This document shows positions 1-64,000 of a DNA stretch of 64,000 bases, in pieces. The notes under the pieces were generated by a model. The model was not told the origin of the DNA, searched no databases, and worked only from the letters and a program-made list of their open reading frames with translations. Positions within the stretch are counted from its first letter, which is position 1, and each line of letters begins with the position of its first letter. Origin of the DNA: Pseudomonadota bacterium (GTDB taxonomy: Bacteria > Myxococcota_A > UBA9160 > SZUA-336); NCBI GenBank assembly GCA_003247575.1, contig QJZC01000002.1, positions 69,480 to 133,479 on the forward strand, given 5' to 3'. Made by a program: the position numbers and the translations under genes.

Positions 1-1
1 C

Positions 2-1174
2 GACCTGAACGTGATCGCCGGCGAGGAGGTCGAGGGGACGGTCACCATCCGGCTCGTAGACGTCCCCTGGGACCAGGCGCTCGACGTGATCCTGCTCACG
101 AAGGGGCTGGGATTCGTTCGCGTCGGCAACGTCTTGCGGATCGCACCGCTCGAGACGATCAAGCTCGAAGCGGAGCAACGCCTGCAGGAACGACGAGCGA
201 AGGAAAAGCTCGAAGACCTCGTAGTGAAGCTGCAGCCCGTCAACTACGCGGACGTCGCCGAGGTCAAGAAGCTCGTCAACCGGTTGCTCTCCAAGCGGGG
301 TTCCGTCGATGTCGATGGTCGCACCAATACCCTGATCATCAAGGACATTCCGTCGGTGGTCCAGGAAGCGACCGCGCTGCTCAAGGCCATCGACACGCAG
401 ACACCACAGGTGCTGATCGAGGCCAAGATCGTCGAAGCAAACCTGAGCTTCTCGCGTACGCTCGGCACGCAATGGGGAATCGGCTATACACCGCCCGGCC
501 GCAGTGGTAACGAGGACTTCGCGTTCCCCGATATCCTCAACACGCGCGACAACCTGATCACGGGCGGGAACCAGCAGAACAACTTCATCTCGTCCACGCC
601 CGGTGTCGGCGCGCTCAACGGATTGCTGACGCTCGGCATCCTCTCTCTCGACGACCGTCTCCAGCTCGACCTACTGCTGCAGGCCGCAGAGAGCAACAAC
701 AAGGGCAAGGTGATTTCGGCTCCGCGCGTCGTCACCATCGACAACAAGGAAGCGACGATCAAGCAGGGCGTCGCCATCGCGTTCACCGAGGCGACAGCCG
801 ACCGTATCACGACGAGCTTCATCGACGCGGTACTCGAGCTCAAGGTCCAGCCGCACATTACCGCCAATCGCTCGATCATCATGGCGATCAAGGTGTCGAA
901 GAATGCACCGCAGCTGTCTGCTTCGAGCGGAGCCATCACAGGTATCTCGAAGAACGAGGCCGATACCGAAGCTCTGGTCCGCGACGGCGAAACCATCGTA
1001 CTCGGCGGGATCTATGTCGTCGATTCCGGCCGCCAGAACCAGAAGCTTCCCTTCCTGGCGGACATCCCGCTGCTCGGCACTGCCTTCCGCAACAGCATCA
1101 CGCAGGACGAGCGCCGCGAGCTGCTGATCTTCGTGACTCCGCGCGTCATCCTCGGACGGCCCTCCGACGTCTGA
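2..1174 (+). CDS. pilQ: Type IV pilus secretin PilQ, C-terminal part (5' end lies upstream of the window)
   Basis: Frame is open from base 2. Secretin-domain sequence is present (VLIEAKIVEA, GGIYVVDSGRQNQKLPFLADIPLLGTAFRNSITQDERRELLIFVTPRVI). It is directly followed by aroK-aroB, the classical pilMNOPQ-aroKB synteny. Confidence 0.9.
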   Translation, partial: DLNVIAGEEVEGTVTIRLVDVPWDQALDVILLTKGLGFVRVGNVLRIAPLETIKLEAEQRLQERRAKEKLEDLVVKLQPVNYADVAEVKKLVNRLLSKRGSVDVDGRTNTLIIKDIPSVVQEATALLKAIDTQTPQVLIEAKIVEANLSFSRTLGTQWGIGYTPPGRSGNEDFAFPDILNTRDNLITGGNQQNNFISSTPGVGALNGLLTLGILSLDDRLQLDLLLQAAESNNKGKVISAPRVVTIDNKEATIKQGVAIAFTEATADRITTSFIDAVLELKVQPHITANRSIIMAIKVSKNAPQLSASSGAITGISKNEADTEALVRDGETIVLGGIYVVDSGRQNQKLPFLADIPLLGTAFRNSITQDERRELLIFVTPRVILGRPSDV

Positions 1175-1186
1175 CCTCGCTTTGCT

Positions 1187-1221
1187 ATCCTGGGGCTCCC
1201 CGTAAGCGGGGGCCCCAGGAT
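1187..1221 (+). terminator. Strong GC-rich stem-loop after pilQ (terminator or attenuator candidate, no U-tract)
   Basis: ATCCTGGGGC (1187-1196) pairs perfectly with GCCCCAGGAT (1212-1221). An inner CCCCG/CGGGG extension closes a TAAG loop. It lies 13 nt after the pilQ stop. Confidence 0.4.
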
Positions 1222-1300
1222 CGCGCGGAGCGACGTCCGCTCGGTCCCGCACATTGGGGCGCGGCGGAGGCTCTGGGGCGCAGCGGAGGCACGAAGACAC

Positions 1301-1876
1301 GTGGGATCGCGTAGTTCACAGGCGGCGCATGGACGGGCTTCGTTGTTGCTCGTGGGCATGATGGGCGCCGGGAAGTCCTCGGTGGGCCGAGCTCTCGCGG
1401 CCAGACTCGGCTGGCCCTTCATCGACTCGGATGAAGAGATCGAGCGAGCGGCCGGCCGCACGATCGCAGAGATCTTCGCCGAGCACGGCGAATCCGAGTT
1501 CCGCCGCCTCGAGTCGCGCACGCTCGCAGGACTCCCCGAGCGGGACACGGTGATCGCTCTCGGCGGGGGGGCAATCGGTTCTCCGGAAAATCGAGCCGTA
1601 CTCGAGTCGAAAGGAACGCTCATCTGGCTGGATGCGTCCATCGAGGCGCTGGTCGCTCGCACGTCGCGAGACGCCTCCCGGCCGCTGCTGGCGAACCTGA
1701 GCCGGAGCGAGCGCGTAGCGCGCTTGCAGGCGCTCCTGTCGGAACGCCGACCGGCATACGCGCAGGCCAAGCTACGCATCGCGACCGATGGGCAGACACC
1801 TCAGCAGGTCGCAGCCGAGATATCCTCGAAGCTAGAGCTCGATCTCGCTCTGGCTCCCAGAGGAGGCCGCACGTGA
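1301..1876 (+). CDS. aroK: Shikimate kinase
   Basis: Walker A GMMGAGKSSVGRALA followed by FIDSDEEIE and a LGGGA motif; 191 aa; GTG start; position between pilQ and aroB. Confidence 0.9.
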   Translation: MGSRSSQAAHGRASLLLVGMMGAGKSSVGRALAARLGWPFIDSDEEIERAAGRTIAEIFAEHGESEFRRLESRTLAGLPERDTVIALGGGAIGSPENRAVLESKGTLIWLDASIEALVARTSRDASRPLLANLSRSERVARLQALLSERRPAYAQAKLRIATDGQTPQQVAAEISSKLELDLALAPRGGRT

Positions 1877-2943
1877 GTACCGTACAGGTGCTGCTACGCG
1901 ACCGCAGCTATGCGATCCGGATCGTACCGGGGGGGCTTGGCGAACTGGGCCCCGCGCTGCAGAAGGAGGCCACCTCTGACCGCGCCGTGGTCATCACCTC
2001 GGCGCGTGTCGCACGTCACCACTTCGAGGCTCTGGACCAAGGCCTACGCGAAGCCGGGTTCGACGTCGAGAAGCTCGAGGTCTCGGACGGACAACGCTGT
2101 AAGACGCTGCGCACCGCAGGCCGTGTCTATGACCAGCTGGCACACCTCGAGATAGGGCGGGGCACGCCACTGATCGCACTGGGCGGCGGGGCTTTGTGCG
2201 ACCTGGCCGGCTTCGTCGCGTCGACTTATCTGCGGGGGCTCCCGTTGGTTCTGGCACCGAGCACCCTACGCGCGCAGGTCGACGCGAGTGTGGGCGATCG
2301 CAACAGCTTACATCACCGTTCCGGGAACAACCGCATCGGCACGTTCTATCACCCGCATCTGGCTTGGGTAGATCCACAGATCCTCGAGACCCTGCCGCAA
2401 GAGCACATGCGCTCGGGATTGGCGGAGATCGTCAAAGTCGCGGTCATCTGGGACGAGGAGTTCTTCGCGTGGATCGAAGACAAGGTTGCTGGACTGCTGG
2501 CCATGGCGCGCGACGCCGTACGCGAGGCGGTGACGCGTGCGATCCAGATCCGCGTGGAGCTGATCGGCCTCGATGAGCGCCGCGTGGGCTTGCGCGCATT
2601 GCTGCAGTTCGGTGAGCGCCTTGCGAGCGTGTTGCGCCGAGAGCACCCCGCGTTGACTCCCGGCGAAGCCTCGGCCATGGGAATGCTCTTCGCCGCACGC
2701 CTGTCGCGCGCGCGGGGCTGGATCGACGACGCCGCTTGCCAGCGTCTCGAGACCCTGCTGCGCAAGGTCGGGCTACCCACGGCACCACCCGACTGGAGTG
2801 AGCAGCGAGAAGCTTATCTTCGCGCCGTCGCCGACGATAAGAAGGAGATACAGCCTCTGCCTGAATGGGTACTCCTGCGCGCGCTCGGGCGCGCCGAGCG
2901 CGTGGAGCTGCCTGTGCAGGAGCTATTCTCGGAGGACGCGTGA
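1873..2943 (+). CDS. aroB: 3-dehydroquinate synthase
   Basis: 356 aa with DHQS-like motifs (LIALGGGALCDLAGFVASTYLRG, GLAEIVKVAVI). GTGA start/stop overlap with aroK. Confidence 0.9.
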   Translation: MSTVQVLLRDRSYAIRIVPGGLGELGPALQKEATSDRAVVITSARVARHHFEALDQGLREAGFDVEKLEVSDGQRCKTLRTAGRVYDQLAHLEIGRGTPLIALGGGALCDLAGFVASTYLRGLPLVLAPSTLRAQVDASVGDRNSLHHRSGNNRIGTFYHPHLAWVDPQILETLPQEHMRSGLAEIVKVAVIWDEEFFAWIEDKVAGLLAMARDAVREAVTRAIQIRVELIGLDERRVGLRALLQFGERLASVLRREHPALTPGEASAMGMLFAARLSRARGWIDDAACQRLETLLRKVGLPTAPPDWSEQREAYLRAVADDKKEIQPLPEWVLLRALGRAERVELPVQELFSEDA

Positions 2944-3314
2944 CAGACTCAGAAGCCGCTCGGATTCGGATCGAGCTCGCGCGCGGGCACCTGGTGCTCG
3001 GCGAGCTCGACGAAACCTACGCGTGCCTAGCCCGCGCGGCTCAAGCTGATCCGACCGTCCCAGGTATCGATGAGCTGCTCGAGCAGCTGGTCGATGCCTG
3101 CCGGAGCGAAGGCTCGCTGGTCCTCGACGCCGTCGTCCGCCTGCAGTGCGACCGGAACCGGGCCCGCGCCGAAGGAGCCGCCGCGCCTGCCGCGAGGATA
3201 GCAGCGGTGTCGGAGACCGAACGACTTCGACAGGCGCATCGAGAGCGCCTCGAAGCATGGATCGGGCGAGTGCGAACGCGCTACGCCGGAGAGGACACAG
3301 CCCATGTTCCGTGA
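2940..3314 (+). CDS. Hypothetical Ala/Arg/Glu-rich helical protein, translationally coupled on both sides
   Basis: GTG at 2940 forms a GTGA overlap with the aroB stop. An in-frame ATG at 2865 would overlap aroB by 79 nt. The stop at 3312-3314 overlaps the next gene's ATG. I recognise no domain. Confidence 0.5.
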   Translation: MTDSEAARIRIELARGHLVLGELDETYACLARAAQADPTVPGIDELLEQLVDACRSEGSLVLDAVVRLQCDRNRARAEGAAAPAARIAAVSETERLRQAHRERLEAWIGRVRTRYAGEDTAHVP

Positions 3315-3669
3315 TGTACTGGCGGGCATCATCGACCCCACGCCCGGAGCGCTCGCGGGCGCGGTGATGTGTGAGGACGGGATCGCGATCGAGGAGTACC
3401 GAAAATCCGATACCCAGGTCGATCTCAATGCGGTCACCGTCGAGTTTCAGCGCGTGCTCGCGCAGGCAACGAAGGTCGCCGGCGCGCTCTACGGAGAGTC
3501 GGATGGGGGCCTCGAGGAGCTCATGCTGCGCACGGCAGGGCACCAGCTGCTGTTTCGCATCATCGACGACGAGCACTTTCTGGTGATCGCGCTGCGCCAC
3601 GATGGGATGCTCGGCAAGGCGCGCTATCTTTCGCGTATGGCCTTGCAGCAGATCCAGAAGGAGCTGTAG
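3304..3669 (+). CDS. Roadblock/LC7 (MglB/MglC-like) domain protein
   Basis: 121 aa with the typical Roadblock pattern ([18 protein letters not shown] ... [36 protein letters not shown]). The size fits single-domain Roadblock proteins. Confidence 0.75.
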
Positions 3670-3679
3670 AACTACTCGG

Positions 3680-4117
3680 ATGAACGTCCTGATTCTGCAC
3701 GGTCCGAATCTCAACCTGCTGGGGCAGCGCGAGCCCGACATTTACGGTCGCGACACCCTGGCTGACATCGATGCCCGCCTGCGAGCCCTGGGGGAGAAGG
3801 CCGGTGTGCAGGTCGAGAGCTTCCAGTCGAATCACGAGGGCGCCCTGATCGACCGAATTCAAGCCGCGCGCGGAATCGCCAGCGGTATCGTGATCAACCC
3901 TGGTGGACTCACCCACACGAGTGTATCGCTCCGAGACGCGCTGGCCGCCGTCGAGGTCCCGGTCGTCGAGGTACACCTCTCCAATATCCACGCGCGGGAG
4001 AGCTTTCGGCACACGTCGATGATCGCCGCAGTCGCCTGGGGAACCATTTGCGGTCTGGGCGCCATCGGCTACGAGCTCGCGCTGCGCGCGCTGCTCGAAA
4101 GGCTCCGGTCTGGCTAG
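3680..4117 (+). CDS. aroQ: Type II 3-dehydroquinate dehydratase
   Basis: [48 protein letters not shown] and [12 protein letters not shown] are hallmark AroQ motifs. The ATG at 3680 lies inside the longer track ORF 3602-4117. Confidence 0.9.
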
Positions 4118-4118
4118 G

Positions 4119-4919
4119 GTGTCCACGCTCGCTTGGCGGCTCCTGTGTGATCCGCCGCGCAGCGCCGCGTGGAACATGGCGATCGACGAGGCCGTGCTCG
4201 AATCCTGTCCCTCGACCGGGCCAACCCTGCGTTTCTACGGCTGGGAGGGACCCGCACTGAGCCTGGGCTATCGCCAGCCGGCCGAGCACTGGACAGGTCG
4301 TGCGCGCGCGCACGGACTGGACCTGGTGCGTCGCCCCACGGGAGGCGGCGCCGTCCTCCACGGCTGCGATCTGACGTACTCGATCGCCCTTCCTCGGGGA
4401 TGCCCGGGAGTGCCGGACTCGATGCGCAGGAGCTACGCGTGGATTCGCGACATCCTGCTCCGCGGACTACGCGAAGTCGGGTTGTCCGTTCTCCCGGCCG
4501 AGGCACCCGGCCCGGCTGCGCGCCACGCTGCGAGCGCGCAAGTCTGCTTCGGCGTCTCGAATGGCCACGAGATCGAGCTGCTCGGACGAAAGCTCGTCGG
4601 GAGCGCGCAACGCCGAACCCGCTTCGGCTTTCTGCAGCAAGGGTCGATTCCTCTCACCCAGGATGCGGATCTGTGTAGGGACGTCCTGGGCTTGGTGCCC
4701 CCGCTTGCGCCCATCGGGACCCTTGCTGCAGGCGATCTGCGCCGCGCGCTCACACGAGCGTTCGAAGTAGCGCTCGGGGCGGAGATGTCGCGTGGAGAGC
4801 TCGAACTGGCAGAGCTCCGAGATGCGCGGCGCCGAGTAGAAGCTCGCCGCGAGAACGCCTTGTGGATTCCCCGGGTCTCCCTAAGAACTGCACCCACTTC
4901 CGCCGATATGGTCTCGTAG
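4119..4919 (+). CDS. Lipoate-protein ligase / octanoyltransferase family protein (BPL/LPL catalytic domain)
   Basis: WNMAIDEAVLE, LRFYGWEGPALSLGYRQ, RRPTGGGAVLHGCDLTYS and GRKLVGSAQRR resemble LplA/LipM-type catalytic domains. GTG start is 1 nt after the aroQ stop. Confidence 0.75.
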   Translation: MSTLAWRLLCDPPRSAAWNMAIDEAVLESCPSTGPTLRFYGWEGPALSLGYRQPAEHWTGRARAHGLDLVRRPTGGGAVLHGCDLTYSIALPRGCPGVPDSMRRSYAWIRDILLRGLREVGLSVLPAEAPGPAARHAASAQVCFGVSNGHEIELLGRKLVGSAQRRTRFGFLQQGSIPLTQDADLCRDVLGLVPPLAPIGTLAAGDLRRALTRAFEVALGAEMSRGELELAELRDARRRVEARRENALWIPRVSLRTAPTSADMVS

Positions 4920-4978
4920 CCGGCTCCCCGCCCCACCCGCGGTGAAGGTCGGATTCCACTCGCTGTGAGGAAGAGCTC

Positions 4979-7933
<2,955 letters not shown>

Positions 7934-7965
7934 GATCGACGTAGATCCCGAGTGGAGCAGTAGGG

Positions 7966-10029
7966 ATGGATTACCTCAAATTCTTCGACCTGACCGCAGA
8001 ACCTTTCCAGAATCATCCCGATCCCAGCATGTACTACGAGAGTCATGCGCAGCGTGTCGCGCGATTGCGCGTGATGCGAGGGCTCGAACAGCGACGCGGC
8101 TTGATGCTCGTCACGGGTCCCGCAGGCTGTGGAAAGACGACCTTGGCAACGCAGCTGACAACGGCGCTTCGCGGCCTGCCGTACCAGTTCCATATCCGAT
8201 CGGTGCCCCACAGCTCCTGCGCCGACGGCTGGTTGTTGCCCGAGATCTCACGTGCTCTCGGCGCCCCCGAAGTTCCGAACGATCCAGCGCGCACCCTCGA
8301 CCAGCTGCAGAAGGCACTGCTGCTACTCCGCGCGAGCGGACAGCACTTCGTGCTGGTCATGGACGAAGCGCAGCTGCTCGCGGGTCCGCAGGCGCTGCAG
8401 GAGTTTCGCAGCCTGCTCAATCTCGCAGAGAGTGGACAACCGCTCCTGTCCATCGTCCTGATCGGCCTCGGCGAGCTCGGGGATGCCCTGGCAGCGGATC
8501 CATCGCTCGAGCAGCGCATCGACATCCGCGTCCAGCTGTCCCCCATGGAGACGGCCGAGGCCATCGACTACCTGGCGCACCGCCTAACGCGCGTCGGCAG
8601 CTCCCGGGACATCTTTGCGAGCGACGCGCTCGAGGCTCTCGCCTGCTGCTCCGGGGGAGTCCCTCGAATCCTCAATACGCTCGCAGACACCGCGCTGTTC
8701 GAGGCTTCGCTCTGCCAGATTCGACCTGTTTCATGTGAGACCGTGGTCGCCGCTGCCGATCAGCTCGGGCTGGGCCAACCAGGGAGCACGACTCCCGCGG
8801 AAGCACCGTCCAGCGAGCCGGCCTCGACACCTGCCGAGGATCTCGTGCCACATGCCGCGGCAAGCACCGCGCCCTCAGTCGCCGAGACGCCCGCAGCCAC
8901 GGCAGCTCCTGCGCCTCCAGTCGAGGCTGCGATCCGGACTGCACCCGTCGCCGCGTCTACTCCGACGCCGCTTCCCGCGGCGACACCAACTCCCTCACCC
9001 GCGGCGCCCTCAGCCGAGACGGTCGCCGCTCCGGCTGAATTCGCGACCACCGAGCCGAGCACGAGTCTCCGCGGCGTCGCGAGCGAAGCGGCGCTCGACG
9101 ACGACTTTCCTGCGCTGACGCAGTCAGCCCCTTCCGCAGTCGGCGATCCGGATGTCGAGCGCACACCGCCAACTCCCGAGCCGACCTCTCTCGCTGTCCC
9201 TCAGGCGGCTCCACCGTCCGCCAGCGATCCAGCCGACGAGGATCTGCTACCGGCCATGCCGGGGTCGATCGAGTCGCCGCCGGCAGTCGCGCAGACACCT
9301 CCAGCCGTGGAGTCGTTGCCGCCCACCCCCGACGCGAGCGCTGCAGAGGCTGCTGAGCCGACTCCTAGTCCGCTCCAAGCTGCGGCCGACGAAGCCGCGG
9401 CGGCGTTCGAGAGCGAGGAGGAGGATGACGAGATCGATCTGGACGTGTGCCTCCTTCCGAGTGAGCCCGAAGCGTCGGCGGAGCCGATAGAAACGTCTTT
9501 GGAGGAAGAGCTCAGCTTCGATACGGCTCCCGATCTTGCCATTCAAGAGGTCGCCGCAGAGGAGGCCCCCATCGAGGCTGCCGAAGACTGGACGCTCGAC
9601 CCAGATTCCGACGGCGAGGACTCCGACGCACTCTTCGACGCCGTTCTCACCGAGGATCCGGTTTCTCCTCCCACGAACACCGCTTCGCCCGCGACGTCCG
9701 ACGAGTTCGAGGAGGACGCGGCCGATGCCGCGCTCGCTGCCCTCGATCGTGACTTCTCGGAAGCTCCCGCGAGCAGTTCGCCTGCGACCCCGTCGGGTCC
9801 GCCCGAGCCCTCCCTCGCACCCCTCGCCGACGCGGATGCGGACGACGACGACGATCTGATCGACATGGCCGAGTTCCTGGAGCTCGATGTCGAGGCCGAG
9901 GAGACCCCGGCTCCGAAGCCTCAGGCGGCCCAACCGACCGCCGCTGCCGCCGAGCCGGCGGCATTGGAGCCCGCGAGCGACGGCGATCTCGACGACCTCT
10001 TCGAGCAGATCCAGCTCGAAGAGGGCTAG
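7966..10029 (+). CDS. ExeA/GspA-like AAA ATPase with a ~400-aa Pro/Ala/Glu-rich tail
   Basis: N-terminus MDYLKFFDLTAEPFQNHPDP..., Walker A VTGPAGCGKTTL and Walker B FVLVMDEAQLL are typical of the ExeA/MshM family. The low-complexity acidic tail starts at about 8770. Confidence 0.8.
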   Translation: MDYLKFFDLTAEPFQNHPDPSMYYESHAQRVARLRVMRGLEQRRGLMLVTGPAGCGKTTLATQLTTALRGLPYQFHIRSVPHSSCADGWLLPEISRALGAPEVPNDPARTLDQLQKALLLLRASGQHFVLVMDEAQLLAGPQALQEFRSLLNLAESGQPLLSIVLIGLGELGDALAADPSLEQRIDIRVQLSPMETAEAIDYLAHRLTRVGSSRDIFASDALEALACCSGGVPRILNTLADTALFEASLCQIRPVSCETVVAAADQLGLGQPGSTTPAEAPSSEPASTPAEDLVPHAAASTAPSVAETPAATAAPAPPVEAAIRTAPVAASTPTPLPAATPTPSPAAPSAETVAAPAEFATTEPSTSLRGVASEAALDDDFPALTQSAPSAVGDPDVERTPPTPEPTSLAVPQAAPPSASDPADEDLLPAMPGSIESPPAVAQTPPAVESLPPTPDASAAEAAEPTPSPLQAAADEAAAAFESEEEDDEIDLDVCLLPSEPEASAEPIETSLEEELSFDTAPDLAIQEVAAEEAPIEAAEDWTLDPDSDGEDSDALFDAVLTEDPVSPPTNTASPATSDEFEEDAADAALAALDRDFSEAPASSSPATPSGPPEPSLAPLADADADDDDDLIDMAEFLELDVEAEETPAPKPQAAQPTAAAAEPAALEPASDGDLDDLFEQIQLEEG

Positions 10030-10147
10030 GGCGCTCCCGAGCTACCTCTCGGCCCATTCATCTGATAAAGTCTCGCGACGCTCGCTGCGGCCTCGAGGCC
10101 GAGCGAGCCACGCGCCGCGGAGCCCCTGCGCAGCGCGCGAGTCTTCA

Positions 10148-10223
10148 GCGAGAGTAGCTCAGTTGGTAGAGCACAAGCTTCCCAAGCTTGGGGTCGCGGG
10201 TTCGAACCCCGTCTCTCGCTCCA
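10148..10223 (+). tRNA. tRNA-Gly (anticodon CCC), CCA encoded
   Basis: Hand-folded cloverleaf: acceptor GCGAGAG/CTCTCGC, D stem GCTC/GAGC, anticodon stem CAAGC/GCTTG with loop TTCCCAA, T arm GCGGG-TTCGAAC-CCCGT, discriminator U, then CCA. Confidence 0.9.
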
Positions 10224-10322
10224 CACGCCCTTGAAGCCGAAGAATTCGTCGAGTGAGATCTGTCGATCCGGCCTCTCGGAACCGTGGCCGAGCGACACTC
10301 ATCGTTCCGATAGAATGCAGGA

Positions 10323-10811
10323 GTGAGACAGACTCCGGGGATCTATCCGATGCAGACGCCCAGGCGGAGCACCCGCACCACGTCCTATCGCACGGACGAG
10401 GTGTCATCGGATTCCGGGCGCTATCCGCGCCGCTCTCGCTTCGCGCGTCCCTCAGGACTTCTCGCGCTGCAAGAGACCGTAGGGAATCGAGTGCTCGCGT
10501 CGGTGCTCTCCCAGAGCGGAGAGCCAAGCGCACGGCCCCTGGCGAGTACAGTCGGACAAGGCCGGATCGTCCGCGCCGTACGTCTCCTCTCGTCGTGGGA
10601 TCCAGACGAGGCGACAATCACGCGCTGGCCGTCGCTATCTGAGGGCCGGCGCCCCAGTCACGCGCAGGCCCAAAGGGCGAGAGCAACCCTCGGAGTCAAC
10701 CTCTCGGACGTCCCTGTACATCGCGATCGATTCTCAGACTCGGTTGCTCGTGCCTACGAGGCCGAAGCAGTGACTCTGGATCTCGGCCACGCGAACTACC
10801 AGACCGACTGA
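10323..10811 (+). CDS. DUF4157 (eCIS-core-type) domain protein, apparently C-terminally truncated
   Basis: LQETVGNRVLASVL and LGVNLSDVPVHRDRFSDSVARAYEAEAVT match the N-terminal half of DUF4157. The ORF stops before the usual HExxH-like continuation. Its last 16 nt overlap the 3' end of vapC. Confidence 0.6.
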   Translation: MRQTPGIYPMQTPRRSTRTTSYRTDEVSSDSGRYPRRSRFARPSGLLALQETVGNRVLASVLSQSGEPSARPLASTVGQGRIVRAVRLLSSWDPDEATITRWPSLSEGRRPSHAQAQRARATLGVNLSDVPVHRDRFSDSVARAYEAEAVTLDLGHANYQTD

Positions 10812-11185
10812 ACATGCGGATAGCCGAGGATCTTCTCATCGCTCGTGCAGATGGCGCATCCCTCTGACCTCGCGGTGGCGATCAGCATGCGATCGGCGGG
10901 GTCGCGATGGACCTCGCCGGGTAGCCGGGTCGAGTCGAGCGCGGCCTTGAGCGTGAGGGCCGTCAGTTCGATCTTTGGAGCGGAGAGTGCTGCGCGGATC
11001 CAGGTATCGAGATCGAGGGTGAGGCCGATCTTGCCCTTGGCTACGAGCATGCCGACCTCCCACGCGCTGATCACACACACTCCCAAGCGGTCGGCTTGTC
11101 GAAGAGCGCGCTTGGCCGCGCTGCTCAGTTGCTTGTCGTTTCCGTTCACGTACCAGAGCCACGCACACGTATCGAGCAGCAACAC
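10796..11185 (-). CDS. vapC: PIN-domain toxin VapC
   Basis: 129 aa with LLLDTCAWLW at the N-terminus and conserved acidic PIN residues (..ISAWEV.., ..DPADRMLIATA.., ..TSDEKI..). The GTG start directly abuts the antitoxin stop. Confidence 0.9.
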   Translation of the reverse strand: MLLLDTCAWLWYVNGNDKQLSSAAKRALRQADRLGVCVISAWEVGMLVAKGKIGLTLDLDTWIRAALSAPKIELTALTLKAALDSTRLPGEVHRDPADRMLIATARSEGCAICTSDEKILGYPHVQSVW

Positions 11186-11431
11186 CTAGGCGGACTCCCA
11201 GTCCTCGGGCGCCACGACCGGGGCGTGCGGGTCGTAGTCGGGTGCGAAGTGAACACTTCCCCGCAGACACGGAGCGGTCTCTTTCACGGGACGGATCTCG
11301 ACGACCGGAACTCCATGGCGGGTCACCACGATCGGGATCTGCGTCTCCTCGATCTCGTGCAACAGCTGCGTGGCGCGCTGGCGGAACTCGCCGATGGGGA
11401 TCTCTCGTGTGGGCATCCTCGTACCGTACAT
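11186..11431 (-). CDS. Phd/YefM-type antitoxin
   Basis: IPIGEFRQRATQLLHEIEETQIPIVVTRHGVPVVEIRPV is a classic Phd/YefM N-terminal fold. It lies immediately upstream of vapC. An alternative ATG is at 11416. A GTACA-N15-TGTAC inverted repeat sits at 11426-11450. Confidence 0.85.
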   Translation of the reverse strand: MYGTRMPTREIPIGEFRQRATQLLHEIEETQIPIVVTRHGVPVVEIRPVKETAPCLRGSVHFAPDYDPHAPVVAPEDWESA

Positions 11432-11880
11432 CTAAATCGGCGATTTGTACAGAGTCTTTAGCTAGAAGAATCGGCGGTTGAAGGAATTCTGGCAGCTACG
11501 CGCTGTCTGGACCCTGCGGCGACTCCAGCCTCCACCGTGGGCGAGCCAGAGGCTGCCGCCAAGGCGGACGACGCTGAGCGGCGCCTTCTAACAAGACAGG
11601 GAGGAGCGCTCGGGAGGGGGGGGACCCTTTTTGCCAGTTCAATGCAACCAGTTGGCTGCTTGGATGCAACGCGCATCCGAAACTCCTCGCGTGCACGCCT
11701 CCAGGGTTCGCGTCGAGTGTAGAGGATCGGCCCTGCGTGCCCCGCTCGACCTTCTGAGTTTTGAGCGGAATCTCGCGCGGGCGGCGCCCGATTTTCGCAG
11801 ACTTCGTGCCCGTCGGACGCACGGCACCGGGACTCACGCGATCGTACTGATGGGTAGGAGGCGCTCGCAGGCGATGTTGG

Positions 11881-12414
11881 GTGATCGGGGTTCGCGAGCC
11901 GGGGGTGCGGTACACAGGGCCGAGTGAGACAGAAACGAAGCTGATCGACGAAGTCGAAGCCTCGATCGAGCTCATACGCACCCTGAGGCAGGTCGAGCTG
12001 TTCGCTGAGGTGGACTTTACCGAGGCGCTCTCATCGCCGCCCGACCGCGAGCTGGTCGCTCATCCGCAGCAGGCGCGCTGCCAAGCCGCGGAGCAGGTGG
12101 CCGCTCTCGCGGTGTTCCCCCTCGTGTTTACTAGGCTCGAACTGCAGCAAGGTCTCCGCTTCAGCGTGAGCGGGCATGCGAGTGAGATCTTCGAGCTTCG
12201 CTACTGCACGGTATCGCTCTCGGGGCCGCTCGCTCTACTCATCTCACCATGGACTCTCAGTGGCCTGCTCGATGACTGGACGATCGACGATCGGCGGTAC
12301 GTCCTGGACGCTCGGCGACGCTTCTTCGAAAAGAACGTCGAGCGACTCCAGCGTCTTGCGCTTCGCCCGGGCGCCGCGGAACCTGCCCGGGGCGATCGAT
12401 CGCGAGAGCGGTGA
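11881..12414 (+). CDS. Hypothetical protein
   Basis: 177-aa ORF with GC-rich third codon positions and a non-repetitive, protein-like composition. I recognise no domain. Start is uncertain. Confidence 0.45.
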   Translation: MIGVREPGVRYTGPSETETKLIDEVEASIELIRTLRQVELFAEVDFTEALSSPPDRELVAHPQQARCQAAEQVAALAVFPLVFTRLELQQGLRFSVSGHASEIFELRYCTVSLSGPLALLISPWTLSGLLDDWTIDDRRYVLDARRRFFEKNVERLQRLALRPGAAEPARGDRSRER

Positions 12415-12561
12415 GACTCGGGGTCGAACGTGGAGCGTACGTGGATCGAGGCTGGGAGGGCATCTTCGCGCCAATACGCCGCGGGTAATGGCCTCCATCG
12501 TATCGCGGTCGAGCGCGTCCTGAGCGGTGGCCCGAGCAATGCTCGGGAGCGAGACCTCACC

Positions 12562-12867
12562 TCACACGCTTCGAACTCCTACGCGACACACGGAGATGCG
12601 GCGGCCGCCGAGTGTAGCCTCGAAGAAGAAGGACCGGCGCTCGGCGATGGCGCGTTCAAGCAGCGTAACTCCCCCGGCGCATGCCAGGCTGCTGACCTCG
12701 ATCTGTGAGATCGATGAAGCGAGCTCGCGAAAGCGGCGGACCGCCTCGTCCCGGTTGAAGTAGTCCCCGCCGGCCCGTCGAAGCTGAGCTCCACCGATGC
12801 TGCTCTTGCCCGCACCGTTGGTTCCCGCAAGCACGGTGATACACGGGGTTCGCTCACATTCTTGCAC
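12562..12867 (-). pseudogene. Zeta-toxin/COG4185-like P-loop kinase, truncated after ~100 aa
   Basis: Walker A VLAGTNGAGKSS and SFFFEATLGGR match the first half of zeta-like ATPases, which are usually about 190 aa. The reading frame then ends (RISVCRVGVRSV*). It sits 6 nt downstream of a Phd-domain gene. Confidence 0.55.
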
Positions 12868-12873
12868 GCGCGA

Positions 12874-13635
12874 TCAGCGAGATGAGGTACGCGCCTGCAA
12901 CAGTCCGGATTCCGCGAGCTCGTCCTCGGAAGCGCCAAACAGGCCGTCGCCCGCGTTCGCTGCTTTGAGCTCCTGCATGCACTTCATCTGGATATCGAAC
13001 TCCCGTCGGAGGGAATCCAGATTCGGTGCCCTTGTTCCGTGCAGGCCGCGATACTCGTCGAACGAAATCAGAACGGCGGCAGGGCCATTGTGCTTCGTGA
13101 TGACAACGCGATCGCCCGCGAGCACGCGGCCTAGGAGCATTCCGAACTGGTTCTTGGCAGTGGTCGCGGCCACGGACGTAGTGACGTCGCGAAGTTCTAG
13201 TCCGCAGCCGCCCCCTGCGACGGCCCTCCCTGTGGGCTCCGTCGTTCCGGATTGCTGTCTGTGCTCCAAACGAGTGGATATCGTACGAACAAGATCCGCC
13301 GCGCTGATGGGGAGCTCCAGACGGAACGCCCCCAGATCCGCTGCCTCGAGCAGAGGGTGTTCCGGATCGCACAGAAGCAGGGCGGGGACGTCCAAACCAC
13401 GGTCTCGGAGGGTGCGGACAAGTTCGAGGCCTCTCCGGCCGGAAAGCCCCAGATCGCAGAGCAGAAGATCGATGCCTCCGCTCTGAAGCTGCCGGACTGC
13501 CCCACGCAGATGCGTAGCCCAAATTACCGACGCCCCCAGATCGTCGAGACGCCGGAGAACCTCCGCCTTCTGGGAAGCGAGGCTTGGGGTCGCCAGGAGA
13601 AGCCGAGGCCAGAGGCGGGGCTCCTTGGAACGCAT
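12874..13635 (-). CDS. Degenerate response-regulator receiver domain fused to a Phd/YefM antitoxin domain
   Basis: The N-terminal half has a receiver-like beta-alpha pattern (IDLLLCDLGLSGRRGLELVRTLR) but lacks the acidic DD pair (LLLATPS). The C-terminal half TAKNQFGMLLGRVLAGDRVVITKHNGPAAVLISFDEY is Phd/YefM-like. Confidence 0.7.
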   Translation of the reverse strand: MRSKEPRLWPRLLLATPSLASQKAEVLRRLDDLGASVIWATHLRGAVRQLQSGGIDLLLCDLGLSGRRGLELVRTLRDRGLDVPALLLCDPEHPLLEAADLGAFRLELPISAADLVRTISTRLEHRQQSGTTEPTGRAVAGGGCGLELRDVTTSVAATTAKNQFGMLLGRVLAGDRVVITKHNGPAAVLISFDEYRGLHGTRAPNLDSLRREFDIQMKCMQELKAANAGDGLFGASEDELAESGLLQARTSSR

Positions 13636-13894
13636 AATCGCCAGAATAGCTAGACCTCGGAGGGAATGCCCGGCACTTGAGCCGTGGGTGCGGAAGCCAG
13701 TGGTTCAGCGAGAGACGCGGCTGGGCCGTAGGCATCCCGTGCTTCCAGGACACCTTCCCGAGCGCAATGCAACCACCCTGCTCGGAGATCGCGGCAGTCT
13801 GAATTGATCTGATCATCTGTCTCATATCAGCGGGCAAGCAAGCGCTTCGAGCGCCGGCCGTGACAACCTCGCCAGGTTTCGGCGCGCATGACCC

Positions 13895-16800
13895 GTGTCG
13901 ACGCGCTCGAGCAGGAGTGTCTTGCTCGCCACGCCAAGCGTGGTCGCCGGGAGCGAGGACTCCGATTCAAGCTGCCGCGTACCTGGACCGAAGCTCCGTG
14001 ATGCGAGTCGTCGCGACCGGAGCGACCAACCGGTCAGTGGCGCACCATCCAAGCATTCAGCGCTCGAGGCAGCAGAGAAGCCGACATTGCAGCCACCCAG
14101 CGGCTATAGGCACCGCAAGCTGGTGCAGGCGACAGCGCGCGGCCGCATCGATGTGACGATGCGCGAGAGCGATGGTCGGGAGTTCCTGCTCAAGTCCTAC
14201 GTCGAACACGACACCGAACGTGCGCGATCACGTGCCCAGGTCGAGCTCGAGGTGCTGCAAAGACTGGCGGGTCCTGGCGTCGTCCACTGCGTCGAGGTGA
14301 TCACCGACGGAGACGAGATCGCGTTGCTACTCGAGTGGGTGCAAGGCGTTCCGCTCTTCGACTGGGTCGGAACATCCTTGCCCGCGGTCGAGGCCGCGCT
14401 GTCTGTCGGTGTCCAGCTGGCGGGTGTGCTCGCACGTCTGCATGCGGCGCGTCTCGTGCATCGCGACCTCTCTCCGGCGAGTGCACTCGTCGATACGACC
14501 ACTCAGAGCATCCATCTCGTCGACCTCGAGAGTGTCCGCCCGCTGGGCGTGGCCTTGCGAGACGCCCCCCCTGGACTGAGCTCGAGCAGCCTCGCGGACG
14601 GACTTGCGTACATGGCTCCCGAGGCCACCGGGCGAATGAACCGGGGCATCGACGAACGCAGCGATCTGTACTCGCTCGGCGCGGTGCTCTATCTGATCCT
14701 GACCGGCCAGCCGCCGTTCGAGACCCGCGATGCGCTCGGCTTGGTCCATGCGCACCTGGCACTGGTACCTGCGCCCCCGTGCGAGCTGCGTACCGACACC
14801 CCGCCCACACTGTCACGGCTCGTGCTCAAACTCTTGCAGAAGGAGCCAGAGGATCGGTACCAAACCGCTGACGGTCTCCTCTACGACCTCGAGCGGTGCC
14901 TGGAGCAGCTTCGCGGTTCGGGGAGCATCGCGAACGATCTGATGCTGGGGAGCGGCGACTCGCCCAGGTGTCCGCTGTTCGCCAAGACGCTTTACGGGCG
15001 GAACGCCGAGAAGGTCGCGCTGCTCGATGCGTACACGTGTGTCCAACAGGGGCGCTCCCAGCTCGTGTTGCTCTCGGGCAGTCCCGGGAGTGGCAAGTCG
15101 GCGCTGGTGCACGAGCTGCGGGGCCCCGTCGCGAAGAGTGGAGGCTACCTGGCGGCGGGCAAGTTCGAGCTGTACCGGCGCGACGCACCCTACTCGGGTT
15201 GGATTGCGCTCCTCGGATCCTTCGCCGACCAACTTCTGATCGAAAGCGAAGCACGGCTCGCGCAGTGGCGGGGCGAGTTGCGTACCGCTCTGCAGAGCAT
15301 CGCAGGCGCGCTGGTCGAGTTGGTGCCCAGTCTGGGGCCGATCCTCGGTCAGGTTCCTCCTGTACCGAAGCTGGGTCCCCGAGAAACCCAGGAACGACTC
15401 GCGCTCGCAGTCGCCCGCTTCGTGCAGGCCGCAGCGACGCTCGAACATCCGCTCGTGCTTTTCTTCGATGACCTCCAGTGGGCCGATCCCGCGAGCTCCC
15501 GATTGCTCGAGGCGATCGTCGAGCGGAGCCAAGATGAACGCCTGCTCCTCGTGCTGGCGTACCGCGAGGGCGAGGGCGAGGGCGAGGGCGAGGGCGCATC
15601 CGGTCACTTCTCGCGCGTGCTCGCGCGCCTCGCGGAGGCGCCGGTGGAAGTACGCCGCATCGCACTTGCACCGCTCGACGCGCAGGCGACGGCCGCAATG
15701 CTGGCAGATGCACTCGGCCGCTCGAGCGCCGAGACCGAGCGGCTCGCAGCGACCATCCTGCGGAAGACGGGCAGCGTTCCCCTGCTCGTTCAGCAGTTCG
15801 TGTCACAGATGCACGCTCTGGGCCACATTCGCTTCCGCCCTCCGCACGGCTGGACCTGGGACGATGCGCAGCTCGAGGTCGCCAGCATTCCAGACGGCGC
15901 CGTGCCGTTTCTCGTCGCGAACCTAGAGCGCCTCCCGCCCGAACCGCGCGAGCTGATCCAGTTCGCGAGCTGCGTCGCGGACGAGTTCGACGCCGAGCTT
16001 CTCGCAGAGCTTTCAGGACAGACTGGCCACGAACTCCAACCGTCACTCCTCGCGCTGCTCGAGGCCGGCCTGATCGCGCCATCCGCTCAGGGCCTGCGCT
16101 TCGCTCACGATAGGATCCGTGAGGCCGCTCAGGCACTGCTCTCCGACGAACAACGCGCGCGCATCCACTGGGAGACGGCACGGCACCTGCTCCGCACACA
16201 GAGCGCCGAGCAACGCGAGGCGCGCGCATTCGAGATCGCCGACCACGTCAATCGCTCGGGAGCGCTGGTCTCTGCCGAGTACCGGCTCGACGCGATCGCG
16301 TGCAACCGTGCCGCGGGCCTGAAGGCGCTCCATGCGGGCGCCGGAGCAGCGGCACACAGCTACTTTACGGCGGCGCGCAATCTGCTCTGCGAGAGCGACT
16401 GGCAGGAACATCGAAGCCAGGTGTTCGAGCTCATGCTCCATGGAGCCGAGAGTGCGTTCCTGTCCAGCGAGTTCGACGAGGCTCTCGTCCTGCTCGACCG
16501 CATCGAGCAGCCAGGCCTGAGCTCGCTCGAGTTCGGTCGGATCGCAGTCAAGCGCATCCAGGTCTACGCGATGCGGGATACGGTCGGTGAGAGCTTGCCG
16601 TACACGCTCTCGGCGCTCGCACGTGTGGGCCTGCGCTGGCCGCTCGCCCCCTCGCTACCGCGCCTTCTCGTCGCGATCGCCGCCACCGAGTGGCGCCTCT
16701 GGCAGCACCGCTCCAAGCTTGCGGCCGGCGTCGCGCCCGAAGTAGACGCGCATCCAGAACGACGTCGAGCGCCGATCGAGATCATCGAAACGAGTGGCGC

Positions 16801-17785
16801 GATCATGGTCCGCTCGAGCGCTCTGCTGTTCGCGCTCGCCGTCTGCTGGGTGGTTCGCTGTCAGCTCCGTTACGGGTCGATCAACTCCGCGGGCTACGGG
16901 CTCGCGGGCTATGCCGCGGGCATCGCGCTCAACGTACAAAGCGCCCGCCGAGCCGCACGACTCGCAGACGTGGCACTCGCGTGGGACGCGCAGGCTCCCC
17001 ATCCACTCTTCAGCGGTCGAGTGCAGCTGATCGTGCATGGAATCATTCGCCCCTTCGTGCTCCCGCGCCGTGAAGCGCTGCATCCGCTCGGCGCAGCCAT
17101 CGAGCGCATGCTCGAGCTGGGGGACCCGGAGTTCGCGTACTACGCGATCAACACCCAGCTGATCCTCGGCATGCTCGGCGGCGACGCACTCGAGCAGGCG
17201 CAAACTGAGCTGCGCGCGACCGAGCCGATTCGCCGAAGGGTTGGATACCGCGACGATGAGACTCAGTGCGTGCTGCGCGCCGTGGATCTGCTTCGCACAC
17301 CCGACGCCGAGTGCATCGACTGGCATCGCGCGGTGGGCGAGACCGAAGCCTGGCTGATCGAGCACCAAGGCTGCAACGAGCCTCAGGTCCGCACCGCCTG
17401 GCTGCTGCTGTTCTGCGTGCACGGACGCTATGAGCTCGGATTCGATCACTCCGAGCGAATCTGGGCGAAGCTCTTCCGGAGCGCGAAGACATGCCGGCTC
17501 TGCCGGGCTGCTGATGGAAGAATCTCAGCAGCTGTGTATCGTCCTGCGCCAGGTCTTGCACGACACGGAAGCCCAGGCTGGGCCACTGCTCTGGATCGAG
17601 GGCAGGGCGAGCATAGGAGAGGCGCTGAACACGGGCAGGCGAGCCTCCCGCCCGCGCGCTCGATCCGTGAGACGACCGCCTTCGTCGATCCTCGGAGGAG
17701 CCCAGGATCGGCCTCCAAACCGCTTGCAGCGTCGGCGTCTGCGAGGCTCTCGAGTCCTGGGTTCCGCTGCTCGGTATACGTATGA
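13895..17785 (+). CDS. Ser/Thr protein kinase fused to an AAA/STAND NTPase and helical repeat region (paralogue 1), probably 3'-truncated near 17490
   Basis: Kinase motifs HRDLSPASAL, DLES and APE; P-loop LLSGSPGSGKSAL; Walker B LVLFFDDLQWAD. Collinear with the 28719-32690 protein until about 17490. After that the translation is Arg/Ser/Pro-rich junk, about 150 aa short of the paralogue. Confidence 0.8.
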   Translation: MSTRSSRSVLLATPSVVAGSEDSDSSCRVPGPKLRDASRRDRSDQPVSGAPSKHSALEAAEKPTLQPPSGYRHRKLVQATARGRIDVTMRESDGREFLLKSYVEHDTERARSRAQVELEVLQRLAGPGVVHCVEVITDGDEIALLLEWVQGVPLFDWVGTSLPAVEAALSVGVQLAGVLARLHAARLVHRDLSPASALVDTTTQSIHLVDLESVRPLGVALRDAPPGLSSSSLADGLAYMAPEATGRMNRGIDERSDLYSLGAVLYLILTGQPPFETRDALGLVHAHLALVPAPPCELRTDTPPTLSRLVLKLLQKEPEDRYQTADGLLYDLERCLEQLRGSGSIANDLMLGSGDSPRCPLFAKTLYGRNAEKVALLDAYTCVQQGRSQLVLLSGSPGSGKSALVHELRGPVAKSGGYLAAGKFELYRRDAPYSGWIALLGSFADQLLIESEARLAQWRGELRTALQSIAGALVELVPSLGPILGQVPPVPKLGPRETQERLALAVARFVQAAATLEHPLVLFFDDLQWADPASSRLLEAIVERSQDERLLLVLAYREGEGEGEGEGASGHFSRVLARLAEAPVEVRRIALAPLDAQATAAMLADALGRSSAETERLAATILRKTGSVPLLVQQFVSQMHALGHIRFRPPHGWTWDDAQLEVASIPDGAVPFLVANLERLPPEPRELIQFASCVADEFDAELLAELSGQTGHELQPSLLALLEAGLIAPSAQGLRFAHDRIREAAQALLSDEQRARIHWETARHLLRTQSAEQREARAFEIADHVNRSGALVSAEYRLDAIACNRAAGLKALHAGAGAAAHSYFTAARNLLCESDWQEHRSQVFELMLHGAESAFLSSEFDEALVLLDRIEQPGLSSLEFGRIAVKRIQVYAMRDTVGESLPYTLSALARVGLRWPLAPSLPRLLVAIAATEWRLWQHRSKLAAGVAPEVDAHPERRRAPIEIIETSGAIMVRSSALLFALAVCWVVRCQLRYGSINSAGYGLAGYAAGIALNVQSARRAARLADVALAWDAQAPHPLFSGRVQLIVHGIIRPFVLPRREALHPLGAAIERMLELGDPEFAYYAINTQLILGMLGGDALEQAQTELRATEPIRRRVGYRDDETQCVLRAVDLLRTPDAECIDWHRAVGETEAWLIEHQGCNEPQVRTAWLLLFCVHGRYELGFDHSERIWAKLFRSAKTCRLCRAADGRISAAVYRPAPGLARHGSPGWATALDRGQGEHRRGAEHGQASLPPARSIRETTAFVDPRRSPGSASKPLAASASARLSSPGFRCSVYV
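15566..15595 (+). repeat. (GAGGGC)x5 hexanucleotide microsatellite inside the kinase-STAND gene
   Basis: Five perfect tandem copies encode EGEGEGEGEG. The paralogue has no equivalent. Confidence 0.9.
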
Positions 17786-20186
17786 TAGTCGAAGCTGACG
17801 ACCCCACCTTCGCCGTTCTCGAAGCGGATCAGCCGGTCCGCGAGACCCGGCTTCGCCATGCGCACTCTCCGGACAAAGGTCGGTTGCGTCGATCCATTCA
17901 CGTACTGGGCGAAGTGCTTGACGCCGTCCACATGACCATCGCCGTTGATGTCGATCAGTTGGAAGCTCGATCCCGTCGGTGCGATATCCGTGGTATCCGC
18001 GAAGGGAAACCCATAGCGGGCGTCGGGCACCCACGCGGAGCCCGCCGGTGCCGTCGGGTCGTGGAGGTAGGCCAGCTTCTCCGCGGTGAGGGGAGACAGC
18101 CGAACCAGGTCCGGCCAGCCGTCGCCGTTGAGCTCGGCAAAGGTGAGGCCGCTGCCGCTCAGTCCAAACGAGAAGGGCACGGGAGGCAGGTAGCGCGCGG
18201 ATTCCGGGCAGTCTCCGTACGAGGAACAGAAGCCGCCCGTCCGCTTGGCAATCCACACGTAGTGCGATTCCTCGGTAGCAAAGACGGGATTTCCGTTTGC
18301 ATCGAACGTGATCGGGAGCGGGCCGGAGTACGACTGAACGATGTCGGTCAGGCCATCCCGGTTCAGGTCTTGGAAGCGGACTCCGTTGTCGAGCCCAGAT
18401 TGTCGAACTTTTGATGCGCGAACGGCTGCCCATCAGGCAGGGCGTCTGGAGCGGGCAAGCGTACGCTCGGCCGACGCCCGAAGGGATTGGAGAAGATCGC
18501 GGTGTTCGCTTGCAGCGCAAGGAACTGGCCGCCCACGACTTCGAGCACGGCGATATCCACGAGCCCGTCCCCATCGAAATCACCGAAGCGGGGCTTGCCG
18601 GAAGTGAGCGAGTAGTACGCAGGCAGCGAGCCCGGAACGTCCGAGAGCGGGTGCCGCACCCAAGTCCGCGTCTGCGGCTGTAGCAGCCAGATCTCAGTGA
18701 TCTGTTGTCCGGGAGCCGGGTTCGGACAGCCCGGTGGAGTGGCTCCAACTGTGTAGCTGACGCTCAGGTCGGAGTAGCCGTCGCCGTTGAGATCCTGAAG
18801 CTGCCAGCCCGAGCCATAGCTCGAGCCGGGCGGAGAGAGCTTGTCCGGCGCAAAGTTGTCGTTGAAGAGAATCGGTTGGATTCCCTTGTCGACGATCGAG
18901 ACGGACGACGGCCAGCTGCCGGTGCCGTAGCTCGAGTATCGGACCGGGGTGCGAATCGACTGCAGGCTCGCTGTATACGTCGGATCTGGCGCCACGTTCC
19001 AGCCACTCCCGTTGTTGAGGTAGACCGCGTGCGTGATCCCCCCGTATCCGTTTCGATAGGCCTGCAGGAGATCCGGTCTTCCGTCCCCGTTCACATCTCC
19101 GAAGCGAACCCCAGCCCCGAGGCCACGGGTTTGGATGTTGGGCGGAATGTCGGACGTCTGAAGCGGCACCGGCACGGCGTTCGGGTCGCCAATGCTCCAA
19201 TACGCACTCTCCCCGGCCCCTGGGTCCAACACTGAATACGTGAAGGTCTGCGCTGGAAGCCCCTGGCAACTCTGTTCAGGGTTGCTGGTCGTGTGCGCAC
19301 AGTCGGTTCCGAAGAGTTGCGTGCGCACGAGTTTCGATGGCCCGCCGGGTGCATAGCCGAAGGTCCGGCGCGAAAACGCGCGGCCCCCTACCCGCACCTG
19401 CACCTCGCGCAGACGCAAGCCCTGAACGCGCTTGGTGAATCCCATGAAGTCGGCCAGCTCGTCCGGACGAGCCTCCCAAACGAAGAGGACCTCACGGAGC
19501 TCTCCCACCGGGCTTCCGTTTCGCAGCGTGTAGAGGAGCCGCTGTGGGTAGGCGATCCCCGGGTCGGTCGGAGTCCGCAAATACTCGACCTGCAACACGT
19601 TTCCGGAGGCCGATGTGAGCGAGCTGAGCATCCACTCGAAGATGCGACCTCCATCACCGCGAATGAGCGCCGCTTCGTTGTCCCCGTAGACCGCGCTCGT
19701 TCCGTCTGGCCGCTCGACGGTCCACGAGCCTCGCGACGGACGCTCCTGTCGAATTCGCATGAAGCGTTCGATGCGCGTGTGATACCGGCCCGATTCGGTC
19801 GCACTCGGAACTAGCATCTCACCGTTGAGCTCGTAGTCTTCCTCTGCGGGCGTCGCAGGGAAGCCAAACCGGGTCGAAATCCGCACCGCACCCAAACCGA
19901 TGTCGCCGAGCTGCAGGCTCCAGCCGACGCCGAGCGGACCGTTGCCAGCGTCGCTCGAGTACACAAGGGCAAGTTCCGGCGAGAGATCCCCCGTCGCCGG
20001 CGGGAGCTTGATCGGAATGGTCAGGCTTGCGGCCCCGGTACTCTCGCGAACCATGGCTTCAGCGCTCGGCGCATCACCCGGCATCGGCATGGCGTGAGCC
20101 GTGCGGCCCCATGCACTCACGAGCAACGAGACGGCAGAAAGCAGGGCGAGCGAGCATCGTAGATTTCGTAGCGAGGGGGATCTCAA
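17446..20186 (-). pseudogene. SpvB/TcB-like FG-GAP (VCBS) repeat toxin-complex / polymorphic-toxin gene remnant, frameshifted and 3'-truncated
   Basis: Signal peptide plus SpvB motif (STGAASLTIPIKLPPATGDLSPELALVYSSDAGNGPLGVGWSL). FG-GAP repeats are present (GDVNGDGRPDLL, QDLNGDGYSDL, GDFDGDGLVDIAVL, FQDLNRDGLTDIV, ELNGDGWPDLV, IDINGDGHVDGV). Homology continues in three different frames, switching near 18400 and near 17640, and ends near 17500 with no RHS core or toxin tip. Confidence 0.7.
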
Positions 20187-20490
20187 GAGGGCCTCCGGGA
20201 TGACACGGTGTGACTAGAGTGAACGAGTCCCGGCTCCGAGACGACTCACCGAGTGGTCAGCCCCCCTGACCCAGTGGAGTAGAGCATCGGAGTTGCGCTC
20301 GCGTTGCCCCGTACCTTTCACGGGTGATTTCAGCGGCGAAACCTGCGTTTTCACTCAATGAGGGCATGTGGTACCTTGCAGTCCTTCGCAGACTCCCTGG
20401 CAGTCACACTACCCTCTGGATGGTCCGCAATCCTGACCTTCCCCTCAGTCATGGGACTCGAATGCACTACTCACTCGATCGGAGACCGGT

Positions 20491-21951
20491 TTGATCGCTG
20501 CCCAGAACGACTCACCCCTCTCCAGCCTGACCGCGCGTCAGACAGAGGTCGTCGAGCTCGTCGCCAAGGGCTTCACGAATGCCGAGATAGCCCAGCTGCT
20601 CAAGGTCTCCATCTCTACCGTGAAGTTTCATCTGCGCGCAGTCTTCGCGGTGCTCGGGGCATCGGCGCGCACAGAAGCCGTCTCTACCTACTTGGCTTAC
20701 AAGGGTCCCGACGACGAGCCTCGGGCAGCATCCGATCGGACTGCGCCGCCTCGCATCGCGGTGCTGTCCTTCGACGACTGGAGCGCGCGTCGCACCCGAG
20801 ACGACTTCTGCGGCGCACTCGTGCGGGAGGTCATCACGCGGCTGTCACTGCAGAGGCTCGTGCCCGTGCTATCCCTCGGAACGGCTCAGTCTCACTGGCG
20901 GGGCTGCCCCGATCCAGTCCGGCTGGGCCAGGATCTCGGCGTGTCTTACCTAGTTACGGGTTCCGTTCGGAGAAGCCGAGAGCACTGCGTGGCGCAGACT
21001 CACCTTCTCGACGCCGCAACCGGAGTCCATCTCTGGGATGGGGAGTTCCGCGCACGCACCAGGAATGGGGCGGGTCTACTGGAAGCCATTGCCCACGGAG
21101 TGGTTGCGTCTCTGATCCCACGTATGATCCACATCGAGAGACGGAGAGTCGCCGAGCGGGACCGCCGTACGTACGGTGCATGGGAGTTTGCGGTCCTGGG
21201 GTGCTGGCATCTCGAGCGAACGAGCCGCTGCGACAACGAGAAGGCGCGCGGTCTGTTCGAGAGTGCGCTGGAGTACGACCCTTGGCTCGTTCTTCCGCAC
21301 TATGGGATCGCGATGAGCCACTACAACGACCTCATGCAGCAGTGGACCCGTGACGCCTGGGCTTCCCATCGTGGCCTGGTGCAAGCCTCGCAGGCAGCGC
21401 TCGACATCGATCCCAGCGACTTTCGCGCTCATACCGCGAGTGGGTTTGCCTGGATGGTGTCTCGCGACTATGACCGCGCGATCGCCGCGCTCCGCAGCGC
21501 GATCGAGAATAATCCCGGCGCGGTACGGGCGCGCATCCTGCTGGCGCAGATTCTGGCGCTTCGGCATCAGATCTCGGATGCGGTTAGGCTACTTTCGGAG
21601 ACCGTGAGACTGACGCTTCAAGATCCCACGCGCTGGAGGGTTCATGCGGCGCTCGCGCTGATCCAGTTCAGCGCCAAGGACTACGATTCTGCCGTTCGCT
21701 CAGCGCGGCACGCGCAGCTTGGTGCGCCGCTGGACGTTCCCCTTGCCGCGCTCATCGTCTCGGCGCTCTCGCTGCTCGGGCACGAGGATGAGGCCACGCG
21801 CGAAGCCAAGCAGCTGCTCGCTCGCTTTCCGGCGTTTCACTCCGAGCGGTGGGATGTACTGCTCCGCCATGTCTCTGCTAGAGATCGCGCACGGTTCCTC
21901 GAGGGGTTGCGACACGCGGGGCTCTCGAAATGCGGATGCGGTCGCCGTTAG
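20491..21951 (+). CDS. LuxR-family HTH regulator with a TolB-N-like (COG5616-type) module and C-terminal TPRs
   Basis: LTARQTEVVELVAKGFTNAEIAQLLKVSISTVKFHLRAVF is a LuxR/GerE HTH. It is followed by RIAVLSFDD...YLVTGSV... and TPR-like helices. TTG start. Confidence 0.8.
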   Translation: MIAAQNDSPLSSLTARQTEVVELVAKGFTNAEIAQLLKVSISTVKFHLRAVFAVLGASARTEAVSTYLAYKGPDDEPRAASDRTAPPRIAVLSFDDWSARRTRDDFCGALVREVITRLSLQRLVPVLSLGTAQSHWRGCPDPVRLGQDLGVSYLVTGSVRRSREHCVAQTHLLDAATGVHLWDGEFRARTRNGAGLLEAIAHGVVASLIPRMIHIERRRVAERDRRTYGAWEFAVLGCWHLERTSRCDNEKARGLFESALEYDPWLVLPHYGIAMSHYNDLMQQWTRDAWASHRGLVQASQAALDIDPSDFRAHTASGFAWMVSRDYDRAIAALRSAIENNPGAVRARILLAQILALRHQISDAVRLLSETVRLTLQDPTRWRVHAALALIQFSAKDYDSAVRSARHAQLGAPLDVPLAALIVSALSLLGHEDEATREAKQLLARFPAFHSERWDVLLRHVSARDRARFLEGLRHAGLSKCGCGRR

Positions 21952-22030
21952 CGCGGACCGCCCGCGGGCCTTCTCGAGGATACGCGCGGCTGTCGCTGGA
22001 TCTCTGGCTTCGAGGGGAAACTCGATCCCG

Positions 22031-22522
22031 CTAGCCGAGGTCGGCGAAGGTGAGGCGGAGGAGTGGCCGGCCGTAGGGTAGGAAGGGCCATGGGATGCCG
22101 GCGAGCGCGAAGACTGCGAAGCCGATCAGCCAGCGCCGGGCATGGCGGGCTCGAACGGCTTCGTCCGCGCGCCGCGTGCGGACGCGGCCGACGTGGAGGA
22201 TCACGACGGCGAGAAACATCGCCACGACGTGCTCGACGGCGACGAAGCGCAGCGCAGGCTCGCGCATCGCACTCGAGAAGTCGCTCAAAGCGGCCTTCAC
22301 GAGCGGGCTCAAGCCAAAGTACAGGCTGAGGCCGAGCAGCATCTGCAGATCGACCATTCCGACGAGCGCCGTAAACAGGCGGTCGTCCGACGTACTCAGA
22401 GGGCGCCCTGCGCCGCTCACGAGCACCGCGCGAATGATCAGGAAGAGAGTCAAGGCGAGGATGAGCCAGCGCAGCCAGGAGTGCGAGAAGAGAACCAGTT
22501 CGTAGAGCACGGAGGGCGACAT
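22031..22522 (-). CDS. Hypothetical integral membrane protein (about 4 TM helices)
   Basis: From the ATG at 22522 (MSPSVLYELVLFSHSWLRWLILALTLFLII...) the protein is dominated by hydrophobic helices. The longer track ORF upstream looks non-coding. Confidence 0.55.
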   Translation of the reverse strand: MSPSVLYELVLFSHSWLRWLILALTLFLIIRAVLVSGAGRPLSTSDDRLFTALVGMVDLQMLLGLSLYFGLSPLVKAALSDFSSAMREPALRFVAVEHVVAMFLAVVILHVGRVRTRRADEAVRARHARRWLIGFAVFALAGIPWPFLPYGRPLLRLTFADLG

Positions 22523-22715
22523 GGGCGCAGCATAAGCTACGGCGTGGTGAGATGCCACCGTCCTGCGCTCGCGAAGCATGCTGTCACGGATCGCAGACGG
22601 AAGCGCAGATGGAAGCGGAGGTTGGAAACGTCGGTAGGACAGGTCCAGGCTTCCGAGCTTGATCCTCGAGTGCAGCCGGTGAGACAATTCGAGGAGGCGA
22701 CGGGGGGGAAGTGCA

Positions 22716-24236
22716 ATGCGCTGGAGCACCTTGCTCAGCTTGGCCGCGGGCCTGACCTTCGGCTCGACCCCTGCGCTTCTCCGTGCACAGAGCAGCGAGC
22801 CCGCGCTCGACGGGTCGATGCTGGGCGCGCACGCGGTTCAGATCGGTCCCGAGGGGCGCTTGCAGGCGGCCTTCGGAGGAGGCGAGCCGACCGGTGACGC
22901 CCGCGTCGTGCTCGCGGATCTCGCGCGGGGATTCGAGGGCTATCTCGAGAGGGGCGGTGAGCCGCGCGTGCTCGTGTTCATCCACGGTGGGCTCAACTCC
23001 GAGGCAGCGACCCGCGGTAGGATCGAACGCTTCAGCGAGACCATCGAGACGACCGGCTACTACCCGATCTTCGTCAGCTGGGACTCGAGGCTCGGATCGA
23101 GCTACAAGGAGCACTTGCTCTATCTTCGCCAGGGTCAGAGCTTGCGGACCTTGCCTGGGGTCCTCAGCTCGCCGTTCGTGTTCGCGAGCGACGTCGTGCG
23201 CGCCTTAGGCCGAGCTCCGCTCGTCTGGGGCACGCAAGTCCTCAATCTGAACAGCTCGCTCGAGCGCGCGTTCCTCGACGTATCCGACTGGGAGGGTGCC
23301 GAAGACGATCTGCGCCGCGAGTTCCAGCGAGCTCTCCTCGAACCTCCTCGCGAAGATGAGGGCCAAGCGGAGCCCCGCCGCGTGGGGCACGGCCAGACCG
23401 TCGCGTACGAGGGACGGGGTGACGAACGCACTTCCGGCACCAAGACCTTCCAGGCCGTGGTGCGCGGCGCGCTCCTGCTGCCACAGTTCGTGTCCGCTCC
23501 GTTCATCGATGCCTTCGGCAAGCGCGCTTGGGAAGTCTTGCAGCGGCGTACCCAGCTGCTGTTCCACAGGGACCGCCGTATGCAACCGGGCGGGCTTGCG
23601 CTCGTGCTCGACGAGATCCAGCGAGTGCTCGCCGAGACGAAGCGGGAGAGCTCGGACTGGGAGCTCGCTCTGGTCGGCCACAGCATGGGCGCGATCGTGG
23701 TCAATCAGATTCTGCGCGAGTACGGTGATCTGCCGATCAGCGACGTCGTCTACATGGCAGCGGCCTGCTCGGTGCGCGACTACGAAGACAGCGCCTTTCC
23801 GTTCCTGCGCATACAACGCGACCTGGAGCAGTACCCGCGCATCTACCACCTGACCCTGCATGAGAAGGCAGAAGTCCGAGAGGGCTTCTATCGCCTATTG
23901 GTCGAGGGCTCGCTGCTCGTTTGGATCGACGACTTCCTGGCGACACCCCTGACCGAGCGCGACCGCACTGCAGGTCGATTCGAGAACATCGCCGAAGCGG
24001 TGTACCAGAACACTCCGTCCGAGTTTCGCAGGCAGGTGCACCTGAAGAAGTTCGGGGTCGAGGATGGCGGCCCCCAACGGCACGGAGACTTCTCCGGTGC
24101 CGGCTTCTGGTGTCGCGAGCGCTGGGAACCGCAACGGGATCGCAGCCTGCATGCCGACCTCGAGCCCCTCGTGGAGACCCCTCCAGTCGGAAGCGGACCC
24201 GATGCGCCGTCCCCTTCGTGCGGCGCCTTCCGCTAG
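22716..24236 (+). CDS. Secreted alpha/beta-fold hydrolase (lipase/esterase-like)
   Basis: Signal peptide MRWSTLLSLAAGLTFGSTPALLRAQS, VLVFIHGGLNS and the nucleophile elbow LVGHSMGAIV. Confidence 0.7.
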   Translation: MRWSTLLSLAAGLTFGSTPALLRAQSSEPALDGSMLGAHAVQIGPEGRLQAAFGGGEPTGDARVVLADLARGFEGYLERGGEPRVLVFIHGGLNSEAATRGRIERFSETIETTGYYPIFVSWDSRLGSSYKEHLLYLRQGQSLRTLPGVLSSPFVFASDVVRALGRAPLVWGTQVLNLNSSLERAFLDVSDWEGAEDDLRREFQRALLEPPREDEGQAEPRRVGHGQTVAYEGRGDERTSGTKTFQAVVRGALLLPQFVSAPFIDAFGKRAWEVLQRRTQLLFHRDRRMQPGGLALVLDEIQRVLAETKRESSDWELALVGHSMGAIVVNQILREYGDLPISDVVYMAAACSVRDYEDSAFPFLRIQRDLEQYPRIYHLTLHEKAEVREGFYRLLVEGSLLVWIDDFLATPLTERDRTAGRFENIAEAVYQNTPSEFRRQVHLKKFGVEDGGPQRHGDFSGAGFWCRERWEPQRDRSLHADLEPLVETPPVGSGPDAPSPSCGAFR

Positions 24237-24274
24237 CCTTCGCCTCTCGCGCTCCGTTTCGACGGGCTCTAGGG

Positions 24275-26749
24275 CTAGAACTCTCTTCGGACCTCCAGTC
24301 CGAAGCGGATCGGCGGCGCGTAGTTGCGCAAGGTCGCCCCGAGGCTGTCGCCCAGGTCGATCGCCACGTCGAAGTACTCCCGATTGAGCAGGTTAGACCC
24401 GAAGAGCGCGATCTCGGTGACCCCATCGGCGAACTCGAACGCCAGTCGTCCGCTCAAGAGCCCGCGCTTGTTGCTGCGCGTGGGCCGACTGTCGAGAACC
24501 TCCGTCGTGGTCTCGCTGCGGTGACTCCAGCTGAAGCTCGCCACGGCATCGCCCAAGCTGCCGACCGAGAACGCGTACTGAACCCCGAGGGTTCCCGCAT
24601 ACGTCGGAGCGAACGGGACCGTGCAGTTCGGGCAGCCGTCGAACTCCTTGTAGCGCGCCGCGGTAATGCCGAGCGACCCGTTCACCGTGAGCCCCGCGGC
24701 GGGAATCCAGACCGCGTCTACCTCGAGTCCGCGAATCGACGCCTTGCCCGCGTTGTCCACGAAGATGAACAGGTTGTTCTGGTCGTCCGCGGTGACAGTG
24801 GTCAGCTGGATGTCCTCGTACAAGCTCTGGAAGTAAGTAGCGTTGAAGGTCAGACGATCCTCTAGCCAGCTGGAGCGCACGCCGGCCTCGTACGAGGCCA
24901 GCACCTCTGGATCGAAGTCCGATGCCTCGATCGCATTGTCGCCCCGGCCGTTGAAGCCACCGCTCTTGAAACCTCGCGCGTAGCGAGCATAAACGTTCAG
25001 ATCGTCGTTCAGGCGGTATTGGAGCGTGAACGCTGGAGTCAGCTTCCCGAAGCGCTTCGACAGCTCGAAGTTTCGATCGGCTCGCAGCGGGTCCGCCGCT
25101 ACCGCTGGGTCGTTGATCTGGCCCTCGACGATCTGCCGGAAGCGGGCGATTCGCTTTCGCTCCGCGGTGTACCGCAATCCTGCGGTCACGCTCAGCTTGT
25201 CGGAGACGTCGTACGTGCCCTCTCCATAGGCTGCGTAGCTCGTCACGTTGCCCTTCAGGAACCCCTTTGTGCGCGTCGCGCTGAAGGGCCGCAGGCAGGT
25301 GCTCGGGTCGAGCTCGAGATCGGGCGCTAAGGCCTGGACGATGGCATCGGAGATGCAGTCACCGGCACCGTTGATCAACGCGGCAGCCTCCACGCCCTCG
25401 GGAACGGGATCCCCGAACGTGCGGGTGAATGGGAAGAGGATGGGCATGTCACCCGTGATCGGAAGCGCCTGCCCACGCTCGTTGTCCTGATTCTTCTCCA
25501 CGGCGCCGTACAGGCCGGTCGTCACATTCAGCCTGCCGTCGAAGCCGGTCCAGTTGAAGTTGAACTCCTGGCTGATGAAGTCCTGTGTGCCGTTGTCGTT
25601 GTCGAAGCGATTGTCCTGGGCGATCGGAAGAGGCGTCGCATCGGGATCATTGGAGCCATTCACCTTGTTGCGACGCCACGCCGAGATGGACTTGACCTGC
25701 AGTGCATCGCTGGCCTGCCAGATCGCTTGCAGACTCGCTCCATAAGTGCGCAGCATGTCTTCGACGCGGCCGTCTTGTGCGACCTCGAGGTTGTCGCGCG
25801 CATCGTCGGCGCGACACTCTTCGAGGTAGTCGAAGCCGTTCTGCCGTGCAGCCTCCACCACCAAGGGATTCGGGTCCCCGGTCGCCTTGCACTTGGTCCC
25901 GAGACCGGCGCGATCCTCCTTGCTCTGATCGTAGGAGAAGAGGAGCTCCAGCGAGTCTGTGGGCAGCAGCAGGAGCTGCGCCCGTCCCGCCAGCAGGCGA
26001 TTGTTCTGGAGCTTGGAACGCCCAGCTGCGAAGCGATTCCGCACGAATCCATCGTCCGCCGCTGTCGCGAACGACAGCCGTAGCGCCGCCATCTCGCTCG
26101 CGAGCGGCACGTCGACGGCGAATCGACTCTCTACGTTGCGGTAGTTCCCGAGTCGCAGCTCGGCGAAGCCGCCGAGCTCGAAGCCTGGCTTCTGCGTCGT
26201 CACGTTGATCGCGCCGCCGATCGTATTCTTTCCATAGAGCGTGCCTTGAGGACCCCGCAGCACCTCGACACTCGCGATGTCCGATACGCTGAGGAGTGCA
26301 CCCTGGGCGCGGGCGAGATAGACCCCGTCGACGTAGACGCCAACGCCAGGGTCTGCGGTGATGATCGGGTCTCCGTTACCGACCGCGCGGATCGAGATCC
26401 GGGCGGAGTTTCCTTCGAGTACAGCAGCGCCGAGGTCCAGATTGGGCACCAGCGCGCTGATGTCCTCGAGTTTGCGAACCTCGCGATCTTTGAGATCCTG
26501 CGAGCCGAAGGCCACGATCGACAGCGGAGTCTCCTGCAACAGCTCTTCACGCTTGCGTGCAACCACCGTGATCTGCTCGACCTTCTCGGATCGAGGAGTG
26601 CGTCGGGCCGAAGGTCCTTCCGCTGCCTCCACCGGCTTGCCCGCCGTCCCCGTCTCCGCACTCCCATCCTGAGCCGAGCTCGCAGAGGGAATTGCCAAGC
26701 TGACAAGAAGCACTGCCAAGAGGCTGGAAGTCACTCGTGAGCGTTGCAT
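24275..26749 (-). CDS. TonB-dependent outer-membrane receptor
   Basis: Signal peptide; plug region (EQITVVARKREELLQETPLSIVAFGSQDLKDR..., LRGPQGTLYGKNTIGGAINV); long beta-barrel; terminal aromatic residue (...LEVRREF). Confidence 0.9.
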   Translation of the reverse strand: MQRSRVTSSLLAVLLVSLAIPSASSAQDGSAETGTAGKPVEAAEGPSARRTPRSEKVEQITVVARKREELLQETPLSIVAFGSQDLKDREVRKLEDISALVPNLDLGAAVLEGNSARISIRAVGNGDPIITADPGVGVYVDGVYLARAQGALLSVSDIASVEVLRGPQGTLYGKNTIGGAINVTTQKPGFELGGFAELRLGNYRNVESRFAVDVPLASEMAALRLSFATAADDGFVRNRFAAGRSKLQNNRLLAGRAQLLLLPTDSLELLFSYDQSKEDRAGLGTKCKATGDPNPLVVEAARQNGFDYLEECRADDARDNLEVAQDGRVEDMLRTYGASLQAIWQASDALQVKSISAWRRNKVNGSNDPDATPLPIAQDNRFDNDNGTQDFISQEFNFNWTGFDGRLNVTTGLYGAVEKNQDNERGQALPITGDMPILFPFTRTFGDPVPEGVEAAALINGAGDCISDAIVQALAPDLELDPSTCLRPFSATRTKGFLKGNVTSYAAYGEGTYDVSDKLSVTAGLRYTAERKRIARFRQIVEGQINDPAVAADPLRADRNFELSKRFGKLTPAFTLQYRLNDDLNVYARYARGFKSGGFNGRGDNAIEASDFDPEVLASYEAGVRSSWLEDRLTFNATYFQSLYEDIQLTTVTADDQNNLFIFVDNAGKASIRGLEVDAVWIPAAGLTVNGSLGITAARYKEFDGCPNCTVPFAPTYAGTLGVQYAFSVGSLGDAVASFSWSHRSETTTEVLDSRPTRSNKRGLLSGRLAFEFADGVTEIALFGSNLLNREYFDVAIDLGDSLGATLRNYAPPIRFGLEVRREF

Positions 26750-27102
26750 CCTCGTCCCCCGTACGCCCTCGCGAGTCGGGCGTACATCTCGTCGTGCATC
26801 GCGACACTCGATTCATGCGCTACTGTCGCACTAGTGTGCATGCTCGCGAGCAACAACGGGGGAACGATTTGCGGCAATCGGAACTGCGCGAGCACTCATG
26901 CCAAGGATCCGGGTCCCGCCCTCGACGCCAACGGGACTCGGATGAACATTTTGGGCCACACCCGTCTCAAAGCGCCGTAGTCGGGGTAACTCAGGGCGAT
27001 TCCACAATACGGGTTCGCGAGGGGCCTGTCCTACGGAGACTGTCACTGGGAACGCTGTCTTCGCGCGCGATGCGGTCTCGCACGGCGAACGCGCGTACCG
27101 TT

Positions 27103-28552
27103 CTAGCCGCGCAAGACCGCCCCGGGTCTCACACCAGTGTGCTCGCCATCTTCGACGATGAGCTCTCCGTTGCACAAGGTCGCCTTGTAGCCTCGCGAGC
27201 GTTGAATGTAGCGACCCGCACCCCCGGGGAAGTCGTGCACGTACTCGGGAAACTCTTCGCTCACGTGCTCGAGGTCGATCACGTTCACATCCGCGCGCAT
27301 TCCAGGCTCCAGTCGGCCACGGTCTGCCAGCCCAATGATCGCGGCCGGCGCAGCCGACATGCGCCGCACCGCCTCCTGTACCGTGAACCGTCCCACACCC
27401 CGTACCCAGTGCGAGAGCACGAACGAACACCAGCCGCCGTCCACGACCTGACCTACGTGAGCTCCAGCATCCCCCAGACCCGGAAGACAGTGCTCGCTCG
27501 AGATCAAGTCACCGCACGCCTCGAGACTTCGATTGAACATGCGCAAGGTGAAGAGCGCCTTCCCGTCGCTCTCCAGCGCCAGACGCAGGAAAGTTTCGGC
27601 GGGCTGCTCCATCGCAGCATCCGCGAGTGCCTGCAGGCTTCCCTCGGCACCCTTGGTGTAGTCGGGAACCTCGCCGTCTCCCAGCCAGAAGAGCTGCTTC
27701 GGGTCGACTCCCCCCTCAGCACCGATCGCATCGCTGACCAGCCGCTCGCGAACCTCCGAGAGAGCGATCTCAGAAAGACGCTGTCGCAGATCGAGACCAG
27801 CCAAACGGCTCCACTCGCCCGTGCGCCAGGGAAGGATGTGCTGCAAGCCGACCACGAACCCAGAGCTGCGAGGAATCGCCATCGCACTGATCTCGAGACC
27901 TCCCCGACGCAGCTGTGTGATTGCCGTCGCGATGCGGCGCCCCGAGGCAGCGTCCGGTCCAGACCCGATGCTGAACAACACCGGGCCGCCCGTGGTCCGG
28001 GCCTGTTCGCGCAGCAGCTGGAACTCGGAGTTCTTCCGCGGTGGGCTGGTCATCGATTGCGCGCTCCCCCATCACGTAGTATCGGACGGCGCAGTGGCCC
28101 ACCAAGCCCGCGACATTGATGGCAGGCGCAAGGCGTGCGAGCGAGTCCAGGTATCCACCGTAGTCCTCCCAATCCCACGGAAGACCCGTCAGAATCGCCT
28201 CTCTCGGAATGTCCTCGACGGTCTCCATCATCTCAGCGAGAAACCGCTAATCTCCCGGACGACACGGAGCGAAGGTGACCCCGCAGTTGCCGAGTAGCGC
28301 AGTCGTAACGCCGTGCCAGCTCACCGGGGTCAGCATCGGATCCCAGCCGATCTGCGCGTCGAGGTGCGTGTGCAGGTCTACGAATCCGGGCGTGACGATG
28401 TGTCCGCTCGCGTCGATCTCCTGCCGGCCTGGGGCTTCGACCCGACCGACCGCCGTGATGTCCCCACCATCGATCGCGACGTCCGCGACCTTCGGCTCGG
28501 AACCGCTACCGTCGACGACGAGTCCTGCTCGAATCACCCAATCGTGTGGCAT
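27103..28552 (-). pseudogene. N-acyl-D-amino-acid deacylase-like amidohydrolase, interrupted by an in-frame TAG and a frameshift
   Basis: N-terminus MPHDWVIRAGLVVDGSG...TPGFVDLHTHLD...GNCGVTFAP. A TAG at 28247-28249 lies in the same frame as the continuing homology (RFLAEMMETVEDIP...VGHCAVRYYVMGERA). The frame switches near 28030-28040 into the 27103-28053 ORF (...GDAGAHVGQ...GRLEPGMRADVNVIDL...). Confidence 0.7.
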
Positions 28553-28718
28553 GCGTCCCCCGTGCTCGTGCTTCGAAACGCGGAGTATAGCAGTGAACCG
28601 GCCCCGAGAATGTCCGCCGTGGGCGCGCTGCTCGCCTACGACGATTGATCCACTGAGCCAGACGGCGCTCATCCAGCAACGTGAAGCTGTCGTCGACAGC
28701 AGGCGTCAGCTGCAGCGA

Positions 28719-31700
28719 TCAGGCGATGGTGCTGTCGCCTAGCCGCGTGGCGAGCTCTCGGACCTTCGACTCGCAACCCCATGCTTTGTAGTGCGCGAGC
28801 GACTGGCGCAAGGTGCCGTTGGCTTCGAGCGTGCGCCGCATGTCACAGAGGAGTCCAGCCCGCAGTTCCAGAAGATAGGCCGCGTGGTGTCGGTAGCCCT
28901 GTTTGGCGGCCTGGTCGCAGGCCTGGGTGTAGAGCGAGAGCGCGCGGCGCATCCCCCCGCGCATGCGCACGGCCTCGGCCTCGAGTGCGCTCGCGAGATG
29001 AACGAAATCGGGCCCGCCCTTGGCCCAAACCCGCATGCGCCGAAGATGCCTGTCGAAGGTTCGGCGATCTCGGAACCGTTTGCCCGTTCGTGTCCGTCGC
29101 GGGCAGCGCGCTGTTGCCATTGCAGCGAAGAACGCGAAGTCGGCCAGCTGCGCGTTCGACGAGCCGTAGCTCCAGATCCACGCATCGATCTTCGCAGCAA
29201 CCCGCGACGCATCTGTATAGCGACCGAGAATACAGAGCGTCTCGAGCCAGAAGACCCACCCGTTCATGCGGGTCGTGCGCGTCGCGGCCAGCTCGGCTTC
29301 GATGTCCGCGATCGCAGCATCCAGGACGGGCAGATCGGGGCTGGGACAGCGCAAGAGCGTCAGAATCTTCTCGCATACGGCGACCGGCACCCCACCGGGC
29401 CGCACCTGCTCACAAGAGCGGAGATACTTGGGCGCGAGCTGATCGAGCGGCTCTCCCGCCAAGAACGCGTGGCTGGTTCGCATCGCCTGAGCGTAGAACG
29501 CATACTCGTGATCACCGATCTCGAGAAACTTCTCCGAGACCCGACGCAGGGGCTCCAGTACGGACCGCCGTGGCCGGATCCAGGGATGGATCATGCCGGC
29601 CACGATGAACTCCGCGCGCGTAGACGCGCTCGGTCGATACACGCTCTGACTCCAGCGGAGCGCAGCCTGGGACAGGAGCTCCGCGTCTCTCTGGCTCCCG
29701 AGAAAGACGATTCGGTACGCCGTGTAGGCGGCGAGCGCTACACCCGGAGAGGCCACGTAGCCATGACGGAGGGCGACACCGAGGACATACGCGGTCCTCA
29801 AGCACTGGAGCCGGAGCGTTGTAAAGAGCAGCGCGCCACCGCTTGCATTCATGATCAGGATCGGTGCGAGCCATTGCGAACGGTCTTCTGCCCGCGCAGG
29901 GGTAAAAGCGGCGTCCACGCCACGCGACAGGGCCCTCCGCAGCGCTCGGTCCACACGGAACACCGCGAGTCGGGTTCGCAACCACGCAGGTTGCAAGGTC
30001 CAGTGAACCCCGAAGCGAGCAAGAGAAGCGAGCACGAAGTGGTAGTTCTCGCTCTCGGAGACCCGGGTCACCTCGCGCGTCCGATCGGGAGAGGAGGCGC
30101 CGTCCGGGGCATGGCCGGCGAATGAGACTCCGAGCACGATCTGTGCTCGAATGCGCTTGCAAGTCACTTCAGCTGACTGGAGCCGAGTGAGCGGGCGGGC
30201 ATCCAGAAGGTCCAGCACTTCGAGGGCTGTCTCGTGATCCTTCCTCTGCACGGCAGCCTCGGCAGAGTCGAGATACAGCTCGAAGCCAAGCTCGGAGTGG
30301 GCCACCCAGTCGCGTTCACTGAACAGACGCCGGGCGATTCGAAAGTAGTTCGCCGCGGCGGTCGGCACACCCCCGTGGAGGGTCCGCCTACCGGCTAGAA
30401 CGTTCATCTGAATCGCATCGATCCGCTCGTCCGGTCCGAGGAGCTCGAGCGCGTGGTTCAGGTGGTCCGCGAGCTCGAGCGCGCGTTCTGCGAGAGCATC
30501 GGCGGGTATGCGACCGAACAACGAGCGCGCGGCCCGATGGTGAATGCTGGCACGCTCGAACTCGGAGAGCCGCAGCTGTGCCGCTTCCCGAATCCGGTCG
30601 TGGGCGAAGCGAAACCCTGCAATCGCGGGAGTGATCAAGCCTTCGTCCGCGAGCATGAACAGATTCGTCTCGAGCACGTCGCGGTCGCAGTCGCTGAGTT
30701 GGGTCAGGAGCTCGACATCGAAGCAGTCGCCCGCGCAGCTCGCCAGCTCCAGCACCTCGGCGGTCATGGAGTCGAGGCGCGCGATCTTCGCGGACAAGAG
30801 CCCGACCGCACCGTCCGGGATCTCGGCCGCGGCGAGCGCTGCATCGTCCCACGTCCACCCGATGCCGAGCTCGCACCGGATCAGACCGAGGTCGTACATG
30901 TGGAGAACGAACTGCTGCACGAGCAGCGGACTGTTCCCTGTCTTGCGGCTCACGCACGCCGCCAGAGCACGCACGTCGTTGCGCGTGCGTCCGAGCGCGT
31001 CTGCCAGGATGGCGACGCACGCTTCTTCGGAGAGGGGTTCGATCGCGATGGACTCGGGAGGAACGCTCGAAGCTGCGAGATCGGCTAGCAAAGAGGAGAG
31101 TAGGGGAGAGGGCTCGACCGGATCCTCTCGGTGGCTGCACAGCAGCAGCAAAGCCAGATCCGGATCGGAGCAGGCGAGGTCGCGCAACAGCTCCCGGCTG
31201 GCAGTGTCGATCCATTGGACGTCGTCGAGGAAGAGTGCGAGCGGATGGTTCGCTGTCGCAACCCCGCGCACGAGACGGCCCACCGCGAGACAGGTTCGGT
31301 TCCGGGTCTCGACGGGGCCAAGGGCGGGGACGGGGTCCACATCCCCGAGAATGATGCCGAGATCGGGAATGAGCTCCACCACCGCACCCGCAAGCTTTCC
31401 CAGCGCCGCGCGAAGCTCCTCGCCCCAGCGCGCCAGACGTGCATCGCTCTCGGTCAGGATCTGGTGGACCAGCGCCTCGAACGCCTGGACGAACGCAGAA
31501 TACGGAACTTCGCGACGATACGGATCGAACTTCCCGACGGCCATGTATCCGCCGGACCTTGCCAGCGGCTTGGACAGCTCCGAGACCAGTGCGGACTTCC
31601 CCATGCCGGGTGGACCGTGCAACAGCAGGATCGTGCGCGTATTGGACGCCGCCCGCTCGAACGCCGCGAGCAAGGCCTCGACCTCTCGCTCGCGGCCATA

Positions 31701-32690
31701 GAGTCGTGCGCTGAACGTTGGGCGATGGGGGACGTCCGCGGAGCCGAGCTCGAAGCCGTCTGCGATGACACCATTGTTCCGAAGCTGGTCATAGCACGCG
31801 ACGAGGTCGACCTGGAGTGCATGCGCCGTCTGGTAGCGATCCTCTGGAGCCTTCTCCAGCAGCTTGGCGACGATGTTCGCGATGGGCACTGGAATCGACG
31901 ATCGATGCTCCGTGACCGGCGCAGGCACCCGAGCGAGGTGCGAGTGGATCAGGGTCAGGGGATCCTTGGAGTCGAACGGGGGCCGGCCGCAGAGCGCGAA
32001 GTAGAGGGTGGCGCCCAGGGAGTAGAGGTCGCTGCGCAGATCGACCCCACGGTTCATGCGTCCCGTTTGCTCCGGTGAGATGAATGCGTGCGTTCCCGCG
32101 AAGCCGGTCGATCGATGGCGACCCGCCGGGAATCCTGCGGTCGCTCCCAACGTGCAGGCCAAGCCGAAGTCGATCAGATGCACGTGATGGGTGCCGGCTT
32201 CCACGATCACATTGCTCGGGTTGACGTCGCGGTGGATCAGCCGCTTCGCATGCACTCGCGCGAGCACTACCGCCAGCTGGATCCCGACGTCCAGAACTTC
32301 CTCGACGCTTCGGTCGTCTCCGAGAGCCCAGCGTGCGAGGGGCTCGCCCGGAGCACGCTCGAGAATCAGAGCGGGAGGAGAGCACTCCAGCAGAAGCGCC
32401 TCCACCCTGGGAACTCCGGGCCCCGCGGCGGCCTCGAGTGCCCGCACCTCATGCTCTACACGCGGAACCGTCTGCGCCAGCGCGTCCATCGTATAGCGCT
32501 TGACGATCAGGGCGCGGCCGTCTCGCTCACGAACGGCCGCATAGGTCTCGCTCGTCTCGGTCTCTCGCAGAAGACCATCGACGCAGAATCCGGGCGGAAG
32601 GACGAGCGGCTCCACGATCAGCAGGATCGGCTCGCCTGCTGTCCAGGTTGATTCGGTAGAGGCCCGCGACTCTCGGACCTCGCGCGCCAC
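28719..32690 (-). CDS. Ser/Thr protein kinase fused to an AAA/STAND NTPase and helical repeat region (paralogue 2, intact)
   Basis: HRDVNPSNVIV, DFGLA and SPE kinase motifs; P-loop LLHGPPGMGKSAL; Walker B LALFLDDVQWID; long helical C-terminus. 1323 aa. Confidence 0.85.
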   Translation of the reverse strand: MAREVRESRASTESTWTAGEPILLIVEPLVLPPGFCVDGLLRETETSETYAAVRERDGRALIVKRYTMDALAQTVPRVEHEVRALEAAAGPGVPRVEALLLECSPPALILERAPGEPLARWALGDDRSVEEVLDVGIQLAVVLARVHAKRLIHRDVNPSNVIVEAGTHHVHLIDFGLACTLGATAGFPAGRHRSTGFAGTHAFISPEQTGRMNRGVDLRSDLYSLGATLYFALCGRPPFDSKDPLTLIHSHLARVPAPVTEHRSSIPVPIANIVAKLLEKAPEDRYQTAHALQVDLVACYDQLRNNGVIADGFELGSADVPHRPTFSARLYGREREVEALLAAFERAASNTRTILLLHGPPGMGKSALVSELSKPLARSGGYMAVGKFDPYRREVPYSAFVQAFEALVHQILTESDARLARWGEELRAALGKLAGAVVELIPDLGIILGDVDPVPALGPVETRNRTCLAVGRLVRGVATANHPLALFLDDVQWIDTASRELLRDLACSDPDLALLLLCSHREDPVEPSPLLSSLLADLAASSVPPESIAIEPLSEEACVAILADALGRTRNDVRALAACVSRKTGNSPLLVQQFVLHMYDLGLIRCELGIGWTWDDAALAAAEIPDGAVGLLSAKIARLDSMTAEVLELASCAGDCFDVELLTQLSDCDRDVLETNLFMLADEGLITPAIAGFRFAHDRIREAAQLRLSEFERASIHHRAARSLFGRIPADALAERALELADHLNHALELLGPDERIDAIQMNVLAGRRTLHGGVPTAAANYFRIARRLFSERDWVAHSELGFELYLDSAEAAVQRKDHETALEVLDLLDARPLTRLQSAEVTCKRIRAQIVLGVSFAGHAPDGASSPDRTREVTRVSESENYHFVLASLARFGVHWTLQPAWLRTRLAVFRVDRALRRALSRGVDAAFTPARAEDRSQWLAPILIMNASGGALLFTTLRLQCLRTAYVLGVALRHGYVASPGVALAAYTAYRIVFLGSQRDAELLSQAALRWSQSVYRPSASTRAEFIVAGMIHPWIRPRRSVLEPLRRVSEKFLEIGDHEYAFYAQAMRTSHAFLAGEPLDQLAPKYLRSCEQVRPGGVPVAVCEKILTLLRCPSPDLPVLDAAIADIEAELAATRTTRMNGWVFWLETLCILGRYTDASRVAAKIDAWIWSYGSSNAQLADFAFFAAMATARCPRRTRTGKRFRDRRTFDRHLRRMRVWAKGGPDFVHLASALEAEAVRMRGGMRRALSLYTQACDQAAKQGYRHHAAYLLELRAGLLCDMRRTLEANGTLRQSLAHYKAWGCESKVRELATRLGDSTIA

Positions 32691-32833
32691 CGGCAGGGCC
32701 CTTTCCCTAGCCGGCCAAGATTCGCTCGAGGATGTCGGAGGCGAGATGTGGGTGCGCGGCCTGTGATATTAAGTGACCGTGGGGTGGGACCAGAGTCCAT
32801 GGGCTCGTCCGTGACGATGCTCGGGCGCCCCGC

Positions 32834-34327
32834 GTGATGTCGGGAGCGCGAGTACGGATGTCGAGTTCGACGAGTCAGAGATCGAGGCGAACGAGTCAGG
32901 GCTCGAGTCGAAGGGTAGGGAGGCGCGCGGCCAGGATCGAGGCCGCGCACCGTCCCGCGCATCCGATTCATCACACGACCGAACCAAGAGCCGGTGCGCT
33001 TCTGCTCCTGGTCACCGCCGCGTGCCTCTTGCTCCCGCCGCTCGTCCGCGGGTCCGACGAGTCGCAACCGAGCCCCGTCCGGGTGCCCAACATCTTCCCC
33101 GTACCTGCGATGCCTCCTGTGAAGGCACCGAACCCGACCCTGCCGAACCCGATGGCGCCGAACCGAGAGGGCGTCGCCGTCGAGAGCGCCACGGAGGTGC
33201 CCTCCAGTCCGGGAGAGGCGCGCGATGAGCCGGGAGTCCGCGGAAAACCTCCCGGCTCGCCGCGTCCGCGAGCCGGAGTGCCGCTCGAGCTTCGCACCGT
33301 CGAGAACGCGTTCAACGCTCGCATCGGTAGCCAAACCGCACTCGGGCTCGGGCGCTACGATGGTCTGCTGGCCAGCCAGGCGCTCGGAGCCGCCGCTCGG
33401 CTGAATCTCGTCGGTGGATTTCCGCTCACCGCTTCCAACACCTCGCGCTTCGATCTCGACCGTTCCTTCTATTCCCTGAGCGTCGATGTGTTGCCGAACG
33501 ACGGTGGATTGACGGGGCGCATCTTTGGCGTACAGCAACAGGTCGGTACCGAGAGCGAACGACGTTCCATTGGCGGACAATTCGGTGTGGACTACACGAA
33601 TGGATTCGGATTGATCGCCGTAGACTACGATGTCGAGTTCGGTGATCTCGGCGCTCTGAGCCTACTCGCAACCACGAGACTCGGATCGGGGACCTCTTTG
33701 CAGGCCGCCTTCGACGCACGACGCTATGCCGGCGTGCAACCAGTGTTCTCGATCGTAGAGGGTGGCAGCGTGAGCACCGTGGGCCAGCTGCTCGAACGGC
33801 TCTCCGAGCGAGAGATACGCGCGCCTCTCTTCGACCCGCAGGCACAGACGCGCACCTTCCGTCTCGGCGGCTCTCGACAGATCACACCCGAGCTAGAGCT
33901 CAGTGCAGGCTTTACCTTCGAAGACGTCGTCTCCGCCGAACTGTCATCGGCCCGCGCGAACACGTCGGGCCAGGAGCAACTCGACTACTCCCTCGCGGCG
34001 ACCTGGCGGAATTTCCTGGTCGCCAAGAGTGCAACCATGGCCTCGCTGCGCATCGCGGACTCGAGCGACTCCCGCCGCTACTCCGGCATGCTCGGAGGCC
34101 AGTATCCCCTGATTGGGAATCTCCGCTTCGGTCCAGACCTCGCGCTGGAGTTCCGCGAGGCCCGAGCAGAGTGGACCTACAAACCCTCGCTGCGCTTCGA
34201 GTACCTCCGGAGTCGCCTGCGGCTCGACTTTCGGCTCGGGCTGGAAGTGCGCGACTCAGGGGTCCCCCGCGAAGCCCTGTCCGCGGGCAGCTTGTTCTAT
34301 CGGATCGGATACCGCTACGACTTCTGA
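32834..34327 (+). CDS. Hypothetical secreted / outer-membrane beta-barrel-like protein
   Basis: Hydrophobic signal-like stretch ALLLLVTAACLLLPPLVRG, alternating beta-strand-like sequence and C-terminal ...YRIGYRYDF. Start codon uncertain, because a long Arg/Ser-rich leader precedes the signal. Confidence 0.5.
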   Translation: MMSGARVRMSSSTSQRSRRTSQGSSRRVGRRAARIEAAHRPAHPIHHTTEPRAGALLLLVTAACLLLPPLVRGSDESQPSPVRVPNIFPVPAMPPVKAPNPTLPNPMAPNREGVAVESATEVPSSPGEARDEPGVRGKPPGSPRPRAGVPLELRTVENAFNARIGSQTALGLGRYDGLLASQALGAAARLNLVGGFPLTASNTSRFDLDRSFYSLSVDVLPNDGGLTGRIFGVQQQVGTESERRSIGGQFGVDYTNGFGLIAVDYDVEFGDLGALSLLATTRLGSGTSLQAAFDARRYAGVQPVFSIVEGGSVSTVGQLLERLSEREIRAPLFDPQAQTRTFRLGGSRQITPELELSAGFTFEDVVSAELSSARANTSGQEQLDYSLAATWRNFLVAKSATMASLRIADSSDSRRYSGMLGGQYPLIGNLRFGPDLALEFREARAEWTYKPSLRFEYLRSRLRLDFRLGLEVRDSGVPREALSAGSLFYRIGYRYDF

Positions 34328-34505
34328 GATCGGGCACCCGATCCCTCGAGCACGCAGATCCGATTCACTGGGCTCTGGGCTCTCCTAGGTAGATGCTGGA
34401 GCTTGCGAGCGTTCGCCGGCGTCTGGTGTCCGATGCCTCCCTCGATGGCTCGAGGGGCGATGGCTCGAGGGTTCGTGCCGCTAGAGACGGCGCGGGAGGG
34501 AGTCG

Positions 34506-35267
34506 ATGTTCTATCGGTTCGATGCGTTCGTTCTCGATGTCGTGCGGAGAGAGGTCTGGCGGGACAGGCTGCGGATCGATCTGCGCCCCCGCCCCCTCGA
34601 GGTGCTCACGTACCTGGTCCAATGCGAGAATCGCTGGGTCTCCGCACAGGAGCTCCGGCAGACAGTGTGGCACGATGCCGTGGTATCCGGCGACGCCGTG
34701 CGAACCGCGATCCGAGACGTTCGCCGCGAGCTCGATACGTGCCAGGACTCCGTCATCGACAGCCGCCGTCGCGCAGGCTACCGCATCGTCCCTCCAGTCG
34801 AACGCATCGAGAACTCGAGTGGCGCCGGCCCGAGCCTGCACACGCTGCGTTCTACCTCGCCAACGATCGCCGTGCTCCCACTTCACATGTTCCCGGACGC
34901 CTCGCCGGAAGCGTATCTCGGCTGGGCGATGGCCGATGCCCTGACCTCGCAACTCGCGCTCGAACAGTGCCTACCCGTGGTCTCCCAGCAGTCGGTCCGC
35001 GCGGCAGCTCTCCATCTACGGACAGCTGCAGACATCGCTGAGAAGGTTGGAGCAGACTACCTCATCGAGGGAAGTGTTCACGTCGAACACACGAACAAGG
35101 TCCGCGCGACGCTCCGCCTGGTACATCCCTGCGACGGCTTGATCCTGGCCGCCGAGTCCTACGCGTGCGAAGTGGCCGACTGGCGCCCTCATCACAGTGC
35201 TGCCGCAGCACGTCTGACGGATCGGCTCTCGTCACACCATGTGCTCCAGGCTGCATCCGCCGCCTGA
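34506..35267 (+). CDS. OmpR/PhoB-type winged-helix (CadC-like) regulator with a TolB-N-like (COG5616-type) module
   Basis: FDAFVLDVVRREVWRDRLRIDLRPRPLEVLTYLVQCENRWVSAQELRQTVWHD...AVRTAIRDVRREL is a trans_reg_C domain. It is followed by IAVLPLHMFPD...YLIEGSV. Confidence 0.75.
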   Translation: MFYRFDAFVLDVVRREVWRDRLRIDLRPRPLEVLTYLVQCENRWVSAQELRQTVWHDAVVSGDAVRTAIRDVRRELDTCQDSVIDSRRRAGYRIVPPVERIENSSGAGPSLHTLRSTSPTIAVLPLHMFPDASPEAYLGWAMADALTSQLALEQCLPVVSQQSVRAAALHLRTAADIAEKVGADYLIEGSVHVEHTNKVRATLRLVHPCDGLILAAESYACEVADWRPHHSAAAARLTDRLSSHHVLQAASAA

Positions 35268-35273
35268 CCCAGA

Positions 35274-36248
35274 CTAGTTTGCAGAGATCGAGTCGATCGA
35301 GCCGAAGAGGTCGCGAAGCCGCTCGCTGAGCTCCTGCGGGAGGGGGGGAGCGGTGATCGCCCGTACGTTCGACTCGAGATGAGCAACGCTTCCCGTACCC
35401 GTCAGCACCACGTGCGCGCCGGGCTCGTGCCGGCAAAACCGGTATGCGGCCTGCACGACGGACTCGACATTCGGATGAGCCGTCAGGAAACCGAGCGGAT
35501 CACTGGAATCGATCGCAGCCGCGCGCAGCTTTCCCGCTGCGACCAGCTGCTCGAGAATCTCCACCAGCACGTTCGGCTGGCTCAGAGCGCGTCGAACCGC
35601 GAACATGATCAGCGTCCCGACATCGCGCTCGCGGGTCAGCGGGAACACCCGTTGACGAGCGGACGGGTTCAACAGGTTGAAGCCGACCATGATCACGTCG
35701 AACAGATCGTCGGGCAACGCACGCGAGAACATCTCGTGGCCGGTATCTCCCCCGAACTGCTCGGTGATCCCCAAGAATCGAATCTTCCCTGCCTCGCGTA
35801 GCCGCAGCAGCTCGGGCACCAACTCCCGCTTGCAGTGCTCGTAGCTCGAAGCGCGTACCCCGTGCAGATGAAAGATGTCGACGTAGTCGGTGCCGAGCCG
35901 GGCCAGGCTCTTCTCGAGGCTCTCACGCAGCCCCTCCACGGAGAGCAGCTGACCTCCACGAGCCGGACTCACCTTCGTGGAAATCACAACACGGTCTCGC
36001 CGTCCAGAAATCGCCTTGCCTACTACGGACTCGGTTCGGTAGGCACGAGCCGTATCGATGAAATCGATCCCGAGATCGAGCGCGGTCTCGACGACGCGTA
36101 CCGCGTGCGACTCATCGTGACCGGTCGCCAGACCCAGCCGGCTGTGCCCGCCGCAACCGAGCCCCGCAACGCTCACCTCGAGACCGGTACGGCCCAACCG
36201 GATCTTCTGCACGTCCTCATCTCCCCTCCGCAAGCGCGCCGATCGCAC
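35274..36248 (-). CDS. Aldo/keto reductase
   Basis: KIRLGRTGLEVSVAGLGCGG, IDFIDTARAYRTE and DIFHLHG are typical AKR motifs. An alternative GTG start is at 36212. Confidence 0.85.
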   Translation of the reverse strand: MRSARLRRGDEDVQKIRLGRTGLEVSVAGLGCGGHSRLGLATGHDESHAVRVVETALDLGIDFIDTARAYRTESVVGKAISGRRDRVVISTKVSPARGGQLLSVEGLRESLEKSLARLGTDYVDIFHLHGVRASSYEHCKRELVPELLRLREAGKIRFLGITEQFGGDTGHEMFSRALPDDLFDVIMVGFNLLNPSARQRVFPLTRERDVGTLIMFAVRRALSQPNVLVEILEQLVAAGKLRAAAIDSSDPLGFLTAHPNVESVVQAAYRFCRHEPGAHVVLTGTGSVAHLESNVRAITAPPLPQELSERLRDLFGSIDSISAN

Positions 36249-36366
36249 GTCTTGCTTTTTTAGCCACGGACTGGCTCATTCAGCGAATCCATGGGCCAAT
36301 CCCCAGAGTTAGAGAGTCTACTCTTTCCGGAACCCTAACGACTGTGGTAGCCTCCCCACCCGAGCG

Positions 36367-37395
36367 ATGCAGGAACCCACGATCTCACTTCGCATGATCC
36401 GCCCCTTTCTCCAAGCGGCAAGAGAGGGCGGGGTGCCTGAGAGGATGCTCTCGTTCTGGGACCGAATCGACCCGGACACCCGGATTGCGGCCACCTCGGG
36501 ATCGCGACTCCTCTTGGTGGCGTTGGCGCTCACGCGAGACCCCGATATCGGCTTGCGAGCTGCGCTGCAGACCGGTCCCGGCGACTATGACCTGCTCGAG
36601 TATGCCGCGAGCTCCTGCACCACCGTGCGCGAGGCGCTCGAGGTCATGAGTCGCTACCTGTTCCTGATCTCGGACAAGGCCAGGCTCGACTACGAGATTC
36701 GCGGTTCGCGCCTCTACCTCTACCTGTCCCGGCGACCCACTGCACCCACCCGAGATCCAACCGACGACTTTGCGCTCGCATTCTCCTATCTGAGCCATCG
36801 GCGCTGGATAGAAGGGGACCCGTCTCATCTCGAGGTCTGGTTTCCCTATCCGAAGCCGGAAGCATCGACCTTGCACGACACGATCTTCGATCCACGGGTC
36901 AAGCTGACTTTCGGTGCTCCATGCTGTGCGCTGATCAGCGATGCCGCCGATCTCGAGCTGCGACCGCGCGCATCCGATCCGAAGCTCAACGACCTGCTGC
37001 TGCGTTTCGCACAATCCGGAGGGCCGGTTCGCCCATCCCAGCCATCCTTCGTGGACCTGGTGCGCCGAGCCACGCTCGGCGAGTTGCACGGTGGGGACCC
37101 AAGCGCAGAGCACATCGCCGAGCTACTCACGGTGAGCCGCCGCACTCTCGTGAGACGCCTCGAAGAAGCGGGGGTTTCCTTCAAGGATCTGCTCAGCCAC
37201 GTACGATGTACGAGAGCCGTACACTATCTGCTGGTAGAGCAGCTCTCGACTCCAGAGATCGTGGAACGGCTCGGATACTCCGACCGCGCCGCCTTCTCGA
37301 AGGCCTTCAAACGCTGGTTCGGCGTTTCACCCATTCAGTTCGTGCGAGCCCGCACTTCGCAAGACGGCCGCCTCGAAACCCCACTCGCCCACTGA
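36367..37395 (+). CDS. AraC-family transcriptional regulator (AraC-binding-like N-domain plus HTH)
   Basis: C-terminal HTH_18 pattern (IAELLTVSRRTLVRRLEEAGVSFKDLL...PEIVERLGYSDRAAFSKAFKRWFGVSP). Confidence 0.85.
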   Translation: MQEPTISLRMIRPFLQAAREGGVPERMLSFWDRIDPDTRIAATSGSRLLLVALALTRDPDIGLRAALQTGPGDYDLLEYAASSCTTVREALEVMSRYLFLISDKARLDYEIRGSRLYLYLSRRPTAPTRDPTDDFALAFSYLSHRRWIEGDPSHLEVWFPYPKPEASTLHDTIFDPRVKLTFGAPCCALISDAADLELRPRASDPKLNDLLLRFAQSGGPVRPSQPSFVDLVRRATLGELHGGDPSAEHIAELLTVSRRTLVRRLEEAGVSFKDLLSHVRCTRAVHYLLVEQLSTPEIVERLGYSDRAAFSKAFKRWFGVSPIQFVRARTSQDGRLETPLAH

Positions 37396-37642
37396 TTCGC
37401 ATTTAGCCCCCACGGGACGAGACCGCCGCGCGTTTCCCCGCGGCATCATCCGCGCAGCGCGGACCCGCCGCCACCAGGCACCCGCAGGTTGCCAAGCTCG
37501 CTGGGGAGGGCTGGGATTCGAGGTGTGCTCGCCGGACAGCCACCTCTCGCTTCTGGCCCACGGCGAGTTCGGCCTGTGATATGCAGAGGCTCGCAGGGCT
37601 GAGAAAGCGAACTCACGGAGCGCACAGCGGGTGCGAGAATTG

Positions 37643-37671
37643 GCGCAGTGCCCAGGGGTTGGGCACTGCGC
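37643..37671 (+). promoter_or_regulatory. Perfect 12-bp stem hairpin in the leader of the transglutaminase/amidoligase cluster
   Basis: GCGCAGTGCCCA (37643-37654) pairs with TGGGCACTGCGC (37660-37671) around a 5-nt loop. It is followed by three tandem GGGCGCT heptamers (about 37685-37705), 60 nt upstream of the 37732 ATG. Confidence 0.35.
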
Positions 37672-37731
37672 GTGCTTCATGACGGGGCGCTGGGCGCTGG
37701 GCGCTGGGCTAGGAAGGAATAGGTTCAGGCT

Positions 37732-40700
37732 ATGGCGATTCGCGTCGCGCTCGACCATTCGACACGGTATCGGTACGATCGCCCGATCCGTCTATCTCCC
37801 CATGTCGTGCGGCTGCATCCGGCACCGCACACGCGCACTCCCGTGCACGATTACCAGCTGCTGATCGATCCACCCAACCACGAGCTCTCCTGGCAGCAGG
37901 ACCCCTTCGGCAACGTGATCGCGCGCGTGCTGTTTCCAGAACCCGTCCACGAGATGCGATTGCACGTGCGGCTGATCGCAGACATGACGGTCATCAATCC
38001 CTTCGACTTCTTCGTGGAGGAGTCCGCCGAGAATTACCCGTTCACATACGATCCGCGACTTCGGAAGGAGCTGGCACCCTATTTCGAGATCGTAGAACGA
38101 GGACCCCGGCTCTTGGAGTGGCTCGCCAGCGAACCCACCGAACCGTGCCACATCGTGGACTATCTGGTTGGCGTGAATGCGCGCTTGGAAAAGCGCATCG
38201 ATTACACGGTGCGCCTCGATCCAGGCATTCAGAGCTGCGAGGCAACCTTGGAGAAGAGCCTCGGCTCGTGCCGAGACACGGGCTGGTTGCTGGTTCAGAT
38301 TCTGCGCCACAAAGGGCTCGCGGCGCGTTTCGTGTCCGGGTACCTGGTTCAGCTGAAGCCCGACGAGAAGTCGCTCGACGGCCCCTCGGGTACGGATCAC
38401 GATTTCACCGATCTCCACGCATGGGCCGAGGTCTACGTGCCCGGTGCGGGATGGATCGGGCTCGACCCGACCTCGGGGCTGTTTGCCGGCGAAGGTCACA
38501 TTCCGCTCGCGTGCACGCCGGATCCGGTGAGCGCCGCGCCGCTCACCGGCTTCACGGAGAAGTGCGAGACGGAGTTCGAACACAGCAACGAGGTGTTGCG
38601 GATTCACGAGGATCCGCGGGTCACCAAGCCCTATACCGAAGCGCAATGGAATGCGATTCGCTCGCTCGGATGCTCGGTCGATCGCGAGCTCGAGGCCCTC
38701 GACGTGCGGCTCACGATGGGTGGGGAGCCCACCTTCGTCTCGATCGACGACATGGAGGGTGCGGAGTGGAACACGGCCGCGCTCGGGGCCCACAAACGCG
38801 AGCGAGCGCTGGTCTTGGCGGAACGTCTGAAGCAGGTCTTTGCACCCGGTGGCTTTCTGCAATACGGGCAGGGCAAGTGGTATCCCGGCGAGCCAGTCCC
38901 GCGCTGGGCCATCGGCTGCTACTGGCGAAGCGACGGCCGACCGCTCTGGGCGCACGAGCGCCTGGCGGCGGACGAGAATCGCGATTACGGCTTCAATAGC
39001 CCTGAAGCAGCTCGCTTTTCACGCGAACTCGCGCGCCAGCTCGGGTTGGACGACGCCTATGTCGTCGAGGCCCGCGAGGACTGGCTTCACTACCTGTGGC
39101 GCGAGGCGTGCCAGCCGCTCGAGAAGGGCGCACCGAAGCGATCGCAGCCAGCGCATGCCGATGACCTGCAGCAGGCGCTGGCGCGAGGGCTCGATCAGCC
39201 CGTCGGCTATGCGCTGCCTCTGCAGTGGAACTTCGTGACCGGAGGATTCAGCTCGGGCGTCTGGAAGTTCGAGCGGGACGCGCTGTACCTCCTCCCAGGG
39301 AGCTCGCCCATGGGGCTGCGACTTCCGCTCGACGAACTCGGCTGGGTGGCACGCGGTGGCCCTCGCCGCGAGACCGAGCTGAGTGCAGACACACCCGAGG
39401 TAGAGCGAGCCTCAGCCTCCGCTCCGTACGCAGCGCCCGCAAACCGGCGAAGCCCGCATCGATCGGCGCTGTGGCAGCGATCCCCGACACCCAGCGAAGA
39501 GGACCCACGCTGGTGGCACGTTCCGCACGCGGCACTCTGCGTCGAAGCTCGCGAGGGTCGTCTGTACGTGTTCATGCCTTGGCTGGAGCGGTTCGATCAC
39601 TACGCGACCTTGCTCCAAGCGGTCGAAGCCACCGCGGCGGCGCTGGACTGTCCGGTGGCGATCGAGGGCTACGATCCCCCCCGCAGTCCCGAGCTGAGCT
39701 CGCTCAAGGTGACCCCGGACCCCGGAGTCATCGAGGTGAACATCCACCCCGCATCCGACTGGGAATCCCTGGAGCACAACACCGTGCTGCTCTACCGCGA
39801 AGCACGGCAAGCCCGACTGGGCACCGAGAAGTTCATGGTCGACGGGAGGCACACCGGTACCGGTGGAGGGAACCACGTGACACTCGGCGGGCCGAGGCAC
39901 CAGGACAGCCCCTTTCTGCGCCGCCCGGATCTGCTGCGATCGCTGATCACCTACTGGCAACATCACCCAGCACTCTCGTATCTCTTCTCGGGGCTCTTCA
40001 TCGGCCCGACGTCGCAAGCCCCGCGCGTCGACGAGCAGGGAAGCCGTCTACTTGCGGAGCTCGAGCAGAGCTTCGACGAGCTCGAACCGGGAACCGCACC
40101 GGAAACCATCGATCGCGCGCTGCGCACGTTCCTGGCAGACCTGACCGGCAACACACACCGCACCGAGTTCTGCATCGACAAGCTATGGTCCCCCGATTCG
40201 GCCGCCGGACGTCAGGGCCTGGTCGAGTTCCGCGGCTTCGAGATGCCCCCGCACGCGCGCATGAGCCTGGCCCAGATGCTCCTGCTGCGCGCGCTCACCG
40301 CACGCTTCTGGAAGCAGCCTTATCGCAAGCCGCTGGTGCGCTGGGGGACGGCACTGCACGATCGCTTCCTGCTGCCGCAGGCAGTCTGGGACGACTTCTG
40401 TTTCGTGCTGGAAGATCTACAAGGTGCCGGATACGGCTTCGAGGCCGATTGGTTCGCGCCCTTCTTCGAGTTTCGCTTCCCCGTTTATGGTCGGGTCGTC
40501 TATGCGGGCGTCGAGTTCGAGCTGCGGATGGCGCTCGAGCCGTGGCTCGTGCTCGGGGACGAAACCACGGCCCAGCGAGAGGCGCGCGGAGTCGACTCGG
40601 CGCTCGAACGATTGCAGATCAAATGTCGCGGACTCGATCCAGACCGACACGTCGTCACCTGCAACGGTCGGCGCCTTCCACTCCACTCGACTGGCGAAGA

Positions 40701-41094
40701 TGGGGAGTGGTACGCCGGAGTCCGCTACAAAGCCTGGCCGGCTAGCTTTGGCCTCCACACCGGCATCGAGGTGCACGCCCCGCTGGTCTTCGACCTGGTC
40801 GACCGCAGTCTGGGACGCTCGCTCGGAGGCTGCGTCTACTTCGTATCTCACCCTGGAGGCAGACACTACGCGAGCTTTCCGGTGAATGCCTACGAAGCGG
40901 AAGCCCGGCGAATCGGGCGCTTCTGGCACTTTGGACACACCGCGGGCAAGACGCGGGTGCCCGGCGCGATCGAAGATCTGAGGCGACTCTACTCGACCGA
41001 GTCGGAGTCGTGCGCGCGCGAACCGGCGCGCGAGGACATGAATCGCGAGTATCCGTACACCCTCGATCTTCGCCGGAGGCCAGACGTGCCATGA
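37732..41094 (+). CDS. Transglutaminase-N + transglutaminase core + DUF2126 (GS-like putative amidoligase) giant protein, copy A
   Basis: N-terminus HSTRYRYDRPIRLSPHVVRLHPAPH (Bact_transglu_N). Cys-His-Asp triad context GSCRDTGW / DLHAWAEVY / GLDPTSG. A long C-terminal region is collinear with copies B and C. Confidence 0.85.
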   Translation: MAIRVALDHSTRYRYDRPIRLSPHVVRLHPAPHTRTPVHDYQLLIDPPNHELSWQQDPFGNVIARVLFPEPVHEMRLHVRLIADMTVINPFDFFVEESAENYPFTYDPRLRKELAPYFEIVERGPRLLEWLASEPTEPCHIVDYLVGVNARLEKRIDYTVRLDPGIQSCEATLEKSLGSCRDTGWLLVQILRHKGLAARFVSGYLVQLKPDEKSLDGPSGTDHDFTDLHAWAEVYVPGAGWIGLDPTSGLFAGEGHIPLACTPDPVSAAPLTGFTEKCETEFEHSNEVLRIHEDPRVTKPYTEAQWNAIRSLGCSVDRELEALDVRLTMGGEPTFVSIDDMEGAEWNTAALGAHKRERALVLAERLKQVFAPGGFLQYGQGKWYPGEPVPRWAIGCYWRSDGRPLWAHERLAADENRDYGFNSPEAARFSRELARQLGLDDAYVVEAREDWLHYLWREACQPLEKGAPKRSQPAHADDLQQALARGLDQPVGYALPLQWNFVTGGFSSGVWKFERDALYLLPGSSPMGLRLPLDELGWVARGGPRRETELSADTPEVERASASAPYAAPANRRSPHRSALWQRSPTPSEEDPRWWHVPHAALCVEAREGRLYVFMPWLERFDHYATLLQAVEATAAALDCPVAIEGYDPPRSPELSSLKVTPDPGVIEVNIHPASDWESLEHNTVLLYREARQARLGTEKFMVDGRHTGTGGGNHVTLGGPRHQDSPFLRRPDLLRSLITYWQHHPALSYLFSGLFIGPTSQAPRVDEQGSRLLAELEQSFDELEPGTAPETIDRALRTFLADLTGNTHRTEFCIDKLWSPDSAAGRQGLVEFRGFEMPPHARMSLAQMLLLRALTARFWKQPYRKPLVRWGTALHDRFLLPQAVWDDFCFVLEDLQGAGYGFEADWFAPFFEFRFPVYGRVVYAGVEFELRMALEPWLVLGDETTAQREARGVDSALERLQIKCRGLDPDRHVVTCNGRRLPLHSTGEDGEWYAGVRYKAWPASFGLHTGIEVHAPLVFDLVDRSLGRSLGGCVYFVSHPGGRHYASFPVNAYEAEARRIGRFWHFGHTAGKTRVPGAIEDLRRLYSTESESCAREPAREDMNREYPYTLDLRRRPDVP

Positions 41095-44000
41095 GCACTC
41101 GCATCGCGATCACACACCGCATGCAGCAGCACTTTCCTCGAGCCACGGAGCTCTCGACGCACTGGCTGCGACTTCGGCCGGCGCCGCACACGCGCGCCCG
41201 CGTGATGGCGTACTCGCTGCTCGTCGACATCGACTCGCGCTTCGTAAACTGGCTGCGCGATCCGTTCGAGAACTACCTGGCACGCCTCGACCTGCCCGAA
41301 CTGGTGCGCGCCCTCGATATTCGGCTCGAGATCCTGGCTGATCTCGAACCGGTCAATCCGTTCGACTTCTTGCTGGAGCCGTACGCGGCTCGATACCCGT
41401 TCGCCTACCCGGAGCAGCTGCACAAGGAGCTGGAGCCGTACCTGCAAGTCCCACCAGATCGGGGGCCAGCACTCACGCGCTGGATCTCCAGTCTGGATTG
41501 CGCCGCAGGCCCGACCCTCGAGTGGCTCTCCGCGCTCAATCAGCATGTTCACGATTCGTGCGCGCTGATTCCCGGCCCGATTCCTCAGGATCTCGATGTC
41601 GAAGCGACCCTCGAGCGCGGGGCTGGGTCGTGCTGGGAGCTTGCGTGGCTACTGACCTCGAGCCTACGGCTCTCGGGCCTCGCCGCGCGCTTCGTCTGCG
41701 GCTATCGACTCGATCTAGCTCCGGGCTCGGGCGGATTGGATCGCGTTTCGCTGCACAACTGGAGCGAGGTGTACCTGCCGGGGGCCGGTTGGGTCGGGCT
41801 CGACGCGGCCGCTGGCCTGTTCACCGGCGAAACCTACCTGCCCCTGGCGTGTACTCCAGACCCGATGCGCGCGCGACCGGTGGTGGACTCGAAGCAGCGC
41901 CCGCTGAGCTGGCAGAGCGAGACGCTGAAGGTCGAACGTCTGGTTCCAGAGGTACGCTCGTGGCCCTTCTCGGCCGGACAGTGGAGCGACGTGCGAACGC
42001 TCGCTCGTCACATCGAGCAGGACCTGGTGCAGCAGGGGCTCGCATGCACGTCTGGGGTGAGCTTGTCGTTCACATCGCGCACCTCTCCGGAGCTGCCGGA
42101 GTGGAACTCGCGGGCACTCGGCGCCGCAAAGCGTCGGATGGCCGAGCGCTTGTTGGATCGTCTGCGCGATCGGCTCGCGCCCGGAGGTGTCGCGCAGCTG
42201 GGGCAGGGGGACTGGTACGCGGGAGAATCGCTGCCGCGCTGGAGGTTCGGGTATTTCTATCGCGCAGATGGAGTGCCGCTCTGGCACGATGGCGCGCACC
42301 TGGGGGGCGATCCAGCGCGGTCGTTTGGTTCGAGCGATGCGTACGCTTTCCTGAAGCAACTCGCAGATCAGCTCGGGGTGCAGAGCGAGAGTGTACATGC
42401 CGCCTACGAAGACCCGCTTTACGAGCTGTCGCAGCAGCACGCCGCATCCCAGGCCAGAGTCGATGCGGCCGATCTGCGTGACCCGGGCCGGCGTGCATCG
42501 CTCGCAGAGCGCATGTCGGAACGGGCGCACACCGCCGCGGGGTACGTGCTCCCGATCCGTTGGGCCTTGGAAGCGTCGCGTCCCCAGAGCGGCACCTGGG
42601 TATTTCGCCGCAGCCGGATCTATCTGACACCGGGCGACTCCCCGCTCGGTTACCGTCTGCCGCTCGAGAGTCTGGTAGAGGATCCAGAAGGGAAGCGCGA
42701 GGCGCAGCGTGAGTACAGTCCCTTCGAAGCCACTGGACCTCTGCCCGAGCATCCTGCGGGCACCTTGGCGCAGAGCGCGTCTGTGCCTGCACTTGCTTCC
42801 GAGCATCCCCCACGCACCGCGATCTGTGTCCAGCCGCGCGCGGGCAAGCTGTACGTGTTCCTGCCCCCAATGCGTCGGCTCGAACACTACGTCGAGCTCG
42901 TCGCGGCCATCGAGCGGGCCGCCGAGGCAAGCGATGTCTGTGTGGCGCTCGAGGGCTACGCGCCTCCCGAAGACCCGCGGCTGCTGCGGCTGGTTTGCGA
43001 GCCGGAAGTGGGCACTCTGTGCCTACACTTGCCGCAGACGAGCGGTGCGAGTGCTCAGCTGGAGTTGCTTTGCATCGCTTACTCCGAGGCGCGCGCCCTC
43101 GGGCTCGCGGCCGAGCGGCTCTCGGAAGATGGAGAGCGGTTGCCGGTTGGAGGAAGAAGCCGCCTCGTGCTGTCGGGCGCGACTCCAGCGGAGAGCCCTT
43201 TCGTCGCGCGACCGGCAGTCCTCCGCGCGCTGATCGCCTACTTCCAGCGTCACCCATCGCTTTCCTACCTTTTTGCGGATCGCTTGATCGGTGAGCCGGG
43301 CGGGGCGGCGCGGCCGGACGAGGGTCGCGACGACGCGCTGTACGAGCTCTCGATCGCGCTCTCGCGACTCGGCGAAGCGTCCCTTCCGGCGGGGGTCGCA
43401 GCGGATCGCACGTATACAGACCGCGTGCTGCGCCATCTCTTGACCGACCCGAAAGGCGACATGGCTCAGGCCGAAATTCGCGTGGATCAACTCCACCCGC
43501 CCGAGCGCGCCAGCCTGCGCCTCGGACAGATTCAGATTCGCGCGTTCGAGACCGCGCCCGAAGAGCGGACGGCGGCGCTTCAGACCTTGCTACTCCTGGG
43601 CCTACTCGGTCGCTTCGCGCGTCACGGCGATGCGGGAACCCTGACCCGCTTCGGCGGTGATCTCCACGACCGATTCATGCTGCCGCGGATCCTCTGGGAA
43701 GACCTGCGCGAGGTCGTCGCCGACCTGAACACCGCGGGCTACCCGTTCCAGCTCGAGTGGTTCGAGCCGCTGCTCTCGCTACGCTTTCCGCTGCTCGGAC
43801 GCGTTCAGCTGGGGAGCATTGGCCTCGAGCTCTACACCGCACACGAGCCGTGGCCACTGCTCGCCGAGGAGGTCGCAGGCGGGGGAGTGACGCGCTTTCT
43901 GGATGTCGCCAACGAACGTCTGCAGGTTCGGCTTACCGCGCTGACGCCGGGTCGCCATGCGCTGGTGTGCAACGACCGACGTGTGTCGCTGAGGAGCACC

Positions 44001-44390
44001 GGCACGCACGGAGAGTACATCGCCGGAGTGCGCTTCAAAGTGTGGAACCCGCCCGCCACGATGCATCCGACACGACCGCCCGTCGAGGCTCTGGTCTTCG
44101 ACCTGCTGGATCTCTGGACGGGCAGAGTGATCGGGGGATGTACGTACTATCCCCGGCCACCCATTGTATTCGCGCCGATCGGATATCCAGCACAAACGCT
44201 GCCCGCGACTGAGGGTGGAGGCGATGTCTCGCCACCCCCTCCCTTGCCACCGGCGGCGATGCCTTCACCGCGCACGCGACGCGGGCGCTTCGTTCCGCAC
44301 GGGAGTGGTCTGGAGACGCTGCTGGCCCCCGCGCCACACTCCAGCGAACATCGACCCTTCTTGCTCGATCTGACACACGCGGTGTCCTGA
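41091..44390 (+). CDS. Transglutaminase-N + transglutaminase core + DUF2126 putative amidoligase, copy B
   Basis: The ATG at 41091 forms an ATGA overlap with copy A's stop. ITHRMQQHFPRATELSTHWLRLRPAPH; triad context GSCWELAW / LHNWSEVY / GLDAAAG. Collinear with copy A throughout. Confidence 0.85.
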   Translation: MSTRIAITHRMQQHFPRATELSTHWLRLRPAPHTRARVMAYSLLVDIDSRFVNWLRDPFENYLARLDLPELVRALDIRLEILADLEPVNPFDFLLEPYAARYPFAYPEQLHKELEPYLQVPPDRGPALTRWISSLDCAAGPTLEWLSALNQHVHDSCALIPGPIPQDLDVEATLERGAGSCWELAWLLTSSLRLSGLAARFVCGYRLDLAPGSGGLDRVSLHNWSEVYLPGAGWVGLDAAAGLFTGETYLPLACTPDPMRARPVVDSKQRPLSWQSETLKVERLVPEVRSWPFSAGQWSDVRTLARHIEQDLVQQGLACTSGVSLSFTSRTSPELPEWNSRALGAAKRRMAERLLDRLRDRLAPGGVAQLGQGDWYAGESLPRWRFGYFYRADGVPLWHDGAHLGGDPARSFGSSDAYAFLKQLADQLGVQSESVHAAYEDPLYELSQQHAASQARVDAADLRDPGRRASLAERMSERAHTAAGYVLPIRWALEASRPQSGTWVFRRSRIYLTPGDSPLGYRLPLESLVEDPEGKREAQREYSPFEATGPLPEHPAGTLAQSASVPALASEHPPRTAICVQPRAGKLYVFLPPMRRLEHYVELVAAIERAAEASDVCVALEGYAPPEDPRLLRLVCEPEVGTLCLHLPQTSGASAQLELLCIAYSEARALGLAAERLSEDGERLPVGGRSRLVLSGATPAESPFVARPAVLRALIAYFQRHPSLSYLFADRLIGEPGGAARPDEGRDDALYELSIALSRLGEASLPAGVAADRTYTDRVLRHLLTDPKGDMAQAEIRVDQLHPPERASLRLGQIQIRAFETAPEERTAALQTLLLLGLLGRFARHGDAGTLTRFGGDLHDRFMLPRILWEDLREVVADLNTAGYPFQLEWFEPLLSLRFPLLGRVQLGSIGLELYTAHEPWPLLAEEVAGGGVTRFLDVANERLQVRLTALTPGRHALVCNDRRVSLRSTGTHGEYIAGVRFKVWNPPATMHPTRPPVEALVFDLLDLWTGRVIGGCTYYPRPPIVFAPIGYPAQTLPATEGGGDVSPPPPLPPAAMPSPRTRRGRFVPHGSGLETLLAPAPHSSEHRPFLLDLTHAVS

Positions 44391-44445
44391 GCTCGGATCG
44401 CACCAGCGGATCCGGTCTTACGCTCGCTTCTCCCGAAGCTGCGAC

Positions 44446-46611
44446 TCAGACGCGACGCAGGTCGAGACAGTACGCGGTGAGGCTCTGCGGCTCCGGGTCG
44501 CGAGCGGCCGGCAGCTCCGTCGGGTCGAGCCGCTCGACCACGGCGCGCTCGCGCCGGCGTTCCGCAGCCTCATCCAGCCCCAGAGGCAGACCCGGGTAGG
44601 CCACGCCCGCGGGATGCCAGGAGTGCAGCACCGTGCGCAGGGCTGGGTATTCAGGATGGAGCAGGGTGAGGGTGATCTGCGGGGCTGCGTGCAACGTCGG
44701 GTGGATCCCTGTCGGCGGGACGAAGCTGCGATGGCGCAAGCCGCAGATGCGGGTCGCGCGGGCCGTGTCCGATTCGCGACGCAGCGGCACCCGCACCCCA
44801 TTGGCTACGAGCTCGATCGCGTCTAGCTGCTCGGCAAGGTCTTCGGGTGCGCACAGCCGGAGCTCCAGTCGCGCGGTGCTCGCATCGACGGTGCGCGAAC
44901 CGCCTCCCTCTTGCGACGCCACATCGCCTACCAGCGGCCAAAACTCCAGGGCCTGCTCGACCTGAAAGCGAGCGCCGGCGAACTCGAGGCTGACGAGGGT
45001 CGCGTTGGGGCGATCGAGCAGCTGCTGCTCCAGCTCCCGGCCCAGACCGAAGCCCGCTTGCGCCAGTTCGGACAGGACCTCGGAGAGATCGCGCTGCAGA
45101 TAGAACGGTAGAGCGAAGCGGTCGTGGAGGGCATCGCCCCAATCGACCAGATCGGGCGCGCGATCCTCACCCGCCAGCATCAAGAGAATGCTGCGAAACA
45201 ACAACACGCGAGCGATGGCGCGAGGCAGACTCTCTGGCATGGCCAGTGCGCGCAGCTCGACCAGCCCCAAGCGCCCACGGCCGGGCAGAAACGGATTGTC
45301 GAGCTTCTCGATGTTGAGCTCGCTGCGATGCGGATTTCCCGCTGCATCCGCCAGAAAGTGACGCAGCGTACTCCACAGCGTCTCTGCCGTCGGTGAATCG
45401 ATTCGTTCGAGCTGCTCGAGTGCAACCTGAAGTTCGAGGAAGGCTCCGCGCAGGCCTTCGTCCGCGCGTGGGGATTGACTCGAGCCACCCACGTAAGGGG
45501 TCGCGAACCAGTACGACAGCGCCGGGTGGCGAATCACGTAGCGAACCAAGCGGGGCAAGAGCGCGGGATGCACGAAGAACGGGCTTTGCGCCGGTGAGGG
45601 ACCGCCGAAGGTCAGATGCCCGCCACCGCCCGAGTCGGAGACTTCTCCGTTGTACTGCAGCCGGTACGGAGAGAGCCCCACCTCCTGCGCAAGCTCGAAG
45701 ATGCATCGTTCGGCGCGATAGAAGGCCTGCAAGCTCGGCTCGGGGGCTTGATTGATCTCCAATACCGCAGGATCCGGCGTCACCGTCGTCCACGCAACCG
45801 AGTCGTCGGCCGGAGGAGCGAATCCGCGGAGTCCCAGCGACGCCACCGCTCTGGCGGCGCATACGGCCGCGAGTTCGCGGAGGAACTGCAGGTATTCCCC
45901 GACGTCCGTGAACCCGGGTAGCTCGAGCCAGAACGCGTTGCCAGAGGACACATCTCCCTGATGAATCAGGATGAGGTACGTTCCCTCAGCTGCGAGCGGG
46001 TCTACTGGGCCGCCGTCGGTCACACGAGCGGCGTGAATCGAATCGCGAGCGAGCCGTGGATCCTCCGCGGAATCAAAGCAATCCGGCTGACCGGACGCGC
46101 GACACACGATGCGCCGCACGCTCGCTTCACCGATGTCGCAGGGCGCGGCAAACCATCCTGACCTCTGGAGTCGATCACAGAGAGCATCCCGGAGTCCGTC
46201 CAGGGCGCCCGCGTCTGGCTGCTTGGGTGGGGTGTCGGTCAGCAGGTCGGGCGGGCCGGACCAGACCGGCTGCCCATCCCGCCGGGCATAGATCCCATAG
46301 CAGAAGCGGGGAAACGGTTCGCCGGCGTATTGCCGACCAAGGGGACGCAACACCGCGGCTCCCGGAAACCGCTCTCGCAGCTTGGTGATCATCTGTCGTG
46401 CCCGCCGCTCCTTGTCCTCGCCCAGCGCCTCGGACAGCCACTCGGGCGCTTCGGAGCTGCGGTCGGTGAAGGTCGGTTCGGCCCCGATCCAGACGACCAC
46501 GGACGCATTGAGCGCACTCCGGTCGTGGGCCTCGATGCTCCTCTCTAGCTGAGCGCGATCGACCTCCGTCATGGTCAGAACCTGGTGTGGCTCACCCGTT
46601 CGAGTCCTCAT
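44446..46611 (-). CDS. Stand-alone DUF2126-type putative amidoligase (copy C, no transglutaminase module)
   Basis: Begins where the amidoligase part of A/B begins (VVWIGAEPTFTDRSSEAPEW vs LTMGGEPTFVSIDDMEGAEW). Shares GGGHLTFGG / HPALSYWF / ELRALAMP-type blocks and the C-terminal ..LDLRR. motif. Start is ATG 46611 or 46572. Confidence 0.75.
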   Translation of the reverse strand: MRTRTGEPHQVLTMTEVDRAQLERSIEAHDRSALNASVVVWIGAEPTFTDRSSEAPEWLSEALGEDKERRARQMITKLRERFPGAAVLRPLGRQYAGEPFPRFCYGIYARRDGQPVWSGPPDLLTDTPPKQPDAGALDGLRDALCDRLQRSGWFAAPCDIGEASVRRIVCRASGQPDCFDSAEDPRLARDSIHAARVTDGGPVDPLAAEGTYLILIHQGDVSSGNAFWLELPGFTDVGEYLQFLRELAAVCAARAVASLGLRGFAPPADDSVAWTTVTPDPAVLEINQAPEPSLQAFYRAERCIFELAQEVGLSPYRLQYNGEVSDSGGGGHLTFGGPSPAQSPFFVHPALLPRLVRYVIRHPALSYWFATPYVGGSSQSPRADEGLRGAFLELQVALEQLERIDSPTAETLWSTLRHFLADAAGNPHRSELNIEKLDNPFLPGRGRLGLVELRALAMPESLPRAIARVLLFRSILLMLAGEDRAPDLVDWGDALHDRFALPFYLQRDLSEVLSELAQAGFGLGRELEQQLLDRPNATLVSLEFAGARFQVEQALEFWPLVGDVASQEGGGSRTVDASTARLELRLCAPEDLAEQLDAIELVANGVRVPLRRESDTARATRICGLRHRSFVPPTGIHPTLHAAPQITLTLLHPEYPALRTVLHSWHPAGVAYPGLPLGLDEAAERRRERAVVERLDPTELPAARDPEPQSLTAYCLDLRRV

Positions 46612-46760
46612 GGTCTCCGCGCTCTTCGCGAGCGCATCGAGCTGGTGGCGAGGATATCCTCGGACGTGCAAGACTGCGAGTCTGCCCGGGTGCCCTGGAC
46701 GTCGGCCGGTGACCCTCCCAGCGGTCCGCCCGAGCAGAGCAATGGCGCTTCGATGACACC

Positions 46761-49238
46761 ATGCTGAGATACTGGGACGAGACGGCCGGTAGCGACGGAA
46801 ACACCAAGCCACCGTGGGAGCAGCTGATCGCTGCACTCGAGCGGCTTGGCAAGCGCGAGCTGGCGGCCCGGCGGGCGCACGCGCGCCGGATCATCGAGGA
46901 GAACGGGGTGACGTACAACGTGTACGGTGACCCCCGTGGAGCCGAGCGTCCCTGGGTGCTCGACACGATCCCGATCCTGATTGACGCTTCGGAGTGGCAG
47001 GTTCTCGAGGCGGCGATCCAGCAGCGGGCCGAGCTTCTCAATCGCCTGTTGGCGGACTTGTACGGTCCGCAGCGGCTGCTGCGCGAGGATCTACTGCCCC
47101 CAGAGCTGGTTTTCGCGCATCCCGGGTTCTTACGTCCGTGTCACGGGTTGGCGTTGCCCGGTAACCGCTACGTGCACACCTACGCCGTCGATCTGGCGCG
47201 GTCGCCCGACGGACAGTGGTGGGTGCTCGGCGACCGGATTCAGGCCCCGGCCGGCGCGGGCTACGCCTTGGAGAACCGGTTGGTCATGTCTCGCGCGATG
47301 CCCGAACTCTTCGGGGAGTTCTACGTGCACCGCCTGGCGGAATACTTTCAGGCCTATCGCGCGGCTCTCGCACAGATCGCACCAGCCGGCTGCGAGAATC
47401 CGCGGATCGTGCTCCTGACCCCGGGCCCATTGAACGAGACCTACTTCGAGCACGCATATCTGGCGCGCTACCTCGGATTTCCGTTGGTGGAGGGCGCAGA
47501 CCTCACCGTGCGCGACAGCCGCGTGTACCTGAAGACGCTCTCCGGACTGCAGCGGGTGGATGTGATTCTGCGCCGACAGGACGCACACTTCTGCGACCCG
47601 CTGGAGCTGTTCGGTGAGTCTGCGCTGGGTGTGCCCGGACTCGTCCGAGCCGTCCGCGCCGGACGCGTCACGATCGCGAACGCGCTCGGATCCGGTCTGG
47701 TGGAGACACCCGCCACGATGGCGTTTCTGCCCGGACTCTGCCGCCAACTGCTGGGCGAAGAATTGCGCATTCCCTCCGTCGCTACGTGGTGGTGCGGCCA
47801 GCAGCGCGAGCTGGAGTACGCGCTCGCCCATCTCGACCAACTCGTCTGGAAGCCCGCCTTCCCCGGGCCTGCGGACACTCGAGTAGACATGCTGGTCGGC
47901 GACACGCTGACCCGAAAGCAACGCCAGGGTCTAGAGGCTCGGATCCGCGCGCGGCCTCACCGCTGGGTCGCCCAGGAGAAGGTGGCGCTGTCCACCGTTC
48001 CCACCGGCGACCCTGGCAACCTGAATCCGCGCCACATGGTCTTGCGCGCCTACGCGGTGGCTCACGACCGCGGCTGGACCGTGATGCCAGGCGGGCTGAC
48101 CCGCGTCTCGAGCCGCGGGGATAGCTTGGTGGTCACGAGCCAGCGCGGCGGCGCGAGCAAGGATACGTGGGTGCTTGCAGCCGAGCCCACTCCTTTCGTC
48201 ACCTTGCTCCCGCCCGCAACGAGTCCCGAGGAGGTGTCCAGGCGCACCGCATCGCTCACCAGCCGGGTGGCCGACGACCTGCTCTGGCTCGGTCGCGGCA
48301 CTGAGCGCGTGGAGGCCAGCGTGCGCTTGTTCCGAGCGGCCTTCCAGGCGTTGGCCGACGAGCCGCTGCGCGTCTCCGACTTGCCCGCCCCGGAGTCGGT
48401 TCGGCTGATCCAGTGCATGGGCAAGATTCCCTCCCCGGAGGAGACGCCCGGAAGCCTGCAGGAACGCCTGCTCGGAGCCCTATTCGACCGCACGATCGCG
48501 ACGAGCGTCGGACACAGTGTAGGCGAGGTCCACCGACTCGCGTCGGTCCTGCGCGATCAGATCTCACCCGACGCCTGGCGCGTGCTCGGTCGCCTCGACA
48601 GCGCGTTCATTGGGCCCTCGGCGCATCCTGCTCGGCGAGTGTCCGCGACGCTCGAGCTCCTGGACAGTGCGCTGCTGCGAATCACCGCCTTTACCGGACT
48701 CGTGAGCGAGAGCATGACGCGTGGTTTGGGCTGGCAGTTCCTCGAGATCGGCCGACGCTTCGAGCGAGCGATTCAGGTCGTACAGCTGCTCTACCATGGT
48801 CTGCTCGAGGGGCTGCCCGAAGACTCGCGACGGCTCGAGCTGGTTCTCTCGGTCGCGGATTCCGCCATGACCTATCGCTCGCGCTACCAGACCTCGATCC
48901 AACTCCCGCTGGTCCTCGACCTGCTGCTGTTCGATGAGCTGAATCCGCGCTCGGTCTGCTTTCAGCTGGTGCGGTTGGAGGAGCGCTTCAGCTCCCTCCA
49001 TCGGGCGCCGCTGGAGGAGTTGCGCATGCTTCTCGAGCGGCTTCGCACAGCGCAGCTCGACGAGCTGATCGCCTTGCACGCCGGCGAAGACGGCCGTCAA
49101 ACACGTGCCGAGCTGGCCCGACTGCTCGAAGCGCTCGATGCCGGACTCCCGGCACTCTCGGACGCTCTGACCCATGCCTACCTGATCCACATCTTGCCGC
49201 AACGTCAGGGGCCGAGCTTTCGGCCGGCAAAGCCGTAA
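46761..49238 (+). CDS. Circularly permuted type-2 ATP-grasp fused to an alpha-E domain
   Basis: GVTYNVYGDPRGAERPWVLDTIPILI, GYALENRLVMSR, LTPGPLNETYFEHAYLARYLGFPLVEGADLTV and IPSVATWWCGQ are CP-ATP-grasp blocks. LTSRVADDLLWLGRGTERVEA starts an alpha-E domain at about residue 505. Confidence 0.85.
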   Translation: MLRYWDETAGSDGNTKPPWEQLIAALERLGKRELAARRAHARRIIEENGVTYNVYGDPRGAERPWVLDTIPILIDASEWQVLEAAIQQRAELLNRLLADLYGPQRLLREDLLPPELVFAHPGFLRPCHGLALPGNRYVHTYAVDLARSPDGQWWVLGDRIQAPAGAGYALENRLVMSRAMPELFGEFYVHRLAEYFQAYRAALAQIAPAGCENPRIVLLTPGPLNETYFEHAYLARYLGFPLVEGADLTVRDSRVYLKTLSGLQRVDVILRRQDAHFCDPLELFGESALGVPGLVRAVRAGRVTIANALGSGLVETPATMAFLPGLCRQLLGEELRIPSVATWWCGQQRELEYALAHLDQLVWKPAFPGPADTRVDMLVGDTLTRKQRQGLEARIRARPHRWVAQEKVALSTVPTGDPGNLNPRHMVLRAYAVAHDRGWTVMPGGLTRVSSRGDSLVVTSQRGGASKDTWVLAAEPTPFVTLLPPATSPEEVSRRTASLTSRVADDLLWLGRGTERVEASVRLFRAAFQALADEPLRVSDLPAPESVRLIQCMGKIPSPEETPGSLQERLLGALFDRTIATSVGHSVGEVHRLASVLRDQISPDAWRVLGRLDSAFIGPSAHPARRVSATLELLDSALLRITAFTGLVSESMTRGLGWQFLEIGRRFERAIQVVQLLYHGLLEGLPEDSRRLELVLSVADSAMTYRSRYQTSIQLPLVLDLLLFDELNPRSVCFQLVRLEERFSSLHRAPLEELRMLLERLRTAQLDELIALHAGEDGRQTRAELARLLEALDAGLPALSDALTHAYLIHILPQRQGPSFRPAKP

Positions 49239-50173
49239 TGCTCTACCGAGTCGTTCACCAGACGCGCTATACGTACAGCGGCCCGGCGTCCACCTCGCAC
49301 AATCTCGGTCACCTGTTGCCGCGGCGAACCGATCGGCAGAAGCTTCATCAGCTGGAGCTTCGCATCGATCCGTCACCGACCGACGTCGAGTCCTATCAGG
49401 ACTACTTTGGGAACGACGTCGTGGTCTTCACCTTGCTCGAACCGCATGAGCAGATGTGTGTGCGGACTCAGAGCTGGATCGAGGTGACAGCCCCGGCTCT
49501 GACTCAGCTGGACACATCCCCGGCATGGGAAGAAGTGGTGAGCAGTCTTCGGCGCCGCGAAGATCCCGACGCCTTCGCCGCGCTCGAAATGATCTGGGAG
49601 TCGCCCTTCGTGGACACCGGACCCGAGTTTGCGGCATACGCCCGTCCGTCGTTCCCCCCCACCCGGCGACTGCTGGATGCGCTCCTCGATTTCAACCACC
49701 GCATCTTCAGTGAGTTCCACTACGACCCTGAGGCCACGACCTTGGCAACGCCGATTCACAAGGTGCTCCAAGAGCGACACGGCGTTTGTCAGGACTATGC
49801 CCACCTGATGATCGGTTGCCTGCGCTCTCTGGGTCTGCCTGCGCGTTACGTGAGTGGGTACATCCGCAGCGCGGACGCGCCCGCCGACGCGGCTCGAGGG
49901 AGCGGCGCGGAGCTCGTCGGCTCGGAGGCCTCGCACGCGTGGGTCTCGGCCTGGTGTCCACCCTACGGTTGGCTCGATTTGGATCCCACGAACGACCTCG
50001 TGCCTTCCGATCAACACGTCCTGCTGGCCTACGGGCGTGACTACGATGATGTGAGCCCACTAAAGGGAGTCACCTTGGGCGGAGGCAAACACACGATAGA
50101 GGTTCAGGTGGACGTTCGTCCCACCCAGACCCTTCCCGCGAGCACGGGACCGAGCGCTTCCACCGGACTTTGA
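49238..50173 (+). CDS. Transglutaminase-family protein (Bact_transglu_N + transglutaminase core)
   Basis: MLYRVVHQTRYTYSGPASTSHN; triad context GVCQDYAH / SHAWVSAW / DLDPTN. TAATG stop/start overlap with the upstream gene. Confidence 0.85.
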   Translation: MLYRVVHQTRYTYSGPASTSHNLGHLLPRRTDRQKLHQLELRIDPSPTDVESYQDYFGNDVVVFTLLEPHEQMCVRTQSWIEVTAPALTQLDTSPAWEEVVSSLRRREDPDAFAALEMIWESPFVDTGPEFAAYARPSFPPTRRLLDALLDFNHRIFSEFHYDPEATTLATPIHKVLQERHGVCQDYAHLMIGCLRSLGLPARYVSGYIRSADAPADAARGSGAELVGSEASHAWVSAWCPPYGWLDLDPTNDLVPSDQHVLLAYGRDYDDVSPLKGVTLGGGKHTIEVQVDVRPTQTLPASTGPSASTGL

Positions 50174-50205
50174 GTTGCGCCGCCAGCTGGTTCCGACGTA
50201 ATGCA

Positions 50206-51429
50206 CTAGAGCGGCAGGTCGCCCGTCGAGTGGTTCACCGAGCCGGTCTCGTTGTAGGAGCGCATCGCTAGCTCTGCGACCCGCATCTTGTGAACCTCGT
50301 CCGAGCCATCGGCGATGCGCGACCAACGGGCACCGATGAGCATCTGGGCGATCGGGGAGTCGTTCGAGTAGCCCAGGGCGCCGTGCACTTGGAGCGCGCG
50401 ATCGACCGTACGCCACAGGGTGTTCGCCACGTGATGCTTTGCCATCGAAACCTCGGCGCGAAAGTCGAGCTTCTGTTCGATCTTGTAGGCGGCGTGGAGC
50501 ACCATCAGCTTGGCTGCGTAGAGCTCCATGTTGCTCTCGGCGATCATCCACTGGATTCCCTGCTTCTCCGACAGCAACGATCCATGTGCATAGCGCTTCT
50601 GCGCGCGATCAATCATCAGCTCGAGCGCATGCTCGATCTGTCCCAGCCAGCGCATGCAGTGGGCCAGGCGCGCGGGTCCGAGCCGCACCTGGCCGAGCAG
50701 ATGTCCGCCTCCCTCGGTACCGAGGATGTTGGCGTGCGGGACGCGTACGTCCGTGTAGCTGCACTCGGGATGTCCGCCGCCACCACCCATCGTCTCGACA
50801 TCGCGTACGATCTTGAAGCCCGGCGTGTCGGTGGGCACGATGAACGCGGTATTGCGCGCTTGCGGCGGATCGGCATCCGGCTCCGTGCAAGCGATCAGAA
50901 TGATGAAGTGCGCACGTCCGGCTCCCGACGCGAACCACTTCGTGCCATTGATGACCCACTCGTCGCCATCGCGCACGGCGCGAGTCTTGACCTGCGTTGG
51001 ATCCGAGCCGGCGCTGTCGGGCTCGGTCATCGAGAACGCAGAGTGCATCGTGCCTTCGCAGAGGGGACGCAGCCACTTCTCCTTCTGCTCCTCGGTGCCA
51101 AAGTGAAGGAGCGTATGCATGTTGCCTTCGTCCGGCGCCTGGCAGTTGATGATGTACGGACCCATGCGAGTCTTCACCGCGTCAGCCGACACCGCGGCAA
51201 CGGCCGTCGGCCCGAGGCCCATTCCACCGTACTCCTCCGGCATGTGGGGGAGCCATACGCCCCACTCACGCGCTTGTTGACGCAGCTCGCCCAGCGCTCC
51301 GCGCCACGCCCCACCTTGTCCCTGCTCACGTAGCTCACGGAAACGAGGGCGTACCACCTCGTGCATGAAGCGCCGGACCTGTAGTCGAGCGTTCTCTACC
51401 TCTTCGGGGAAGTTGAAGTCGATGGCCAT
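50206..51429 (-). CDS. Acyl-CoA dehydrogenase family protein (ACAD10/11 / FadE2-like)
   Basis: The ATG at 51429 gives MAIDFNFPEEVENARL.... ACAD blocks are present (FSMTEPDSAGSDPT, WVINGTKWFASGA, GALGYSNDSPIAQM). Confidence 0.9.
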   Translation of the reverse strand: MAIDFNFPEEVENARLQVRRFMHEVVRPRFRELREQGQGGAWRGALGELRQQAREWGVWLPHMPEEYGGMGLGPTAVAAVSADAVKTRMGPYIINCQAPDEGNMHTLLHFGTEEQKEKWLRPLCEGTMHSAFSMTEPDSAGSDPTQVKTRAVRDGDEWVINGTKWFASGAGRAHFIILIACTEPDADPPQARNTAFIVPTDTPGFKIVRDVETMGGGGGHPECSYTDVRVPHANILGTEGGGHLLGQVRLGPARLAHCMRWLGQIEHALELMIDRAQKRYAHGSLLSEKQGIQWMIAESNMELYAAKLMVLHAAYKIEQKLDFRAEVSMAKHHVANTLWRTVDRALQVHGALGYSNDSPIAQMLIGARWSRIADGSDEVHKMRVAELAMRSYNETGSVNHSTGDLPL

Positions 51430-51672
51430 GCGAGCGTCTCCTCGTAGTCGCGGTACTTCGTTGGAATGGTGGTTGGAACGGTGTCCTGCGGGCGTCATCG
51501 ATTCTACCGCCTAGGGGGCCGCTCTGGGTGTGCTTCCGGCGCTCGCGGAAGAGACTCTGCGGCTGCGCCGGATCCCCGACGGCATGCTCGCGAGCCGCCC
51601 CACGGCTGGAGCTTCGAGCCAGGGCGGTGATAGACTCGCCCTCGCACGCTCGAGAAGAAGGAGGGCGATGGC

Positions 51673-52710
51673 ATGGCAGGTGAAGTCGTCACAGAGGTGC
51701 GCGAGGCACACCGCTTCGATGAACGCGCCCTCGGGGCCTATCTGGCGGAGCGCATTCCCGGATTCAAGGCAGAGATTGCAGTGCGGCAGTTCGAGGGGGG
51801 GCAGTCGAATCCCACCTTCTTGATCGAGTCGGGCGATCGCAAGTACGTCATGCGCAAGAAGCCGCCGGGCCAGCTCCTCGCCACGGCTCACATGGTCGAG
51901 CGCGAGTACCGCATCATGACGGCCCTCCAGGATACCGACGTGCCGGTACCGCGGACGTACCTCCTGTGCGAGGATCCGGACCTCACCGGCACGGCCTTCT
52001 TCTTGATGGAGTTCAGTCAGGGCCGTCTGCTGCGCGACGCGAGTCTGCCGGGCCTGAGCCTGGAGCGGCGCCGTGCGACCTATCGAGAGATGGCGCGCGT
52101 TCTCGCTGCTCTTCACGCACTCGAGCCATCGGAGGTCGGACTGGCCGACTATGGCAAGTCCGGCAACTACTTCAAACGGCAGATCGAGCGCTGGACCAAG
52201 CAGTACGTAGACGCGAAGACGAGCGAAATCGATTGCATGGAGGCACTGATCGAGTGGCTTCCCGCCAACATGCCGGACGACAGCTCGAACCGCATCGTGC
52301 ACGGCGACTACCTGCTCAACAACATGATCTTCCACCCGGAAGAGGATCGGGTGATCGCGGTGCTCGACTGGGAGCTGTCGACCCTGGGGCATCCACTCGC
52401 CGATCTCGCCTACAACTGCATGCCATATCACCTCAACCGAACTGGTGCACCGCTCAACACACTGACCGACACGGGCATCCCATCCGAGTCCGACTACGTC
52501 GCACAATACTGCGAGCTCTCCGGACGCTCCGGCATCGACCGCTGGAACTTCTACCTGGCATTCTCGTTCTTCCGCTACGCGAGCATCATCCAAGGGGTCT
52601 ACAAGCGCGGCCTGCAGGGAAACGCGAGCTCGCAGTCGGCAAAGGGAATGGGCGCCTACGTCAAGGTCGTGGGCGACATCGGCTGGGGACTGGCCCAGCG
52701 GCAGGAGTGA
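51673..52710 (+). CDS. Phosphotransferase (APH/choline-kinase fold) family protein
   Basis: VRQFEGGQSNPTFLIESGDRKYVMRKKPPG, IVHGDYLLNNMIF and VLDWELSTLGHPLADLAY match the APH-like domain found N-terminal in ACAD10/11. Confidence 0.85.
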   Translation: MAGEVVTEVREAHRFDERALGAYLAERIPGFKAEIAVRQFEGGQSNPTFLIESGDRKYVMRKKPPGQLLATAHMVEREYRIMTALQDTDVPVPRTYLLCEDPDLTGTAFFLMEFSQGRLLRDASLPGLSLERRRATYREMARVLAALHALEPSEVGLADYGKSGNYFKRQIERWTKQYVDAKTSEIDCMEALIEWLPANMPDDSSNRIVHGDYLLNNMIFHPEEDRVIAVLDWELSTLGHPLADLAYNCMPYHLNRTGAPLNTLTDTGIPSESDYVAQYCELSGRSGIDRWNFYLAFSFFRYASIIQGVYKRGLQGNASSQSAKGMGAYVKVVGDIGWGLAQRQE

Positions 52711-52865
52711 GGAGTGAGCAGGTCGGGTTGGCCTCTCCGGCCCGCGTTGACCGCCCGGCAGCGCGGTGGTAGATTGCGCCGGAAGTGCAAGCCGAGTCTT
52801 GCGTTCGTGATCGAGCCTCGTAGCTAAGAACATCGCCAAGAAAGAACATCGCCAAGAACGCCAAG

Positions 52866-53046
52866 AAGAGTCGTAGCCAGGGGCAGGAAGCCGGTGAGAA
52901 TCCGGCGCGGTGCCGCCACTGTGACCGGGGAGTAGCGATCCATTTCGAGCCACTGCCAGCACGCTGTAGCCAATGCGCGGTCAGCGTGCGCCGGCGGGAA
53001 GGCGGGTCGTTGCATTGAACCGCAGCCAGGACATTGCCGCGCTACG
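52866..53046 (+). promoter_or_regulatory. Cobalamin (B12) riboswitch
   Basis: GGAAGCCGGTGAGAATCCGGCGCGGTGCCGCCACTGTGA core, GAGCCACTG B12 box, GGGAAGGCGGG and the 3' element AGCCAGGACATTGCCGC. It lies upstream of cbtB-cbtA. Boundaries are approximate. Confidence 0.75.
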
Positions 53047-53181
53047 CAGGACCAATCGCGCGCAGAACCCATTGCAGCATCGGTGCGAACGCACACGCGA
53101 GCGTAGGCGCACACGGCAGGTGCAGTCGGAAATGGGCTCGGCGCAGTACCAATCAGGGACGCAGCATCCCAGGGGGTCTCA

Positions 53182-53421
53182 ATGTCTGTCCTCACTCAGG
53201 AACTCTCGCACAACGCTGGATCGCTCGGCCGCATCCGGGCTTCGGAGCTCTGGCTCCCGGGGCTGGCAAGCCTGCTACTCGTAGCGGGAATGCTCTACGT
53301 CGTGGCCTTCGACCAAGGCTCACTCGCCTCGCTGGTCACCACGCGCCTGATGGAGTCTGGCGGCGTACTGCACGAGTTCTTCCACGACGCGCGACACCTG
53401 CTCGGCGTTCCCTGTCACTGA
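53182..53421 (+). CDS. cbtB: Cobalt transporter subunit CbtB
   Basis: 79 aa, one TM helix, C-terminal HEFFHDARHLLGVPCH signature. Downstream of a B12 riboswitch. Confidence 0.8.
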   Translation: MSVLTQELSHNAGSLGRIRASELWLPGLASLLLVAGMLYVVAFDQGSLASLVTTRLMESGGVLHEFFHDARHLLGVPCH

Positions 53422-53434
53422 TCTCCGAACGATC

Positions 53435-54301
53435 GTGCTCACACAATCGATTCTTCGGGGGGCCTGCGCGGGCCTCTTCGCAGGGCTGATTGCGGGACTC
53501 TTCGCTTTGGCCGTTGCAGAGCCGTCCATTGACACCGCGATTGCGATCGAGGAAGCCGCCGCTGGGGCAACTACAGCCGATCTCGGATCCCGATCCCCCG
53601 GATCGGGGGCAGAGTCCAGCGCTCACTCTCATTCTTCAGAGGCCCATGATCATGCGTCCGAGCCTGCTGGGTCCGAGGTCCGATCCTACGCGTCGGGCGC
53701 CAACCACAGTCACGGGTCCGACCATAGCCACGCGTCCGAGGATGGGCTGTCGCGAGCCACGCAAAAGCTGGGGCTCGTCGTCGGCATGATGCTCTACGGT
53801 CTCTCTCTGGGGGCAATGTTCGGTGTCGCCTTCGCCTGGAGCATAGGACGCGTTCGCGGGGACGCCTGGATCCGCGCGATCAAGCTCGGGTGCGTCTCGA
53901 TCGGCGCACTCGTCCTACTACCGGCGCTCAGCTATCCCCCGAATCCGCCAGCGGTCGGGGACCCGAGTACCGTCGGGTCCCGCACGGGGCTCTTCTTGAT
54001 CGTGTGGATCTCCGGTCTCGGCATCGCGACCTGTGCTTGGGCCAGCCTGAGACGACTCGAGAGGCAGGGCTGGTCGCCTCCCGTCGCGCAGGTGATCGCC
54101 GGTCTGGGCGTCTGCACCGCAGTGGCCCTCCTCTTGTTTGCTCTGCCGGCGGGGGCGGGGGCCCCGGGGTTCCCAGCGGACGTTCTCTGGACCTTCCGGG
54201 TCTCGGCGGTCGCCACGCAGGCGGTTCTCTTCGGAGGGATCGCCGTCCTCTACGGACTCCTGGCCATGCGAGAGCGGCACCCGCATGCACTCGCCGGCTG
54301 A
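53435..54301 (+). CDS. cbtA: Cobalt transporter subunit CbtA with a His-rich loop
   Basis: N-terminus ILRGACAGLFAGLIAGLFALAVAEPSIDTAIAIEE and multiple TM helices. His-rich insert SAHSHSSEAHDHAS...ANHSHGSDHSHASE. Follows cbtB. Confidence 0.8.
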   Translation: MLTQSILRGACAGLFAGLIAGLFALAVAEPSIDTAIAIEEAAAGATTADLGSRSPGSGAESSAHSHSSEAHDHASEPAGSEVRSYASGANHSHGSDHSHASEDGLSRATQKLGLVVGMMLYGLSLGAMFGVAFAWSIGRVRGDAWIRAIKLGCVSIGALVLLPALSYPPNPPAVGDPSTVGSRTGLFLIVWISGLGIATCAWASLRRLERQGWSPPVAQVIAGLGVCTAVALLLFALPAGAGAPGFPADVLWTFRVSAVATQAVLFGGIAVLYGLLAMRERHPHALAG

Positions 54302-54325
54302 GGCTGCTCTCGCGCCCAAGCTTCC

Positions 54326-54931
54326 ATGCAGCGCTTGCTCCTGATCCGGCATGGGCGGACCGAAGCCACGCGCCGTGCACTGTTTCCCACCACGACCGGT
54401 GCGCACCCGGTGCTCGGGTGTGAGCGGCTGGATGCTCGGGGAGAAGAGAGCGTTCTGCGCCTCGGCGGCTACCTGCCGCGCAGCGACCGCTGCTGGTCGT
54501 CGTGCGCCGAGCGATCGCTCCAGACGGCGCGTGCACTCACAGGAACCGAGCCGGTATCCAAGCCCGAGCTCGCCGAGGCGGACTTCGGTCGCTGGACGGG
54601 CCTGAGCCTCGACGAGGTGCACCTGCGCTGGCCAACGGAGCTCGCCGAATGGCTGCACGACCCGAGCAAGGCTCCCTACGGCGGCGAGAGTCTCGATGCC
54701 GTGCGCGAACGCGCCGGACGTGTCCTCGCAGAGGCGCGCGAGTCTCCGGGCACGACCTTGGCCGTGACCCATGGAGGATGGATCAAGGCCGCGCTGCTCC
54801 AAGTGCTCGAGCTCCCGAACCTTGCCGTCTGGAACCTCGACGTCGCACCGGCATCCGCTACAGAGCTTCACCCACAGCCGCGTGGGGGTGGATGGCGGGT
54901 CACTCGACTCAACTGGACCCCCTCGCTCTAG
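54326..54931 (+). CDS. Histidine phosphatase family protein (CobC / alpha-ribazole phosphatase candidate by context)
   Basis: LLLIRHGRTEA (RHG motif) and VTHGGWIKA (second catalytic His). Third gene of the riboswitch-controlled unit. Confidence 0.6.
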   Translation: MQRLLLIRHGRTEATRRALFPTTTGAHPVLGCERLDARGEESVLRLGGYLPRSDRCWSSCAERSLQTARALTGTEPVSKPELAEADFGRWTGLSLDEVHLRWPTELAEWLHDPSKAPYGGESLDAVRERAGRVLAEARESPGTTLAVTHGGWIKAALLQVLELPNLAVWNLDVAPASATELHPQPRGGGWRVTRLNWTPSL

Positions 54932-54979
54932 CAGCCCGCCTACGAAGTCATTCCCGTCGCCAAGCGTCCCTGCAGCTCG

Positions 54980-57328
54980 TCAGAACAGCGACAGCTGTCG
55001 GGGACGCCCCAGTGCTTCGTCGAAGCTCTGGCCGAGCGGGTGCAGGATCGCATCCGCGACCGGACGCATCACGCGGTCGACGTAGTACGCGTAGTCGATC
55101 CCAGCGGGTAAGGGCGCATCTTCGAGCACGGGCTCGGCGCCGCGCGAGGTCATGACATAGCGCACCTCGCGTGCGTTGCGCAGGCCGGATTTGCGCGCGG
55201 CCTCTACGTGGGGCGCCAGCTGCTTGGTGTAGCGCTCGACCGCTCCCTTGCGCAGCCGCTTGCGGATCACGAGCGCATCGTCGCACTCCCCAGAACGCAC
55301 ACCGCGAACCAACTCCGCAACGAATGGGAGCACGGGATGCTCGAGGAACGCTCGCTCCAGCATGCCGAGCTGGAGCCGCTTCGCAATCTCGGGCCAGTCG
55401 CGGCGCACCGCTTCGAGACCCACGACCGCGACTACGCCGTCCACCAACCCGGCATATCGCTTCTTGCTGCCCTTGCGTCCACCCCGCACGCTGGGCTGAA
55501 AGAAGCGCGCGTAGAGCTGATCCAGCTCGAGCTCGAGCTGAGGCGCGACACGGTAGCGCTCACGAATCTCGTGATGAATGACCGCCTGCACGCGATCGCG
55601 CAGATCATGCGCGCGCTGGCGCGCTCGGGAGACATCGAGCTCCGCCCCGAGCTCCACGAACACGGAATCGGTATCTCCGTAGAGCACGCGCGCTCCGAGC
55701 CCGTCGAATGCGGCACGGGTCTGGAGCAACACCTGCTGCCCGAACGTCGTGATGGCATTGGCGAGCTCCGGGTCGAAGAACCGGCAGGATGCCGAGCCCA
55801 ACACCCCGAAGAAGGAGTTCATCAGCAGCTTGATCGCGAGGTCGGTGTGGCGATCGCCGCGCTCCTTGGCGACCTCGCGCCGCGTCGCGAAGCGCGCGAG
55901 GATCTCTGGCAGGATTGCAGGTGCGCGAGAGAAGCAAGCGCCGTTGGGGGCCCGCAGGAAGCCGGCCTCGCTCGACTCGCAGTCCGACTCGCAGTCAGCT
56001 TGGGCGAGAGCATGCGCCAGCGGATCCAGATTGAAGGTACGAATCAGACTCGGATAGAGGCTCTTGAAGTCGAACACGGCCACGTTCCCGAAAAAGCCTG
56101 GGTTCGAGTCGAGGACCGCCCCCCCGCGAACCGGAGCACTCTTGCGGCTACGCTGAACACAAGGGGCGACTCGCTTGCGCCGATGCAGCTCGGGCAGGTA
56201 CACCCGATCGAAGGAGGCGATGCTGGCACCCACGCGGTCGAGCTGCATTCCCGAGAGCAAGCTGCGCTCCACCGCCAGCTCGACGAGCGCTTGGTCCTCG
56301 AGGATGTCCCGGACGAGGCGAGCGTCTTCGAGGTTGTAGCGCAGGAATGCGCTCGGCTCTTCGCGATACATCCGCAGGATCTCTCGAGCCGAGTTTCCCC
56401 GCGATTTGTCGATGCGCTTCCCGCGCCCCAGGATGTGCTGCGCAGCGGTCTCGAGGCGATAGTCCTCGAGCTGAATGAAGGAGTCGCGCACCAGCCCGAG
56501 CGCATCGAGCACCTGCCTGCCGCTGACCTCTGCCCGCGACTGACGCGTGAATCCCTCGTCGCGGCGAAAGTAGATCCGGTCGGGAGTACGTCCGATTCGA
56601 AAGGGGATCCCGAGGGCCTGCGCGCGTGTCGCCAGCACGCGTAGGTCGAAGTCGACGACGTTCCATCCGGTGAGCACGTCGGGATCGAGCGCGCAGATCC
56701 GCTCCGCCACGCGGGCGAGCAAGCTACGCTCGTCCGCATGAGCCTGCGCACCGTCGAGCTCCATCGAGGAGACCCAGTGCACCTCTTCGGTGTCGCATCC
56801 GACCAGTGCTGCGGAGAGGATGCGCGATGCATCGGGCAGCGTCTCGATGTCGATCGACAAGGTACGTAGATTCGGTCGAAAGCTCGCGGGCGCGAGCTCG
56901 GGATTTCTGAACCACGTCACACGCCCTCGCATCCGCCCCTCACCCTCGATGCAGATCGAGGCGCCGAGCGCGCGCTCGATCATGTACTGAGACGCAGGGC
57001 GCAGGTCGGCCTCGAACAGCTCTACCTGCGTGCGCTCGAGCGCGCTTCGCAGCTCCATCAAGGCGGCGGGGGTGTCCGTACTCGCACGTACGAGCGGCTC
57101 GCCACCGAGACTCCGAAGCGAGGTGGGCTCCACCGAGACCTGACTCCGCCCGCGCGCCCGCGCCACGTCGGCAGCGCGCAGATAGAGCCCCGGACGAAAG
57201 CGGTCGTCCTCCACGGCGAAGGGGGCACCCGACTCCAGCACGCCCAGCAGCCGCATCACGGTTCGTCCGCTCACGACGCGCGCACTCGGATGCAGGACGA
57301 ATCCGCGCAGCGACGAAGTCTCACGCAT
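54980..57328 (-). CDS. polB: Family-B DNA polymerase (DNA polymerase II type)
   Basis: Exonuclease blocks (LSIDIET, NVVDFDL), polymerase motifs FDFKSLYPSLIRTFNLDP, LLMNSFFGVLG and VLYGDTDSVFVEL. 782 aa. Confidence 0.9.
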   Translation of the reverse strand: MRETSSLRGFVLHPSARVVSGRTVMRLLGVLESGAPFAVEDDRFRPGLYLRAADVARARGRSQVSVEPTSLRSLGGEPLVRASTDTPAALMELRSALERTQVELFEADLRPASQYMIERALGASICIEGEGRMRGRVTWFRNPELAPASFRPNLRTLSIDIETLPDASRILSAALVGCDTEEVHWVSSMELDGAQAHADERSLLARVAERICALDPDVLTGWNVVDFDLRVLATRAQALGIPFRIGRTPDRIYFRRDEGFTRQSRAEVSGRQVLDALGLVRDSFIQLEDYRLETAAQHILGRGKRIDKSRGNSAREILRMYREEPSAFLRYNLEDARLVRDILEDQALVELAVERSLLSGMQLDRVGASIASFDRVYLPELHRRKRVAPCVQRSRKSAPVRGGAVLDSNPGFFGNVAVFDFKSLYPSLIRTFNLDPLAHALAQADCESDCESSEAGFLRAPNGACFSRAPAILPEILARFATRREVAKERGDRHTDLAIKLLMNSFFGVLGSASCRFFDPELANAITTFGQQVLLQTRAAFDGLGARVLYGDTDSVFVELGAELDVSRARQRAHDLRDRVQAVIHHEIRERYRVAPQLELELDQLYARFFQPSVRGGRKGSKKRYAGLVDGVVAVVGLEAVRRDWPEIAKRLQLGMLERAFLEHPVLPFVAELVRGVRSGECDDALVIRKRLRKGAVERYTKQLAPHVEAARKSGLRNAREVRYVMTSRGAEPVLEDAPLPAGIDYAYYVDRVMRPVADAILHPLGQSFDEALGRPRQLSLF

Positions 57329-57421
57329 GAGGCGAGTCCTTTTCAGCTCCCGGATGCCGAGGCAACCGCCAGTCTACTGCATCGCAGAAGAGGCCAAGTG
57401 CGCTTGCTCTCGACACCCCGG

Positions 57422-58564
57422 TCAGAGCTCGCGCAGCATCCGTCCGACGAAGCTGTCCTGCTTGCGCGGCGTGCGGCGCACGTACTGCGCGAACACGTCG
57501 CGGTTGCGGTGGCGCGAGCGCTCCTGGATCTCGAACTCGTTCTCTCGATCGAGCACCGCCTGCGTGATCATTCCGGCTCGGAACGAGTGCGCGCTGAACA
57601 GGTCGGCACGAGGCACCCCACAGTTCCGTAGACGCTGACGCAGGATACGCCCCACGCTCTCGGCATTCAGCGGGCCCGCCGATACTCGCCCCCAGCGATC
57701 CACGCTTCGGAACACATAGCCGGATGCAATGCCCGCCCCCTCGAGCCAAGCCTCGAGCGCACCCACCGCGCAGCGGTCCTCACCCACACGAGGAATTCCG
57801 AGCACACTCCCCACACCCGTGTGGTCCGTCTTCGAGTACGGGATGGTTACGTCGACCCCACCCGGATCGAAGTGGAGATCGTCGATGCGAATCCGAACCA
57901 GCTCCGACCGGCGCAAGCCCAGCGACCAGGCGCACAGGAACAGGGCACGGTCGCGCACGGAATGAAGGTCTGTCCCCAACTGATCGAGTAGCAGCCGCAG
58001 GTGCGTCCGCAAAAGGGGTGCCGCACGGCGAACCCGGAAGCTGCGCTGCGACTCTGCGAGCGTCGCGTCCGGCTCCGCGCGTAGCTGCGCGCGCGCGATT
58101 CCCGCGAGCTGGGCTCGCACGCGCTCGTCGTGGCCCGGGGCTGGGAATCCAGCGGCGCGGTTCCAGCGATTGAGCGCCGCGACGCGCCGGCGCAACGTGG
58201 AGATCTTCAAGCGGTCTCCGTGCTCGGCCAGGTAGCGTTCGACCTCTTCCGCTGAGGTTCCCCGGTCCGCCACTCCTCCGCTGGACTCGGCTCCCCTGTC
58301 CGACGCGATCGAGAGGGACGCGGCCGGCAGGCCTCCTTCGACCCAGCCCGGGACGTGCCCGCCCCAGCTCGTGAAGTGGCGCAGGTCTTGAGCGTATCCG
58401 CGCCTCGTGTTGTCCGAGGCTGCTCGCGCCCGGAAGAACGCGATCCGCTCCTGCACGCTCGGAGCGCTGGAAGCGAGCGCCGCAGCGATTCGCGCCTCGA
58501 CTGCTTCCGGATCAGCCGGGACGACGTCGGCAGGAGTGCCTTCGGGCGACTGCAAATCGGACAT
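57422..58564 (-). CDS. Tyrosine site-specific recombinase / integrase
   Basis: SAM-like N-domain (NTRRGYAQDLRHFTSW). Catalytic region LGLRRSEL ... SAHSFRAGMIT ... SRHRNRDVFAQYVR gives R, H-x-x-R, H and Y. Confidence 0.85.
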   Translation of the reverse strand: MSDLQSPEGTPADVVPADPEAVEARIAAALASSAPSVQERIAFFRARAASDNTRRGYAQDLRHFTSWGGHVPGWVEGGLPAASLSIASDRGAESSGGVADRGTSAEEVERYLAEHGDRLKISTLRRRVAALNRWNRAAGFPAPGHDERVRAQLAGIARAQLRAEPDATLAESQRSFRVRRAAPLLRTHLRLLLDQLGTDLHSVRDRALFLCAWSLGLRRSELVRIRIDDLHFDPGGVDVTIPYSKTDHTGVGSVLGIPRVGEDRCAVGALEAWLEGAGIASGYVFRSVDRWGRVSAGPLNAESVGRILRQRLRNCGVPRADLFSAHSFRAGMITQAVLDRENEFEIQERSRHRNRDVFAQYVRRTPRKQDSFVGRMLREL

Positions 58565-58611
58565 GTGCGCTCCTCGTTGGCAAAGGTGTCAATCTAGCGA
58601 GGCTCACACAT

Positions 58612-58664
58612 CGGATAAAGAAAATTATCCGATCGAATTTTACGTACTACGTACGACGTACTAC
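58612..58664. promoter_or_regulatory. AT-rich divergent control region with an inverted repeat and tandem ACGTAC-type repeats
   Basis: CGGATAA-N6-TTATCCG (58612-58631) followed by TACGTAC TACGTAC GACGTAC TAC (58641-58664). This is by far the most AT-rich stretch in the window. It lies between the integrase and kfrA-like starts. Confidence 0.35.
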
Positions 58665-58677
58665 AGTTAGATGCATA

Positions 58678-59829
58678 TTGCGGGAGCCCAGCGGCTCCGA
58701 GGACGGGAGGCAACAGGTGCCGCGCGAATCGATCGGGGCTACAGAGGTATGGCAGGCGGCCGAGGCCCTGCTCGACAGAGGGGAATCCCCGACCATCGAG
58801 CGAGTCCGCAGTCTGCTCGGGCGCGGGAGCAACTCGACGATCGCGCCTCTGCTGCGGCGCTGGAAGGAAGAGCACCACAGCCGAGGCTCGGGGGGAACCG
58901 CCCCGGAGGCGGCACACTCCCCGCCGCCGGGACCGCCACTCGTAGGACTCGAAGGACAGCTCGAAGGCTTCCTCGGCCGGATCGTGCGTGAGCTCCGCTC
59001 GGAAGCCGAACGCGAGATCGCAGGGATCCGCCGGGAAGCCTCCGAGGAGCGAGAGCGATTGCAGAACGAGCTGAACCAATCCCACCAGGACGCACGCGAG
59101 CGCGAGATCGAAATGCAGCACCAGTTGGCCGCGGCCGAGGCTGCTCGTCACGCGCTCGAGAACATCTGTGAGCAACTCGAGCGGCGCCTCGAGACTGTCG
59201 AGCTGGCCTCGGGTGCCCTGTCTCAGCAGCTCTCCGAAGGACTGCGACAGTCTGCAGACACAGCAACCACACGATTGCGGGAGCTCGGAGCGGAGCTCAC
59301 GACCCGCACCACGCACATCGAGGAGTGCCTCGGCGAGACCGAGCGCACACAGAAGGAGCACCTCGAGACCCAGCTGGCTCGCCACGCAGCCGAGTTCGGT
59401 CCGAAGCTCGAAGCCTTGGCAGCAGAGCTCCCGCGAGCACAGGTCCGGCTGGACCAGCTCCGACTCACCCTCGATCAGCAGGCGGAAGCGCGACGCACCC
59501 TCGAGAGTCAGCTGCTCGAAGCACGCACCTCGCTGCGAGCCGCGCAGCGGGAGCTCAAGATCGAACGCGGCGGGCGGGAACAGGTTTCCGCGGAGCTCGG
59601 GCGTATCCGCCGCGAGGCTGCCCGCTCGGCCCACGCATTTGGGCTCGAGCGCGCTGAGCTACAGCGCGAGATCGAGCGCAAGGCTCGGCAGTTGGAAGGC
59701 ACGCGGCGAGCCCACCGCTCTGCGCTCGAGCGCTTGCGGGCCCGCGCAGCCGCCGGCCCGAGGTCGCGCGGGCCGGCTTCCGCCGATGCGACTCGCGGAA
59801 AACCTGCTCAACCAGAAGCGAGCGCGTGA
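58678..59829 (+). CDS. KfrA_N-type DNA-binding protein with a long coiled coil
   Basis: VWQAAEALLDRGESPTIERVRSLLGRGSNSTIAPLLRRWKEEH matches the plasmid KfrA N-terminal DNA-binding domain. The remaining ~300 aa are heptad-like and E/R/L/A/Q-rich. Exact start uncertain. Confidence 0.75.
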   Translation: MREPSGSEDGRQQVPRESIGATEVWQAAEALLDRGESPTIERVRSLLGRGSNSTIAPLLRRWKEEHHSRGSGGTAPEAAHSPPPGPPLVGLEGQLEGFLGRIVRELRSEAEREIAGIRREASEERERLQNELNQSHQDAREREIEMQHQLAAAEAARHALENICEQLERRLETVELASGALSQQLSEGLRQSADTATTRLRELGAELTTRTTHIEECLGETERTQKEHLETQLARHAAEFGPKLEALAAELPRAQVRLDQLRLTLDQQAEARRTLESQLLEARTSLRAAQRELKIERGGREQVSAELGRIRREAARSAHAFGLERAELQREIERKARQLEGTRRAHRSALERLRARAAAGPRSRGPASADATRGKPAQPEASA

Positions 59830-59950
59830 GCGCGTCGGTGTGCAGTCTCGCACCGCGAGGTCTCTCCAACTCGTCGGACCGGGGGTGGGTGCGAGAAGGG
59901 ATCCGAACGCAGATCTGGATCCTCGAAGGCCCTGATGGTAAAAGCGCGCT

Positions 59951-60574
59951 GTGACCATCTACTTCGTACGCCACGGGGAGACGCTCTGGAATCGAATCGG
60001 ACGTTTTCAAGGCCGCGCTGACTCACCGCTCACTCTGCGGGGGATTCACCTCGCGATCGCCTATGGCAACTGGCTGCGGGCAGAGCTAGAGGGGATCGCG
60101 GGCCTCGAGATCCATACGAGCCCACTCGGCAGGGCCGTCCAGACGGCAACCATTCTGGCCGATTGCATCGGTCTGCCCCCCGAGCGGATCCAGCCGGAGC
60201 CGCGCCTGGCCGAAGCCGACGTCGGGAAGCTCACCGGATACACCTGGCCCGAGGTCGAGCAGCAGTTCGGCATCGTGAAGGGTCAGGTGGGAGGGTGGCA
60301 CTTCCGCCCACCGGACGGAGAGAGCGGCAGCGAGCAGTTCGCGCGGGCGGAGTCCTGGCTCGCGGATGCCGTTCGCAAACCCTGTATCGTCGTCAGCCAC
60401 GGCGGCTTCAGCCGCTTCTTTCGGGCCGCCTACCTCCGTCTCGCGCCCGAAGACATCGAGGACCTCGAGTCGCACACACACGGGCGGCTCTTCATGCTCC
60501 GCACCGGTGCCGTGAACGCCGTCACGATCGACCAAGCCGAAGCGCTGGACTCCCCGCTGCTCGCGCGAGAATAG
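59951..60574 (+). CDS. Histidine phosphatase (phosphoglycerate-mutase family) protein
   Basis: MTIYFVRHGETLWN, LTLRG and VVSHGGF. Confidence 0.8.
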   Translation: MTIYFVRHGETLWNRIGRFQGRADSPLTLRGIHLAIAYGNWLRAELEGIAGLEIHTSPLGRAVQTATILADCIGLPPERIQPEPRLAEADVGKLTGYTWPEVEQQFGIVKGQVGGWHFRPPDGESGSEQFARAESWLADAVRKPCIVVSHGGFSRFFRAAYLRLAPEDIEDLESHTHGRLFMLRTGAVNAVTIDQAEALDSPLLARE

Positions 60575-60582
60575 CCGAGGGC

Positions 60583-62208
60583 CTAGGATCCGCGCGCACC
60601 CTGAAGCGAGAATGCGGCTTGCAAGAGCTGCTTGGTGTAGGGCTCCTGCGGGTTCGCGAAGACCTCGGCAGCGCTTCCGCACTCGACCGCGCGTCCACTA
60701 CGCATCACGAGTATGCGATCGGCGAGCGCGCGTACGACACGCAGATCATGGCTGATGAACAGGTATGCAAGACCGTGCTTGCCCTGGAGTGACCGCAACA
60801 ATTCGATCACCTGAGCCTGCACGGTTGGATCGAGCGCAGACGTCGGCTCGTCGAGAATCAGCAGACGTGGGGCCAGCACCAGTGCGCGAGCAATGGCGAT
60901 ACGTTGACGCTGCCCTCCGGAGAACTCGTGCGGATAGCGCTCGAGCGAATCCTCGTCGAGTCCGACCTCGGAGATCGCCCAACGGACACGCTCCGAGCGC
61001 ACGGCTGCTGGGAGCTTCATCAGCCGAAGCCCCTCCTCGACCAGCTGGCGGATCGACATCCGCGGCGACAAGCTGCCGAAGGGATCTTGAAAGACGATCT
61101 GCATGTTCCGTCGGAGCGGTCTGAGCGCGCGCTCACGCTCGCCGTCGAGTCGCCGACCATCGAACTCGATCGATCCGCGACTGGAGATCAGGCGCAGCAG
61201 TGCGAGCGCAAGACTCGTCTTTCCCGAGCCCGACTCCCCCACGATCGCGAGCGTTTCCCCAGCGGCTACCTCGAGCGACACTCCGTCGACGGCGAGTGTG
61301 GCTCGGCGCCGTCGCAGCAAGCCCTTGGTTCGAAACTCGACGCACAGCTCTTGCACGCGTAGCAGAGGATTCTCTGAACCGTCGCTGGTCGCACTGACTC
61401 TGGGCGGTAGCTCCGCGGACACGAGCTCTCGCGTGTAGTCGTGCACGGGAGCCCGCATGAGCTGCTCCGTCCGCGCAGTCTCGAGCAGACGCCCGTCGCG
61501 CAGGATGCATACGCGTCCTGCCATCCGGCGCACGATGCTCAGGTCATGTGAGATCAGAAGTAGAGCGAGGCCGGACTCCTTCTGCAGCTGTTCGAGCAGC
61601 TCGAGGATCTGCGCCTGCACGGTGACATCGAGCGCCGTCGTCGGCTCGTCCGCAATCAGCAGATCGGGCTCGTTCGCGAGCGCCATGGCGATCATGACCC
61701 GTTGACGCTCTCCACCCGAGAGCTCATGGGGATACGCACCGAGTCGCATGCTCCCGAGTGGAAATCCCACTCGATCGAGCAGCTCCACGACACGCTCGCG
61801 CGCCTTGGGGCCGCGCAGGCCCCGATGCAGACGTAGGGTCTCGGCGACTTGTCGCTCGACGGTGTGTAGCGGATTCAGCGACGTCATCGGCTCCTGGAAC
61901 ACCATCGCGATGCGATTGCCACGCGTGCGCTCGAGCTGCGCAGGCGGAGCCCCCACGAGCTCCTCGCCGAGGAACCGGATGGATCCGCGAGGGTGGTGAG
62001 CCAAAGGGTAGGGGAGGAGTTGCAGGATCGAGAGCGCGGTGACGGTCTTCCCCGATCCCGACTCCCCGACCAGAGCGAGCGATTCTCCCCGGTGTAGATC
62101 GAAGTGCACGTCGTGAAGCACCTGGACACCGCCGAATGCGACACACAGGTCTCGAACCTCGAGCAGAGGAGAGTCGAGCAGGGGCGAGTCGCGCGGCGGA
62201 GAGCTCAA
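60583..62208 (-). CDS. yejF: Dual-domain ABC transporter ATP-binding protein (YejF-like)
   Basis: Two ABC cassettes (GESGSGKTV ... [15 protein letters not shown] ... [12 protein letters not shown]; GESGSGKTS ... [15 protein letters not shown] ... [12 protein letters not shown]). The in-frame TTG at 62208 forms a TTGA overlap with the permease stop. The rest of the 941-aa track ORF is a shadow of the permease gene. Confidence 0.85.
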
Positions 62209-63353
62209 GCCACCGTCCTGCGCGGATCGAAGGCGTCGCGTAGTCCTTCGCTCACGAAGATGATCAGCACCAGGAGTACGGAGAGGACGGCGAACGCAGA
62301 TAGACCGATCCACGGCGCCCAGAGATTTCCCTTCCCCTGTTGTAGAACCTCGCCAAGCGAGGCGGATCCGATGGGCAAGCCCAGCCCCAGGAAATCGAGC
62401 GCGGTCAGGGTCGTCACCGAGCCTGCGAGGACGAACGGCAGGAACGTCAAGGTCGCGACCACGGCATTCGGCAGCACATGGCGCCGCATGATCGTGAAGC
62501 TCGGCACGCCGAGCGCGCGCGCCGCGCGTACGTAGTCGAACTGGCGAGCCCGCAAGAACTCCGCTCGCACGACGCCCACCAGTGCGATCCAGGAGAAGAG
62601 CAGCAGCAATCCGAGCAGCGACCCGAGGCCCGGCTCGACGAAGCTGGCGAGAATGATGAGTAGGAACAGCACGGGCATTCCAGCGAAGACCTCGATCCCG
62701 CGCTGGAAGAGCAGGTCGACCCATCCCCCGAAGTATCCCTGGACTCCTCCTGCGGTCACCCCAATCAGCGAGCTTACGAGGGTGAGCACCAAGCCGAACC
62801 CGAGGGACAGCCGAAATCCGTAGAGTAGCCGCGCGAAGATGTCCCGACCCACGTCGTCGGTGCCGAGCCAGTGGCGCCGTGACGGTGGAGATGGCGCGGG
62901 CTCCTCCAGATACAGATCGATCGAGGAGGCGTCGAATCTCACGAGAGGCCAGAGCAGGAAGCCGCCCTTGGCGCGAACCAAATCTTGGACCTCGCGATCC
63001 TGATAGCGCGCCTCGGTCGGAAACTCTCCCCCGAAGCGCGTCTCCGGATAGCTCTTCAGGACCGGAAACATCCATGCGCCGTCGTAGCGCACGACCAGCG
63101 GAACATCGTTGGCGATCAGCTCGGCGCCACCCGAACAGAGGACGAGTCCCACGAGGATCCACAGCGACACGTACGCGCGCCGATTTCGCCGGAAGCGCTG
63201 GAGCCGACGTCGCCCGAGGGAGCTCGAGAGAGCCGGCCCGGCCGACCGCAACCCACCGTGCGGAGAGGGGACTTGCGAGCCAACGGAATCCTTGGCCTCG
63301 GGGGCCTGCTGCCTGTCCCCGCGCGCAGCAGGATCTGGAGCGGCGACGCTCAA
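62205..63353 (-). CDS. yejE: ABC peptide-transporter permease (YejE-like)
   Basis: [59 protein letters not shown] and [27 protein letters not shown]. The N-terminal extension and TTG start are uncertain. Confidence 0.85.
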
Positions 63354-64000
63354 CGCTCGGTCCCCGCGAAGTCGATCCGCGGATCGACGCAGGTGTAGAC
63401 CAGATCACTCACCAGGTTCATCAAGAGGCCCAGCAGGGTAAAGCAGTAGAGGGTCCCGAATACGATCGGGTAGTCGCGGCGCATGACCGCCTCGTATCCG
63501 AGACGCCCAATTCCGTCGAGCGAGAAGATGACCTCGATCAGCAGCGCCCCCGTGAAGAACGCGCCGATGAACGCCTGCGGGAAGCCAGAGATGACCAACA
63601 ACATCGCGTTTCGAAACACGTGGCGATAGAGCACCTGTTTCTCGGTCAGCCCCTTTGCCCGCGCAGTGAGCACGAACTGCTTGCCGATCTCCTCGAGGAA
63701 CGAGTTCTTCGTGAGCAGGGTCAAGGTCGCGAAGCCGCCGAGCACGAGCGAGGAAACGGGCAGCACGAGGTGCCAGAGATAGTCGATCAGCTTGGCTGTG
63801 AGGCTGAGCTCTGCCCAGTCATCCGAGACGAGCCCGCGCATCGGAAACAGCTCGAGGAAGCTCCCGCCGGCAAACAGCACGACGAACAGAATCGCAAAGA
63901 GGAACGTCGGGATCGCGTAGCCCACGAACACGAGCAAGCTGCTCCAGAGGTCGAAGCGGCTCCCGTCGCGAATCGACTTCGCGATGCCGAGCGGAATGGA
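63350..64000 (-). CDS. yejB: ABC peptide-transporter permease (YejB-like), 5' end beyond the window
   Basis: The frame is open to the window edge. Binding-protein-dependent permease blocks are present ([48 protein letters not shown]). Stop overlaps the yejE-like start. Confidence 0.85.

Follow-up and report, generated by a model that had tools for sequence, protein, structure and literature searches.

What five closely packed genes for transglutaminase-like, ligase-like and ATP-grasp proteins do together is the question raised by positions 37732-50173 of the window, the whole 64,000-nt stretch of DNA analysed here. The initial annotation saw in them a supercluster suggestive of a multi-step pathway, and its five domain assignments were all borne out by a Pfam scan with scores far beyond chance, with ORFs located at the coordinates given for A, B, D and E. 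Gene A (37732-41094, plus strand, 1120 aa) encodes an A-type bifunctional protein with Bact_transglu_N at aa 6-82 (37747-37977, 1e-23), Transglut_core at aa 149-246 (38176-38469, 9e-15; Cys180, His229 and Asp245) and a DUF2126 glutamine synthetase-like ligase region at aa 276-1114 (38557-41073, 1163 bits). Gene B (41091-44390, plus strand, 1099 aa) is a B-type paralogue of A-like architecture, matching both transglutaminase models and DUF2126 (aa 279-1021, 41925-44153, 725 bits, 1.4e-217). Gene C (44446-46611, minus strand) is convergent with B and divergent from D, and is a stand-alone C-type DUF2126 protein (392 bits) that matches this family alone, without a transglutaminase domain. Gene D (46761-49238, plus strand, 825 aa) is a fusion of a circularly permuted ATP-grasp (aa 71-450, 46971-48110, CP_ATPgrasp_2 4e-158) and Alpha-E (aa 499-808, 48255-49184, 1.5e-60, ER motif FLEIGRRFERA), and gene E (49238-50173, plus strand, 311 aa) encodes a small transglutaminase-like protein (Bact_transglu_N 5e-23, Transglut_core 1e-21). 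The proposed 4-bp ATGA overlap of A and B (ccATGAgc) and TAATG junction of D and E (gTAATGct) were both read directly in the sequence, and the gene after E encodes an acyl-CoA dehydrogenase on the opposite strand.

For C, the strand and the end at 44446 agreed with the earlier description, but the start proposed there (ATG 46611, 721 aa) is uncertain: the database copy (P0241, 708 aa) starts at ATG 46572, and a GGAG Shine-Dalgarno-like motif lies immediately upstream of ATG 46611. The longest ORF, from GTG 46836, would overlap D and begins with an Arg-rich stretch unlike protein. The divergent intergenic region between C and D (46612-46760, about 150-190 bp, varying with the C start) is the presumed site of the C and D-E promoters, and neither a sigma-70 consensus nor a credible small ORF was found within it. 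Upstream of A (37396-37731, plus strand, read directly), a ribosome-binding site, AGGAAGGAA, at 37711-37719 is conserved in the closest relative, L083; a perfect 12-bp inverted repeat (GCGCAGTGCCCA at 37643-37654 and TGGGCACTGCGC at 37660-37671) is not conserved there, and GGGCGCT occurs three times at 37685-37709. A sigma-54-like match at 37661-37676 was no better than chance and not conserved, and no sigma-54/NtrC-type site is supported at this locus.

A is 60-73% identical to >100 orthologues in Polyangiales, Gammaproteobacteria and Planctomycetes; it carries every ligase residue that is invariant across A- and C-types, and its Cys/His/Asp triad (the quoted contexts SCRD, HAWAEVY and LDPT are present) is kept in 120/120 A-types. 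Its architecture, an N-terminal transglutaminase-like domain followed by a C-terminal carboxylate-amine ligase, is identical to that of Rv2566-type proteins, defined in Mycobacterium tuberculosis and many bacteria by Iyer, Burroughs & Aravind 2008 (PMC2588565), which confirms for this family the claimed link to Aravind-group predictions. Unlike in that description, A is followed here by a decayed second copy (B), with a ligase-only third copy (C) nearby.

The AlphaFold check was run on A and C. In the model of A (pLDDT 85), the N-terminal ∼290 aa match 3isr, a cysteine-protease-like structure (E 8e-14, TM 0.74), with TglA, TG2/3 and PeiP as further structural matches, and the C-terminal part gave weak matches to glutamine synthetase. 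The model of C (pLDDT 94.4, pTM 0.94) had YbdK (1r8g, probability 1.0) as its best Foldseek match, then Dop/PafA, glutamine synthetase and GmaS. Because C matches YbdK/GCS2, Dop/PafA and glutamine synthetases in this way, modelling supports a carboxylate-amine ligase fold for the DUF2126 region and, with it, the annotated relation to glutamine synthetase-like ligases. Likeness to glutamine synthetase is confined to the fold, where TM scores are low (0.19/0.34); profile searches against PDB sequences gave no match, and a sequence-level match to PafA/Dop, GCS2 or glutamine synthetase is absent. Strands of the predicted sheet bear the conserved acidic, His and Arg residues, as would be expected for ligases that form acyl-phosphates. 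At ∼830 aa, DUF2126 is about twice as long as PafA/Dop, GCS2 or glutamine synthetase: the ligase core takes up ∼300 aa, and additional domains, helical or beta-rich, include a large beta-rich one at the C-terminus. C belongs to a separate orthologous group of ∼700-750-aa proteins found in 350 GTDB species genomes and keeps all columns invariant among 25 C-types; it looks like a still active stand-alone ligase, equivalent to a 'split' A, and elsewhere its usual neighbour is a small transglutaminase of its own.

D and E carry, in the same order and translationally coupled, the three domains of the CP-ATP-grasp/Alpha-E/transglutaminase(/Anbu) operon, which Iyer et al. 2009 predicted and which papers on the structure of Anbu (PMC5666114, PMC6376114) take up; this is the second point at which the Aravind-group link holds. 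D has the Alpha-E ER motif, and its residues 6-472 align with PDB 3n6x over the whole ATP-grasp length (E 3.6e-98); it keeps 39/39 columns invariant among 37 fusion-type homologues and is 36-52% identical to D genes directly after A in other loci. E has the triad motifs GVCQD (Cys), SHAWVS (His) and DLDPT (Asp), and is 38-51% identical to E genes directly after D elsewhere. Unlike in the Anbu-type operon, ATP-grasp and Alpha-E are fused in one protein, D-E is joined to three DUF2126 genes, and neither a proteasome gene nor an Anbu (proteasome-like) gene was found beside E.

We give a probability of about 55% to the reading that the locus is an enlarged form of a widespread cytoplasmic operon, comprising ligase A, ATP-grasp::Alpha-E protein D and thiol enzyme E, plus a partner B and a further ligase C. 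Gene content, domain families, ligase fold, conservation patterns and recurrent linkage are the observations behind this reading, and from them we infer a mechanism in which A and C would convert a carboxylate to an acyl-phosphate at the expense of ATP and then join the acyl group to an amine. Judging from glutamine synthetase, GCS2 and PafA, the carboxylate would probably be that of a Glu-type side chain or of a C-terminus. D would contribute ATP-grasp chemistry, forming amide or peptide bonds of a second kind. The amides so produced, of gamma-glutamyl or isopeptide type, would be substrates for the Cys-His-Asp domains of A and E, acting by hydrolysis, deamidation or transfer. Through these combined steps a peptide, or a substrate modified with peptide, may be assembled and trimmed. 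The locus is real, and its description as an uncharacterised system stands: the literature searched yielded no substrate or product, no biochemical activity of the system's DUF2126, CP-ATP-grasp/Alpha-E or Bact_transglu_N proteins, and no use of the term DUF2126, hence no description of B- or C-type groups.

Gamma-glutamylation systems of amine catabolism, such as PuuA/PuuD and GmaS, consist of a glutamine synthetase-like ligase and a thiol amidohydrolase. A tentative alternative, which we regard as improbable but the best of those considered, is small-molecule nitrogen scavenging, with no peptide or protein substrate: the ligase domains would gamma-glutamylate a polyamine, alkylamine or amino acid in the manner of PuuA, GmaS or IpuC, and the thiol domains would later release it by PuuD-type amide hydrolysis. 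The locus does pair a glutamine synthetase-like ligase with a thiol enzyme, the characterised fold relatives are all Glu-carboxylate-activating ligases (including GmaS and the glutamine synthetase homologue 4hpp), and nitrogen limitation strongly induces homologous operons alongside urea, polyamine and amino-acid uptake genes. However, the protein families differ from those of PuuA/PuuD-type pairs: the five proteins matched neither Gln-synt_C nor Peptidase_C26 in the Pfam scan, and the thiol enzyme has a papain/transglutaminase fold. The size of DUF2126 beyond its ligase core also argues against this alternative, ATP-grasp, Alpha-E and, elsewhere, Anbu fit a simple amine pathway poorly, and no conserved transporter or oxidoreductase was found beside the cluster.

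A protein substrate of the Pup type is less probable still. Here A and C would conjugate a protein carboxylate to target lysines and the transglutaminase domains would act as Dop-like deamidases or deconjugases, as could be suggested by Dop and PafA among the best fold matches of C, by the fusion of ligase to amidase, which mirrors the PafA/Dop pair, and by protein tagging being one published hypothesis for the related Anbu operon (PMC6376114). Against this, no conserved small ORF was found in or beside the cluster, hence no gene for a Pup-like tag; Iyer et al. likewise saw no Pup-like ORFs near Rv2566-type genes (PMC2588565), and E lacks the neighbouring proteasome or Anbu gene noted above.

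In the enlarged-operon reading, B is a partner rather than a catalyst. It is 38% identical to A by pairwise alignment and represents a separate orthologous group, kept full-length across several phyla, which directly follows A with a 4-bp ATGA overlap in 12/12 evaluable loci. The Cys, His and Asp of window B (SCWE, HNWSEVY and LDAA) are present as described, and some thiol activity is possible, but they do not mark a maintained active site: the nucleophile is Cys in 24/119 B-types versus 120/120 A-types, and is Ser in P0122, an orthologue at 80% identity. The ligase motifs of window B are also degenerate (GGEPTF to GVSLSF, GGGNH to GGRSR, HRTEF to AQAEI, EFR to QIR), and of the 90 columns that A- and C-types alike hold invariant, B-types fail to conserve 37, including E332, T661, E668, N670, S761, Q762, N807, H809, K817, E832, R853 and R1059/1060/1063. 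Where A and B of one locus were each compared with the window copy, B was the more diverged by about 8-19 identity points. Thus B is probably a pseudoenzyme or partner subunit of A, as predicted from these alignments, and its translational coupling to A, together with the residue loss, suggests as its most likely role that of a partner or scaffold, without catalysis of its own, in a hetero-complex with A.

That B instead acquired a different active site and chemistry, so that the locus truly has four ligase-type catalysts, we consider doubtful, slightly more so than Pup-like tagging. B-types do stay full-length in several phyla and retain H745, R765, D767, E768, D803, E812, E936, R952, D955, R998 and H1009 as well as the transglutaminase-domain His and Asp, with Cys at the nucleophile position in window B; but no new conserved set replaces the lost residues. 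Since the lost columns are mostly variable within the clade (E668, R in 59%; N670, T in 18%; E832, T in 20%) and the Cys position varies among P, A, C and S, constraint appears relaxed rather than new. With both catalytic centres decayed clade-wide, the earlier count of four ligase and three thiol modules was too high; ligase chemistry is credible at about three centres (A, C, D) and thiol chemistry at two (A, E). The multi-step pathway is plausible from gene linkage but stays an inference.

The cluster is also less unusual than it had seemed. Gene order was counted at evaluable loci in a sample of metagenome loci around A-type genes, in which A-D-E is the commonest arrangement, with D directly after A in 39/63 loci and D followed by E in 27/38. 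The window holds an enlarged copy of this widespread A-D-E operon, which is found in thousands of bacteria: B has been added behind A, and C on the other strand. No pairing of modules is confined to this locus, and all are seen again in other phyla. By sequence comparison, A, B and C are three old, conserved orthologous groups, not recent local paralogues. A Chromatiaceae MAG (L087) has the order grasp-AlphaE-A-B-D-E, A-B adjoins tgC/C in Pirellulaceae (L078, L086), C adjoins A-D-E in L031, L045 and L073, and in L083 and L084, the closest relatives, A-B and C converge. In the window C lies between A-B and D-E and splits them into separate transcription units. That three such units occupy two strands, that D-E is not adjacent to C in L083 and that A-B occurs by itself in L001, L002 and L085 could suggest unrelated chance neighbours, but this is very improbable, since the same modules are repeatedly adjacent in varied order and orientation (Chromatiaceae, Pirellulaceae, other Gammaproteobacteria, many metagenome contigs) though their families occupy a small fraction of genomes.

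Expression of homologous operons in Proteobacteria, outside this lineage, points to a physiological setting for the enlarged operon. In Burkholderia cenocepacia, expression of I35_5080-83, which encode ATP-grasp, Alpha-E, transglutaminase and a large transglutaminase protein, falls 6- to 9.4-fold in an ntrC mutant (PMC5491218), and Pseudomonas putida PP_2688 and PP_2685 show log2 fold changes of ∼4.0-4.4 (roughly 16- to 22-fold) on nitrate versus ammonium (PMC8050072). In marine metagenomes, the system's domains are correlated with those of urea metabolism (PMC3597751), and Anbu is induced under nitrogen starvation, as summarised in PMC6376114. By analogy with these Burkholderia and Pseudomonas operons, the data suggest that the operon may be part of the nitrogen-limitation response.

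The cluster at 37732-50173 comprises five genes, denoted A to E. Genes A (37732-41094) and B (41091-44390), both on the forward strand, each encode one protein of ~1100 aa in which the Pfam models Bact_transglu_N, Transglut_core and DUF2126 all exceed their gathering scores. Gene C, on the reverse strand with its end at 44446, encodes DUF2126 only, and its start is either ATG 46611, preceded by GGAG, or ATG 46572, which gives the 708-aa database copy (P0241); the longer ORF from GTG 46836 would overlap D, and its Arg-rich beginning is implausible. Gene D (46761-49238, forward strand) encodes CP_ATPgrasp_1/2 fused to Alpha-E, and gene E (49238-50173, forward strand) encodes a small protein of Bact_transglu_N and Transglut_core. 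The initial annotation had placed five ORFs here, and its positions were confirmed for A, B, D and E and for the end of C, with the two options left for the start of C, of which it had chosen 46611; direct sequence reading showed both junctions that it described (ATGA between A and B, TAATG between D and E), and all of its domain assignments were supported by Pfam with very strong scores. No NCBIfam model matched any of the five proteins, and the PADLOC anti-phage defence models gave zero matches for them.

Base composition is uniform over the whole window. The cluster is flanked upstream by genes for an AraC-type regulator (36367-37395) and an aldo-keto reductase, and downstream of E by an acyl-CoA dehydrogenase gene on the opposite strand and, directly beside that gene, a 483-aa ORF (51511-52962, reverse strand) without a Pfam match. 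As no conservation of the flanking genes was found near related loci, 37732-50173 was taken as the cluster unit. Two flanking genes were considered and set aside as unrelated: the AraC-family gene as cognate regulator, which lies beside none of ~165 related loci, and the acyl-CoA dehydrogenase gene as cluster member, for which these loci gave one distant match only. Elsewhere in the window, a family B DNA polymerase with exonuclease and polymerase domains (54980-57328, reverse strand) adjoins a tyrosine (phage-type) integrase (57422-58564, reverse strand), and the two may belong to an integrated mobile element. Two proteins of ~1300 aa combine a Ser/Thr protein kinase with AAA_16 (STAND-like; 13895-17785, forward strand, and 28719-32690, reverse strand). 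Ser/Thr kinase plus AAA_16 proteins also stand on both sides of A-B in a Polyangiales MAG (L001, 5451-9539 and 17341-21078); this shared architecture may be coincidence, Myxococcota being kinase-rich. The window further holds a 497-aa ORF without a Pfam match (32834-34327, forward strand) and an SpvB plus FG-GAP repeat protein (18363-20186, reverse strand) that resembles the N-terminal part of toxin-complex/Rhs-type proteins.

Related loci were compared to place the gene order. Scanning metagenomes with the B alignment yielded mainly A-type loci, since both types share the selected peptide patterns, and only 4 new B-type loci; this sample was used to define the canonical operon. D follows A directly on the same strand in 39/63 evaluable loci, D and then E follow A in 27/38, and a second, unfused ATP-grasp plus Alpha-E pair lies upstream in 25/47. 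Around A-type genes, A→D→E is hence the most frequent order in this metagenome sample, and the window arrangement, A-B-[C on the opposite strand]-D-E, is the known operon with two additions, B and C. In M. tuberculosis, Rv2567 and Rv2569c presumably have the architectures of D and E, respectively, and we take Rv2566 to be A-type. The architecture match of Rv2566 to A was confirmed from the literature (PMC2588565). A and B share the three-domain architecture of the Rv2566-type family, and C has a related but different one.

Every module pairing of the window cluster recurs elsewhere. A and B stand alone in L001, L002 and L085, and A-B-D or B-D-E fragments were seen in L088 and L090. C lies within 4 kb of A-B in two Pirellulaceae loci (L078, L086) and adjoins an A-D-E operon in L031, L045 and L073; in the two closest relatives (L083, L084) A-B is convergent with C exactly as in the window, and in L083 D-E is absent next to C. 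The most complete co-directional version seen is a single-strand six-gene operon in a Chromatiaceae MAG (L087; JAJDNF01, contig 74, 3289-15833), in the order ATP-grasp, Alpha-E, A, B, ATP-grasp::Alpha-E and small transglutaminase, which would be well suited to heterologous expression; a C-type gene is present on a further contig of this MAG (L014). The exact five-gene order of the window was not seen in the other loci compared.

By sequence comparison, A, B and C are three old orthologous families and not local duplicates. All 358 of 358 length-filtered matches from the A, B and C searches scored highest against their own query type, and identity between the window proteins is 38% for A and B and ~32% over the ligase core for C against either of them. 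A-types (~1100-1140 aa, 60-73% identity to window A) occur in Polyangiales, Methylococcaceae, Chromatiaceae and Pirellulaceae, and B-types (~1095-1130 aa, 45-63% identity to window B, closest 80%) occur in the same kinds of organism. C-types (~700-750 aa, 45-66% identity to window C, closest 81%) have no transglutaminase domain and were confirmed in 350 GTDB species genomes among those scanned. Across 1.84 billion representatives, a complete HMMER search gave 1790 DUF2126 relatives at E ≤ 1e-3, a mix of ~700-aa and ~1000-1190-aa forms. Judged by the best matches of A, B and C and by gene content only, the source organism is probably Polyangiales-like.

Clustering of the neighbours of C was based on non-overlapping ORFs, since spurious overlapping ORFs confound it. 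Among the 72 C loci with >1.5 kb of sequence upstream of C, 32 have a divergent gene there for a protein of ~290-300 aa with Bact_transglu_N and Transglut_core, which we label tgC. The identity of tgC is 32% to the N-terminal module of A (E 4e-45) and 23% to E; being nearer to the A module, tgC together with C is a split version of A. There is no tgC in the window; in this lineage C adjoins A-B instead. Other neighbours were seen among the C-type loci L003-L082: in Competibacteraceae and relatives, a ComF-like gene, for a double zinc ribbon plus phosphoribosyltransferase, lies ahead of C in 15 loci, and a phosphoglucomutase gene follows the C-type gene in 11. Examples of genes neighbouring C are L013:9013-9909(-), L025:9080-9868(+) and L051:8537-10168(+).

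The B-types differ from the A- and C-types in their catalytic residues. In alignments of 51 sequences per type, 90 columns have one shared residue at a frequency of 95% or more in A-types and C-types alike, and 37 of these 90 are not conserved in B-types. The ligase motifs GGEPTF, TPDPxVxExN, GGGNH, SQxPRxDE, NxHRxE, ExR and the C-terminal RRxxR are complete in A and C, and the polar motifs of the ligase domain were not found intact in the window copy of B or in the 51 B-types. Relative to A (A numbering), window B has E332→S, T661→E, E668→C, N670→H, G713→R, S761/Q762→G/G, N807/H809/R810→D/A/Q, K817→Q, E832→Q and R853→L and is missing the C-terminal Arg cluster, and the columns substituted here are unconserved throughout the B-types. 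The B-type losses concentrate on polar and charged residues within short motifs: the Glu of GGEPTF; T661, E668 and N670 of TPDPxVxExN; the second and third Gly of GGGNH; S761 and Q762; N807, H809 and partly R810 of NxHRxE; K817; E832 of ExR; R853; and the C-terminal R1059/R1060/R1063 cluster. B-types keep structural residues (Trp, Gly, Pro and many besides) and a charged subset (H745, R765, D767, E768, D803, E812, E936, R952, D955, R998 and H1009). The lost columns vary within the B clade with no new residue fixed, which is the signature of relaxed constraint.

The transglutaminase domain of B follows a similar course. The triads of both A and B had initially been annotated as intact; this holds for A, where C180, H229 and D245 are each retained in 120/120 A-types. 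Window B does carry Cys, His and Asp, and His and Asp are retained in B-types, but the nucleophile position is Cys in only 24 of 119 (Pro in 46, Ala in 26, Ser in 15 and a few others), and it is Ser in the orthologue with 80% identity to window B; the triad of window B is thus not under visible selection. B is ~8-19 identity points further from its window copy than A of the same locus (A/B identities of 88/80% in L083, 67/49% in L001 and 62/43% in L078). Moreover, B directly follows A wherever this could be evaluated (the window, L001, L002, L078 and L083-L090), and the overlap is 4 bp in the window and in seven loci with called genes (L001, L002, L083-L087). B is thus a conserved, catalytically decayed paralogue; having lost both catalytic centres while staying tightly coupled to an active paralogue, it probably serves as a non-catalytic partner subunit, and from translational coupling and residue loss we infer an A:B complex. 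With B decayed, the count of four ligase and three thiol modules in the initial annotation would fall from seven credible catalytic centres to about five, i.e. about three ligase and two thiol centres. The apparent division of DUF2126 into an active fused form (A), an inactive fused form always paired with it (B) and an active unfused form (C) looks new, as does the lower centre count, relative to the searchable literature.

The catalytic core of C is predicted to adopt a glutamine-synthetase-type fold, at a distant relationship. For the AlphaFold model of C (pLDDT 94.4, pTM 0.94), the best PDB match by Foldseek was YbdK/GCS2 (1r8g, E 2.8e-4, prob 1.0), followed by 1tt4, Dop, PafA, many glutamine synthetases and gamma-glutamylmethylamide synthetase (GmaS); the TM scores are low (0.19/0.34) due to partial coverage (~300/708 residues) and the distant relationship. 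Several of the acidic and basic residues invariant in the family (E32, E217, E272 and E439, C numbering) lie in predicted beta-strands. This fold agrees with the profile-based placement of the Rv2566 family in the carboxylate-amine ligase superfamily (PMC2588565). Searches of DUF2126 against all PDB sequences, by phmmer and with a 25-sequence profile, found no superfamily member even at E ≤ 10, and fold comparison was the sole approach linking DUF2126 to solved superfamily members. In the model of A (pLDDT 85), the first ~290 residues match a Cytophaga ‘putative cysteine protease’ (3isr, E 8e-14, TM 0.74), with TglA, TG2/TG3 and the PeiP endoisopeptidase as the next matches, and the C-terminal part gives weak glutamine synthetase matches, weaker than those of C. 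Residues 6-472 of D align with 3n6x, D retains every column that is invariant among 37 homologues, the Alpha-E ER motif being one of the features kept, and E carries the triad residues Cys-His-Asp.

A perfect 12-bp inverted repeat (GCGCAGTGCCCA / TGGGCACTGCGC, 5-bp spacer) at 37643-37671, ~60 bp upstream of the A start, could be an operator; it is followed by three tandem GGGCGCT units (37685-37709) and is not conserved in L083, a locus of 88% identity. As a sigma-54/NtrC promoter upstream of A, a 2-mismatch site at 37661-37676 was rejected: 20 such sites occur in the window against 21 expected, and this one is missing from L083. A sigma-70 scan of the cluster gave no promoter-like sites, and a terminator scan gave three terminator-like sites against ~5 expected, all within genes; both are uninformative in this high-GC genome. 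In P. putida, PP_2688 (CP-ATP-grasp) and PP_2685 (Anbu) are higher on nitrate than on ammonium, with log2 fold changes of 3.99 (~16-fold) and 4.44 (~22-fold) (PMC8050072), and in marine metagenomes domains of homologous operons co-vary with urea-metabolism domains (PMC3597751). Together with a B. cenocepacia ntrC mutant, in which the cluster I35_5080-83 falls 6- to 9.4-fold (PMC5491218), these make three independent data sets that connect nitrogen limitation with homologous operons. Since no nitrogen-type promoter was found in the window, the window cluster would be linked to nitrogen limitation by homology only.

D and E also agree with the Anbu-type operon: D scores 4e-158 for CP_ATPgrasp_2 and 1.5e-60 for Alpha-E, with the ER motif FLEIGRRFERA, and E follows D on the same strand with a 1-nt overlap. 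An Anbu (proteasome beta-like) gene, which is absent from the end of the window cluster, is frequent but not universal in CP-ATP-grasp/Alpha-E/transglutaminase operons (PMC5666114). The Anbu structure paper states that the hypotheses published on these operons had all remained unconfirmed (PMC6376114), and our literature searches found no later characterisation of the system, in agreement with the earlier statement that no substrate or product had been shown. M. tuberculosis Rv2567 was expressed as a candidate GABA-trehalose synthetase, an activity that proved to be that of Rv1722 (bioRxiv 10.64898/2026.04.15.718621). The kind of system found here is one predicted by comparative genomics in 2008-2009, and the five-gene form is a variant of it. 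Rv2569c of M. tuberculosis is presumably an E-type homologue. A published study describes it as a secreted ‘serine protease’ cleaving E-cadherin, inhibited by PMSF and AEBSF, not by E-64 or NEM, and conserved-domain analysis points to a cysteine protease (PMC11081392). The report of a secreted protease sits uneasily with the cytoplasmic context conserved for this operon.

To our knowledge, all characterised enzymes with the matched fold activate a carboxylate with ATP, usually the Glu gamma-carboxylate, and an amine is then joined. ATP-grasp enzymes perform the same carboxylate-amine chemistry on a different scaffold, and Cys-His-Asp enzymes of the transglutaminase fold act on amide and isopeptide bonds by hydrolysis, deamidation or transfer. 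What the analysis establishes is the gene content, the protein families, the fold, the conservation and the linkage. The simplest reading of these would be a system working in the cytoplasm on a peptide or peptide-modified substrate, where it would form gamma-glutamyl-type or isopeptide amides and afterwards trim or transfer them; bond making would fall to A (partnered by B), C and D, and bond breaking or transfer to the thiol domains of A and E. In a more far-reaching reading, to which we give a probability of roughly one in five, an obligate heteromer of an active A and a dead B, which binds or presents substrate or regulates A, would act with C and D-E as a nitrogen-responsive three-ligase cytoplasmic machine that assembles and remodels isopeptide- or gamma-glutamyl-linked modifications of peptides or proteins.

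A pathway for gamma-glutamylation of small-molecule amines is a tentative alternative which agrees with the fold relatives and the nitrogen data, but in which the large size of DUF2126, the presence of an ATP-grasp/Alpha-E pair and the lack of matching Pfam families are hard to accommodate. The resemblance to Dop and PafA would suit a Pup-like tagging system; we consider this improbable, as no credible small tag ORF was found in the intergenic regions of the cluster, a lack likewise noted for the Rv2566 family (PMC2588565), and neither an Anbu nor a proteasome gene lies at the cluster. That B is a neofunctionalised enzyme seems a little less probable again, the lost columns being variable and not re-fixed. 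Chance neighbourhood of the five genes is contradicted by their recurrent linkage and is very improbable.

The core system of large transglutaminase-ligase, CP-ATP-grasp/Alpha-E and small transglutaminase is among the more widespread bacterial operons without a known substrate, and occurs in pathogens (M. tuberculosis, Burkholderia and Pseudomonas), being switched on by nitrogen limitation. The present locus sharpens the substrate problem without solving it, with three apparent forms of DUF2126, probably fewer catalytic centres and a testable A:B complex with one active subunit. The A:B prediction could guide expression and structural work on the family and is useful for experiment design. If the three-ligase machine is the true reading, there would be an undescribed class of products, made by a system that thousands of bacteria carry, M. 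tuberculosis among them.
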